A stretch of 64,000 nucleotides of DNA, taken from positions 34,288,001 through 34,352,000 of the forward strand of contig CM097885.1 in NCBI GenBank assembly GCA_044892525.1, in the 5' to 3' direction. A program made the translations under genes and the position numbers. This document shows, in pieces, positions 1-64,000 of this stretch. The notes under the pieces are model-generated. The model was given only the letters and a program-made list of their open reading frames with translations. It had not been told where the DNA came from and ran no database searches. Position 1 is the stretch's first letter; each line of letters begins with the position of its first letter. The stretch is from Schmidtea polychroa. Its lineage: Eukaryota.

Positions 1-179
1 ATCGCGGCTTATTTACAATAACAGACATCAGCTCATCACTGGTAAATTCCACTAGAGCTTTATTTTCAAATTTTCATCAAACACCAATCTTATTTCCAAC
101 GTTCAAATTCATTATCATTTGAATTCAGATCAATATAATATTTCAATTTCAATATTTGACAAGTGACATAAATTTTTTC

Positions 180-184
180 AAAAA
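180..184 (-). terminator. Pol III oligo-T terminator (TTTTT) just downstream of the tRNA; present in each unit
   Basis: The minus strand after the discriminator A reads ATTAAA TTTTT GAAAAAA. Confidence 0.8.
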
Positions 185-190
185 TTTAAT

Positions 191-263
191 TGCCGCGAAC
201 CGGGATCGAACCAGTGACCTTTAGATCTTCAGTCTAACGCTCTCCCAACTGAGCTATCGCGGC
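191..263 (-). tRNA. tRNA-Phe-GAA: tRNA-Phe(GAA), first complete copy, representative of the array
   Basis: Reverse complement is GCCGCGA TA GCTC AGTTGGGA GAGC G TTAGA CTGAAGA TCTAA AGGTC ACTGG TTCGATC CCGGT TCGCGGC A. It forms a full cloverleaf with anticodon GAA, A and B boxes, no intron and no encoded CCA. Confidence 0.98.
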
Positions 264-3200
264 TTATTTACAATAACAGACATCAGCTCATCACTGGTAA
301 ATTCCACTAGAGCTTTATTTTCAAATTTTCATCAAACACCAATCTTATTTCCAACGTTCAAATTCATTATCATTTGAATTCAGATCAATATAATATTTCA
401 ATTTCAATATTTGACAAGTGACATAAATTTTTTCAAAAATTTAATTGCCGCGAACCGGGATCGAACCAGTGACCTTTAGATCTTCAGTCTAACGCTCTCC
501 CAACTGAGCTATCGCGGCTTATTTACAATAACAGACATCAGCTCATCACTGGTAAATTCCACTAGAGCTTTATTTTCAAATTTTCATCAAACACCAATCT
601 TATTTCCAACGTTCAAATTCATTATCATTTGAATTCAGATCAATATAATATTTCAATTTCAATATTTGACAAGTGACATAAATTTTTTCAAAAATTTAAT
701 TGCCGCGAACCGGGATCGAACCAGTGACCTTTAGATCTTCAGTCTAACGCTCTCCCAACTGAGCTATCGCGGCTTATTTACAATAACAGACATCAGCTCA
801 TCACTGGTAAATTCCACTAGAGCTTTATTTTCAAATTTTCATCAAACACCAATCTTATTTCCAACGTTCAAATTCATTATCATTTGAATTCAGATCAATA
901 TAATATTTCAATTTCAATATTTGACAAGTGACATAAATTTTTTCAAAAATTTAATTGCCGCGAACCGGGATCGAACCAGTGACCTTTAGATCTTCAGTCT
1001 AACGCTCTCCCAACTGAGCTATCGCGGCTTATTTACAATAACAGACATCAGCTCATCACTGGTAAATTCCACTAGAGCTTTATTTTCAAATTTTCATCAA
1101 ACACCAATCTTATTTCCAACGTTCAAATTCATTATCATTTGAATTCAGATCAATATAATATTTCAATTTCAATATTTGACAAGTGACATAAATTTTTTCA
1201 AAAATTTAATTGCCGCGAACCGGGATCGAACCAGTGACCTTTAGATCTTCAGTCTAACGCTCTCCCAACTGAGCTATCGCGGCTTATTTACAATAACAGA
1301 CATCAGCTCATCACTGGTAAATTCCACTAGAGCTTTATTTTCAAATTTTCATCAAACACCAATCTTATTTCCAACGTTCAAATTCATTATCATTTGAATT
1401 CAGATCAATATAATATTTCAATTTCAATATTTGACAAGTGACATAAATTTTTTCAAAAATTTAATTGCCGCGAACCGGGATCGAACCAGTGACCTTTAGA
1501 TCTTCAGTCTAACGCTCTCCCAACTGAGCTATCGCGGCTTATTTACAATAACAGACATCAGCTCATCACTGGTAAATTCCACTAGAGCTTTATTTTCAAA
1601 TTTTCATCAAACACCAATCTTATTTCCAACGTTCAAATTCATTATCATTTGAATTCAGATCAATATAATATTTCAATTTCAATATTTGACAAGTGACATA
1701 AATTTTTTCAAAAATTTAATTGCCGCGAACCGGGATCGAACCAGTGACCTTTAGATCTTCAGTCTAACGCTCTCCCAACTGAGCTATCGCGGCTTATTTA
1801 CAATAACAGACATCAGCTCATCACTGGTAAATTCCACTAGAGCTTTATTTTCAAATTTTCATCAAACACCAATCTTATTTCCAACGTTCAAATTCATTAT
1901 CATTTGAATTCAGATCAATATAATATTTCAATTTCAATATTTGACAAGTGACATAAATTTTTTCAAAAATTTAATTGCCGCGAACCGGGATCGAACCAGT
2001 GACCTTTAGATCTTCAGTCTAACGCTCTCCCAACTGAGCTATCGCGGCTTATTTACAATAACAGACATCAGCTCATCACTGGTAAATTCCACTAGAGCTT
2101 TATTTTCAAATTTTCATCAAACACCAATCTTATTTCCAACGTTCAAATTCATTATCATTTGAATTCAGATCAATATAATATTTCAATTTCAATATTTGAC
2201 AAGTGACATAAATTTTTTCAAAAATTTAATTGCCGCGAACCGGGATCGAACCAGTGACCTTTAGATCTTCAGTCTAACGCTCTCCCAACTGAGCTATCGC
2301 GGCTTATTTACAATAACAGACATCAGCTCATCACTGGTAAATTCCACTAGAGCTTTATTTTCAAATTTTCATCAAACACCAATCTTATTTCCAACGTTCA
2401 AATTCATTATCATTTGAATTCAGATCAATATAATATTTCAATTTCAATATTTGACAAGTGACATAAATTTTTTCAAAAATTTAATTGCCGCGAACCGGGA
2501 TCGAACCAGTGACCTTTAGATCTTCAGTCTAACGCTCTCCCCAACTGAGCTATCGCGGCTTATTTACAATAACAGACATCAGCTCATCACTGGTAAATTC
2601 CACTAGAGCTTTATTTTCAAATTTTCATCAAACACCAATCTTATTTCCAACGTTCAAATTCATTATCATTTGAATTCAGATCAATATAATATTTCAATTT
2701 CAATATTTGACAAGTGACATAAATTTTTTCAAAAATTTAATTGCCGCGAACCGGGATCGAACCAGTGACCTTTAGATCTTCAGTCTAACGCTCTCCCAAC
2801 TGAGCTATCGCGGCTTATTTACAATAACAGACATCAGCTCATCACTGGTAAATTCCACTAGAGCTTTATTTTCAAATTTTCATCAAACACCAATCTTATT
2901 TCCAACGTTCAAATTCATTATCATTTGAATTCAGATCAATATAATATTTCAATTTCAATATTTGACAAGTGACATAAATTTTTTCAAAAATTTAATTGCC
3001 GCGAACCGGGATCGAACCAGTGACCTTTAGATCTTCAGTCTAACGCTCTCCCAACTGAGCTATCGCGGCTTATTTACAATAACAGACATCAGCTCATCAC
3101 TGGTAAATTCCACTAGAGCTTTATTTTCAAATTTTCATCAAACACCAATCTTATTTCCAACGTTCAAATTCATTATCATTTGAATTCAGATCAATATAAT

Positions 3201-6200
3201 ATTTCAATTTCAATATTTGACAAGTGACATAAATTTTTTCAAAAATTTAATTGCCGCGAACCGGGATCGAACCAGTGACCTTTAGATCTTCAGTCTAACG
3301 CTCTCCCAACTGAGCTATCGCGGCTTATTTACAATAACAGACATCAGCTATCACTGGTAAATTCCACTAGAGCTTTATTTTCAAATTTTCATCAAACACC
3401 AATCTTATTTCCAACGTTCAAATTCATTATCATTTGAATTCAGATCAATATAATATTTCAATTTCAATATTTGACAAGTGACATAAATTTTTTCAAAAAT
3501 TTAATTGCCGCGAACCGGGATCGAACCAGTGACCTTTAGATCTTCAGTCTAACGCTCTCCCAACTGAGCTATCGCGGCTTATTTACAATAACAGACATCA
3601 GCTCATCACTGGTAAATTCCACTAGAGCTTTATTTTCAAATTTTCATCAAACACCAATCTTATTTCCAACGTTCAAATTCATTATCATTTGAATTCAGAT
3701 CAATATAATATTTCAATTTCAATATTTGACAAGTGACATAAATTTTTTCAAAAATTTAATTGCCGCGAACCGGGATCGAACCAGTGACCTTTAGATCTTC
3801 AGTCTAACGCTCTCCCAACTGAGCTATCGCGGCTTATTTACAATAACAGACATCAGCTCATCACTGGTAAATTCCACTAGAGCTTTATTTTCAAATTTTC
3901 ATCAAACACCAATCTTATTTCCAACGTTCAAATTCATTATCATTTGAATTCAGATCAATATAATATTTCAATTTCAATATTTGACAAGTGACATAAATTT
4001 TTTCAAAAATTTAATTGCCGCGAACCGGGATCGAACCAGTGACCTTTAGATCTTCAGTCTAACGCTCTCCCAACTGAGCTATCGCGGCTTATTTACAATA
4101 ACAGACATCAGCTCATCACTGGTAAATTCCACTAGAGCTTTATTTTCAAATTTTCATCAAACACCAATCTTATTTCCAACGTTCAAATTCATTATCATTT
4201 GAATTCAGATCAATATAATATTTCAATTTCAATATTTGACAAGTGACATAAATTTTTTCAAAAATTTAATTGCCGCGAACCGGGATCGAACCAGTGACCT
4301 TTAGATCTTCAGTCTAACGCTCTCCCAACTGAGCTATCGCGGCTTATTTACAATAACAGACATCAGCTCATCACTGGTAAAAATTCCACTAGAGCTTTAT
4401 TTTCAAATTTTCATCAAACACCAATCTTATTTCCAACGTTCAAATTCATTATCATTTGAATTCAGATCAATATATATTTCAATTTCAATATTTGACAAGT
4501 GACATAAATTTTTTCAAAAATTTAATTGCCGCGAACCCGGGATCGAACCAGTGACCTTTAGATCTTCAGTCTAACGCTCTCCCAACTGAGCTATCGCGGC
4601 TTATTTACAATAACAGACATCAGCTCATCACTGGTAAATTCCACTAGAGCTTTATTTTCAAATTTTCATCAAACACCAATCTTATTTCCAACGTTCAAAT
4701 TCATTATCATTTGAATTCAGATCAATATAATATTTCAATTTCAATATTTGACAAGTGACATAAATTTTTTCAAAATTTTAATTGCCGCGAACCGGGATCG
4801 AACCAGTGACCTTTAGATCTTCAGTCTAACGCCTCTCCCAACTGAGCTATCGCGGCTTATTTACAATAACAGACATCAGCTCATCACTGTTAAATTCCAC
4901 TAGAGCTTTATTTTCAAATTTTCATCAAACACCAATCTTATTTCCAACGTTCAAATTCATTATCATTTGAATTCAGATCAATATAATATTTTCAATTTCA
5001 ATATTTGACAAGTGACATAAATTTTTTCAAAAATTTAATTGCCGCGAACCGGGATCGAACCAGTGACCTTTAGATCTTCAGTCTAACGCTCTCCCAACTG
5101 AGCTATCGCGGCTTATTTACAATAACAGACATCAGCTCATCACTGTTAAATTCCACTAGAGCTTTATTTTCAAATTTATCAACACCAATCTTATTTCCAA
5201 CGTTCAAATTCATTATCATTTGAATTCAGATCAATATAATATTTCAATTTCAATATTTGACAAGTGACATAAATTTTTTTCAAAAATTTAATTGCCGCGA
5301 ACCGGGATCGAACCAGTGACCTTTTAGATCTTCAGTCTAACGCTCTCCCAACTGAGCTATCGCGGCTTATTTACAATAACAGACAATCAGCTCATCACTG
5401 GTAAAATTCCACTAGAGCTTTATTTTCCAAATTTATCAAACACCAATCTTATTTCCAACGTTCAAATTCATTATCATTTGAATTCAGATCAATATAATAT
5501 TTCAATTTCAATATTTGACAAGTGACATAAATTTTTTCAAAAATTTAATTGCCGCGAACCGGGATCGAACCAGTGACCTTTAGATCTTCAGTCTAACGCT
5601 CTCCCAACTGAGCTATCGCGGCTTATTTACAATAACAGACATCAGCTCATCACTGGTAAATTCCACTAGAGCTTTATTTTCAAATTTTCATCAAACACCA
5701 ATCTTATTTCCAACGTTCAAATTCATTATCATTTGAATTCAGATCAATATAATATTTCAATTTCAATATTTGACAAGTGACATAAATTTTTTCAAAAATT
5801 TAATTGCCGCGAACCGGGATCGAACCAGTGACCTTTAGATCTTCAGTCTAACGCTCTCCCAACTGAGCTATCGCGGCTTATTTACAATAACAGACATCAG
5901 CTCATCACTGGTAAATTCCACTAGAGCTTTATTTTCAAATTTTCATCAAACACCAATCTTATTTCCAACGTTCAAATTCATTATCATTTGAATTCAGATC
6001 AATATAATATTTCAATTTCAATATTTGACAAGTGACATAAATTTTTTCAAAAATTTAATTGCCGCGAACCGGGATCGAACCAGTGACCTTTAGATCTTCA
6101 GTCTAACGCTCTCCCAACTGAGCTATCGCGGCTTATTTACAATAACAGACATCAGCTCATCACTGGTAAATTCCACTAGAGCTTTATTTTCAAATTTTCA

Positions 6201-9200
6201 TCAAACACCAATCTTATTTCCAACGTTCAAATTCATTATCATTTGAATTCAGATCAATATAATATTTCAATTTCAATATTTGACAAGTGACATAAATTTT
6301 TTCAAAAATTTAATTGCCGCGAACCGGGATCGAACCAGTGACCTTTAGATCTTCAGTCTAACGCTCTCCCAACTGAGCTATCGCGGCTTATTTACAATAA
6401 CAGACATCAGCTCATCACTGGTAAATTCCACTAGAGCTTTATTTTCAAATTTTCATCAAACACCAATCTTATTTCCAACGTTCAAATTCATTATCATTTG
6501 AATTCAGATCAATATAATATTTCAATTTCAATATTTGACAAGTGACATAAATTTTTTCAAAAATTTAATTGCCGCGAACCGGGATCGAACCAGTGACCTT
6601 TAGATCTTCAGTCTAACGCTCTCCCAACTGAGCTATCGCGGCTTATTTACAATAACAGACATCAGCTCATCACTGGTAAATTCCACTAGAGCTTTATTTT
6701 CAAATTTTCATCAAACACCAATCTTATTTCCAACGTTCAAATTCATTATCATTTGAATTCAGATCAATATAATATTTCAATTTCAATATTTGACAAGTGA
6801 CATAAATTTTTTCAAAAATTTAATTGCCGCGAACCGGGATCGAACCAGTGACCTTTAGATCTTCAGTCTAACGCTCTCCCAACTGAGCTATCGCGGCTTA
6901 TTTACAATAACAGACATCAGCTCATCACTGGTAAATTCCACTAGAGCTTTATTTTCAAATTTTCATCAAACACCAATCTTATTTCCAACGTTCAAATTCA
7001 TTATCATTTGAATTCAGATCAATATAATATTTCAATTTCAATATTTGACAAGTGACATAAATTTTTTCAAAAATTTAATTGCCGCGAACCGGGATCGAAC
7101 CAGTGACCTTTAGATCTTCAGTCTAACGCTCTCCCAACTGAGCTATCGCGGCTTATTTACAATAACAGACATCAGCTCATCACTGGTAAATTCCACTAGA
7201 GCTTTATTTTCAAATTTTCATCAAACACCAATCTTATTTCCAACGTTCAAATTCATTATCATTTGAATTCAGATCAATATAATATTTCAATTTCAATATT
7301 TGACAAGTGACATAAATTTTTTCAAAAATTTAATTGCCGCGAACCGGGATCGAACCAGTGACCTTTAGATCTTCAGTCTAACGCTCTCCCAACTGAGCTA
7401 TCGCGGCTTATTTACAATAACAGACATCAGCTCATCACTGGTAAATTCCACTAGAGCTTTATTTTCAAATTTTCATCAAACACCAATCTTATTTCCAACG
7501 TTCAAATTCATTATCATTTGAATTCAGATCAATATAATATTTCAATTTCAATATTTGACAAGTGACATAAATTTTTTCAAAAATTTAATTGCCGCGAACC
7601 GGGATCGAACCAGTGACCTTTAGATCTTCAGTCTAACGCTCTCCCAACTGAGCTATCGCGGCTTATTTACAATAACAGACATCAGCTCATCACTGGTAAA
7701 TTCCACTAGAGCTTTATTTTCAAATTTTCATCAAACACCAATCTTATTTCCAACGTTCAAATTCATTATCATTTGAATTCAGATCAATATAATATTTCAA
7801 TTTCAATATTTGACAAGTGACATAAATTTTTTCAAAAATTTAATTGCCGCGAACCGGGATCGAACCAGTGACCTTTAGATCTTCAGTCTAACGCTCTCCC
7901 AACTGAGCTATCGCGGCTTATTTACAATAACAGACATCAGCTCATCACTGGTAAATTCCACTAGAGCTTTATTTTCAAATTTTCATCAAACACCAATCTT
8001 ATTTCCAACGTTCAAATTCATTATCATTTGAATTCAGATCAATATAATATTTCAATTTCAATATTTGACAAGTGACATAAATTTTTTCAAAAATTTAATT
8101 GCCGCGAACCGGGATCGAACCAGTGACCTTTAGATCTTCAGTCTAACGCTCTCCCAACTGAGCTATCGCGGCTTATTTACAATAACAGACATCAGCTCAT
8201 CACTGGTAAATTCCACTAGAGCTTTATTTTCAAATTTTCATCAAACACCAATCTTATTTCCAACGTTCAAATTCATTATCATTTGAATTCAGATCAATAT
8301 AATATTTCAATTTCAATATTTGACAAGTGACATAAATTTTTTCAAAAATTTAATTGCCGCGAACCGGGATCGAACCAGTGACCTTTAGATCTTCAGTCTA
8401 ACGCTCTCCCAACTGAGCTATCGCGGCTTATTTACAATAACAGACATCAGCTCATCACTGGTAAATTCCACTAGAGCTTTATTTTCAAATTTTCATCAAA
8501 CACCAATCTTATTTCCAACGTTCAAATTCATTATCATTTGAATTCAGATCAATATAATATTTCAATTTCAATATTTGACAAGTGACATAAATTTTTTCAA
8601 AAATTTAATTGCCGCGAACCGGGATCGAACCAGTGACCTTTAGATCTTCAGTCTAACGCTCTCCCAACTGAGCTATCGCGGCTTATTTACAATAACAGAC
8701 ATCAGCTCATCACTGGTAAATTCCACTAGAGCTTTATTTTCAAATTTTCATCAAACACCAATCTTATTTCCAACGTTCAAATTCATTATCATTTGAATTC
8801 AGATCAATATAATATTTCAATTTCAATATTTGACAAGTGACATAAATTTTTTCAAAAATTTAATTGCCGCGAACCGGGATCGAACCAGTGACCTTTAGAT
8901 CTTCAGTCTAACGCTCTCCCAACTGAGCTATCGCGGCTTATTTACAATAACAGACATCAGCTCATCACTGGTAAATTCCACTAGAGCTTTATTTTCAAAT
9001 TTTCATCAAACACCAATCTTATTTCCAACGTTCAAATTCATTATCATTTGAATTCAGATCAATATAATATTTCAATTTCAATATTTGACAAGTGACATAA
9101 ATTTTTTCAAAAATTTAATTGCCGCGAACCGGGATCGAACCAGTGACCTTTAGATCTTCAGTCTAACGCTCTCCCAACTGAGCTATCGCGGCTTATTTAC

Positions 9201-12200
9201 AATAACAGACATCAGCTCATCACTGGTAAATTCCACTAGAGCTTTATTTTCAAATTTTCATCAAACACCAATCTTATTTCCAACGTTCAAATTCATTATC
9301 ATTTGAATTCAGATCAATATAATATTTCAATTTCAATATTTGACAAGTGACATAAATTTTTTCAAAAATTTAATTGCCGCGAACCGGGATCGAACCAGTG
9401 ACCTTTAGATCTTCAGTCTAACGCTCTCCCAACTGAGCTATCGCGGCTTATTTACAATAACAGACATCAGCTCATCACTGGTAAATTCCACTAGAGCTTT
9501 ATTTTCAAATTTTCATCAAACACCAATCTTATTTCCAACGTTCAAATTCATTATCATTTGAATTCAGATCAATATAATATTTCAATTTCAATATTTGACA
9601 AGTGACATAAATTTTTTCAAAAATTTAATTGCCGCGAACCGGGATCGAACCAGTGACCTTTAGATCTTCAGTCTAACGCTCTCCCAACTGAGCTATCGCG
9701 GCTTATTTACAATAACAGACATCAGCTCATCACTGGTAAATTCCACTAGAGCTTTATTTTCAAATTTTCATCAAACACCAATCTTATTTCCAACGTTCAA
9801 ATTCATTATCATTTGAATTCAGATCAATATAATATTTCAATTTCAATATTTGACAAGTGACATAAATTTTTTCAAAAATTTAATTGCCGCGAACCGGGAT
9901 CGAACCAGTGACCTTTAGATCTTCAGTCTAACGCTCTCCCAACTGAGCTATCGCGGCTTATTTACAATAACAGACATCAGCTCATCACTGGTAAATTCCA
10001 CTAGAGCTTTATTTTCAAATTTTCATCAAACACCAATCTTATTTCCAACGTTCAAATTCATTATCATTTGAATTCAGATCAATATAATATTTCAATTTCA
10101 ATATTTGACAAGTGACATAAATTTTTTCAAAAATTTAATTGCCGCGAACCGGGATCGAACCAGTGACCTTTAGATCTTCAGTCTAACGCTCTCCCAACTG
10201 AGCTATCGCGGCTTATTTACAATAACAGACATCAGCTCATCACTGGTAAATTCCACTAGAGCTTTATTTTCAAATTTTCATCAAACACCAATCTTATTTC
10301 CAACGTTCAAATTCATTATCATTTGAATTCAGATCAATATAATATTTCAATTTCAATATTTGACAAGTGACATAAATTTTTTCAAAAATTTAATTGCCGC
10401 GAACCGGGATCGAACCAGTGACCTTTAGATCTTCAGTCTAACGCTCTCCCAACTGAGCTATCGCGGCTTATTTACAATAACAGACATCAGCTCATCACTG
10501 GTAAATTCCACTAGAGCTTTATTTTCAAATTTTCATCAAACACCAATCTTATTTCCAACGTTCAAATTCATTATCATTTGAATTCAGATCAATATAATAT
10601 TTCAATTTCAATATTTGACAAGTGACATAAATTTTTTCAAAAATTTAATTGCCGCGAACCGGGATCGAACCAGTGACCTTTAGATCTTCAGTCTAACGCT
10701 CTCCCAACTGAGCTATCGCGGCTTATTTACAATAACAGACATCAGCTCATCACTGGTAAATTCCACTAGAGCTTTATTTTCAAATTTTCATCAAACACCA
10801 ATCTTATTTCCAACGTTCAAATTCATTATCATTTGAATTCAGATCAATATAATATTTCAATTTCAATATTTGACAAGTGACATAAATTTTTTCAAAAATT
10901 TAATTGCCGCGAACCGGGATCGAACCAGTGACCTTTAGATCTTCAGTCTAACGCTCTCCCAACTGAGCTATCGCGGCTTATTTACAATAACAGACATCAG
11001 CTCATCACTGGTAAATTCCACTAGAGCTTTATTTTCAAATTTTCATCAAACACCAATCTTATTTCCAACGTTCAAATTCATTATCATTTGAATTCAGATC
11101 AATATAATATTTCAATTTCAATATTTGACAAGTGACATAAATTTTTTCAAAAATTTAATTGCCGCGAACCGGGATCGAACCAGTGACCTTTAGATCTTCA
11201 GTCTAACGCTCTCCCAACTGAGCTATCGCGGCTTATTTACAATAACAGACATCAGCTCATCACTGGTAAATTCCACTAGAGCTTTATTTTCAAATTTTCA
11301 TCAAACACCAATCTTATTTCCAACGTTCAAATTCATTATCATTTGAATTCAGATCAATATAATATTTCAATTTCAATATTTGACAAGTGACATAAATTTT
11401 TTCAAAAATTTAATTGCCGCGAACCGGGATCGAACCAGTGACCTTTAGATCTTCAGTCTAACGCTCTCCCAACTGAGCTATCGCGGCTTATTTACAATAA
11501 CAGACATCAGCTCATCACTGGTAAATTCCACTAGAGCTTTATTTTCAAATTTTCATCAAACACCAATCTTATTTCCAACGTTCAAATTCATTATCATTTG
11601 AATTCAGATCAATATAATATTTCAATTTCAATATTTGACAAGTGACATAAATTTTTTCAAAAATTTAATTGCCGCGAACCGGGATCGAACCAGTGACCTT
11701 TAGATCTTCAGTCTAACGCTCTCCCAACTGAGCTATCGCGGATTCCACTAGAGCTTTATTTTCAAATTTTCATCAAACACCAATCTTATTTCCAACGTTC
11801 AAATTCATTATCATTTGATTCAGATCAATATAATATTTCAATTTCATATTTGACAAGTGACATAAATTTTTTCAAAAATTTAATTGCCGCGAACCGGGAT
11901 CGAACCAGTGACCTTTAGATCTTCAGTCTAACGCTCTCCCAACTGAGCTATCGCGGCTTATTTACAATAACAGACATCAGCTCATCACTGGTAAATTCCA
12001 CTAGAGCTTTATTTTCAAATTTTCATCAACACCAATCTTATTTCCAACGTTCAAATTCATTATCATTTGAATTCAGATCAATATAATATTTCAATTTCAA
12101 TATTTGACAAGTGACATAAATTTTTTCAAAAATTTAATTGCCGCGAACCGGATCGAACCAGTGACCTTTAGATCTTCAGTCTACCGCTCTCCCAACTGAG

Positions 12201-15200
12201 CTATCGCGGCTTATTTACAATAACAGACATCAGCTCATCACTGGTAAATTCCACTAGAGCTTTATTTTCAAATTTTCATCAAACACCAATCTTATTTCCA
12301 ACGTTCAAATTCATTATCATTTGAATTCAGATCAATATAATATTTCAATTTCAATATTTGACAAGTGACATAAATTTTTCAAAAATTTAATTGCCGCGAA
12401 CCGGGATCGACCAGTGACCTTTAGATCTTCAGTCTAACGCTCTCCCAACTGAGCTATCGCGGCTTATTTACAATAACAGACATCAGCTCATCACTGGTAC
12501 ATTCCACTAGAGCTTTATTTCAAATTTTCATCAAACACCAATCTTATTTCCAACGTTCAAATTCATTATCATTTGAATTCAGATCAATATATATTTCAAT
12601 TTCATATTTGACAAGTGACATAAATTTTTTCAAAAATTTAATTGCCGCGAACCGGGATCGAACCAGTGACCTTTAGATCTTCAGTCTAACGCTCTCCCAA
12701 CTGAGCTATCGCGGCTTATTTACAATAACAGACATCAGCTCATCACTGGTAAATTCCACTAGAGCTTTATTTTCAAATTTTCATCAAACACCAATCTTAT
12801 TTCCAACGTTCAAATTCATTATCATTTGAATTCAGATCAATATAATATTTCAATTTCAATATTTGACAAGTGACATAAATTTTTTCAAAAATATAATTGC
12901 CGCGAACCGGGATCGAACCAGTGACCTTTAGATCTTCAGTCTAACGCTCTCCCAACTGAGCTATCGCGGCTTATTTACAATAACAGACATCAGCTCATCA
13001 CTGGTAAATTCCACTAGAGCTTTATTTTCAAATTTTCATCAAACACCAATCTTATTTCCAACGTTCAAATTCATTATCATTTGAATTCAGATCAATATAA
13101 TATTTCAATTTCAATATTTGACAAGTGACATAAATTTTTTCAAAAATTTAATTGCCGCGAACCGGGATCGAACCAGTGACCTTTAGATCTTCAGTCTAAC
13201 GCTCTCCCAACTGAGCTATCGCGGCTTATTTACAATAACAGACATCAGCTCATCACTGGTAAATTCCACTAGAGCTTTATTTTCAAATTTTCATCAAACA
13301 CCAATCTTATTTCCAACGTTCAAATTCATTATCATTTGAATTCAGATCAATATAATATTTCAATTTCAATATTTGACAAGTGCATAAATTTTTTCAAAAA
13401 TTTAATTGCCGCGAACCGGGATCGAACCAGTGACCTTTAGATCTTCAGTCTAACGCTCTCCCAACTGAGCTATCGCGGCTTATTTACAATAACAGACATC
13501 AGCTCATCACTGGTAAATTCCACTAGAGCTTTATTTTCAAATTTTCATCAAACACCAATCTTATTTCCAACGTTCAAATTCATTATCATTTGAATTCAGA
13601 TCAATATAATATTTCAATTTCAATATTTGACAAGTGACATAAATTTTTTCAAAAATTTAATTGCCGCGAACCGGGATCGAACCAGTGACCTTTAGATCTT
13701 CAGTCTAACGCTCTCCCAACTGAGCTATCGCGGCTTATTTACAATAACAGACATCAGCTCATCACTGGTAAATTCCACTAGAGCTTTATTTTCAAATTTT
13801 CATCAAACACCAATCTTATTTCCAACGTTCAAATTCATTATCATTTGAATTCAGATCAATATAATATTTCAATTTCAATATTTGACAAGTGACATAAATT
13901 TTTTCAAAAATTTAATTGCCGCGAACCGGGATCGAACCAGTGACCTTTAGATCTTCAGTCTAACGCTCTCCCAACTGAGCTATCGCGGCTTATTTACAAT
14001 AACAGACATCAGCTCATCACTGGTAAATTCCACTAGAGCTTTATTTTCAAATTTTCATCAAACACCAATCTTATTTCCAACGTTCAAATTCATTATCATT
14101 TGAATTCAGATCAATATAATATTTCAATTTCAATATTTGACAAGTGACATAAATTTTTTCAAAAATTTAATTGCCGCGAACCGGGATCGAACCAGTGACC
14201 TTTAGATCTTCAGTCTAACGCTCTCCCAACTGAGCTATCGCGGCTTATTTACAATAACAGACATCAGCTCATCACTGGTAAATTCCACTAGAGCTTTATT
14301 TTCAAATTTTCATCAAACACCAATCTTATTTCCAACGTTCAAATTCATTATCATTTGAATTCAGATCAATATAATATTTCAATTTCAATATTTGACAAGT
14401 GACATAAATTTTTTCAAAAATTTAATTGCCGCGAACCGGGATCGAACCAGTGACCTTTAGATCTTCAGTCTAACGCTCTCCCAACTGAGCTATCGCGGCT
14501 TATTTACAATAACAGACATCAGCTCATCACTGGTAAATTCCACTAGAGCTTTATTTTCAAATTTTCATCAAACACCAATCTTATTTCCAACGTTCAAATT
14601 CATTATCATTTGAATTCAGATCAATATAATATTTCAATTTCAATATTTGACAAGTGACATAAATTTTTTCAAAAATTTAATTGCCGCGAACCGGGATCGA
14701 ACCAGTGACCTTTAGATCTTCAGTCTAACGCTCTCCCAACTGAGCTATCGCGGCTTATTTACAATAACAGACATCAGCTCATCACTGGTAAATTCCACTA
14801 GAGCTTTATTTTCAAATTTTCATCAAACACCAATCTTATTTCCAACGTTCAAATTCATTATCATTTGAATTCAGATCAATATAATATTTCAATTTCAATA
14901 TTTGACAAGTGACATAAATTTTTTCAAAAATTTAATTGCCGCGAACCGGGATCGAACCAGTGACCTTTAGATCTTCAGTCTAACGCTCTCCCAACTGAGC
15001 TATCGCGGCTTATTTACAATAACAGACATCAGCTCATCACTGGTAAATTCCACTAGAGCTTTATTTTCAAATTTTCATCAAACACCAATCTTATTTCCAA
15101 CGTTCAAATTCATTATCATTTGAATTCAGATCAATATAATATTTCAATTTCAATATTTGACAAGTGACATAAATTTTTTCAAAAATTTAATTGCCGCGAA

Positions 15201-15526
15201 CCGGGATCGAACCAGTGACCTTTAGATCTTCAGTCTAACGCTCTCCCAACTGAGCTATCGCGGCTTATTTACAATAACAGACATCAGCTCATCACTGGTA
15301 AATTCCACTAGAGCTTTATTTTCAAATTTTCATCAAACACCAATCTTATTTCCAACGTTCAAATTCATTATCATTTGAATTCAGATCAATATAATATTTC
15401 AATTTCAATATTTGACAAGTGACATAAATTTTTTCAAAAATTTAATTGCCGCGAACCGGGATCGAACCAGTGACCTTTAGATCTTCAGTCTAACGCTCTC
15501 CCAACTGAGCTATCGCGGCTTATTTA

Positions 15527-15594
15527 CGAACCGGGATCGAACCAGTGACCTTTAGATCTTCAGTCTAACGCTCTCCCAACTGAGCTATCGCGGC
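15527..15594 (-). pseudogene. 3'-truncated tRNA-Phe copy in a shortened 75-bp unit (180-bp deletion)
   Basis: The plus strand reads ...cggcttattta-c-gaaccgggatc..., so most of the spacer and the last ~5 tRNA nucleotides are missing. Confidence 0.75.
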
Positions 15595-16528
15595 TTATTT
15601 ACAATAACAGACATCAGCTCATCACTGGTAAATTCCACTAGAGCTTTATTTTCAAATTTTCATCAAACACCAATCTTATTTCCAACGTTCAAATTCATTA
15701 TCATTTGAATTCAGATCAATATAATATTTCAATTTCAATATTTGACAAGTGACATAAATTTTTTCAAAAATTTAATTGCCGCGAACCGGGATCGAACCAG
15801 TGACCTTTAGATCTTCAGTCTAACGCTCTCCCAACTGAGCTATCGCGGCTTATTTACAATAACAGACATCAGCTCATCACTGGTAAATTCCACTAGAGCT
15901 TTATTTTCAAATTTTCATCAAACACCAATCTTATTTCCAACGTTCAAATTCATTATCATTTGAATTCAGATCAATATAATATTTCAATTTCAATATTTGA
16001 CAAGTGACATAAATTTTTTCAAAAATTTAATTGCCGCGAACCGGGATCGAACCAGTGACCTTTAGATCTTCAGTCTAACGCTCTCCCAACTGAGCTATCG
16101 CGGCTTATTTACAATAACAGACATCAGCTCATCACTGGTAAATTCCACTAGAGCTTTATTTTCAAATTTTCATCAAACACCAATCTTATTTCCAACGTTC
16201 AAATTCATTATCATTTGAATTCAGATCAATATAATATTTCAATTTCAATATTTGACAAGTGACATAAATTTTTTCAAAAATTTAATTGCCGCGAACCGGG
16301 ATCGAACCAGTGACCTTTAGATCTTCAGTCTAACGCTCTCCCAACTGAGCTATCGCGGCTTATTTACAATAACAGACATCAGCTCATCACTGGTAAATTC
16401 CACTAGAGCTTTATTTTCAAATTTTCATCAAACACCAATCTTATTTCCAACGTTCAAATTCATTATCATTTGAATTCAGATCAATATAATATTTCAATTT
16501 CAATATTTGACAAGTGACATAAATTTTT

Positions 16529-17028
16529 NNNNNNNNNNNNNNNNNNNNNNNNNNNNNNNNNNNNNNNNNNNNNNNNNNNNNNNNNNNNNNNNNNNNNNNN
16601 NNNNNNNNNNNNNNNNNNNNNNNNNNNNNNNNNNNNNNNNNNNNNNNNNNNNNNNNNNNNNNNNNNNNNNNNNNNNNNNNNNNNNNNNNNNNNNNNNNNN
16701 NNNNNNNNNNNNNNNNNNNNNNNNNNNNNNNNNNNNNNNNNNNNNNNNNNNNNNNNNNNNNNNNNNNNNNNNNNNNNNNNNNNNNNNNNNNNNNNNNNNN
16801 NNNNNNNNNNNNNNNNNNNNNNNNNNNNNNNNNNNNNNNNNNNNNNNNNNNNNNNNNNNNNNNNNNNNNNNNNNNNNNNNNNNNNNNNNNNNNNNNNNNN
16901 NNNNNNNNNNNNNNNNNNNNNNNNNNNNNNNNNNNNNNNNNNNNNNNNNNNNNNNNNNNNNNNNNNNNNNNNNNNNNNNNNNNNNNNNNNNNNNNNNNNN
17001 NNNNNNNNNNNNNNNNNNNNNNNNNNNN
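16529..17028. other. Assembly gap (500 N) inside the array
   Basis: Run of N flanked by array units in the same orientation. Confidence 0.99.
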
Positions 17029-20000
17029 AAAATTTAATTGCCGCGAACCGGGATCGAACCAGTGACCTTTAGATCTTCAGTCTAACGCTCTCCCAACTGA
17101 GCTATCGCGGCTTATTTACAATAACAGACATCAGCTCATCACTGGTAAATTCCACTAGAGCTTTATTTTCAAATTTTCATCAAACACCAATCTTATTTCC
17201 AACGTTCAAATTCATTATCATTTGAATTCAGATCAATATAATATTTCAATTTCAATATTTGACAAGTGACATAAATTTTTTCAAAAATTTAATTGCCGCG
17301 AACCGGGATCGAACCAGTGACCTTTAGATCTTCAGTCTAACGCTCTCCCAACTGAGCTATCGCGGCTTATTTACAATAACAGACATCACGTCATCACTGG
17401 TAAATTCCACTAGAGCTTTATTTTCAAATTTTCATCAAACACCAATCTTATTTCCAACGTTCAAATTCATTATCATTTGAATTCAGATCAATATAATATT
17501 TCAATTTCAATATTTGACAAGTGACATAAATTTTTTCAAAAATTTAATTGCCGCGAACCGGGATCGAACCAGTGACCTTTAGATCTTCAGTCTAACGCTC
17601 TCCCAACTGAGCTATCGCGGCTTATTTACAATAACAGACATCAGCTCATCACTGGTAAATTCCACTAGAGCTTTATTTTCAAATTTTCATCAAACACCAA
17701 TCTTATTTCCAACGTTCAAATTCATTATCATTTGAATTCAGATCAATATAATATTTCAATTTCAATATTTGACAAGTGACATAAATTTTTTCAAAAATTT
17801 AATTGCCGCGAACCGGGATCGAACCAGTGACCTTTAGATCTTCAGTCTAACGCTCTCCCAACTGAGCTATCGCGGCTTATTTACAATAACAGACATCAGC
17901 TCATCACTGGTAAATTCCACTAGAGCTTTATTTTCAAATTTTCATCAAACACCAATCTTATTTCCAACGTTCAAATTCATTATCATTTGAATTCAGATCA
18001 ATATAATATTTCAATTTCAATATTTGACAAGTGACATAAATTTTTTCAAAAATTTAATTGCCGCGAACCGGGATCGAACCAGTGACCTTTAGATCTTCAG
18101 TCTAACGCTCTCCCAACTGAGCTATCGCGGCTTATTTACAATAACAGACATCAGCTCATCACTGGTAAATTCCACTAGAGCTTTATTTTCAAATTTTCAT
18201 CAAACACCAATCTTATTTCCAACGTTCAAATTCATTATCATTTGAATTCAGATCAATATAATATTTCAATTTCAATATTTGACAAGTGACATAAATTTTT
18301 TCAAAAATTTAATTGCCGCGAACCGGGATCGAACCAGTGACCTTTAGATCTTCAGTCTAACGCTCTCCCAACTGAGCTATCGCGGCTTATTTACAATAAC
18401 AGACATCAGCTCATCACTGGTAAATTCCACTAGAGCTTTATTTTCAAATTTTCATCAAACACCAATCTTATTTCCAACGTTCAAATTCATTATCATTTGA
18501 ATTCAGATCAATATAATATTTCAATTTCAATATTTGACAAGTGACATAAATTTTTTCAAAAATTTAATTGCCGCGAACCGGGATCGAACCAGTGACCTTT
18601 AGATCTTCAGTCTAACGCTCTCCCAACTGAGCTATCGCGGCTTATTTACAATAACAGACATCAGCTCATCACTGGTAAATTCCACTAGAGCTTTATTTTC
18701 AAATTTTCATCAAACACCAATCTTATTTCCAACGTTCAAATTCATTATCATTTGAATTCAGATCAATATAATATTTCAATTTCAATATTTGACAAGTGAC
18801 ATAAATTTTTTCAAAAATTTAATTGCCGCGAACCGGGATCGAACCAGTGACCTTTAGATCTTCAGTCTAACGCTCTCCCAACTGAGCTATCGCGGCTTAT
18901 TTACAATAACAGACATCAGCTCATCACTGGTAAATTCCACTAGAGCTTTATTTTCAAATTTTCATCAAACACCAATCTTATTTCCAACGTTCAAATTCAT
19001 TATCATTTGAATTCAGATCAATATAATATTTCAATTTCAATATTTGACAAGTGACATAAATTTTTTCAAAAATTTAATTGCCGCGAACCGGGATCGAACC
19101 AGTGACCTTTAGATCTTCAGTCTAACGCTCTCCCAACTGAGCTATCGCGGCTTATTTACAATAACAGACATCAGCTCATCACTGGTAAATTCCACTAGAG
19201 CTTTATTTTCAAATTTTCATCAAACACCAATCTTATTTCCAACGTTCAAATTCATTATCATTTGAATTCAGATCAATATAATATTTCAATTTCAATATTT
19301 GACAAGTGACATAAATTTTTTCAAAAATTTAATTGCCGCGAACCGGGATCGAACCAGTGACCTTTAGATCTTCAGTCTAACGCTCTCCCAACTGAGCTAT
19401 CGCGGCTTATTTACAATAACAGACATCAGCTCATCACTGGTAAATTCCACTAGAGCTTTATTTTCAAATTTTCATCAAACACCAATCTTATTTCCAACGT
19501 TCAAATTCATTATCATTTGAATTCAGATCAATATAATATTTCAATTTCAATATTTGACAAGTGACATAAATTTTTTCAAAAATTTAATTGCCGCGAACCG
19601 GGATCGAACCAGTGACCTTTAGATCTTCAGTCTAACGCTCTCCCAACTGAGCTATCGCGGCTTATTTACAATAACAGACATCAGCTCATCACTGGTAAAT
19701 TCCACTAGAGCTTTATTTTCAAATTTTCATCAAACACCAATCTTATTTCCAACGTTCAAATTCATTATCATTTGAATTCAGATCAATATAATATTTCAAT
19801 TTCAATATTTGACAAGTGACATAAATTTTTTCAAAAATTTAATTGCCGCGAACCGGGATCGAACCAGTGACCTTTAGATCTTCAGTCTAACGCTCTCCCA
19901 ACTGAGCTATCGCGGCTTATTTACAATAACAGACATCAGCTCATCACTGGTAAATTCCACTAGAGCTTTATTTTCAAATTTTCATCAAACACCAATCTTA

Positions 20001-23000
20001 TTTCCAACGTTCAAATTCATTATCATTTGAATTCAGATCAATATAATATTTCAATTTCAATATTTGACAAGTGACATAAATTTTTTCAAAAATTTAATTG
20101 CCGCGAACCGGGATCGAACCAGTGACCTTTAGATCTTCAGTCTAACGCTCTCCCAACTGAGCTATCGCGGCTTATTTACAATAACAGACATCAGCTCATC
20201 ACTGGTAAATTCCACTAGAGCTTTATTTTCAAATTTTCATCAAACACCAATCTTATTTCCAACGTTCAAATTCATTATCATTTGAATTCAGATCAATATA
20301 ATATTTCAATTTCAATATTTGACAAGTGACATAAATTTTTTCAAAAATTTAATTGCCGCGAACCGGGATCGAACCAGTGACCTTTAGATCTTCAGTCTAA
20401 CGCTCTCCCAACTGAGCTATCGCGGCTTATTTACAATAACAGACATCAGCTCATCACTGGTAAATTCCACTAGAGCTTTATTTTCAAATTTTCATCAAAC
20501 ACCAATCTTATTTCCAACGTTCAAATTCATTATCATTTGAATTCAGATCAATATAATATTTCAATTTCAATATTTGACAAGTGACATAAATTTTTTCAAA
20601 AATTTAATTGCCGCGAACCGGGATCGAACCAGTGACCTTTAGATCTTCAGTCTAACGCTCTCCCAACTGAGCTATCGCGGCTTATTTACAATAACAGACA
20701 TCAGCTCATCACTGGTAAATTCCACTAGAGCTTTATTTTCAAATTTTCATCAAACACCAATCTTATTTCCAACGTTCAAATTCATTATCATTTGAATTCA
20801 GATCAATATAATATTTCAATTTCAATATTTGACAAGTGACATAAATTTTTTCAAAAATTTAATTGCCGCGAACCGGGATCGAACCAGTGACCTTTAGATC
20901 TTCAGTCTAACGCTCTCCCAACTGAGCTATCGCGGCTTATTTACAATAACAGACATCAGCTCATCACTGGTAAATTCCACTAGAGCTTTATTTTCAAATT
21001 TTCATCAAACACCAATCTTATTTCCAACGTTCAAATTCATTATCATTTGAATTCAGATCAATATAATATTTCAATTTCAATATTTGACAAGTGACATAAA
21101 TTTTTTCAAAAATTTAATTGCCGCGAACCGGGATCGAACCAGTGACCTTTAGATCTTCAGTCTAACGCTCTCCCAACTGAGCTATCGCGGCTTATTTACA
21201 ATAACAGACATCAGCTCATCACTGGTAAATTCCACTAGAGCTTTATTTTCAAATTTTCATCAAACACCAATCTTATTTCCAACGTTCAAATTCATTATCA
21301 TTTGAATTCAGATCAATATAATATTTCAATTTCAATATTTGACAAGTGACATAAATTTTTTCAAAAATTTAATTGCCGCGAACCGGGATCGAACCAGTGA
21401 CCTTTAGATCTTCAGTCTAACGCTCTCCCAACTGAGCTATCGCGGCTTATTTACAATAACAGACATCAGCTCATCACTGGTAAATTCCACTAGAGCTTTA
21501 TTTTCAAATTTTCATCAAACACCAATCTTATTTCCAACGTTCAAATTCATTATCATTTGAATTCAGATCAATATAATATTTCAATTTCAATATTTGACAA
21601 GTGACATAAATTTTTTCAAAAATTTAATTGCCGCGAACCGGGATCGAACCAGTGACCTTTAGATCTTCAGTCTAACGCTCTCCCAACTGAGCTATCGCGG
21701 CTTATTTACAATAACAGACATCAGCTCATCACTGGTAAATTCCACTAGAGCTTTATTTTCAAATTTTCATCAAACACCAATCTTATTTCCAACGTTCAAA
21801 TTCATTATCATTTGAATTCAGATCAATATAATATTTCAATTTCAATATTTGACAAGTGACATAAATTTTTTCAAAAATTTAATTGCCGCGAACCGGGATC
21901 GAACCAGTGACCTTTAGATCTTCAGTCTAACGCTCTCCCAACTGAGCTATCGCGGCTTATTTACAATAACAGACATCAGCTCATCACTGGTAAATTCCAC
22001 TAGAGCTTTATTTTCAAATTTTCATCAAACACCAATCTTATTTCCAACGTTCAAATTCATTATCATTTGAATTCAGATCAATATAATATTTCAATTTCAA
22101 TATTTGACAAGTGACATAAATTTTTTCAAAAATTTAATTGCCGCGAACCGGGATCGAACCAGTGACCTTTAGATCTTCAGTCTAACGCTCTCCCAACTGA
22201 GCTATCGCGGCTTATTTACAATAACAGACATCAGCTCATCACTGGTAAATTCCACTAGAGCTTTATTTTCAAATTTTCATCAAACACCAATCTTATTTCC
22301 AACGTTCAAATTCATTATCATTTGAATTCAGATCAATATAATATTTCAATTTCAATATTTGACAAGTGACATAAATTTTTTCAAAAATTTAATTGCCGCG
22401 AACCGGGATCGAACCAGTGACCTTTAGATCTTCAGTCTAACGCTCTCCCAACTGAGCTATCGCGGCTTATTTACAATAACAGACATCAGCTCATCACTGG
22501 TAAATTCCACTAGAGCTTTATTTTCAAATTTTCATCAAACACCAATCTTATTTCCAACGTTCAAATTCATTATCATTTGAATTCAGATCAATATAATATT
22601 TCAATTTCAATATTTGACAAGTGACATAAATTTTTTCAAAAATTTAATTGCCGCGAACCGGGATCGAACCAGTGACCTTTAGATCTTCAGTCTAACGCTC
22701 TCCCAACTGAGCTATCGCGGCTTATTTACAATAACAGACATCAGCTCATCACTGGTAAATTCCACTAGAGCTTTATTTTCAAATTTTCATCAAACACCAA
22801 TCTTATTTCCAACGTTCAAATTCATTATCATTTGAATTCAGATCAATATAATATTTCAATTTCAATATTTGACAAGTGACATAAATTTTTTCAAAAATTT
22901 AATTGCCGCGAACCGGGATCGAACCAGTGACCTTTAGATCTTCAGTCTAACGCTCTCCCAACTGAGCTATCGCGGCTTATTTACAATAACAGACATCAGC

Positions 23001-26000
23001 TCATCACTGGTAAATTCCACTAGAGCTTTATTTTCAAATTTTCATCAAACACCAATCTTATTTCCAACGTTCAAATTCATTATCATTTGAATTCAGATCA
23101 ATATAATATTTCAATTTCAATATTTGACAAGTGACATAAATTTTTTCAAAAATTTAATTGCCGCGAACCGGGATCGAACCAGTGACCTTTAGATCTTCAG
23201 TCTAACGCTCTCCCAACTGAGCTATCGCGGCTTATTTACAATAACAGACATCAGCTCATCACTGGTAAATTCCACTAGAGCTTTATTTTCAAATTTTCAT
23301 CAAACACCAATCTTATTTCCAACGTTCAAATTCATTATCATTTGAATTCAGATCAATATAATATTTCAATTTCAATATTTGACAAGTGACATAAATTTTT
23401 TCAAAAATTTAATTGCCGCGAACCGGGATCGAACCAGTGACCTTTAGATCTTCAGTCTAACGCTCTCCCAACTGAGCTATCGCGGCTTATTTACAATAAC
23501 AGACATCAGCTCATCACTGGTAAATTCCACTAGAGCTTTATTTTCAAATTTTCATCAAACACCAATCTTATTTCCAACGTTCAAATTCATTATCATTTGA
23601 ATTCAGATCAATATAATATTTCAATTTCAATATTTGACAAGTGACATAAATTTTTTCAAAAATTTAATTGCCGCGAACCGGGATCGAACCAGTGACCTTT
23701 AGATCTTCAGTCTAACGCTCTCCCAACTGAGCTATCGCGGCTTATTTACAATAACAGACATCAGCTCATCACTGGTAAATTCCACTAGAGCTTTATTTTC
23801 AAATTTTCATCAAACACCAATCTTATTTCCAACGTTCAAATTCATTATCATTTGAATTCAGATCAATATAATATTTCAATTTCAATATTTGACAAGTGAC
23901 ATAAATTTTTTCAAAAATTTAATTGCCGCGAACCGGGATCGAACCAGTGACCTTTAGATCTTCAGTCTAACGCTCTCCCAACTGAGCTATCGCGGCTTAT
24001 TTACAATAACAGACATCAGCTCATCACTGGTAAATTCCACTAGAGCTTTATTTTCAAATTTTCATCAAACACCAATCTTATTTCCAACGTTCAAATTCAT
24101 TATCATTTGAATTCAGATCAATATAATATTTCAATTTCAATATTTGACAAGTGACATAAATTTTTTCAAAAATTTAATTGCCGCGAACCGGGATCGAACC
24201 AGTGACCTTTAGATCTTCAGTCTAACGCTCTCCCAACTGAGCTATCGCGGCTTATTTACAATAACAGACATCAGCTCATCACTGGTAAATTCCACTAGAG
24301 CTTTATTTTCAAATTTTCATCAAACACCAATCTTATTTCCAACGTTCAAATTCATTATCATTTGAATTCAGATCAATATAATATTTCAATTTCAATATTT
24401 GACAAGTGACATAAATTTTTTCAAAAATTTAATTGCCGCGAACCGGGATCGAACCAGTGACCTTTAGATCTTCAGTCTAACGCTCTCCCAACTGAGCTAT
24501 CGCGGCTTATTTACAATAACAGACATCAGCTCATCACTGGTAAATTCCACTAGAGCTTTATTTTCAAATTTTCATCAAACACCAATCTTATTTCCAACGT
24601 TCAAATTCATTATCATTTGAATTCAGATCAATATAATATTTCAATTTCAATATTTGACAAGTGACATAAATTTTTTCAAAAATTTAATTGCCGCGAACCG
24701 GGATCGAACCAGTGACCTTTAGATCTTCAGTCTAACGCTCTCCCAACTGAGCTATCGCGGCTTATTTACAATAACAGACATCAGCTCATCACTGGTAAAT
24801 TCCACTAGAGCTTTATTTTCAAATTTTCATCAAACACCAATCTTATTTCCAACGTTCAAATTCATTATCATTTGAATTCAGATCAATATAATATTTCAAT
24901 TTCAATATTTGACAAGTGACATAAATTTTTTCAAAAATTTAATTGCCGCGAACCGGGATCGAACCAGTGACCTTTAGATCTTCAGTCTAACGCTCTCCCA
25001 ACTGAGCTATCGCGGCTTATTTACAATAACAGACATCAGCTCATCACTGGTAAATTCCACTAGAGCTTTATTTTCAAATTTTCATCAAACACCAATCTTA
25101 TTTCCAACGTTCAAATTCATTATCATTTGAATTCAGATCAATATAATATTTCAATTTCAATATTTGACAAGTGACATAAATTTTTTCAAAAATTTAATTG
25201 CCGCGAACCGGGATCGAACCAGTGACCTTTAGATCTTCAGTCTAACGCTCTCCCAACTGAGCTATCGCGGCTTATTTACAATAACAGACATCAGCTCATC
25301 ACTGGTAAATTCCACTAGAGCTTTATTTTCAAATTTTCATCAAACACCAATCTTATTTCCAACGTTCAAATTCATTATCATTTGAATTCAGATCAATATA
25401 ATATTTCAATTTCAATATTTGACAAGTGACATAAATTTTTTCAAAAATTTAATTGCCGCGAACCGGGATCGAACCAGTGACCTTTAGATCTTCAGTCTAA
25501 CGCTCTCCCAACTGAGCTATCGCGGCTTATTTACAATAACAGACATCAGCTCATCACTGGTAAATTCCACTAGAGCTTTATTTTCAAATTTTCATCAAAC
25601 ACCAATCTTATTTCCAACGTTCAAATTCATTATCATTTGAATTCAGATCAATATAATATTTCAATTTCAATATTTGACAAGTGACATAAATTTTTTCAAA
25701 AATTTAATTGCCGCGAACCGGGATCGAACCAGTGACCTTTAGATCTTCAGTCTAACGCTCTCCCAACTGAGCTATCGCGGCTTATTTACAATAACAGACA
25801 TCAGCTCATCACTGGTAAATTCCACTAGAGCTTTATTTTCAAATTTTCATCAAACACCAATCTTATTTCCAACGTTCAAATTCATTATCATTTGAATTCA
25901 GATCAATATAATATTTCAATTTCAATATTTGACAAGTGACATAAATTTTTTCAAAAATTTAATTGCCGCGAACCGGGATCGAACCAGTGACCTTTAGATC

Positions 26001-29000
26001 TTCAGTCTAACGCTCTCCCAACTGAGCTATCGCGGCTTATTTACAATAACAGACATCAGCTCATCACTGGTAAATTCCACTAGAGCTTTATTTTCAAATT
26101 TTCATCAAACACCAATCTTATTTCCAACGTTCAAATTCATTATCATTTGAATTCAGATCAATATAATATTTCAATTTCAATATTTGACAAGTGACATAAA
26201 TTTTTTCAAAAATTTAATTGCCGCGAACCGGGATCGAACCAGTGACCTTTAGATCTTCAGTCTAACGCTCTCCCAACTGAGCTATCGCGGCTTATTTACA
26301 ATAACAGACATCAGCTCATCACTGGTAAATTCCACTAGAGCTTTATTTTCAAATTTTCATCAAACACCAATCTTATTTCCAACGTTCAAATTCATTATCA
26401 TTTGAATTCAGATCAATATAATATTTCAATTTCAATATTTGACAAGTGACATAAATTTTTTCAAAAATTTAATTGCCGCGAACCGGGATCGAACCAGTGA
26501 CCTTTAGATCTTCAGTCTAACGCTCTCCCAACTGAGCTATCGCGGCTTATTTACAATAACAGACATCAGCTCATCACTGGTAAATTCCACTAGAGCTTTA
26601 TTTTCAAATTTTCATCAAACACCAATCTTATTTCCAACGTTCAAATTCATTATCATTTGAATTCAGATCAATATAATATTTCAATTTCAATATTTGACAA
26701 GTGACATAAATTTTTTCAAAAATTTAATTGCCGCGAACCGGGATCGAACCAGTGACCTTTAGATCTTCAGTCTAACGCTCTCCCAACTGAGCTATCGCGG
26801 CTTATTTACAATAACAGACATCAGCTCATCACTGGTAAATTCCACTAGAGCTTTATTTTCAAATTTTCATCAAACACCAATCTTATTTCCAACGTTCAAA
26901 TTCATTATCATTTGAATTCAGATCAATATAATATTTCAATTTCAATATTTGACAAGTGACATAAATTTTTTCAAAAATTTAATTGCCGCGAACCGGGATC
27001 GAACCAGTGACCTTTAGATCTTCAGTCTAACGCTCTCCCAACTGAGCTATCGCGGCTTATTTACAATAACAGACATCAGCTCATCACTGGTAAATTCCAC
27101 TAGAGCTTTATTTTCAAATTTTCATCAAACACCAATCTTATTTCCAACGTTCAAATTCATTATCATTTGAATTCAGATCAATATAATATTTCAATTTCAA
27201 TATTTGACAAGTGACATAAATTTTTTCAAAAATTTAATTGCCGCGAACCGGGATCGAACCAGTGACCTTTAGATCTTCAGTCTAACGCTCTCCCAACTGA
27301 GCTATCGCGGCTTATTTACAATAACAGACATCAGCTCATCACTGGTAAATTCCACTAGAGCTTTATTTTCAAATTTTCATCAAACACCAATCTTATTTCC
27401 AACGTTCAAATTCATTATCATTTGAATTCAGATCAATATAATATTTCAATTTCAATATTTGACAAGTGACATAAATTTTTTCAAAAATTTAATTGCCGCG
27501 AACCGGGATCGAACCAGTGACCTTTAGATCTTCAGTCTAACGCTCTCCCAACTGAGCTATCGCGGCTTATTTACAATAACAGACATCAGCTCATCACTGG
27601 TAAATTCCACTAGAGCTTTATTTTCAAATTTTCATCAAACACCAATCTTATTTCCAACGTTCAAATTCATTATCATTTGAATTCAGATCAATATAATATT
27701 TCAATTTCAATATTTGACAAGTGACATAAATTTTTTCAAAAATTTAATTGCCGCGAACCGGGATCGAACCAGTGACCTTTAGATCTTCAGTCTAACGCTC
27801 TCCCAACTGAGCTATCGCGGCTTATTTACAATAACAGACATCAGCTCATCACTGGTAAATTCCACTAGAGCTTTATTTTCAAATTTTCATCAAACACCAA
27901 TCTTATTTCCAACGTTCAAATTCATTATCATTTGAATTCAGATCAATATAATATTTCAATTTCAATATTTGACAAGTGACATAAATTTTTTCAAAAATTT
28001 AATTGCCGCGAACCGGGATCGAACCAGTGACCTTTAGATCTTCAGTCTAACGCTCTCCCAACTGAGCTATCGCGGCTTATTTACAATAACAGACATCAGC
28101 TCATCACTGGTAAATTCCACTAGAGCTTTATTTTCAAATTTTCATCAAACACCAATCTTATTTCCAACGTTCAAATTCATTATCATTTGAATTCAGATCA
28201 ATATAATATTTCAATTTCAATATTTGACAAGTGACATAAATTTTTTCAAAAATTTAATTGCCGCGAACCGGGATCGAACCAGTGACCTTTAGATCTTCAG
28301 TCTAACGCTCTCCCAACTGAGCTATCGCGGCTTATTTACAATAACAGACATCAGCTCATCACTGGTAAATTCCACTAGAGCTTTATTTTCAAATTTTCAT
28401 CAAACACCAATCTTATTTCCAACGTTCAAATTCATTATCATTTGAATTCAGATCAATATAATATTTCAATTTCAATATTTGACAAGTGACATAAATTTTT
28501 TCAAAAATTTAATTGCCGCGAACCGGGATCGAACCAGTGACCTTTAGATCTTCAGTCTAACGCTCTCCCAACTGAGCTATCGCGGCTTATTTACAATAAC
28601 AGACATCAGCTCATCACTGGTAAATTCCACTAGAGCTTTATTTTCAAATTTTCATCAAACACCAATCTTATTTCCAACGTTCAAATTCATTATCATTTGA
28701 ATTCAGATCAATATAATATTTCAATTTCAATATTTGACAAGTGACATAAATTTTTTCAAAAATTTAATTGCCGCGAACCGGGATCGAACCAGTGACCTTT
28801 AGATCTTCAGTCTAACGCTCTCCCAACTGAGCTATCGCGGCTTATTTACAATAACAGACATCAGCTCATCACTGGTAAATTCCACTAGAGCTTTATTTTC
28901 AAATTTTCATCAAACACCAATCTTATTTCCAACGTTCAAATTCATTATCATTTGAATTCAGATCAATATAATATTTCAATTTCAATATTTGACAAGTGAC

Positions 29001-32000
29001 ATAAATTTTTTCAAAAATTTAATTGCCGCGAACCGGGATCGAACCAGTGACCTTTAGATCTTCAGTCTAACGCTCTCCCAACTGAGCTATCGCGGCTTAT
29101 TTACAATAACAGACATCAGCTCATCACTGGTAAATTCCACTAGAGCTTTATTTTCAAATTTTCATCAAACACCAATCTTATTTCCAACGTTCAAATTCAT
29201 TATCATTTGAATTCAGATCAATATAATATTTCAATTTCAATATTTGACAAGTGACATAAATTTTTTCAAAAATTTAATTGCCGCGAACCGGGATCGAACC
29301 AGTGACCTTTAGATCTTCAGTCTAACGCTCTCCCAACTGAGCTATCGCGGCTTATTTACAATAACAGACATCAGCTCATCACTGGTAAATTCCACTAGAG
29401 CTTTATTTTCAAATTTTCATCAAACACCAATCTTATTTCCAACGTTCAAATTCATTATCATTTGAATTCAGATCAATATAATATTTCAATTTCAATATTT
29501 GACAAGTGACATAAATTTTTTCAAAAATTTAATTGCCGCGAACCGGGATCGAACCAGTGACCTTTAGATCTTCAGTCTAACGCTCTCCCAACTGAGCTAT
29601 CGCGGCTTATTTACAATAACAGACATCAGCTCATCACTGGTAAATTCCACTAGAGCTTTATTTTCAAATTTTCATCAAACACCAATCTTATTTCCAACGT
29701 TCAAATTCATTATCATTTGAATTCAGATCAATATAATATTTCAATTTCAATATTTGACAAGTGACATAAATTTTTTCAAAAATTTAATTGCCGCGAACCG
29801 GGATCGAACCAGTGACCTTTAGATCTTCAGTCTAACGCTCTCCCAACTGAGCTATCGCGGCTTATTTACAATAACAGACATCAGCTCATCACTGGTAAAT
29901 TCCACTAGAGCTTTATTTTCAAATTTTCATCAAACACCAATCTTATTTCCAACGTTCAAATTCATTATCATTTGAATTCAGATCAATATAATATTTCAAT
30001 TTCAATATTTGACAAGTGACATAAATTTTTTCAAAAATTTAATTGCCGCGAACCGGGATCGAACCAGTGACCTTTAGATCTTCAGTCTAACGCTCTCCCA
30101 ACTGAGCTATCGCGGCTTATTTACAATAACAGACATCAGCTCATCACTGGTAAATTCCACTAGAGCTTTATTTTCAAATTTTCATCAAACACCAATCTTA
30201 TTTCCAACGTTCAAATTCATTATCATTTGAATTCAGATCAATATAATATTTCAATTTCAATATTTGACAAGTGACATAAATTTTTTCAAAAATTTAATTG
30301 CCGCGAACCGGGATCGAACCAGTGACCTTTAGATCTTCAGTCTAACGCTCTCCCAACTGAGCTATCGCGGCTTATTTACAATAACAGACATCAGCTCATC
30401 ACTGGTAAATTCCACTAGAGCTTTATTTTCAAATTTTCATCAAACACCAATCTTATTTCCAACGTTCAAATTCATTATCATTTGAATTCAGATCAATATA
30501 ATATTTCAATTTCAATATTTGACAAGTGACATAAATTTTTTCAAAAATTTAATTGCCGCGAACCGGGATCGAACCAGTGACCTTTAGATCTTCAGTCTAA
30601 CGCTCTCCCAACTGAGCTATCGCGGCTTATTTACAATAACAGACATCAGCTCATCACTGGTAAATTCCACTAGAGCTTTATTTTCAAATTTTCATCAAAC
30701 ACCAATCTTATTTCCAACGTTCAAATTCATTATCATTTGAATTCAGATCAATATAATATTTCAATTTCAATATTTGACAAGTGACATAAATTTTTTCAAA
30801 AATTTAATTGCCGCGAACCGGGATCGAACCAGTGACCTTTAGATCTTCAGTCTAACGCTCTCCCAACTGAGCTATCGCGGCTTATTTACAATAACAGACA
30901 TCAGCTCATCACTGGTAAATTCCACTAGAGCTTTATTTTCAAATTTTCATCAAACACCAATCTTATTTCCAACGTTCAAATTCATTATCATTTGAATTCA
31001 GATCAATATAATATTTCAATTTCAATATTTGACAAGTGACATAAATTTTTTCAAAAATTTAATTGCCGCGAACCGGGATCGAACCAGTGACCTTTAGATC
31101 TTCAGTCTAACGCTCTCCCAACTGAGCTATCGCGGCTTATTTACAATAACAGACATCAGCTCATCACTGGTAAATTCCACTAGAGCTTTATTTTCAAATT
31201 TTCATCAAACACCAATCTTATTTCCAACGTTCAAATTCATTATCATTTGAATTCAGATCAATATAATATTTCAATTTCAATATTTGACAAGTGACATAAA
31301 TTTTTTCAAAAATTTAATTGCCGCGAACCGGGATCGAACCAGTGACCTTTAGATCTTCAGTCTAACGCTCTCCCAACTGAGCTATCGCGGCTTATTTACA
31401 ATAACAGACATCAGCTCATCACTGGTAAATTCCACTAGAGCATTATTTTCAAATTTTCATCAAACACCAATCTTATTTCCAACGTTCAAATTCATTATCA
31501 TTTGAATTCAGATCAATATAATATTTCAATTTCAATATTTGACAAGTGACATAAATTTTTTCAAAAATTTAATTGCCGCGAACCGGGATCGAACCAGTGA
31601 CCTTTAGATCTTCAGTCTAACGCTCTCCCAACTGAGCTATCGCGGCTTATTTACAATAACAGACATCAGCTCATCACTGGTAAATTCCACTAGAGCTTTA
31701 TTTTCAAATTTTCATCAAACACCAATCTTATTTCCAACGTTCAAATTCATTATCATTTGAATTCAGATCAATATAATATTTCAATTTCAATATTTGACAA
31801 GTGACATAAATTTTTTCAAAAATTTAATTGCCGCGAACCGGGATCGAACCAGTGACCTTTAGATCTTCAGTCTAACGCTCTCCCAACTGAGCTATCGCGG
31901 CTTATTTACAATAACAGACATCAGCTCATCACTGGTAAATTCCACTAGAGCTTTATTTTCAAATTTTCATCAAACACCAATCTTATTTCCAACGTTCAAA

Positions 32001-35000
32001 TTCATTATCATTTGAATTCAGATCAATATAATATTTCAATTTCAATATTTGACAAGTGACATAAATTTTTTCAAAAATTTAATTGCCGCGAACCGGGATC
32101 GAACCAGTGACCTTTAGATCTTCAGTCTAACGCTCTCCCAACTGAGCTATCGCGGCTTATTTACAATAACAGACATCAGCTCATCACTGGTAAATTCCAC
32201 TAGAGCTTTATTTTCAAATTTTCATCAAACACCAATCTTATTTCCAACGTTCAAATTCATTATCATTTGAATTCAGATCAATATAATATTTCAATTTCAA
32301 TATTTGACAAGTGACATAAATTTTTTCAAAAATTTAATTGCCGCGAACCGGGATCGAACCAGTGACCTTTAGATCTTCAGTCTAACGCTCTCCCAACTGA
32401 GCTATCGCGGCTTATTTACAATAACAGACATCAGCTCATCACTGGTAAATTCCACTAGAGCTTTATTTTCAAATTTTCATCAAACACCAATCTTATTTCC
32501 AACGTTCAAATTCATTATCATTTGAATTCAGATCAATATAATATTTCAATTTCAATATTTGACAAGTGACATAAATTTTTTCAAAAATTTAATTGCCGCG
32601 AACCGGGATCGAACCAGTGACCTTTAGATCTTCAGTCTAACGCTCTCCCAACTGAGCTATCGCGGCTTATTTACAATAACAGACATCAGCTCATCACTGG
32701 TAAATTCCACTAGAGCTTTATTTTCAAATTTTCATCAAACACCAATCTTATTTCCAACGTTCAAATTCATTATCATTTGAATTCAGATCAATATAATATT
32801 TCAATTTCAATATTTGACAAGTGACATAAATTTTTTCAAAAATTTAATTGCCGCGAACCGGGATCGAACCAGTGACCTTTAGATCTTCAGTCTAACGCTC
32901 TCCCAACTGAGCTATCGCGGCTTATTTACAATAACAGACATCAGCTCATCACTGGTAAATTCCACTAGAGCTTTATTTTCAAATTTTCATCAAACACCAA
33001 TCTTATTTCCAACGTTCAAATTCATTATCATTTGAATTCAGATCAATATAATATTTCAATTTCAATATTTGACAAGTGACATAAATTTTTTCAAAAATTT
33101 AATTGCCGCGAACCGGGATCGAACCAGTGACCTTTAGATCTTCAGTCTAACGCTCTCCCAACTGAGCTATCGCGGCTTATTTACAATAACAGACATCAGC
33201 TCATCACTGGTAAATTCCACTAGAGCTTTATTTTCAAATTTTCATCAAACACCAATCTTATTTCCAACGTTCAAATTCATTATCATTTGAATTCAGATCA
33301 ATATAATATTTCAATTTCAATATTTGACAAGTGACATAAATTTTTTCAAAAATTTAATTGCCGCGAACCGGGATCGAACCAGTGACCTTTAGATCTTCAG
33401 TCTAACGCTCTCCCAACTGAGCTATCGCGGCTTATTTACAATAACAGACATCAGCTCATCACTGGTAAATTCCACTAGAGCTTTATTTTCAAATTTTCAT
33501 CAAACACCAATCTTATTTCCAACGTTCAAATTCATTATCATTTGAATTCAGATCAATATAATATTTCAATTTCAATATTTGACAAGTGACATAAATTTTT
33601 TCAAAAATTTAATTGCCGCGAACCGGGATCGAACCAGTGACCTTTAGATCTTCAGTCTAACGCTCTCCCAACTGAGCTATCGCGGCTTATTTACAATAAC
33701 AGACATCAGCTCATCACTGGTAAATTCCACTAGAGCTTTATTTTCAAATTTTCATCAAACACCAATCTTATTTCCAACGTTCAAATTCATTATCATTTGA
33801 ATTCAGATCAATATAATATTTCAATTTCAATATTTGACAAGTGACATAAATTTTTTCAAAAATTTAATTGCCGCGAACCGGGATCGAACCAGTGACCTTT
33901 AGATCTTCAGTCTAACGCTCTCCCAACTGAGCTATCGCGGCTTATTTACAATAACAGACATCAGCTCATCACTGGTAAATTCCACTAGAGCTTTATTTTC
34001 AAATTTTCATCAAACACCAATCTTATTTCCAACGTTCAAATTCATTATCATTTGAATTCAGATCAATATAATATTTCAATTTCAATATTTGACAAGTGAC
34101 ATAAATTTTTTCAAAAATTTAATTGCCGCGAACCGGGATCGAACCAGTGACCTTTAGATCTTCAGTCTAACGCTCTCCCAACTGAGCTATCGCGGCTTAT
34201 TTACAATAACAGACATCAGCTCATCACTGGTAAATTCCACTAGAGCTTTATTTTCAAATTTTCATCAAACACCAATCTTATTTCCAACGTTCAAATTCAT
34301 TATCATTTGAATTCAGATCAATATAATATTTCAATTTCAATATTTGACAAGTGACATAAATTTTTTCAAAAATTTAATTGCCGCGAACCGGGATCGAACC
34401 AGTGACCTTTAGATCTTCAGTCTAACGCTCTCCCAACTGAGCTATCGCGGCTTATTTACAATAACAGACATCAGCTCATCACTGGTAAATTCCACTAGAG
34501 CTTTATTTTCAAATTTTCATCAAACACCAATCTTATTTCCAACGTTCAAATTCATTATCATTTGAATTCAGATCAATATAATATTTCAATTTCAATATTT
34601 GACAAGTGACATAAATTTTTTCAAAAATTTAATTGCCGCGAACCGGGATCGAACCAGTGACCTTTAGATCTTCAGTCTAACGCTCTCCCAACTGAGCTAT
34701 CGCGGCTTATTTACAATAACAGACATCAGCTCATCACTGTTAAATTCCACTAGAGCTTTATTTTCAAATTTTCATCAAACACCAATCTTATTTCCAACGT
34801 TCAAATTCATTATCATTTGAATTCAGATCAATATAATATTTCAATTTCAATATTTGACAAGTGACATAAATTTTTTCAAAAATTTAATTGCCGCGAACCG
34901 GGATCGAACCAGTGACCTTTAGATCTTCAGTCTAACGCTCTCCCAACTGAGCTATCGCGGCTTATTTACAATAACAGACATCAGCTCATCACTGGTAAAT

Positions 35001-38000
35001 TCCACTAGAGCTTTATTTTCAAATTTTCATCAAACACCAATCTTATTTCCAACGTTCAAATTCATTATCATTTGAATTCAGATCAATATAATATTTCAAT
35101 TTCAATATTTGACAAGTGACATAAATTTTTTCAAAAATTTAATTGCCGCGAACCGGGATCGAACCAGTGACCTTTAGATCTTCAGTCTAACGCTCTCCCA
35201 ACTGAGCTATCGCGGCTTATTTACAATAACAGACATCAGCTCATCACTGGTAAATTCCACTAGAGCTTTATTTTCAAATTTTCATCAAACACCAATCTTA
35301 TTTCCAACGTTCAAATTCATTATCATTTGAATTCAGATCAATATAATATTTCAATTTCAATATTTGACAAGTGACATAAATTTTTTCAAAAATTTAATTG
35401 CCGCGAACCGGGATCGAACCAGTGACCTTTAGATCTTCAGTCTAACGCTCTCCCAACTGAGCTATCGCGGCTTATTTACAATAACAGACATCAGCTCATC
35501 ACTGGTAAATTCCACTAGAGCTTTATTTTCAAATTTTCATCAAACACCAATCTTATTTCCAACGTTCAAATTCATTATCATTTGAATTCAGATCAATATA
35601 ATATTTCAATTTCAATATTTGACAAGTGACATAAATTTTTTCAAAAATTTAATTGCCGCGAACCGGGATCGAACCAGTGACCTTTAGATCTTCAGTCTAA
35701 CGCTCTCCCAACTGAGCTATCGCGGCTTATTTACAATAACAGACATCAGCTCATCACTGGTAAATTCCACTAGAGCTTTATTTTCAAATTTTCATCAAAC
35801 ACCAATCTTATTTCCAACGTTCAAATTCATTATCATTTGAATTCAGATCAATATAATATTTCAATTTCAATATTTGACAAGTGACATAAATTTTTTCAAA
35901 AATTTAATTGCCGCGAACCGGGATCGAACCAGTGACCTTTAGATCTTCAGTCTAACGCTCTCCCAACTGAGCTATCGCGGCTTATTTACAATAACAGACA
36001 TCAGCTCATCACTGGTAAATTCCACTAGAGCTTTATTTTCAAATTTTCATCAAACACCAATCTTATTTCCAACGTTCAAATTCATTATCATTTGAATTCA
36101 GATCAATATAATATTTCAATTTCAATATTTGACAAGTGACATAAATTTTTTCAAAAATTTAATTGCCGCGAACCGGGATCGAACCAGTGACCTTTAGATC
36201 TTCAGTCTAACGCTCTCCCAACTGAGCTATCGCGGCTTATTTACAATAACAGACATCAGCTCATCACTGGTAAATTCCACTAGAGCTTTATTTTCAAATT
36301 TTCATCAAACACCAATCTTATTTCCAACGTTCAAATTCATTATCATTTGAATTCAGATCAATATAATATTTCAATTTCAATATTTGACAAGTGACATAAA
36401 TTTTTTCAAAAATTTAATTGCCGCGAACCGGGATCGAACCAGTGACCTTTAGATCTTCAGTCTAACGCTCTCCCAACTGAGCTATCGCGGCTTATTTACA
36501 ATAACAGACATCAGCTCATCACTGGTAAATTCCACTAGAGCTTTATTTTCAAATTTTCATCAAACACCAATCTTATTTCCAACGTTCAAATTCATTATCA
36601 TTTGAATTCAGATCAATATAATATTTCAATTTCAATATTTGACAAGTGACATAAATTTTTTCAAAAATTTAATTGCCGCGAACCGGGATCGAACCAGTGA
36701 CCTTAAGATCTTCAGTCTAACGCTCTCCCAACTGAGCTATCGCGGCTTATTTACAATAACAGACATCAGCTCATCACTGGTAAATTCCACTAGAGCTTAT
36801 TTTCAAATTTTCATCAAACACCAATCTTATTTCCAACGTTCAAATTCATTATCATTTTGAATTCAGATCAATATAATATTTCATTTCAATATTTGACAAG
36901 TGACATAAATTTTTTCAAAAATTTAATTGCCGCGAACCGGGATCGAACCAGTGACCTTTAGATCTTCAGTCTAACGCTCTCCCAACTGAGCTATCGCGGC
37001 TTATTTACAATAACAGACATCAGCTCATCACTGTTAAATTCCACTAGAGCTTTATTTTCAAATTTTCATCAAACACCAATCTTATTTCCAACGTTCAAAT
37101 TCATTATCATTTGAATTCAGATCAATATAATATTTCAATTTCAATATTTGACAAGTGACATAAATTTTTTCAAAAATTTAATTGCCGCGAACCGGGATCG
37201 AACCAGTGACCTTTAGATCTTCAGTCTAACGCTCTCCCAACTGAGCTATCGCGGCTTATTTACAATAACAGACATCAGCTCATCACTGGTAAATTCCACT
37301 AGAGCTTTATTTTCAAATTTTCATCAAACACCAATCTTATTTCCAACGTTCAAATTCATTATCATTTGAATTCAGATCAATATAATATTTCAATTTCAAT
37401 ATTTGACAAGTGACATAAATTTTTTCAAAATTTAATTGCCGCGAACCGGGATCGAACCAGTGACCTTTAGATCTTCAGTCTAACGCTCTCCCAACTGAGC
37501 TATCGCGGCTTATTTACAATAACAGACATCAGCTCATCACTGTTAAATTCCACTAGAGCTTTATTTTCAAATTTTCATCAAACACCAATCTTATTTCCAA
37601 CGTTCAAATTCATTATCATTTGAATTCAGATCAATAAATATTTCAATTTCAATATTTGACAAGTGACATAAATTTTTTCAAAAATTTAATTGCCGCGAAC
37701 CGGGATCGAACCAGTGACCTTTAGATCTTCAGTCTAACGCTCTCCCAACTGAGCTATCGCGGCTTATTTACAATAACAGACATCAGCTCATCACTGGTAA
37801 ATTCCACTAGAGCTTTATTTTCAAATTTTCATCAAACACCAATCTTATTTCCAACGTTCAAATTCATTATCATTTGAATTCAGATCAATATAATATTTCA
37901 ATTTCAATATTTGACAAGTGACATAAATTTTTTCAAAAATTTAATTGCCGCGAACCGGGATCGAACCAGTGACCTTTAGATCTTCAGTCTAACGCTCTCC

Positions 38001-41000
38001 CAACTGAGCTATCGCGGGCTTATTTACAATAACAGACATCAGCTCATCACTGGTAAATTCCACTAGAGCTTTATTTTCAAATTTTCATCAAACACCAATC
38101 TTATTTCCAACGTTCAAATTCATTATCATTTGAATTCAGATCAATATAATATTTCAATTTCAATATTTGACAAGTGACATAAATTTTTTCAAAAATTTAA
38201 TTGCCGCGAACCGGGATCGAACCAGTGACCTTTAGATCTTCAGTCTAACGCTCTCCCAACTGAGCTATCGCGGCTTATTTACAATAACAGACATCAGCTC
38301 ATCACTGGTAAATTCCACTAGAGCTTTATTTTCAAATTTTCATCAAACACCAATCTTATTTCCAACGTTCAAATTCATTATCATTTGAATTCAGATCAAT
38401 ATAATATTTCAATTTCAATATTTGACAAGTGACATAAATTTTTTCAAAAATTTAATTGCCGCGAACCGGGATCGAACCAGTGACCTTTAGATCTTCAGTC
38501 TAACGCTCTCCCAACTGAGCTATCGCGGCTTATTTACAATAACAGACATCAGCTCATCACTGGTAAATTCCACTAGAGCTTTATTTTCAAATTTTCATCA
38601 AACACCAATCTTATTTCCAACGTTCAAATTCATTATCATTTGAATTCAGATCAATATAATATTTCAATTTCAATATTTGACAAGTGACATAAATTTTTTC
38701 AAAAATTTAATTGCCGCGAACCGGGATCGAACCAGTGACCTTTAGATCTTCAGTCTAACGCTCTCCAACTGAGCTATCGCGGCTTATTTACAATAACAGA
38801 CATCAGCTCATCACTGGTAAATTCCACTAGAGCTTTATTTTCAAATTTTCATCAAACACCAATCTTATTTCCAACGTTCAAATTCATTATCATTTGAATT
38901 CAGATCAATATAATATTTCAATTTCAATATTTGACAAGTGACATAAATTTTTTCAAAAATTTAATTGCCGCGAACCGGGATCGAACCAGTGACCTTTAGA
39001 TCTTCAGTCTAACGCTCTCCCAACTGAGCTATCGCGGCTTATTTACAATAACAGACATCAGCTCATCACTGGTAAATTCCACTAGAGCTTTATTTTCAAA
39101 TTTTCATCAAACACCAATCTTATTTCCAACGTTCAAATTCATTATCATTTGAATTCAGATCAATATAATATTTCAATTTCAATATTTGACAAGTGACATA
39201 AATTTTTCAAAATTTAATTGCCGCGAACCGGGATCGAACCAGTGACCTTTAGATCTTCAGTCTACGCTCTCCCAACTGAGCTATCGCGGCTTATTTACAA
39301 TAACAGACATCAGCTCATCACTGTTAAATTCCACTAGAGCTTTATTTTCAAATTTTCATCAAACACCAATCTTATTTCCAACGTTCAAATTCATTATCAT
39401 TTGAATTCAGATCAATATAATATTTCAATTTCAATATTTGACAAGTGACATAAATTTTTTCAAAAATTTAATTGCCGCGAACCGGGATCGAACCAGTGAC
39501 CTTTAGATCTTCAGTCTAACGCTCTCCCAACTGAGCTATCGCGGCTTATTTACAATAACAGACATCAGCTCATCACTGGTTAAATTCCACTAGAGCTTTA
39601 TTTTCAAATTTTCATCAAACACCAATCTTATTTCCAACGTTCAAATTCATTATCATTTGAATTCAGATCAATATAATATTTCAATTTCAATATTTGACAA
39701 GTGACATAAATTTTTTCAAAAATTTAATTGCCGCGAACCGGGATCGAACCAGTGACCTTTAGATCTTCAGTCTAACGCTCTCCCAACTGAGCTATCGCGG
39801 CTTATTTACAATAACAGACATCAGCTCATCACTGGTAAATTCCACTAGAGCTTTATTTTCAAATTTTCATCAAACACCAATCTTATTTCCAACGTTCAAA
39901 TTCATTATCATTTGAATTCAGATCAATATAATATTTCAATTTCAATATTTGACAAGTGACATAAATTTTTTCAAAAATTTAATTGCCGCGAACCGGGATC
40001 GAACCAGTGACCTTTAGATCTTCAGTCTAACGCTCTCCCAACTGAGCTATCGCGGCTTATTTACAATAACAGACATCAGCTCATCACTGGTAAATTCCAC
40101 TAGAGCTTTATTTTCAAATTTTCATCAAACACCAATCTTATTTCCAACGTTCAAATTCATTATCATTTGAATTCAGATCAATATAATATTTCAATTTCAA
40201 TATTTGACAAGTGACATAAATTTTTTCAAAAATTTAATTGCCGCGAACCGGGATCGAACCAGTGACCTTTAGATCTTCAGTCTAACGCTCTCCCAACTGA
40301 GCTATCGCGGCTTATTTACAATAACAGACATCAGCTCATCACTGGTAAATTCCACTAGAGCTTTATTTTCAAATTTTCATCAAACACCAATCTTATTTCC
40401 AACGTTCAAATTCATTATCATTTGAATTCAGATCAATATAATATTTCAATTTCAATATTTGACAAGTGACATAAATTTTTTCAAAAATTTAATTGCCGCG
40501 AACCGGGATCGAACCAGTGACCTTTAGATCTTCAGTCTAACGCTCTCCCAACTGAGCTATCGCGGCTTATTTACAATAACAGACATCAGCTCATCACTGG
40601 TAAATTCCACTAGAGCTTTATTTTCAAATTTTCATCAAACACCAATCTTATTTCCAACGTTCAAATTCATTATCATTTGAATTCAGATCAATATAATATT
40701 TCAATTTCAATATTTGACAAGTGACATAAATTTTTTCAAAAATTTAATTGCCGCGAACCGGGATCGAACCAGTGACCTTTAGATCTTCAGTCTAACGCTC
40801 TCCCAACTGAGCTATCGCGGCTTATTTACAATAACAGACATCAGCTCATCACTGGTAAATTCCACTAGAGCTTTATTTTCAAATTTTCATCAAACACCAA
40901 TCTTATTTCCAACGTTCAAATTCATTATCATTTGAATTCAGATCAATATAATATTTCAATTTCAATATTTGACAAGTGACATAAATTTTTTCAAAAATTT

Positions 41001-44000
41001 AATTGCCGCGAACCGGGATCGAACCAGTGACCTTTAGATCTTCAGTCTAACGCTCTCCCAACTGAGCTATCGCGGCTTATTTACAATAACAGACATCAGC
41101 TCATCACTGGTAAATTCCACTAGAGCTTTATTTTCAAATTTCATCAAACACCAATCTTATTTCCAACGTTCAAATCATTATCATTTGAATTCAGATCAAT
41201 ATAATATTTCAATTTCAATATTTGACAAGTGACATAAATTTTTTCAAAAATTTAATTGCCGCGAACCGGGATCGAACCCAGTGACCTTTAGATCTTCAGT
41301 CTAACGCTCTCCCAACTGAGCTATCGCGGCTTATTTACAATAACAGACATCAGCTCATCACTGGTAAATTCCACTAGAGCTTTATTTTCAAATTTTCATC
41401 AAACACCAATCTTATTTCCAACGTTCAAATTCATTATCATTTGAATTCAGATCAATATAATATTTCAATTTCAATATTTGACAAGTGACATAAATTTTTT
41501 CAAAAATTCAATTGCCGCGAACCGGGATCGAACCAGTGACCTTTAGATCTTCAGTCTAACGCTCTCCAACTGAGCTATCGCGGCTTATTTACAATAACAG
41601 ACATCAGCTCATCACTGGTAAATTCCACTAGAGCTTTATTTTCAAAATTTTCATCAAACACCAATCTTATTTCCAACGTTCAAATTCATTATCATTTGAA
41701 TTCAGATCAATATAATATTTCAATTTCAATATTTGACAAGTGACATAAATTTTTTCAAAAATTTAATTGCCGCGAACCGGGATCGAACCAGTGACCTTTA
41801 GATCTTCAGTCTAACGCTCTCCCAACTGAGCTATCGCGGCTTATTTACAATAACAGACATCAGCTCATCACTGGTAAATTCCACTAGAGCTTTATTTTCA
41901 AATTTTCATCAAACACCAATCTTATTTCCAACGTTCAAATTCATTATCATTTGAATTCAGATCAATATAATATTTCAATTTCAATATTTGACAAGTGACA
42001 TAAATTTTTTCAAAAATTTAATTGCCGCGAACCGGGATCGAACCAGTGACCTTTAGATCTTCAGTCTAACGCTCTCCAACTGAGCTATCGCGGCTTATTT
42101 ACAATAACAGACATCAGCTCATCACTGGTAAATTCCACTAGAGCTTTATTTTCAAATTTTCATCAAACACCAATCTTATTTCCAACGTTCAAATTCATTA
42201 TCATTTGAATTCAGATCAATATAATATTTCAATTTCAATATTTGACAAGTGACATAAATTTTTTCAAAAATTTAATTGCCGCGAACCGGGATCGAACCAG
42301 TGACCTTTAGATCTTCAGTCTAACGCTCTCCCAACTGAGCTATCGCGGCTTATTTACAATAACAGACATCAGCTCATCACTGGTAAATTCCACTAGAGCT
42401 TTATTTTCAAATTTTCATCAAACACCAATCTTATTTCCAACGTTCAAATTCATTATCATTTGAATTCAGATCAATATAATATTTCAATTTCAATATTTGA
42501 CAAGTGACATAAATTTTTTCAAAAATTTAATTGCCGCGAACCGGGATCGAACCAGTGACCTTTAGATCTTCAGTCTAACGCTCTCCAACTGAGCTATCGC
42601 GGCTTATTTACAATAACAGACATCAGCTCATCACTGGTAAATTCCACTAGAGCTTTATTTTCAAATTTTCATCAAACACCAATCTTATTTCCAACGTTCA
42701 AATTCATTATCATTTGAATTCAGATCAATATAATATTTCAATTTCAATATTTGACAAGTGACATAAATTTTTTCAAAAATTTAATTGCCGCGAACCGGGA
42801 TCGAACCAGTGACCTTTAGATCTTCAGTCTAACGCTCTCCCAACTGAGCTATCGCGGCTTATTTACAATAACAGACATCAGCTCATCACTGTTAAATTCC
42901 ACTAGAGCTTTATTTTCAAATTTTCATCAAACACCAATCTTATTTCCAACGTTCAAATTCATTATCATTTGAATTCAGATCAATATAATATTTCAATTTC
43001 AATATTTGACAAGTGACATAAATTTTTTCAAAAATTTAATTGCCGCGAACCGGGATCGAACCAGTGACCTTTAGATCTTCAGTCTAACGCTCTCCCAACT
43101 GAGCTATCGCGGCTTATTTACAATAACAGACATCAGCTCATCACTGGTAAATTCCACTAGAGCTTTATTTTCAAATTTTCATCAAACACCAATCTTATTT
43201 CCAACGTTCAAATTCATTATCATTTGAATTCAGATCAATATAATATTTCAATTTCAATATTTGACAAGTGACATAAATTTTTTCAAAAATTTAATTGCCG
43301 CGAACCGGGATCGAACCAGTGACCTTTAGATCTTCAGTCTAACGCTCTCCCAACTGAGCTATCGCGGCTTATTTACAATAACAGACATCAGCTCATCACT
43401 GGTAAATTCCACTAGAGCTTTATTTTCAAATTTTCATCAAACACCAATCTTATTTCCAACGTTCAAATTCATTATCATTTGAATTCAGATCAATATAATA
43501 TTTCAATTTCAATATTTGACAAGTGACATAAATTTTTTCAAAAATTTAATTGCCGCGAACCGGGATCGAACCAGTGACCTTTAGATCTTCAGTCTAACGC
43601 TCTCCAACTGAGCTATCGCGGCTTATTTACAATAACAGACATCAGCTCATCACTGGTAAATTCCACTAGAGCTTTATTTTCAAATTTTCATCAAACACCA
43701 ATCTTATTTCCAACGTTCAAATTCATTATCATTTGAATTCAGATCAATATAATATTTCAATTTCAATATTTGACAAGTGACATAAATTTTTTCAAAAATT
43801 TAATTGCCGCGAACCGGGATCGAACCAGTGACCTTTAGATCTTCAGTCTAACGCTCTCCCAACTGAGCTATCGCGGCTTATTTACAATAACAGACATCAG
43901 CTCATCACTGGTAAATTCCACTAGAGCTTTATTTTCAAATTTTCATCAAACACCAATCTTATTTCCAACGTTCAAATTCATTATCATTTGAATTCAGATC

Positions 44001-47000
44001 AATATAATATTTCAATTTCAATATTTGACAAGTGACATAAATTTTTTCAAAAATTTAATTGCCGCGAACCGGGATCGAACCAGTGACCTTTAGATCTTCA
44101 GTCTAACGCTCTCCCAACTGAGCTATCGCGGCTTATTTACAATAACAGACATCAGCTCATCACTGGTAAATTCCACTAGAGCTTTATTTTCAAATTTTCA
44201 TCAAACACCAATCTTATTTCCAACGTTCAAATTCATTATCATTTGAATTCAGATCAATATAATATTTCAATTTCAATATTTGACAAGTGACATAAATTTT
44301 TTCAAAAATTTAATTGCCGCGAACCGGGATCGAACCAGTGACCTTTAGATCTTCAGTCTAACGCTCTCCCAACTGAGCTATCGCGGCTTATTTACAATAA
44401 CAGACATCAGCTCATCACTGGTAAATTCCACTAGAGCTTTATTTTCAAATTTTCATCAAACACCAATCTTATTTCCAACGTTCAAATTCATTATCATTTG
44501 AATTCAGATCAATATAATATTTCAATTTCAATATTTGACAAGTGACATAAATTTTTTCAAAAATTTAATTGCCGCGAACCGGGATCGAACCAGTGACCTT
44601 TAGATCTTCAGTCTAACGCTCTCCCAACTGAGCTATCGCGGCTTATTTACAATAACAGACATCAGCTCATCACTGGTAAATTCCACTAGAGCTTTATTTT
44701 CAAATTTTCATCAAACACCAATCTTATTTCCAACGTTCAAATTCATTATCATTTGAATTCAGATCAATATAATATTTCAATTTCAATATTTGACAAGTGA
44801 CATAAATTTTTTCAAAAATTTAATTGCCGCGAACCGGGATCGAACCAGTGACCTTTAGATCTTCAGTCTAACGCTCTCCCAACTGAGCTATCGCGGCTTA
44901 TTTACAATAACAGACATCAGCTCATCACTGGTAAATTCCACTAGAGCTTTATTTTCAAATTTTCATCAAACACCAATCTTATTTCCAACGTTCAAATTCA
45001 TTATCATTTGAATTCAGATCAATATAATATTTCAATTTCAATATTTGACAAGTGACATAAATTTTTTCAAAAATTTAATTGCCGCGAACCGGGATCGAAC
45101 CAGTGACCTTTAGATCTTCAGTCTAACGCTCTCCCAACTGAGCTATCGCGGCTTATTTACAATAACAGACATCAGCTCATCACTGGTAAATTCCACTAGA
45201 GCTTTATTTTCAAATTTTCATCAAACACCAATCTTATTTCCAACGTTCAAATTCATTATCATTTGAATTCAGATCAATATAATATTTCAATTTCAATATT
45301 TGACAAGTGACATAAATTTTTTCAAAAATTTAATTGCCGCGAACCGGGATCGAACCAGTGACCTTTAGATCTTCAGTCTAACGCTCTCCCAACTGAGCTA
45401 TCGCGGCTTATTTACAATAACAGACATCAGCTCATCACTGGTAAATTCCACTAGAGCTTTATTTTCAAATTTTCATCAAACACCAATCTTATTTCCAACG
45501 TTCAAATTCATTATCATTTGAATTCAGATCAATATAATATTTCAATTTCAATATTTGACAAGTGACATAAATTTTTTCAAAAATTTAATTGCCGCGAACC
45601 GGGATCGAACCAGTGACCTTTAGATCTTCAGTCTAACGCTCTCCCAACTGAGCTATCGCGGCTTATTTACAATAACAGACATCAGCTCATCACTGGTAAA
45701 TTCCACTAGAGCTTTATTTTCAAATTTTCATCAAACACCAATCTTATTTCCAACGTTCAAATTCATTATCATTTGAATTCAGATCAATATAATATTTCAA
45801 TTTCAATATTTGACAAGTGACATAAATTTTTTCAAAAATTTAATTGCCGCGAACCGGGATCGAACCAGTGACCTTTAGATCTTCAGTCTAACGCTCTCCC
45901 AACTGAGCTATCGCGGCTTATTTACAATAACAGACATCAGCTCATCACTGGTAAATTCCACTAGAGCTTTATTTTCAAATTTTCATCAAACACCAATCTT
46001 ATTTCCAACGTTCAAATTCATTATCATTTGAATTCAGATCAATATAATATTTCAATTTCAATATTTGACAAGTGACATAAATTTTTTCAAAAATTTAATT
46101 GCCGCGAACCGGGATCGAACCAGTGACCTTTAGATCTTCAGTCTAACGCTCTCCCAACTGAGCTATCGCGGCTTATTTACAATAACAGACATCAGCTCAT
46201 CACTGGTAAATTCCACTAGAGCTTTATTTTCAAATTTTCATCAAACACCAATCTTATTTCCAACGTTCAAATTCATTATCATTTGAATTCAGATCAATAT
46301 AATATTTCAATTTCAATATTTGACAAGTGACATAAATTTTTTCAAAAATTTAATTGCCGCGAACCGGGATCGAACCAGTGACCTTTAGATCTTCAGTCTA
46401 ACGCTCTCCCAACTGAGCTATCGCGGCTTATTTACAATAACAGACATCAGCTCATCACTGGTAAATTCCACTAGAGCTTTATTTTCAAATTTTCATCAAA
46501 CACCAATCTTATTTCCAACGTTCAAATTCATTATCATTTGAATTCAGATCAATATAATATTTCAATTTCAATATTTGACAAGTGACATAAATTTTTTCAA
46601 AAATTTAATTGCCGCGAACCGGGATCGAACCAGTGACCTTTAGATCTTCAGTCTAACGCTCTCCCAACTGAGCTATCGCGGCTTATTTACAATAACAGAC
46701 ATCAGCTCATCACTGGTAAATTCCACTAGAGCTTTATTTTCAAATTTTCATCAAACACCAATCTTATTTCCAACGTTCAAATTCATTATCATTTGAATTC
46801 AGATCAATATAATATTTCAATTTCAATATTTGACAAGTGACATAAATTTTTTCAAAAATTTAATTGCCGCGAACCGGGATCGAACCAGTGACCTTTAGAT
46901 CTTCAGTCTAACGCTCTCCCAACTGAGCTATCGCGGCTTATTTACAATAACAGACATCAGCTCATCACTGGTAAATTCCACTAGAGCTTTATTTTCAAAT

Positions 47001-49414
47001 TTTCATCAAACACCAATCTTATTTCCAACGTTCAAATTCATTATCATTTGAATTCAGATCAATATAATATTTCAATTTCAATATTTGACAAGTGACATAA
47101 ATTTTTTCAAAAATTTAATTGCCGCGAACCGGGATCGAACCAGTGACCTTTAGATCTTCAGTCTAACGCTCTCCCAACTGAGCTATCGCGGCTTATTTAC
47201 AATAACAGACATCAGCTCATCACTGGTAAATTCCACTAGAGCTTTATTTTCAAATTTTCATCAAACACCAATCTTATTTCCAACGTTCAAATTCATTATC
47301 ATTTGAATTCAGATCAATATAATATTTCAATTTCAATATTTGACAAGTGACATAAATTTTTTCAAAAATTTAATTGCCGCGAACCGGGATCGAACCAGTG
47401 ACCTTTAGATCTTCAGTCTAACGCTCTCCCAACTGAGCTATCGCGGCTTATTTACAATAACAGACATCAGCTCATCACTGGTAAATTCCACTAGAGCTTT
47501 ATTTTCAAATTTTCATCAAACACCAATCTTATTTCCAACGTTCAAATTCATTATCATTTGAATTCAGATCAATATAATATTTCAATTTCAATATTTGACA
47601 AGTGACATAAATTTTTTCAAAAATTTAATTGCCGCGAACCGGGATCGAACCAGTGACCTTTAGATCTTCAGTCTAACGCTCTCCCAACTGAGCTATCGCG
47701 GCTTATTTACAATAACAGACATCAGCTCATCACTGGTAAATTCCACTAGAGCTTTATTTTCAAATTTTCATCAAACACCAATCTTATTTCCAACGTTCAA
47801 ATTCATTATCATTTGAATTCAGATCAATATAATATTTCAATTTCAATATTTGACAAGTGACATAAATTTTTTCAAAAATTTAATTGCCGCGAACCGGGAT
47901 CGAACCAGTGACCTTTAGATCTTCAGTCTAACGCTCTCCCAACTGAGCTATCGCGGCTTATTTACAATAACAGACATCAGCTCATCACTGGTAAATTCCA
48001 CTAGAGCTTTATTTTCAAATTTTCATCAAACACCAATCTTATTTCCAACGTTCAAATTCATTATCATTTGAATTCAGATCAATATAATATTTCAATTTCA
48101 ATATTTGACAAGTGACATAAATTTTTTCAAAAATTTAATTGCCGCGAACCGGGATCGAACCAGTGACCTTTAGATCTTCAGTCTAACGCTCTCCCAACTG
48201 AGCTATCGCGGCTTATTTACAATAACAGACATCAGCTCATCACTGGTAAATTCCACTAGAGCTTTATTTTCAAATTTTCATCAAACACCAATCTTATTTC
48301 CAACGTTCAAATTCATTATCATTTGAATTCAGATCAATATAATATTTCAATTTCAATATTTGACAAGTGACATAAATTTTTTCAAAAATTTAATTGCCGC
48401 GAACCGGGATCGAACCAGTGACCTTTAGATCTTCAGTCTAACGCTCTCCCAACTGAGCTATCGCGGCTTATTTACAATAACAGACATCAGCTCATCACTG
48501 GTAAATTCCACTAGAGCTTTATTTTCAAATTTTCATCAAACACCAATCTTATTTCCAACGTTCAAATTCATTATCATTTGAATTCAGATCAATATAATAT
48601 TTCAATTTCAATATTTGACAAGTGACATAAATTTTTTCAAAAATTTAATTGCCGCGAACCGGGATCGAACCAGTGACCTTTAGATCTTCAGTCTAACGCT
48701 CTCCCAACTGAGCTATCGCGGCTTATTTACAATAACAGACATCAGCTCATCACTGGTAAATTCCACTAGAGCTTTATTTTCAAATTTTCATCAAACACCA
48801 ATCTTATTTCCAACGTTCAAATTCATTATCATTTGAATTCAGATCAATATAATATTTCAATTTCAATATTTGACAAGTGACATAAATTTTTTCAAAAATT
48901 TAATTGCCGCGAACCGGGATCGAACCAGTGACCTTTAGATCTTCAGTCTAACGCTCTCCCAACTGAGCTATCGCGGCTTATTTACAATAACAGACATCAG
49001 CTCATCACTGGTAAATTCCACTAGAGCTTTATTTTCAAATTTTCATCAAACACCAATCTTATTTCCAACGTTCAAATTCATTATCATTTGAATTCAGATC
49101 AATATAATATTTCAATTTCAATATTTGACAAGTGACATAAATTTTTTCAAAAATTTAATTGCCGCGAACCGGGATCGAACCAGTGACCTTTAGATCTTCA
49201 GTCTAACGCTCTCCCAACTGAGCTATCGCGGCTTATTTACAATAACAGACATCAGCTCATCACTGGTAAATTCCACTAGAGCTTTATTTTCAAATTTTCA
49301 TCAAACACCAATCTTATTTCCAACGTTCAAATTCATTATCATTTGAATTCAGATCAATATAATATTTCAATTTCAATATTTGACAAGTGACATAAATTTT
49401 TTCAAAAATTTAAT

Positions 49415-49483
49415 TGCCGCGAACCGGGATCGAACCAGTGACCTTTAGATCTTCAGTCTAACGCTCTCCCAACTGAGCTATCG
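49415..49483 (-). pseudogene. Terminal tRNA-Phe copy lacking nucleotides 1-4 (GCCG), interrupted by the retrotransposon 3' end
   Basis: The plus strand reads ...gagctatcg|ttaaaacatttatt instead of ...gagctatcg|cggcttattt. Confidence 0.95.
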
Positions 49484-50006
49484 TTAAAACATTTATTAAT
49501 TATAATAAATTTGATATTTGTATTTACAATAGGACAGTGCTCAGCATGGAACACGCCTTTCTAGAAAATAACAAGAACAAAAGAGTCAGAAAGAAATCGA
49601 TCATATTCACTGTATTTTTCGGGATTATTTCGACTCAGATGTTAATGTCAATTTTCTGATTAGTCCCTGGCTCTGATGATATCGCAGTCATCGGATGTTT
49701 TATCCGGCTTTGAATATTGGAGTGTTCAATTACATCAGTTTTCACCAGTCATTCAACCTGCAATCTGTTTCCTGGGCTGATGTTGAGAATCTGAACCTTC
49801 AATACGCAGCATCTAAACAATATCCTTGCAATAGACAAAAAAAGCATATTTACATGTTTATAAATATATACAACTGCCTTTCTTTTGGAGGGTTCATCTA
49901 AAATTCTAAATATATACAAAGATATTTATACATATACATTGATATTTAAAAACCCGAGAATGACAATGCTTCTGAGATCTTAGAGCAATTCGTTATGGAG
50001 ATTTTT
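49484..50006 (-). other. 3' UTR of the retrotransposon, with AATAAA 8 nt before the junction and no poly(A) tract
   Basis: Lies between the ORF2 stop (50007) and the tRNA junction; plus strand tttatt at 49492-49497. Confidence 0.8.
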
Positions 50007-53000
50007 CTAATTAAGGTCTGCTAAAGTGCCAGTTTTGTGGTAGTACCACCGTCTGGCAGAATGTGTGATGTTACTTATCGCACATTCCTTCAGTAGACTG
50101 TTTATTTCTGTGCGTTTAACTCCAATTTTTAAAAGGATTTCAGGAGTTGATGACGGAAAAGAACCCAAAGCTCCGATAATACAAGTGTCAAGTTCGACTT
50201 TGAAATCAGGTTTGACAGCTTGTATTTCATTCTTAAGCGATTCGTATTTAATTAAATTTGAAGAGTCAACTAGTTGAAAGTTCTTGATAGAGTCGATAGG
50301 ACATTTCATGTCAACTAGAAAGATCTTCCTTTTCAACAAATCAGTGATCATTAAATCCACTCGTTCTTTGGAATTCGGAACAAGTGAACAGATATGATCT
50401 ACTACAACAATCAAGTTGGGATTTTTCATTAATCGACTAGTGATTAATTTCAGACAGTCATCATGTCGCTCTGAGGCAAGGGTCAGATGGACTTTACAAG
50501 ATTGAATGATATGTGACATTGTCTCTTCCTCAGTTTGACAACGACGACAAAGTCTTTTACCACCTTTATTGTAAGGCTTCGCATTGACTGAGAGGGAGTT
50601 TGTGCGAGCTCTGTGTATGAAGTTCCAAGCAAATTCAGAGAGAGCACCACGAAAAATTGCGATGTTTATTTTAGGCGAAAGTCTGATTGCTGCAGCTATA
50701 ATGTTGGAGTTATGACTGTTCTCTCCTTTCAAAAGATAGGCATCGCAGAGTGCCATGTGCAAAACCTTAGACGTGGTTTGGCGTAAGTCAGAAGTGAGAA
50801 TACACGTGCCACGCATTGCTGTTGTAATATAAAGCGATGTTTCTTGCTTTGTTACAATAAATGCTATTGAGATTTTGTGATATTTTTCAAAAAATGCAAT
50901 AGCAGTTCTGACTCGCTGGAATCGAGTTTTCTTTCCAGAATGGCAAAGTTTGGATTGCTTACCATTGAGCCAGTCAAGACTCTCCTGTAGTGTAGGGTCT
51001 TTTATTCCGAGTCGAGGTCCAGTGACAAAGCTCAGAGAATCAGTGTTGATCTTTTTCGCAAAGTCACACTTAGATGTTAAGAGTCGAAAGAAATGTGTTA
51101 TTGTCTGTGTGTGATATTCGTCAAGAAGGTCTACACAGTTTGCTCCTCCGTTTTCAGTTGAGTTGTAGAAATAACTTACTTCAGAGTGATTTGGCAAAAG
51201 TAACATTTTTCTGAGACAACTCCTCACTTGACTGGTGATGTTGACAGAACGATTACTATTGGCGCTTGGTTTTGAAAGAGTGCTAGTTTTAATTTCGCGA
51301 GTTCTAAAGGGAAAAATCAAACGTGAATGGACAAAGATCTTATAAGCTTTAAGTTTTTGCCATCCAAGTAGGTCAGAATCGGCAAGTTTTTTCGTGTCAG
51401 ATACGACCTTCTCAAGAATGTCATATGGATTCTGATCAGTCTCTTCACCAACAGGCACTCCAAGATACTGATAAAATTCATTAGGTTGTAATTTTTTGAT
51501 TTTAATGCCGTCAATCGAAATTTCACTATCTATTTCAAGGTTTGGCAATTGAAGATATGCACACTTTTCAGGGCGATATTCAAAGCCAATTTCAGTTGCA
51601 GTTGCTACAGCTATATCGGTGATTTTCTGAAGTTCTTCAACAGATTTTGTAACTAAAGCTATGTCATCTGCATATGCAAGGATCTTAATTGGAGATTTCC
51701 CAATCCTGAAAGGTCTACAATCGGATCGCGATACAGCTTCAAGTACTGGATTAATGGCCAAAGCAAACAATATCATCGATATTGGACATCCTTGTTTGAC
51801 ACCTTGTTTAATAGGGATGTTTGGTGTCAGAATATTACCACAGCTGTAAAAGGTACTTGTGTTGGAATATAACATCTGGATGATGGATGCAAATTCCTCG
51901 CTTACTCCAATGAATCGGAGTAAGGACCACATGTATTCATGGGGAACACTACCAAAGGCATCTTTTATATCAAGCCAAGCAATTGCAAGAGGCTTATTTA
52001 CGCTGTATTTTGAGTGTTCTAGTGCAGCAGAAAGAATTGAATTATGCTCAACACATCCATCATGTTGTGAGCCACCTTTTTGACCGATATGTAAAAGATC
52101 ATTCGAGTTTATCCAACTTGTCAGACGACTAGCTAAACAAGATGCGAAAACCTTGTAAATGACAGAAAGCAAGGCAATTGGACGCCAAGACGAGACGTCA
52201 TCATATTTTCCATCTTTATCCGGCTTAGGAGTTAGAAGTGTTTTGAAGGTCTTCCAACTGTCTGGTATGGTCTTGTTTAAAATGATTTTATTGTACAAGA
52301 AAGTAAGCAATTTACCCTCGGGATCAAGAGACAACAAGTCACGATATTGTATTCCATCAATACCAGGACTTGTGTTCTCAGCTTTCTTTAGTTCGAAAAG
52401 TACTTCATCACATGTGAGCAAAATTAAACGAAGTTTAATTTGGGAACGTTTACAGAATTCAAATATTTTATCCCATGATTTTTCTAAAGGGGTTTTGTGC
52501 ATGAAATTCATGACAATATTTTGAAATTTTGGCATCACTGTGATATTTGTATTGTTGAAGATTTTATTGACTGTTGACTTCATATCAGTCATGAATTTTG
52601 CGATTAATTTACCCTTGTTGATTTTTGAAGGTAATTTCTTTTTATTTCCCAAGTATGGTTTATGAGTTGATTTTAATTTGTCAGGGAATTGCTCAATGAT
52701 AACATCAATGATTTCGTTTACATTGAAATCTGTCACTCTCCTCAGTAGTTCTAATGCTCTGAGTTTACGCAATTCTAAATTTGCATTCCCCTCTTTATTT
52801 TTGTTACTGTTTGTTGGTCTTACAGTCTTTTTCCTATTAAAATCATTTACAATTGGGATAAATGAGCTGACGACATTACCAATTTCGCGTAAGTTCAAAT
52901 TTGTAAGAGGTAAGTCTTTAGCATAGTTTTGGATGAACGCGCATATCAGGATTTTACTAACTAGACCTGATCCTCGAGTGTCATGAGGACAATTACCAGT

Positions 53001-54611
53001 ATATAATACACGGCCAGGTGATTCTCTGATTTCATTAATTTTGTTCCTAAGAATTTTGCAGGTAGGAAGATAACTTTCATTACCACTCAGTGTCGTCGGA
53101 TTTAGAAGATAGTGCTCATCAGTTTGGTAATCAATGATAAACAAGATTTCCCTTGATTTTTCTGGTGCTACGATAGTAAATATGACTTGTGCCTTGATCA
53201 ACGATTCACAATCTAAAAATTCATTTAAATATCTAGTGCAATCGTCAAGAATCGCAGTGCACATTGTAGCATTTAAAAACATGAACTTTGTGGGTAAGTT
53301 TAATTTATGAATGTATTTTGATGTGATTTCATCATTAATTTTACAGTTAATTAAGTTTAAATTCCTGGAGATCTCGTTTGTTTGTTGTATTTTATAAGAT
53401 TTAAGGGACTCACTGATACTTCTACGACAAACCTGATTGTCAAAAAGTAATTTTTCGACCAATTCAATGACAGCAGAAGCAAATATATCTGGGTCAACAG
53501 ATGTGATGGAAATGTGGTCGATGTTGTGGAGACTATTGAAGTTGATCTTCGTTTGAGAAAGGAAAAATTTATTCATATAGTCTGTCATGTTTTCTCCTAT
53601 GCCGATTAGTCTCTCAGTTAGAATTCTGTTGTTAAAGTTGAAAATGTAACTGATTCCTAAAACGAAAGAGAAAAGATACAGACTCCAATTCGTGTCGTCT
53701 GGAATGACGCTGATGACATGTTCTATTCCAGAAAATTGTTTAAACGTGACATTTTCCCTGATGAATATATCGTTTTGTGCAATAATATTCAATGTCAGTT
53801 CATGAGAAAGAATAGTATTATTGCTTTTATCTTTATACCATTCACTAATCAGGTATGTGACACATGAGTTCTGTTTCTGGAGATGTATCAGGTTACCATT
53901 CCTCACCTTCTTAACTCCATTTCGTTTGATTGTCTCCATGAATTTTGGAAGGCCACCCCCCGAAGTATTGGGATCTTTTTGTTGTTGAGTAAGTTTAAAC
54001 TGGTGGACCTCTTTCCTGATAGTCTCGATGAAGCAGCCCGACAAGCTCTGCCATTCTCCACAAATCATCATGGCATATGCGCAGATGTATGGCCCACAAT
54101 CATAGTTATTATTTTGATATAAAAGGTTATTATGAGGATGAAAAGTCATGGCTGCTTTAAGGTCAAACAATTCATTCAGAGCCATTGTGATCTTAAGAGC
54201 AATTGTTTTATTCGTAAAACTATGCCGATTTAGAAGAATTGGATCGATGAAGTAAGAAATTAGGGAAGATTTACAATAAACGAACAAGATCCAATGAGAT
54301 TTGTTGATGTTAAGGGGGCATAATATTACTTGTGCTTTCAAGACTCTTTCCGGAATTGGGAAAGTGTCATTCTCGAGGTTAGAGCACAAAATCTCAACGA
54401 TAAAACATTTGATAGACGCAAATTCTGTGTTGATGATGTGATTTTCGAGAAAATTATCAATATCATCATCAGTGAACCAGATCTTTGGGTCGCGTTTTAC
54501 CATCAAATTTTTATTATTATTAATGATGTCGTGATGTTTATTAGAATTTTTTGTGCTGTCTGCATCAGTCTCCTTAGAGATTGGGGCAGATGTTGAGACT
54601 GATACAGGCAC
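50007..54611 (-). CDS. ORF2 polyprotein: Ulp1/C48-like protease, two degenerate protease-like repeats, reverse transcriptase, CCHC zinc knuckle, restriction-like endonuclease
   Basis: Protease motifs: WFTDDDI, HW (H106), D123, QNNNYDCG (Q166, C172). RT motifs: SPGIDGI, WRPIALL, LDIKDAFGSV, GVKQGCPIS, YADD (51663-51674), YQYLG. Knuckle: CRRC-x8-H-x4-C, followed by RHD. RLE: RVDL...LVDMK...KY. The track start codon is GTG; the first ATG is at 54503. Confidence 0.95.
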   Translation of the reverse strand: MPVSVSTSAPISKETDADSTKNSNKHHDIINNNKNLMVKRDPKIWFTDDDIDNFLENHIINTEFASIKCFIVEILCSNLENDTFPIPERVLKAQVILCPLNINKSHWILFVYCKSSLISYFIDPILLNRHSFTNKTIALKITMALNELFDLKAAMTFHPHNNLLYQNNNYDCGPYICAYAMMICGEWQSLSGCFIETIRKEVHQFKLTQQQKDPNTSGGGLPKFMETIKRNGVKKVRNGNLIHLQKQNSCVTYLISEWYKDKSNNTILSHELTLNIIAQNDIFIRENVTFKQFSGIEHVISVIPDDTNWSLYLFSFVLGISYIFNFNNRILTERLIGIGENMTDYMNKFFLSQTKINFNSLHNIDHISITSVDPDIFASAVIELVEKLLFDNQVCRRSISESLKSYKIQQTNEISRNLNLINCKINDEITSKYIHKLNLPTKFMFLNATMCTAILDDCTRYLNEFLDCESLIKAQVIFTIVAPEKSREILFIIDYQTDEHYLLNPTTLSGNESYLPTCKILRNKINEIRESPGRVLYTGNCPHDTRGSGLVSKILICAFIQNYAKDLPLTNLNLREIGNVVSSFIPIVNDFNRKKTVRPTNSNKNKEGNANLELRKLRALELLRRVTDFNVNEIIDVIIEQFPDKLKSTHKPYLGNKKKLPSKINKGKLIAKFMTDMKSTVNKIFNNTNITVMPKFQNIVMNFMHKTPLEKSWDKIFEFCKRSQIKLRLILLTCDEVLFELKKAENTSPGIDGIQYRDLLSLDPEGKLLTFLYNKIILNKTIPDSWKTFKTLLTPKPDKDGKYDDVSSWRPIALLSVIYKVFASCLASRLTSWINSNDLLHIGQKGGSQHDGCVEHNSILSAALEHSKYSVNKPLAIAWLDIKDAFGSVPHEYMWSLLRFIGVSEEFASIIQMLYSNTSTFYSCGNILTPNIPIKQGVKQGCPISMILFALAINPVLEAVSRSDCRPFRIGKSPIKILAYADDIALVTKSVEELQKITDIAVATATEIGFEYRPEKCAYLQLPNLEIDSEISIDGIKIKKLQPNEFYQYLGVPVGEETDQNPYDILEKVVSDTKKLADSDLLGWQKLKAYKIFVHSRLIFPFRTREIKTSTLSKPSANSNRSVNITSQVRSCLRKMLLLPNHSEVSYFYNSTENGGANCVDLLDEYHTQTITHFFRLLTSKCDFAKKINTDSLSFVTGPRLGIKDPTLQESLDWLNGKQSKLCHSGKKTRFQRVRTAIAFFEKYHKISIAFIVTKQETSLYITTAMRGTCILTSDLRQTTSKVLHMALCDAYLLKGENSHNSNIIAAAIRLSPKINIAIFRGALSEFAWNFIHRARTNSLSVNAKPYNKGGKRLCRRCQTEEETMSHIIQSCKVHLTLASERHDDCLKLITSRLMKNPNLIVVVDHICSLVPNSKERVDLMITDLLKRKIFLVDMKCPIDSIKNFQLVDSSNLIKYESLKNEIQAVKPDFKVELDTCIIGALGSFPSSTPEILLKIGVKRTEINSLLKECAISNITHSARRWYYHKTGTLADLN

Positions 54612-54617
54612 GCACCT

Positions 54618-55946
54618 TCATTTAATCTTGGAGACTACTTTCCTCGTTTTCCTACTTGGTCTTGTTTGTAAGTCCTCCTGTTGATCACAACAAGAAATTG
54701 CGGGAGTAGATGGGATTATATCCAAATCAACAGGCAGCTGTCGTTTCAGAGTCGCATGTTCTTGTAGATCACCCTCCAGAATGTCGTTAATCTCTATGGA
54801 TCGAGATGGCTCTTTCACAGCTGTTTCCACCGAGGTATCTAGTCCAGATGTGTTTCTCCTCTGCTCACCATTACTTTCAATCACAGATGTCAAGAGGACA
54901 TCAAGCATGTCTGTGATAATGCAAGTCATATTTGGTGTGCAAATTTTCCTACAATGCTTAGGTATACGGTAGGAGAATTTACTGTTAGATAAAAATTTCT
55001 TTTTGTCTCTAATGATAAAAAAGAGAAATCTTTTAGCTTTTATCATCTCTTCTTCGGATGTGCCTAATTCCATTTGATTAATGTTGCGGCCCAAATTCTC
55101 AAGAACCTTAAGTTGGGCAGCCTTTTGTGGACAGATTTCATCAATTTTGTCAAGAAAGGAATTGATTTTATAGATGGTTTCTGGAGAGATAATGTTGTGT
55201 ATTCTATCGATCTCCTCTGACAGTTTCCACTGTCGAAGTTTTAGTAGTCTTTCCTGACAACTAGAAGAGTAGTATGAAAGACTGGGGATCATATTAATCA
55301 TCTCCGGACCCCAATTTTCAATGTTGTCGCACCTTAATGTATTGCAATTTTCAATTTTAGTAATTGAGTGCATCAAAAAACAATTACGTAAATAGTTTTT
55401 AACGTACTCATCAAATGTAGGATTTGAAATGTGTATTATGGTGCCTTTTAAATTTAAATAGTTGATATAATATATTATGTCAACCAGTTTAGATGGGGAG
55501 TTTGGCTGAGTCAGAAGAGATTTAAGTATGGGGTCATCTTCTGACATTTTAACAAAATTAATCAATCCCAGGTTGAACATTATATCAGACGCATTTTCAG
55601 AATGTGGGACTTTAGGAATTTCAGGAATTTTATTAGTTTTAATAAATTTGCCCTTCACAAACGAGATCTCGTTAGGGAAATTTTTTTCTAATTTTAAATC
55701 ATTAATTAATTTAGTTAGTAAATCAGGATTCTTATTTATATTCTCAGAAAAATATAATTCCTGAATTTCAGGAAACGATTTATATAACTCTTTCAACTGT
55801 GATCGCGAAAGTTCTAAGGTTTGAAGACTGGTGTTCTCATTACCAGAGTCACAGCTATTGAAAAGATCTAATAAGATAAAATCACCTTCAGAAAATTTTA
55901 TCTGTGATCTTATCAAGAAATCGGGAAGTTCACGTCGTTGTTTCAT
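54618..55946 (-). CDS. ORF1 of the retrotransposon, unknown function (442 aa from the first ATG; frame open to 56069)
   Basis: Long open frame in AT-rich DNA directly upstream of and in frame with ORF2. Its C-terminal part is conserved in the second copy (KAKRFLFFIxRDKKKFL). I recognise no domain. Confidence 0.8.
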   Translation of the reverse strand: MKQRRELPDFLIRSQIKFSEGDFILLDLFNSCDSGNENTSLQTLELSRSQLKELYKSFPEIQELYFSENINKNPDLLTKLINDLKLEKNFPNEISFVKGKFIKTNKIPEIPKVPHSENASDIMFNLGLINFVKMSEDDPILKSLLTQPNSPSKLVDIIYYINYLNLKGTIIHISNPTFDEYVKNYLRNCFLMHSITKIENCNTLRCDNIENWGPEMINMIPSLSYYSSSCQERLLKLRQWKLSEEIDRIHNIISPETIYKINSFLDKIDEICPQKAAQLKVLENLGRNINQMELGTSEEEMIKAKRFLFFIIRDKKKFLSNSKFSYRIPKHCRKICTPNMTCIITDMLDVLLTSVIESNGEQRRNTSGLDTSVETAVKEPSRSIEINDILEGDLQEHATLKRQLPVDLDIIPSTPAISCCDQQEDLQTRPSRKTRKVVSKIK

Positions 55947-56134
55947 TCCATTCAAGATGTTATTTGTCTGTGCCGCTCTTTGATTTATATTTTTGATGGT
56001 AGCCGTCTCTGCGAGCTTATGTGAGTAGGTAGTTAGGAGCCCGCTGCCGCAACCCCCCCCCTGCGGCAAGAATATTTTTGCGGCACGATTTTTTTTTGCG
56101 GCAACTTTTGATTACGCAATTTTTTAGACTATTT

Positions 56135-56790
56135 TGAGGGGGTCTCGATGGTCCTGGGATTTTCAATACAAAAAAATTTTTTTTCAATACAAAAACGATG
56201 GTCCTGAGATTTTCAATACAAAAAGGTGGTCTTCAATAAAAAAGCCAAGGATTATTCACATTATAGTGAGGGGGTCTTGATGGTCCAGGGATTTTCAATA
56301 CAAAAAATTTTTTCAATAGAAAAAGGCGGTCTTCAATAAAAAAGCATGGAATTTTCAGAATATAGTGAGGGGGTCTCGATGGTCCTGAGATTTTCAATAC
56401 AAAAAGGTGGTCTTCAATAAAAAAGCCAAGGATTATTCACATTATAGTGAGGGGTCTTGATGGTCCAGGGATTTTCAATACAAAAAATTTTTTCAATACA
56501 AAAAGGTGGTCTACACTAAAAAAGAGTGGCAATTTAAGGTCTCAGGATATTTTCAATACAAAAAGGTGGTCTACACTAAAAGACAGTGGTAATTTAAGGT
56601 CTCATGATAATTTCAATACAAAAATCTGATTATCACTAAAAAAGCATGGATTATTCACACTATAGTGAGGGGGTCTCCTTGGTCCTGTGATTTTCAATAG
56701 AAAAAGGTGGTCTTCAATAAAAAAGCATGGTAATTTAAGGTCTCAGGATATTTTCAATAGAAAAAAGTGGTTTACACTAAAAAACATGGT
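56135..56790 (+). repeat. Complex minisatellite built from gagggggtctcgatggtcc / ttttcaatacaaaaaggtggtc modules
   Basis: gagggggtct occurs at about 56136, 56268, 56367, 56449 and 56667, with many ttttcaata(c/g)aaaaa modules between. Confidence 0.85.
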
Positions 56791-56799
56791 AAATTTTTT

Positions 56800-57480
56800 A
56801 AAATAAAGCAAATTATGGGTCTAAAAATTGAATTACAGTAAATTATGGGCTAAGATTTTTGAATTAAAGTAAATGATGGTCTAAATAAGTAAATTATGGT
56901 CCAAAATTTAACTTAGAGTAAATTATGGGCTCAGATTTTTGAATTAAAGTTATCAATGGGCTCAAATAAGTAAATTAAGGTTAAAATTTTTAAATAAAAG
57001 TAAATTATGGGTATAAAAATTCAATTACAGTAAATAATGGTCCAAATTTTTCTATTAAAGTAAATAATGGTTCAAATTTTTAAATTAAAGTAATGAATGG
57101 GCTCAAATAACTAAATTAAGGTTCTAAAAAATTAAATTAAAGTTAATTAAGGTCCACATTTTAAAATTAAGTAATCAATGGTCAAAAATTTTAAATTAAA
57201 GTTAAATAAGTAAATTAAAGTAATAATTTTTAAATAGGTAATGTAATAAGTAAATTAAAGTAAGATTTTAAAATTTATTAACAAAAAGTTGAAATAATAG
57301 AAGGTGTTTGAGAATTGAAATTTTTTAATGAAAATTTTTATGAAATAATTTTTTAAGTTAATTTTTAATGGAAATTTTTATGAAATATTTTTCAATGATA
57401 ATTTTAGATGGAAATTTTTAAGATAATTTTTAATGAAAATTTTAATGAAATATTTTTCAAAGACAAATTTTAATAATAAT
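56800..57480 (+). repeat. AT-rich degenerate tandem repeats (aaagtaaattatgg ~30-bp type, then aatgaaaatttt type)
   Basis: Repeated gtaaattatgg / gtaaattaagg motifs followed by repeated tgaaaatttt motifs. Confidence 0.8.
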
Positions 57481-58600
57481 TCAACAACAAACCAACAACT
57501 TAGTACCAACAACCAGTAACTTACGAACATGTATTAACAACCAGATACCTACAACTAGTTACTAACAACCAGTTACCTGATACCAAGTACTTACAACTAG
57601 TTACTAACAACATGTTACCTGTTACCAAGTACTTACAACCAGTTACCTGCTACCAAATACTTACAACTAGTTACTAACAACCAATTACCTGCTACCAAGT
57701 ACTTACAACGAGATACCACGTACTAAATAACTCTCAAACAACCAAGTACCTACAACAAATTACCAGATACCAAGTACCTACAACTAATTACTAACAACTA
57801 GTTACCTGATACTAAGTACCTACAACCATCTAACAAGTACTAACAACCAAAAACAAGCAACCAACTAGGTACCAAGTACTAACAACCGACAAAAACCAGC
57901 TAACAACTAACTACCACCTACCAACTACTTACAACCAACATCAACCAGGTACTAAGCATTAATTACCAACTACTAAGTACCTACAACCAACTACTAAGTA
58001 CTAACAACCTACAACAACCAGCTACTAAGCATTATCAACCAAGTACCTACAACTATATACTAACAACCAAAAACAACCAACCAAATAGGTACCAGATACC
58101 AAGTACCTACAATCAACAACAACCAGTAACTTACGAACATATATTTACAACCAGATACCTACAACTAGTTACTAACAACTAGTTACCTGATACCAACTAC
58201 TCACAACCACCATCAACCAGCTACTAAGCATTATCAACCAACTACTAAGTACCTACAACCACCATCAACCAGCTACTATGCATTATCAACCAACTAACTA
58301 CCACCTACCAAGTACTTACAACCCACAACAACCAGATACCTACAACTAGATACTAACAACTAGTTACCTGATACCAACTACTCACAACCACCTACCAAGT
58401 ACATACAAATAGTTACTAACAACCAGTTACTTGCTACTAAGTACCTTCAACCAACTAGCTACCACCTACTAAGTACCAACAATCAACTAACAACCAGGTA
58501 CTAAGCATTATCAACCAACTACTAACAACCAAGTACAAGATACCTAGTATTAAGCACTGTCAACTAGATACCAAGTACTTACAACCAGATGACCACATGA
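57480..58600 (+). repeat. A/C-rich degenerate minisatellite (taccaagtac / tacaac / actaacaac modules)
   Basis: Dozens of shuffled short modules with strong strand skew. Related blocks occur at ~59380-59500 and ~59900-60230. Confidence 0.8.
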
Positions 58601-58876
58601 AATTATTGGTTAAATATGAAAATAAGGTGTAAAATTAAGAAATAAAGAATAATTAGGTAATTAAAGTTAAAAATTTTAAATAAGTAAATTAAGGTTCAAA
58701 ATTTAAAATTAAGTAACCAATGGTTCAAATTTTAAATTAAAGCTAAATAAGTAAATTAAAGTAAGATTTTTAAATTTATTATCAAAAAGATTGAAGAACC
58801 ACCAACTTTTTTTGAGAAATGTAATTTTTAATGAAAATTTAAATGGAAATTGTTTTTTTTTAAGTTAATTTTAAAT

Positions 58877-59234
58877 TAGGGTTATTAATATCGGTTTTTC
58901 GAGCAATCCGATTATCGTTTGTATAAATCCGATTTTAAACCGATTATCGTTTGCACTTTGCATAACCAAAGCTACTTACATTATTACTATTCACGCACGT
59001 GTATAGTATAATTAGTTTTATTCAAAGTTTATACCACACACAAGGAGAATATGAACTGACTGTTTATGTAAAAAGTTAAAGCATATAAGTAAATTTGTTT
59101 TCAATTTCTTCGATAATTTTCCCTGTATATAGTATATACCGAAACAAAACCGATTATCGTTTTGTGAAATAAAGAAACCGATAATCGTTTTCAAAATCGA
59201 AAATCGGATTTCCGATTTTCGTTTAACAACCCTA
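58877..59234. mobile_element. 358-bp non-autonomous hAT-like DNA transposon (MITE)
   Basis: TIRs TAGGGTTATTAA ... TTAACAACCCTA (11 of 12 match), a perfect 8-bp TSD TTTTAAAT at 58869-58876 and 59235-59242, and subterminal ccgat(t/a)atcgttt repeats near both ends. Confidence 0.88.
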
Positions 59235-59282
59235 TTTTAAATGTAAAATTTTTTAAGTTAATTTTTAATGAAAATTTTAATG

Positions 59283-59283
<1 letters not shown>

Positions 59284-59363
<80 letters not shown>

Positions 59364-59376
59364 TAATAATAATAAT
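59284..59376 (+). repeat. (AAT)n microsatellite, about 31 units with one interruption
   Basis: Read directly from the sequence. Confidence 0.97.
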
Positions 59377-60774
59377 TCAACAGTTACCAACAATCGGTTA
59401 CTAAATATTTTTAACTAGATGCTAACAAATACTTTCAACACGATACCACGTACTAACTAACTATCAAACAACCAGATACTTACAACTAACTACTAAATAT
59501 TCTTCACTGTATTTTATGAAATGCTTTTTAAATTAATTTTTTATCTGTCTTCAAAAATATGTTTAATTACAATCAATAGAAAACCTTTTCAAAATGTCTA
59601 AATTTAACAAAAATGTTGATTTTCATCAAAAAATAATTGACAACTCATCACCACGTGAAATTCAAAATAATTTAAATTACAATGAAAGACTAATGAATTC
59701 TAATTTACAAAACATTCTTCTTTTAATTGATTACTACTGACTTATTATTGCAAAGTAAAAATCGCATTCAATAAATACTTATTGTTGATCAGTTTTATTA
59801 TATATACTCTGAGTTTATCCGACAGGATGTTTTGACCCCCTAAGGGTACTGGTGGTAAGGGTATTAGTCGTAAAGGTACTAGTCGTAAGGGTATTGGTAA
59901 CACTCAAACACCACCTACCCATTAACTAGCTACTAAGTACTAACAACCAGCTAACAACTAGATACCATGTACTAACAACCACCATCAACCAGATACTAAA
60001 CATTATTAACCTACAACTATATAACAACAAATCAGTAAACAACACTGTACCAACTACCAAATACAAGATACCAACAACTAGATACCAAGTACCAACAATA
60101 AACTAATCACACATAAAAATAATAGCAAATAAATACAAAATATTCTTCATCACATACACTATCTTCTTATCAAAATCTAAAAAGTCAACCAACTACTTAC
60201 AACCAACAACTATGTACTAACAAATTGATCTTTAAAAGAAAATACTCATCACTTGAAAAATTGGATGAAAAATTAATTGAATTCAAGGCATCAATAACTT
60301 GGTAAAAATTGATTAAATAATTGTAAAAATTTAAATTATTCAAAATAAATATCATAAAAATTTAATTAATGGACAAGAAAGAACATTAAATTTGAATCCT
60401 TAGTCATCCAGTAAATAAAAAAATACTGATCATTCAAGTTGAATCAACTAAGTTAATAAATTAATAAGAATTTTGAAATAAGATCTAATAAATAACTGAT
60501 TTAGATTGAATAAATTAATTTAAATAAAATTAGTTTTAATTATTTTTTTTTAAAAGTAATACATGTACTCAAATTGATTAACAGATTGCTCAAAATATTC
60601 AAAAAATCAGTATAAATTCATTACAATTATCAAAGTCAGCAATCTACAATAAAAATAATTATCATTAAATTCCAAAAGAGACAAGATAACTAATGATAAC
60701 ATCTAACAAACCAGTAAATTCATTTAAATGACAATAATTGGTATATTCAAGCGAATTCTCGAATAAAATCATCT

Positions 60775-61085
60775 AAAAGCATCAGATTTTCCTGAAATAA
60801 CTCTATCTTTAAAGATTAATATTTTATCGATAAATATCCTTAAAAGGTTATATATTTACCTCAGACTAATAAGATTGCTAAAATCCCCTTTAAATGACTA
60901 TATTTCAACCCTTAATTCATATTATTACAAATATCATCAAAAAGCATCAAATTTCCTTGAAATAACTATCCTTAAAGATTGATATTTTAATGATAAGTAC
61001 CCGTAAAAGATCATATATTCCCCTCAGACTAATAAGATTGCTTAAAATCCCTTTAAATGACTATAATTCTTACTTTAATTCCTAT
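60775..61085 (+). repeat. Two diverged tandem copies of a ~165-bp unit
   Basis: aaaagcatca...cctcagactaataagattgct...ctttaaatgactata occurs starting at 60775 and at 60940. Confidence 0.85.
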
Positions 61086-61602
61086 TATCATACATATTTC
61101 ACTATTGATAAAACCAGTTATAATTAAATTTTTTTTAATCACTGTACTCGATATTTTAAATAAATATTACTACAATATAACTGACTAGGTCCCATTGAAA
61201 GAATAAATTTATCCATTCAATAAAATAAATTTCTTCAAATGATCATTTTTACCAATATTCAACCGATTTAATTACTAATTAAAATCATTCGATAAAATTT
61301 CTTTAAATAAAGATCAATTTTCTTTAGTCGATGTTTTAAGTCCATATTTCTCAACTTTTGTCATTCTCCGCTTAAATAAAGATAAAAATAATTTAAATTT
61401 GATATCAATTCCAATTATCTGTAAAGATTTCATTGTCAAAACCAAGTAAATCGATCATCATCTCTACTTAATAAAAAATTGTTCTAAATTAATTTACTGT
61501 GCATTAATCACAACCTAATAAAACGATATAATTATTATTGATTCATAATTGACTAATGTATTGACATTTCCCTTAAAACATTGATATTTTACCAACATCT
61601 CG

Positions 61603-61706
61603 CTTACAATGATATATTCCCATCTTAACCCATCCTTCATTAAATTAAATCGACTATATCCCACTTACAATGATATATTCCCATCTTAACCCATCCTTCA
61701 TTAAAT
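61603..61706 (+). repeat. 43-bp direct repeat with 61-bp period
   Basis: cttacaatgatatattcccatcttaacccatccttcattaaat at 61603 and 61664. Confidence 0.9.
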
Positions 61707-61708
61707 CT

Positions 61709-61831
61709 AAAAAATTTTTTTTGTATTGAAAATCCCAGGACCATCGTTTTTGTATTGAAAAAAAATTTTTTTGTATTGAAAAAAATTTTTTTGTATTGAA
61801 AATCCCATGACCATCGAGACCCCCTCACTAT
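61709..61831 (-). repeat. Inverted copy of the 56135 minisatellite end
   Basis: Reverse complement reads tagtgagggggtctcgatggtcatgggattttcaatacaaaaaa..., matching the sequence from 56135. Confidence 0.9.
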
Positions 61832-61932
61832 TTGAGTATATTTTTGAGTATTTTTTGTTATTAATCAAATTTTTGCTTTTAAAATATTTTGTATTTTGAT
61901 ACATTTTATTTTTCAAAAGGCCTTTGTTTTCT

Positions 61933-62481
61933 TTAGCCAAAAAAATTTGAATCGTTTTTTTCAACTTTAATTATATTTAATTCTGATTTGTTTAAGTTAT
62001 TTAATTTAATATTAGATAACATTTGGTCTTCAAATTTAGGTAAATAAAATTCTACTTTTCGAATTTTATTATTTACAGTTATTTTTAATTCAGGTTCCAG
62101 ATATCCACATGCCTGAGCCTGATGGTCAAGAGAAGGGCCACTCCGGATTATCGAATCAGAACTTGATTTTTTTACAAATAAATTTTTATTTAAATTTTTT
62201 ACTTTATTTTTAGTTGAGTAATTAGTATAATTAGGATCATTAGAATCATTAGAGATATTCGTTCTAGATCCAGCATTTAAGGGGTTATTTATAATTTTAG
62301 GTTTAATTATATTTAAAGCATTTGAATTATTTCTTAATTTAATAATATAAGAAATTTTTCTATTTAATTTATGTTTTTGATTTTGAAAATCATTTACTTT
62401 ATTTTGATAAGAATTATATCTATCAGAATGAAATCCATTACTAAAATTGTTTTTAAATTCATTATCTTTTACAAAATTCAT
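61933..62481 (-). CDS. Asn/Lys-rich open frame (182 aa), possibly a fragment of another element; function unsupported
   Basis: Open frame in very AT-rich DNA. Its ATG overlaps the breakpoint of the degenerate retrotransposon copy, and it has no diagnostic motif. Confidence 0.2.
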   Translation of the reverse strand: MNFVKDNEFKNNFSNGFHSDRYNSYQNKVNDFQNQKHKLNRKISYIIKLRNNSNALNIIKPKIINNPLNAGSRTNISNDSNDPNYTNYSTKNKVKNLNKNLFVKKSSSDSIIRSGPSLDHQAQACGYLEPELKITVNNKIRKVEFYLPKFEDQMLSNIKLNNLNKSELNIIKVEKNDSNFFG

Positions 62482-63335
62482 TCAGAGCCATTGTGATTTT
62501 AAGAGCAATTGTTTTATTCGTAAAACTATGCCGATTTAGAAGGATTGGATCGATGAAGTAAGAAATAAGGGAAGATTTACAATAAACGAAGATCCAATGA
62601 GATTTGTTGATGTTAAGGGGGCGTAATATTACTTGTGCTTTCAAAACTCTTTCCGGAATTGGGAAAGTGTCATTCTCGAGGTTGGAGCACAAAATCTCAA
62701 CAATAAAACATTTAATAGACGCAAATTCTGGGTTGATGATGTGATTGTCGAGAAAGTTATCGATCTCATCATCAGTGAACCAGATCTTTGGGTCGTATTT
62801 TACTATAAAATTTTTATCATGTTTAATAATATTTATTGTGCTGTCTGCATCAGTCTCCTTCGAGATTGGGGCAGATGTTGAGACTGATGCAGGCACGAAC
62901 TTTCATTTAATCTTGGGAACTACTTTCCTCGTTTTCCTACTTGGTCTAGTTAGTAGGTCCTTCTGTTGATCACAAGTGGAAATTGTGGGTGTAGATGGGA
63001 TTATATCCAAATCAACAGGCAGCTGTCGTTTCAGAGTTGTCTGTTCCTTTAGTTCAGATTTCAAAGAGTCTCTATGGAGTTAGATGTCTCTTTCGCAACC
63101 GGTTCCACGGATTCTTTGATGGTTTCTGAGGTGTTTGAATCAGATGTGTCCGTTTTTTGTTCACCGTTATTTCCAATCACATATGGCAGCAGAACATCAA
63201 GCATGCCTGTAATAATGCAAGATATACGGTAGGAGAATTTACTGGTGAATAGAAATTTCTTTTTGTCTCTAAGAATGAAAAAAAGAAATCTTTTAGCCTT
63301 ATTCATCTCTTTGTCATTTGTGACTAGTTCCATTT
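62475..63335 (-). pseudogene. Degenerate internal fragment of the same retrotransposon family (ORF1 C-terminus plus ORF2 N-terminus)
   Basis: Aligns by eye to ~54169-55075. It has internal deletions (HWILF to HWIF; PKHCRKICTPNM lost), a frame disruption near 63060, and is truncated before the protease catalytic Cys. Confidence 0.92.
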
Positions 63336-64000
63336 TAATAATTATGGTGGGTTACAGGTAATCCAAAGTTTCTACCTACTCGTGCTGTTTCCAGCGTAAC
63401 CCAGAATACACTTGACAGCAGACCACTTGATACCCGTTGAGCAATCAACGTTGGTACTGTATCAAGGGTTTGAGTACTAGCAAATATTGAGCATGCTTAG
63501 CATACTATAATTGTTCAGCACCCACTGGGGTTCACGGACTGCCGAAAGAAGGCTTATGTCCGATTTCTTATTCAGGTCCCCATCTATTCCGACCGATTGA
63601 GTGTCGTTCCATTTATATTTATTCCATTTAAAATACAAAACCACGTTTTCTTTATTCAACGATTTCCCGTTTGTCGTTACTCACACTCCATTTCAGACAT
63701 GTCCCTGTACGCGTGTACACACATAGGTATTCGCCTCTCCATCCATCTCTTCATACACCTGTATACGCCCATCTATTCACGTCCTTGAGCTTGCCGGATT
63801 ATCTGGGTGTATTCGATTCGGTTTTAATCACGTTCAAACATCCAACATACTCTATTTAAATTTACTGCATTCTCGATCCTCGTTTTTATCAATTAGTTTT
63901 TAAATGCCTAATTTAGCTTTTAATTAATTTAATTTTTAACGAAATATCGATCCTGATGAGGCATTATCTCCTAGAAATTTAGAGAAAACATTCAATTTCA

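Follow-up and report, generated by a model that had tools for sequence, protein, structure and literature searches.

The 64,000-nucleotide stretch of Schmidtea polychroa DNA analysed here (the window) carries a tandem array of tRNA-Phe(GAA) genes and, beside it, a retrotransposon that ends within a tRNA gene; we asked which target is used by the family to which this element belongs. ARAGORN detected 191 minus-strand tRNA-Phe(GAA) genes in the window. The array (191..49232, minus strand) has a 255-bp unit and contains an N run at 16529-17028, and 154/189 of its units are identical, which bears out the roughly 190 near-identical candidate targets that an initial annotation of this DNA had placed beside the element. 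The interrupted tRNA-Phe gene (49415..49483, minus strand) retains nt 5-73 and lacks nt 1-4 (GCCG). The last base of the element, 49484, adjoins nt 5 at 49483 and both lie in the same orientation, with ORF2 open, as expected from the earlier description of an open RT-CCHC-RLE element ending at nt 5 of a tRNA-Phe gene.

Analysis of the genome indicated that there are 110 copies of the 25-nt tail of the element, against 0 of the reversed control, and that 108 of these exact 3' termini adjoin nt 5 of a tRNA gene, so that the junction in the window is not due to chance, and the proposed insertion at nt 4/5 and residence in tRNA arrays are upheld. This census covers exact copies of the 25-nt tail only, other tails not being counted, and by our own count (subfamily by target) the 110 copies correspond to about 14 independent events. 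The tRNA genes concerned are Tyr (41 termini), His (23), Ser(GCT) (21), Ser(TGA) (11), Glu (4), Val (4), Phe (3) and Met (1), and the remaining two termini have non-tRNA hairpin flanks. A comparison of 32 3' ends showed that copies in Ser(TGA), Phe and Met genes do not differ over their final 355 nt, and the same is true of copies in Ser(TGA) and Glu genes. Over 1.8 kb, 14 of the 16 copies tested show 98.9-99.6% identity to the window copy, and the targets of these 14 are Phe, Val, Ser, Glu, Met and one tRNA-like sequence. The tRNA-Phe specificity claimed initially is thus refuted, since Phe accounts for only 3/110 junctions and other copies have non-Phe flanks; the family inserts at nt 4/5 in at least eight tRNA gene types.

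Alignment of the flanks revealed that nt 6-11, at the A-box edge, read G-R-T-V-G-Y in 109/110 cases, both non-tRNA hairpin flanks included, the single exception being the Phe flank L009 with T at nt 6. A readout of GCCG/CGA, as suggested in the initial annotation, is not compatible with this pattern, because nt 1-4 of the eight intact targets vary (GCCG, GGTT, GTCA, TCCC, GCCT, GCCG, CCGG and GACG) and the common part is nt 6-11. Taken across some nine gene types, G6-R7 is only modestly enriched (p about 0.01-0.02, a hand estimate), because 23,341 of the 38,562 tRNA-like genes with a GTTCGA T-loop (60.5%) carry G6-R7. Since a degenerate motif of 6-7 bp is expected about a million times in the genome, again by hand estimate, G-R-T-V-G-Y alone does not suffice to explain why insertions are confined to tRNA genes. 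The dispersed tRNA-like repeats that bear the motif, which offer up to 11,558 sites (a number into which Tyr genes also enter), contributed 0/110 termini; of this family only L023, which has a variant tail, lies in one. G was found at nt 5 in 0/110 junctions, compared with 4,034 genes that carry G5. A strict ban on G5 throughout the lineage was rejected, as a sister family occupies a G5 Leu(TAA) array.

The 3' UTR of 523 nt (49484..50006, minus strand) ends in AATAAATGTTTTAA without poly(A), its tail resembles that of LIN25_SM, and its folding showed no excess over shuffled sequences (z -1.26). ORF2 (50007..54617, minus strand) is open over 1536 aa from stop to stop and has no conserved ATG; GTG-CCT at 54609-54611 lines up with the start of 9/11 homologs, while Met39 was rejected as the start, being missing from 15/30 printed junctions. 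Pfam matches of ORF2 were RVT_1 (E 4.5e-26) and Peptidase_C48 (PF02902), the latter with an E value of 2.9e-5, above the cut-off, and the top PDB sequence matches of the protein were R2 proteins (E 1.5e-48). A Ulp1/SENP-type protease domain (53976..54479, minus strand) carries H108, D125, Q168 and C174, and its predicted structure matches Ulp1 with Z 17.3 and rmsd 3.1 over 173 aligned residues. The N-terminal region as a whole is modelled as three Ulp1-like repeats, the second (53442..53861, minus strand) and the third (52920..53333, minus strand) without the catalytic His and Cys, and neither a zinc-finger nor a Myb domain was found in ORF2 before the RT. The reverse transcriptase core (51456..52226, minus strand; YADD at 51663-51674) has an R2-like fold and is followed by the CCHC motif C1357-C1360-H1369-C1374 (50496..50549, minus strand) and by the restriction-like endonuclease motifs (50244..50468, minus strand), namely RHD 1384-1386, D1421..D1436-x-K1438 and KY 1457-1458, whose roles are taken from the account of such motifs in PMC4838377. 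All of the CCHC, RH, PD-(D/E)xK-type and KY motifs are therefore present, the PD position reading VD. The RT-RLE model (pLDDT 88) is predicted to superpose on R2 structures with TM 0.66-0.77. Most homologs carry Trp at aa 1298; the Gly of the window copy at this position was considered as damage and dismissed, being common to 11/11 copies. Judged by its YADD RT, CCHC and endonuclease motifs, the element is an RLE-type (R2-group) non-LTR retrotransposon, and its fold together with the fixed 3' junctions leads us to infer target-primed reverse transcription.

A single in-frame TGA (54618..54620, minus strand) separates ORF2 from the C-terminal half of ORF1 (54621..56025, minus strand); in other copies the complete ORF1 is 848-881 aa long. 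The initial annotation rightly proposed a site-specific, NeSL/R5-like element of the RLE type that has two ORFs and a Ulp1 domain, and was mistaken in extending it to 56050, as the window copy is not intact and breaks off at 56025 while 29/29 other fetched copies run on upstream (40 matches scored), placing the full 5' end about 1.3 kb beyond. Past 56025 follows an abundant dispersed repeat (56026..61831, no strand assigned) with a sharply defined left end and inverted subterminal repeats; it interrupts ORF1, and the window therefore lacks the 5' half of the target site. On its far side lie an N-terminal ORF1 piece (61843..62478, minus strand; 95.8% to L044), between which and 56025 ORF1 lacks about 375 bp, and a fragment of a diverged copy (62475..63342, minus strand) with the ORF1 end, the TGA and the start of the Ulp1 domain. 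The window copy thus has an open ORF2 and an ORF1 broken at 56025 by the dispersed repeat. Searches with ORF1 gave no match in Pfam (three full-length ORF1 proteins and the window piece) or in Atlas, results that are uninformative on novelty.

The 5' junctions of the family vary, the upstream tRNA gene stays whole, and some 5' ends carry spacers from other arrays. Loss and duplication of upstream DNA are indistinguishable in uniform arrays and were told apart in an alternating Val array, where the junction order corresponds to a 9-bp loss; a long target-site duplication sparing the tRNA gene, prompted by the intact gene before each 5' end, was rejected on this ground. An Rfam ribozyme search of one full 5' end (L065) gave no match; HDV-like ribozymes are described for some R2s in PMC4838377 and PMC5035012.

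Related families occupy other tRNA positions. The Leu(TAA) array sister family (75% in the 3' UTR) sits at, or at most one base from, the nt 4/5 register in 2/2 gaps checked, a sister family has 7/8 termini in dispersed tRNA-like repeats, and what seems to be a counterpart of LIN15_SM has 5 termini in tRNA-Arg(ACG). A natural chimera combines the ORF1 and the first 381 aa of ORF2 of the window family and ends in the tRNA-Cys D-loop, so that the target appears to go with the RT-RLE half; the chimera may have formed after insertion. Two non-tRNA termini obtained with a loose tail pattern (2/126) were set aside, as they belong to another diverged family. A diverged family of this genome (L170, L171) has a tail nearer to that of LIN25_SM than the window family's tail is. 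A profile search gained just two distant proteins, 10 clusters lacked a useful name, and ARAGORN found no tRNA on 13 loci, 12 of them among 80 metagenome loci. Element words were seen in 14 of the 21 sequencing-run records listed (5 studies), none of the 14 being listed as RNA; this was not counted as evidence.

We consider it likely that a LIN25-group (R5/LIN lineage, NeSL clade) non-LTR retrotransposon of about 7.8 kb inserts, by means of one ORF2 protein, at nt 4/5 of any tRNA gene with G6-R7-T8-V9-G10-Y11. By analogy with R2 biochemistry, the RNA would start in or just past the upstream spacer, and ORF2 would be translated beyond the single TGA either through readthrough or through restart at GUG. 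The protein would then bind the 3' UTR, read the acceptor-stem/A-box edge and nick the bottom strand opposite nt 4/5, and reverse transcription would be target-primed from the exact RNA end. Loose top-strand processing would entail the loss of upstream DNA (9 bp where resolvable) and joining of the 5' end, and unequal exchange in arrays could multiply or remove copies. The window copy probably inserted recently, at the margin of the Phe array, its ORF1 having been broken afterwards.

It is possible, though rather unlikely, that targeting has two steps, ORF2 being brought to active Pol III genes by a protein contact, for example of the two inactive Ulp1-like repeats with SUMO-modified TFIIIC/TFIIIB or Pol III, and G-R-T-V-G-Y only setting the cut. 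The motif is too short to account for 108/110 termini in tRNA genes, motif-bearing dispersed tRNA-like repeats are almost unused, three Ulp1-like repeats stand where a zinc finger or Myb domain would be sought, and TRE5-A is described in PMC3159450 as reaching tRNA genes via TFIIIC/IIIB. Against this, the chimera with the ORF1 and first repeats of the window family kept its cut site, a sister family does use dispersed tRNA-like repeats (7/8 termini), and array amplification with selection could yield the same bias. We would be equally guarded about a broader form of the idea, in which inactive, SUMO-binding Ulp1-like repeats would tether the lineage to the Pol III machinery and the cut would fall at a short, retunable motif, sisters dividing the tRNA gene among them (nt 4/5; nt 5/6 in Leu; D-loop in Cys and Arg) and exchanging their RT-RLE halves.

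That each lineage inserted once and then spread by gene conversion or ectopic recombination via shared tRNA sequence, so that the multi-isotype range is only apparent, seems improbable. Copies within one array do cluster with common 5' junctions, as array amplification predicts, and some 5' ends have foreign spacers, but each junction keeps nt 5 of its own target (C, T or A; in the Tyr flanks, C instead of T in 1/41) and that target's following sequence, tRNA types have few bases in common after the tail, and arrays that are unrelated and lie on different contigs hold copies with identical 3' UTRs whose 5' junctions differ. An assembly join of array contig and repeat at the window junction might be suspected from the position of the element at the array edge and from the N run in the array; the recurrence of the base-exact register at 108 places in at least eight array types and, for LIN25_SM, in a published assembly makes it very improbable. 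Specificity of the family for the acceptor stem of tRNA-Phe could draw on the window junction and two further Phe junctions, but is hardly credible with 107/110 junctions being non-Phe and the closest copy by 3' UTR (99.7%) lying in tRNA-Val.

The closest published relative is planarian LIN25_SM (R5/LIN lineage, NeSL clade), described as tRNA-Glu-specific (Kojima and Jurka 2015, PMC4640811) and inserted before nt 5 of tRNA-Glu(TTC) in S6 Fig of that paper, where one tRNA-Tyr-like and several tRNA-like flanks starting N-GAT appear without comment; its LIN25_SM material gives no 5' boundaries. Both tails lack poly(A) and match at about 26/30 last positions (by eye, S6 Fig), a tail motif that also occurs in sister families and is weak alone as a group marker, and the window family has 4 Glu junctions at the published position. 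In contrast to LIN25_SM, it uses Glu in only 4/110 cases, and Tyr, His, Ser, Val, Phe and Met too. By sequence of the tail and by register, and with the L170/L171 family nearer still to LIN25_SM in its tail, the window family is placed in the LIN25 group and need not be LIN25_SM itself. A precedent for multi-gene tRNA targeting is LIN15_SM, reported in PMC4640811 at four tRNA-Arg isoacceptors in one register; its tail is similar, but it cuts on the 3' side of the D-arm and within one amino-acid class. NeSL-1 and Utopia-1_TSP, as presented in PMC4640811, likewise carry a Ulp1-like protease upstream of RT and RLE, whereas in the window element, which has two ORFs and three Ulp1-like repeats, no zinc finger was found at the N-terminus. 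A tree of 33 RT sequences, without labelled R5, LIN, NeSL or Utopia members, had an open backbone. With R2 (PDB 9nl2, 9nl3, 9dou, 8gh6) the element has the RT-CCHC-RLE fold and catalytic motifs in common, as well as the fixed bottom-strand and variable top-strand cut described in PMC4838377 and PMC5035012, where R2 is presented as recognising a single 28S site through zinc-finger and Myb domains, of which none was found here. Membership of the R2 clade was rejected, given 0/110 rDNA flanks and an N-terminal region of Ulp1-like repeats without zinc finger or Myb. The endonuclease of TRE5-A is of the APE type. Its convergent use of many tRNA genes takes place about 50 bp upstream via TFIIIC/IIIB, as outlined in PMC3159450, and Dada DNA transposons, according to PMC8869645, converge on the A-box region (nt 8-13) but with a DDD/E transposase.

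The initial remark that no described family with this target was known is corrected in part: the family group and the nt 4/5 register, in tRNA-Glu, are already published for LIN25_SM (PMC4640811), which catalogues the target only partly. Multi-isotype targeting at nt 4/5 has no description in the literature searched, Repbase Reports and most subscription papers lying outside its scope. New here are the multi-isotype range, the variable 5' loss sparing the upstream gene and the foreign-array spacers at 5' ends, and also the three Ulp1-fold repeats and the sister families at other tRNA positions. For LIN25-type elements the picture shifts from one tRNA type to a class set by six bases at the A-box edge. 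One protein with at least eight targets, sisters at other registers and a chimera form a natural series for site choice without zinc-finger or Myb domains, which is of relevance to the retargeting of R2-like proteins.

As judged from sequence, the element is a real, site-specific and recently active retrotransposon and is not specific to tRNA-Phe. ARAGORN identified 191 tRNA-Phe(GAA) genes on the minus strand of the window (255-bp array unit; eukaryotic assembly of 781 Mb), in agreement with the approximately 190 potential targets initially counted. The element is co-oriented with these genes and, as described before, its last base (49484) directly abuts nt 5 of a tRNA-Phe gene, which lacks nt 1-4. 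The open RT-CCHC-RLE reading was likewise borne out, since ORF2 (50007-54617, minus strand) is open over 1536 codons and contains RT, CCHC and RLE motifs in addition to Ulp1. The predicted model of its RT-to-RLE part (pLDDT 88) best matched R2 structures (TM 0.66-0.77, seven R2 rows). The copy is not intact, and it breaks at 56025 instead of reaching the boundary initially given near 56050; the upstream sequence continues past this position in 29/29 other copies retrieved (30 loci taken from 40 scored matches). An abundant dispersed repeat with a sharp end starts at 56026 and an N-terminal piece of ORF1 lies beyond it (61843-62478), about 375 bp having been lost. The window consequently lacks the 5' half of the target.

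The dispersed repeat (56026-61831) carries a G/C hairpin near its sharp end, tandem subrepeats, inverted subterminal arms and an AAT microsatellite (59284-59376). Array units at 11740-11960 and 15520-15780 are irregular, with 40 bp missing from a spacer and part of a tRNA duplicated. All three element copies observed at the Phe array (contig CM097885.1, 34218000-34337500) sit at its two edges, and an exact-tail search found no tail inside the approximately 103 kb of array.

A whole-genome census with the exact 25-nt tail pattern gave 110 matches, and the reversed control pattern gave 0. The flanks were tRNA-Tyr(GTA) (41), His(GTG) (23), Ser(GCT) (21), Ser(TGA) (11), Glu(TTC) (4), Val (4; two TAC and two CAC), Phe(GAA) (3), Met(CAT) (1) and a non-tRNA hairpin (2). 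ARAGORN calls on adjoining intact genes confirmed the types except for Tyr, which was assigned by reading the sequence, as the program mislabels the intron-bearing Tyr gene as Pro. The tRNA-Phe specificity proposed in the initial annotation is thus contradicted by 107 of the 110 flanks, mostly other tRNA genes. The junction lies before nt 5 in 108/108 tRNA junctions and nt 6-11 read G-R-T-V-G-Y in 109/110 flanks, both hairpin flanks included. Nothing obvious was shared by nt 1-4 and the upstream flanks of the junctions compared, so that readout of the acceptor stem GCCG|CGA gives way to the common nt 6-11. The two hairpin flanks are identical to each other and gave no credible Rfam family; their match to the motif, together with N-GAT flanks in the published LIN25_SM figure, adds support to the sequence rule.

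G6-R7 is carried by 23,341 of the 38,562 tRNA-like genes with a GTTCGA T-loop in the genome, and by a hand estimate the chance that nine gene types would all carry it is modestly low (0.01-0.02). The motif is too short to restrict insertions to tRNA genes alone, and none of the 110 termini lies in dispersed tRNA-like repeats although thousands of these carry it. The motif must be supplemented by a readout of more sequence, by protein tethering to Pol III genes or by survival within arrays.

Many of the approximately 38,600 tRNA-like genes form single-type tandem arrays, and A-box plus B-box sites number about 63,300 genome-wide. Among the matches listed for the first 16 Mb of contig CM097885.1, many are dispersed tRNA-like units, often in inverted pairs about 13 kb apart, as though they lay within the inverted termini of a large DNA transposon. 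The D-loop of these units is an insertion site for a sister retroelement.

Comparison of 32 3' ends revealed six with identical last 355 nt, distributed over genes for Ser(TGA), Phe and Met, and a second identical set of four in Ser(TGA) and Glu genes. The nearest relative of the window copy is a tRNA-Val copy (99.7% in the 3' UTR), and the His, Tyr and Ser(GCT) copies are older subfamilies (91-95%). By our own count there were about 14 independent insertion events, the remaining copies probably reflecting amplification within arrays. Along the Ser(TGA) array (loci L003-L006, L032 and L037-L040) copies shortened to about 4.3 kb by internal deletion retain ORF1 and both ends, the RT being gone.

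Full copies span about 7.8 kb, as worked out from the two ends; their 5' UTR measures about 45 nt and their ORF1 848-881 aa, and ORF1 is in two pieces in a third copy. The ORF1 N-terminus occurred in two unrelated-looking variants (loci L043 and L052 versus L037) on a common C-terminal part. Upstream of the array copies with an observed 5' end the tRNA gene is intact, and relative to the nt 4|5 site the DNA missing amounts to 9 bp in Val, 22-23 bp in Ser(GCT), 45 bp in Met, about 105 bp in Tyr, 178 bp in Phe (L044), 200 bp in Ser(TGA) and 272 bp in a truncated His copy. Loss and duplication are distinguishable only in the alternating Val(TAC)/Val(CAC) array, where the result was loss. Foreign spacers were found at several 5' ends, namely Val spacer in two Phe-array copies (L044 and L068), Ser(TGA) plus Phe spacer in L036 and Ser(GCT) spacer in L033. 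Their simplest reading would be transcription out of an upstream spacer followed by 5' transduction, recombination being the alternative. A single complete 5' end was searched against Rfam and gave no ribozyme hit. In the Phe-array copy L068 an inverted piece of the element's 5' part lies at the 5' junction (160-470), resembling a twin-priming product.

The predicted model of the ORF2 N-terminal region showed one alpha/beta pattern three times. The first repeat folds as in Ulp1/SENP proteases and its triad is intact (Z 17.3, rmsd 3.1, 173 aligned), whereas the catalytic His and Cys are missing from the other two. By hhalign these two matched each other with probability 88 and matched the first weakly (55 and 22, respectively). 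Neither a zinc finger nor a Myb domain was detected in this region of the window copy. A single in-frame TGA separates ORF1 and ORF2 in 30/30 printed junctions (two loci overlapping others; three 5' loci without a match), and the same layout was present in a metagenome relative with 31% identical protein (L080). The first Met of ORF2 is absent in 15/30 junctions, and 9/11 homologs begin at the position where a GTG sits six bases past the TGA. ORF2 may be expressed by GUG restart or by readthrough.

A looser tail pattern gave 126 matches (control 1), located at tRNA nt 4|5 (109), the hairpin (2), the D-loop of tRNA-Cys or a tRNA-like repeat (8), the D-loop of tRNA-Arg(ACG) (5) and non-tRNA sites of a diverged family (2). 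A further sister family resides in a Leu(TAA) array. On contig C201, ORF1 and the first 381 aa of ORF2 of the window family are fused in frame to a sister ORF2, and the sister half ends in tRNA-Cys. The same pair of ends recurs at another site, on CM097885.1. Unless the fusion formed after insertion, the cut position would go with the RT-RLE half. The chimera loci (L033, L077, L062, L078 and L075 on C201; L041, L063 and L076 on CM097885.1) carry two Ulp1 domains, both catalytically intact-looking. The L080 relative, a single contig, ends in a tRNA-Phe(GAA) D-loop (6770-6861), and another relative in an Arg(TCT) array (L169) starts after the D-loop GGA, with a repeated spacer of about 45 nt at its 5' end.

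In Kojima and Jurka (2015; PMC4640811), the planarian R5/LIN-lineage elements LIN15_SM and LIN25_SM are listed as specific for tRNA-Arg and tRNA-Glu, respectively; the LIN25_SM flanks in the figure also include one Tyr-like and several tRNA-like sequences. The LIN25_SM tail is nearly identical to that of the window family, and its junction with tRNA-Glu falls at the identical base; the window element therefore works like LIN25_SM and, by tail and insertion register, belongs to the LIN25 group, without the stated Glu specificity. The suggestion that no described family has this target consequently stands in part: the nt 5 register is published for LIN25_SM, and multi-isotype targeting at nt 4|5 was not found described in the literature searched, though Repbase entries could contain one. 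The family type and insertion register are thus already known, and the target range, the 5' behaviour and the protease repeats are newly described.

Follow-up and report, generated by a model that had tools for sequence, protein, structure and literature searches.

A UGA stop codon and a predicted hairpin between in-frame ORFs suggest readthrough in a planarian R5/LIN-type retrotransposon

How does a retrotransposon make its second protein when the second open reading frame lacks a conserved AUG? Few bicistronic LINE-type RNAs have a settled route to their second protein (L1 and SART1, which both use reinitiation), and how an ORF2 lacking an AUG gets translated has long been puzzling. The question is raised by an element in the window analyzed here, a 64,000-nucleotide stretch of Schmidtea polychroa DNA, in which the open frames 54618-56111 and 50007-54617 adjoin in the same frame and are divided by a single TGA. 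The element is an R5/LIN-type non-LTR retrotransposon with an Ulp1 protease, a reverse transcriptase (RT) and a restriction-like endonuclease, and it sits inside a tRNA-Phe array. Its parts are as follows.

1..49483, minus strand, target array of about 194 repeats, 255 bp each, with tRNA-Phe(GAA) genes (21 called in the scanned part, 44000-64000)
49484..50006, minus strand, 3' UTR, joined to tRNA-Phe after nucleotide 4
50007..54617, minus strand, ORF2 frame, 1536 codons
51456..52226, minus strand, reverse transcriptase domain RVT_1 (E 4.5e-26)
53952..53960, minus strand, Gly-Gly-Gly after the protease domain, a candidate self-cleavage site
54066..54344, minus strand, Peptidase_C48 match, ORF2 residues 92-184, score above the family cut-off
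54618..56025, minus strand, ORF1, C-terminal half only (5'-truncated)

ORF2 begins with a disordered 42-residue leader (pLDDT under 50 for residues 1-42 in the structure model), followed by an Ulp1/CE-clan protease, two degenerate repeats of the protease fold, the RT and what are presumably a zinc knuckle and a restriction-like endonuclease, both assigned by motif, with no library match for the endonuclease. Protease residues H108, D125, Q168 and C174 are invariant in 5/5 sequences (the element and four relatives), and a structure search matches this region to the NEDP1/Ulp1/SENP fold (best E 5.4e-06). Past the RT, the invariant residues are C1357, C1360, H1369, C1374, D1421, D1436 and K1438. 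The predicted order, with an Ulp1-like cysteine protease upstream of the RT and a putative zinc knuckle and endonuclease after it, is that of the NeSL-related R2 group. The ORF1 protein is helical and has no Pfam or PDB match, and fold and Atlas searches with it gave no result.

R5 of Girardia tigrina reportedly has two ORFs, the second encoding RT and restriction-like endonuclease; this planarian element is said to be related to NeSL-1 and, unlike the element here, to target 28S rDNA. An in-frame stop at the R5 junction may already have been described (Burke et al. 2003). In the available text of Kojima and Jurka (2015, PMC4640811), LIN25_SM and the R5/LIN lineage are planarian NeSL-related non-LTR retrotransposons; the ORF layout and ORF2 translation of these elements are not addressed there. 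Like LIN25_SM as presented there, the element is inserted after nucleotide 4 of a tRNA gene, in the same orientation, and ends in a near-identical AT-rich 3' tail (27 of the last 30 columns of the 3' UTR alike, compared by eye), whereas LIN25_SM is found mainly in tRNA-Glu and the target here is tRNA-Phe. This agreement in site and tail is read from one insertion and its 3' junction. Protein searches with the element returned no named R5 or LIN protein. The locus is best explained as a tRNA-targeting retrotransposon with two ORFs that belongs to the planarian R5/LIN lineage.

At the junction between the two frames, stop, spacer and stem are well defined and fit into only 70 nt, so that readthrough and non-AUG reinitiation can be directly tested against each other. 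The features that bear on the choice are these.

54618..54620, minus strand, TGA ending ORF1, in frame with ORF2, with AAA (Lys) before it and A after it
54574..54621, minus strand, ATG overlapping the stop (A-TGA), opening a 15-codon ORF in the -1 frame relative to ORF2 (18 codons in copy 2)
54609..54611, minus strand, GTG at the hairpin base, the column of the called start (M-P-A) in 4/4 close relatives
54553..54611, minus strand, predicted RNA hairpin with a 13-bp core helix (54607-54595 with 54572-54560) and a 22-nt loop
54501..54503, minus strand, first in-frame ATG of ORF2, M37 counted from the GTG
62475..63342, minus strand, copy 2, a decayed internal fragment of 868 nt, cut at both ends and with ORF1 frameshifted

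Copy 1 reads AAG ATT AAA TGA AGG TGC GTG CCT at the junction, and copy 2 (62914-62891) reads AAG ATT AAA TGA AAG TTC GTG CCT. Copy 2 retains both the TGA (62905-62903) and the GTG (62896-62894), and all 17 bp of its predicted hairpin are paired. Re-reading these sequences bore out the first-pass annotation, which had described a single TGA between in-frame ORFs with the same stop, 6-nt spacing and GTG in both copies. Its use of copy 2 as evidence for a conserved stop is not supported; a 7-nt gap breaks ORF1 upstream in this fragment, identity between the copies is 64/68 nt at the junction and 296/309 in the protease domain, and a junction shared by two copies is expected by descent, so copy 2 alone proves little.

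The proposal that the stop is not a copy-specific nonsense mutation is nevertheless supported on other grounds. The TGA is unchanged in contigs from two other studies (X9#26 and X2#10), whose five differences each all fall at other places; all four runs compared are represented by contigs. Protein searches found no fused ORF1-ORF2 form among 14 ORF1 hits or four close ORF2 relatives. Because of these two results, the sequence comparisons support the TGA as a feature of the family. The 14 ORF1 hits came from a full HMMER search, whereas a word-indexed search returned nothing among 6,924 candidates; one of the 14, P0034, is a spurious kinase hit. No relative with a sense codon replacing the stop was found among relatives known here from protein sequences, and the ORF1 and ORF2 relatives are not paired to the same elements. 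UGA is not reassigned, since the element uses 17 TGG and 0 TGA in 2,004 codons. Thus a single in-frame stop lies between two open frames. Its immediate context is not a recognized leaky one (C after the UGA, or CARYYA); UGA is followed by A in both copies.

Folding of the RNA downstream of the TGA, a check proposed with the first-pass annotation, predicts a strong hairpin that the annotation lacked. In the register of copy 2 the hairpin begins at the GTG, 6 nt past the stop, with a basal helix of 4 bp (GUGC with GCAC) joined across a 3-nt bulge to the core helix, which starts 10 nt past the stop. The basal GCAC of copy 1 is predicted to pair instead with a GUGC 4 nt further upstream, in a register that begins 2 nt past the stop. 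The fold has a z-score of -4.39 (0/200 shuffles), and of -4.8 in both copies (0/500 shuffles each). At 13 bp, the core is the longest uninterrupted helix in the 6.5-kb element, and the hairpin windows rank second among 1,293 windows of 75 nt by raw energy, with no GC correction. In a z-score scan of 70-nt windows, which cut through the hairpin, the junction does not come first. Across the end of ORF1, by contrast, a 156-nt stretch is predicted to be no more stable than its shuffled versions (z -0.19). Minus-strand position 54604 is C in nearly all contig depth in 4/4 runs, so that the one G-U pair of copy 1 becomes Watson-Crick. In copy 2 the pairing probability of the GUG is 0.99 for the hairpin alone and about 0.85 in a 400-nt context. 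No pseudoknot was seen at the junction, and Rfam gave no credible match there (two hits, E 2.9 and 4.1) and no known ribozyme or frameshift element.

Distant relatives appear to have the same hairpin, as judged from their protein sequences. The four close ORF2 relatives, at 36-51% identity, are all called from the GTG column, with no further Met ahead of the protease. Gene-calling output prints a GTG start as M, and the start column of the relatives is ATG, GTG or TTG. It is probably GTG, because the invariant Thr contributes the C opposite the G of GUG in the stem, although a true ATG may be present. In the disordered leader all four preserve the motifs P-A and [DG]A[DE][SC]T, and the fixed codon positions of these motifs, as deduced from the amino acids, would be complementary in the register of the hairpin. 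Compensatory double changes are suggested in P0006 (pair 10) and P0005 (pair 17), and perhaps in P0004 (pair 14). In the four relatives, the N-terminal window is equaled or surpassed by only 18/1,491, 99/1,504, 0/1,466 and 17/1,498 other windows. The stop of the relatives would also lie in frame, 6 nt upstream of the GTG column.

The fit is imperfect. There is an A-G mismatch at pair 10 in P0005, and pairs 14-17 contain mismatches in P0003, P0004 and P0006. The scores of the four relatives are not independent, as these sequences have a common ancestry. A cross table of the arms is not clean, since some 5' arms have a better partner than the 3' arm of their own sequence. Searches for DNA of relatives yielded seven loci from 539 candidate stretches in a metagenome scan, all distant Ulp1 domains only, 0/3 in viral contigs, and one distant locus from 22 stretches in prokaryote genomes. 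A search with the hairpin pattern gave four loci, none with similarity to the proteins of the element.

Taken together, these features make structure-stimulated readthrough of the UGA the favored mechanism, with a probability of roughly 55%. In known readthrough systems the stem measures 11-16 bp and begins 6-9 nt after the stop, and structure-stimulated systems include alphaviruses, tobra/furoviruses, MuLV gag-pol and the SEPN1 element, according to the available text of PMC3159437. The stem predicted here has more than 11 bp and, measured to its basal helix in the register of copy 2, lies 6 nt from the stop, with the core helix at 10 nt. Readthrough is preferred over restart at the GUG or a near-cognate codon because the stop, 6-nt spacer and long stem match the known signals and the GUG is buried. 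The first-pass annotation had judged readthrough and GTG initiation equally possible; it was right that no CUAG/CARYYA motif is present, but the hairpin 6 nt downstream tilts the balance to readthrough. As in those systems, the in-frame stop separates the polymerase from a structural or upstream ORF. However, the base following a viral UGA readthrough stop is mostly C (PMC3159437, available text), whereas here the base is A, the host is a non-LTR retrotransposon and readthrough is a prediction.

The strongest competitor, although unlikely, is termination-reinitiation. Ribosomes would stop at the UGA, be held by the hairpin and restart at the GUG or a near-cognate codon, giving a separate ORF2 protein that starts M-P-A; SART1 and L1 make their ORF2 proteins by reinitiation. 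In keeping with such a start, ATG, GTG or TTG stands at exactly the GTG column in 4/4 relatives, even though GTG is just 7/73 of the ORF2 Val codons, and the absence of a fused form noted above points the same way. Pairing alone accounts for a conserved GUG, however, and this codon lies within the stem with U at -3 and C at +4, a poor start context. The 180 nt upstream of the junction contain no UGGGA motif, and no AUG in the ORF2 frame overlaps or adjoins the stop; the wrong-frame AUG that does overlap it would compete. The element shares with SART1 and LINE-1 a bicistronic non-LTR RNA, and SART1 likewise requires structure downstream of its stop-start site, but a restart codon as a rule overlaps the stop or lies upstream of it (PMC5972666, available text). 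In SART1 the AUG overlaps the stop in the ORF2 frame (same source), whereas here the AUG at the stop belongs to another frame and ORF2 lacks a conserved one.

The AUG at the end of flatworm spliced leaders lends some weight to an improbable alternative in which ORF2 is translated from a separate shorter RNA, made from an internal promoter or supplied with an AUG by spliced-leader trans-splicing, while the hairpin serves RNA processing or protein binding and not decoding. In-frame AG dinucleotides occur in the two copies at +45 and +48, counted from the stop. Neither is part of a YAG (they read AAG and GAG), and they fall in the loop or on the edge of the helix; moreover, a separate RNA leaves unexplained why the frames agree and the stem starts 6 nt after the stop. 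On inspection, a short intron across the stop was rejected, as the only candidates shift the reading frame and are not the same in both copies. With a -1 slip at AUU AAA, the ribosome would immediately encounter UAA.

Reinitiation at the stop-overlapping AUG, followed by a +1 frameshift into ORF2, is very unlikely. AUGA is a known stop-start overlap (PMC5972666, available text), the core helix begins 14 nt after the A of this AUG, and the three differences between the copies in the first 18 nt are all silent in the -1 frame. But one of the three is nearly private to copy 1, the short ORFs end differently in the two copies with no common shift site, and the Asn or Asp ends of 3/6 aligned ORF1 relatives, if true stops, cannot form AUGA. 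That leaky scanning or reinitiation simply starts ORF2 at the 54503 ATG is about as improbable. This ATG precedes the first folded protease helix and is kept in two contigs (X9#25 and X1#4), yet it is the Ile codon ATA in copy 2, as first reported, and is missing from 4/4 relatives, which rules out M37 as the general ORF2 start; the hairpin would also be left without explanation. A nonsense change in a once single ORF, the usual arrangement in Utopia/NeSL elements (PMC4640811, available text), or a host that reads UGA as sense, is largely refuted by the unchanged stop in the other studies' contigs, the lack of a fused relative and the TGG and TGA counts.

If readthrough does operate, most ribosomes would stop at the UGA and release the ORF1 protein. 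For a minority, the 13-17 bp hairpin would stand at the mRNA entry channel with the UGA in the decoding site; these ribosomes would insert an amino acid and continue in frame, and the stop could in this way set the ORF1:ORF2 ratio, as the first-pass annotation proposed. The product would be an ORF1-protease-RT-endonuclease polyprotein. The annotation gave its length as about 1979 residues from the ATG at 55946; the arithmetic is right, but this codon is an internal Met, and because copy 1 is truncated at its 5' side near 56025, a full-length element would encode about 2,400-2,500 residues.

A broader and more tentative proposal, which we rate somewhat below readthrough itself, is that the lineage converged on the strategy of gammaretroviruses and alphaviruses, with hairpin-stimulated UGA readthrough kept across families at 36-51% identity and a gag-pro-pol-like polyprotein cut by a captured SUMO-protease-type domain. 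No precedent for readthrough in non-LTR elements was found in the titles and opening abstract lines of the literature searched, which lay outside most subscription journals and Repbase Reports. Were readthrough true, non-LTR retrotransposons would join the systems that use such recoding, and a reason would be offered for the Ulp1-type protease; were reinitiation true, a conserved GUG start buried in a stem would also be unusual. The element's own protease may cut the polyprotein, possibly at the Gly-Gly-Gly that follows the protease domain; this site is GG in 4/5 sequences and G-T-G in the fifth.

The two open frames of the element abut and are in phase, separated by a single TGA (54620-54618):

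54618-56111, minus strand: ORF1 frame, open and abutting the ORF2 frame
50007-54617, minus strand: ORF2 frame, open and abutting the ORF1 frame

The first-pass annotation placed a 6-nt spacer and a GTG (54611-54609) after this stop in both the main copy (copy 1) and a second copy (copy 2, 62475-63342), with Ile replacing the Met encoded by ATG 54503 (M37 of ORF2) in the latter. Reading both copies confirms these points. As proof of a conserved stop, copy 2 is weak, being an 868-nt internal fragment with ORF1 broken upstream by a 7-nt gap. Identity between the copies is no higher at the junction (64/68 nt) than in the protease domain (296/309 nt), so a shared stop is expected by descent alone. 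Near the end of ORF1 (54700-54750, minus strand), ∼47 nt are identical between copies, silent positions included; a small hairpin is possible, and gene conversion or an upstream cis-acting role may account for the tract.

The earlier proposal that the stop is not a copy-specific nonsense mutation holds on broader comparison, in which it emerges as a family feature. Contigs from four sequencing runs (four studies) were compared with 53900-56300, and none of the differences listed (40 of 272) falls at the TGA, GTG, or ATG. In two junction-spanning contigs, X9#26 and X2#10, all 5 differences lie elsewhere, so the TGA and GTG are unchanged. A protein search with ORF2 residues 30-700, covering target lengths of 844-2,688, recovered four relatives of 1,499-1,537 aa and no fused ORF1-ORF2 form. 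The 15 matches of a profile search include no further close ORF2 relative; one of them, P0007 (1,968 aa), belongs to a distant element, its alignment spanning 49% of the query. With ORF1, HMMER returned 14 matches, none >960 aa, and four (822-960 aa) seem full length, with annotated ends close to that of the window ORF1. Judged by these sequences, the stop is real and family-wide. UGA as a sense codon was rejected (17 TGG versus 0 TGA in 2,004 codons); each of the 15 Trp residues of ORF2 is encoded by TGG. Contigs ∼85% alike over 54946-55397 point to further diverged subfamilies in the same organism.

Folding the RNA downstream of the TGA, a check suggested at first pass, predicts a strong stem in both copies. 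From the stop onward the stem has z -4.39 (0/200 shuffles), and z -4.8 in copy 1 and copy 2 (0/500 shuffles each). Its core is:

54607-54595 with 54572-54560, minus strand: 13-bp core helix of the predicted fold

This helix is the longest uninterrupted one in the element and is retained in a 400-nt context; the hairpin windows rank second by energy among 1,293. Copy 2 adds 4 bp across a 3-nt bulge, GUGC at the GTG pairing with GCAC, so its predicted stem begins 6 nt past the stop; in copy 1, the favored partner of GCAC is another GUGC, lying 4 nt upstream of that one. Copy 1 has a single G-U pair, at a position where copy 2 and almost the whole contig depth of the 4 runs have G-C. The junction is predicted to carry a conserved, previously unnoticed hairpin.

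The hairpin would also be present in the four ORF2 relatives (36-51% identity). In all four, the called start falls at the GTG column with M-P-A as first residues, and [DG]A[DE][SC]T follows 12-15 residues later. This leader is disordered in the structure model, which makes protein structure an unconvincing explanation for its conservation. If the comparison is limited to codon positions that the amino acid determines, the two motifs can pair with each other in the same register as in the window. The amino acids imply U-A to C-G at pair 10 in P0006, C-G to G-C at pair 17 in P0005, and a double change at pair 14 in P0004, provided Ser is TCN; where GCAC is needed, Ser alternates with Cys. With every comparison window scored at its best of 14 registers, those equalling or beating the N-terminal window number 18/1,491, 99/1,504, 0/1,466, and 17/1,498, scores to be read in light of the relatives' common ancestry. 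As counter-evidence, P0005 has one mismatch inside the stem, the other three are mismatched at pairs 14-17, and in a cross table of arms the own arm is not always the best partner. Gene-calling output prints a GTG start as M. In the fold, the first base of the called start would face a C contributed by the invariant Thr codon, pointing to GTG as the relatives' probable start codon.

Readthrough is the most likely means of bypassing the stop (probability roughly 0.55). The junction has the layout of known stimulators as given in PMC3159437, namely stems of 11-16 bp located 6-9 nt past the stop, at the ribosome mRNA entry channel. With the UGA being decoded, a minority of ribosomes would meet the downstream stem at this channel and read through into ORF2. 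Adenines ahead of a stop favor readthrough, and ORF1 ends in Lys, Asn, or Asp both in the window and in 6/6 aligned relatives, residues whose codons all have A at -2; this carries little weight, because C-terminal Lys is frequent in any case.

A less likely second explanation is reinitiation at or near the GUG. It directly accounts for the start-type codon in 4/4 relatives, and SART1 employs downstream structure for reinitiation (PMC5972666). However, the GTG lies buried in the predicted stem, with U at -3 and C at +4. Such a context is poor for a near-cognate start. Production of ORF2 from a separate or trans-spliced RNA seems unlikely, and initiation at the out-of-frame AUG that overlaps the stop, followed by a shift into ORF2, is very improbable. 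There is equally little to recommend a start at ATG 54503, which is Ile in copy 2 and, as first suspected, not a conserved start, no Met preceding the protease in 4/4 relatives.

Structure-stimulated readthrough in non-LTR elements was not reported in the literature searched, with Repbase entries outside its scope; the original R5 description may cover R5's own ORF junction. In viruses and retroviruses, such readthrough is well known (PMC3159437).

Domain matches in ORF2 are to Peptidase_C48 and RVT_1, with a fold resembling NEDP1/Ulp1/SENP. C-terminal residues that we take to be zinc-knuckle and endonuclease motifs are invariant in 5/5 sequences. LIN25_SM, a planarian family, targets the same position in tRNA genes, and its 3′ end resembles that of the window element in 27/30 columns, by eye (PMC4640811). 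Together with the ORF2 domain content, these likenesses assign the element, at the sequence level, to the R5/LIN-type non-LTR retrotransposons, as a new member of an already described lineage. By its likeness to LIN25_SM, the host is probably a planarian-like flatworm. A Gly-Gly motif C-terminal to the protease in 4/5 sequences could be a candidate site for the protease to release the RT part from a fusion. ORF2 seemingly has three tandem Ulp1-like folds (52860-54480, minus strand), with catalytic residues kept in the first only; a pairwise test gives a weak alignment of repeats 1 and 3 (E 5e-04), and the secondary structure is repeated. Among 75-nt windows of the element, the one with the lowest folding energy falls at the end of ORF2 (50020-50100, minus strand), a possible 3′ recognition structure.

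A ∼1979-aa polyprotein from ATG 55946, as first proposed, is not borne out. Copy 1 is 5′-truncated and this ATG internal, because the window ORF1 aligns solely with the C-terminal half of the four full-length-looking relatives, three contigs extend 338, 573, and 887 nt past 56025 with sequence that differs from the window, and a 5′ tRNA flank is missing. For a complete element, readthrough would yield ∼2,400-2,500 aa. Close to their C-termini, the four ORF1 relatives (P0021, P0022, P0026, and P0030) carry a CxxC...CxxC zinc ribbon, matched weakly by Pfam in two of them; the window ORF1 keeps no more than a CC remnant there. The truncated end adjoins short GCCGC-containing repeats (56026-56111), and 56087-56750 is a very high-copy dispersed repeat, at ∼100x the element's contig depth, with an inverted occurrence near 61700-61830.

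Tandem 255-bp units (∼194) occupy the window's first 49.5 kb and carry minus-strand tRNA-Phe(GAA) genes, 21 of which are called in 44000-64000. The element lies on the same strand as these genes and joins the array at 49484/49483, after nucleotide 4 of the last tRNA gene. Six of the long ORFs listed are artifacts of a run of ∼500 N in the array (16530-17029); the true array may be longer than assembled. At 15452-15602, also within the array, a 75-bp duplication leaves a pair of tRNA-Phe genes in a nearly head-to-tail arrangement.
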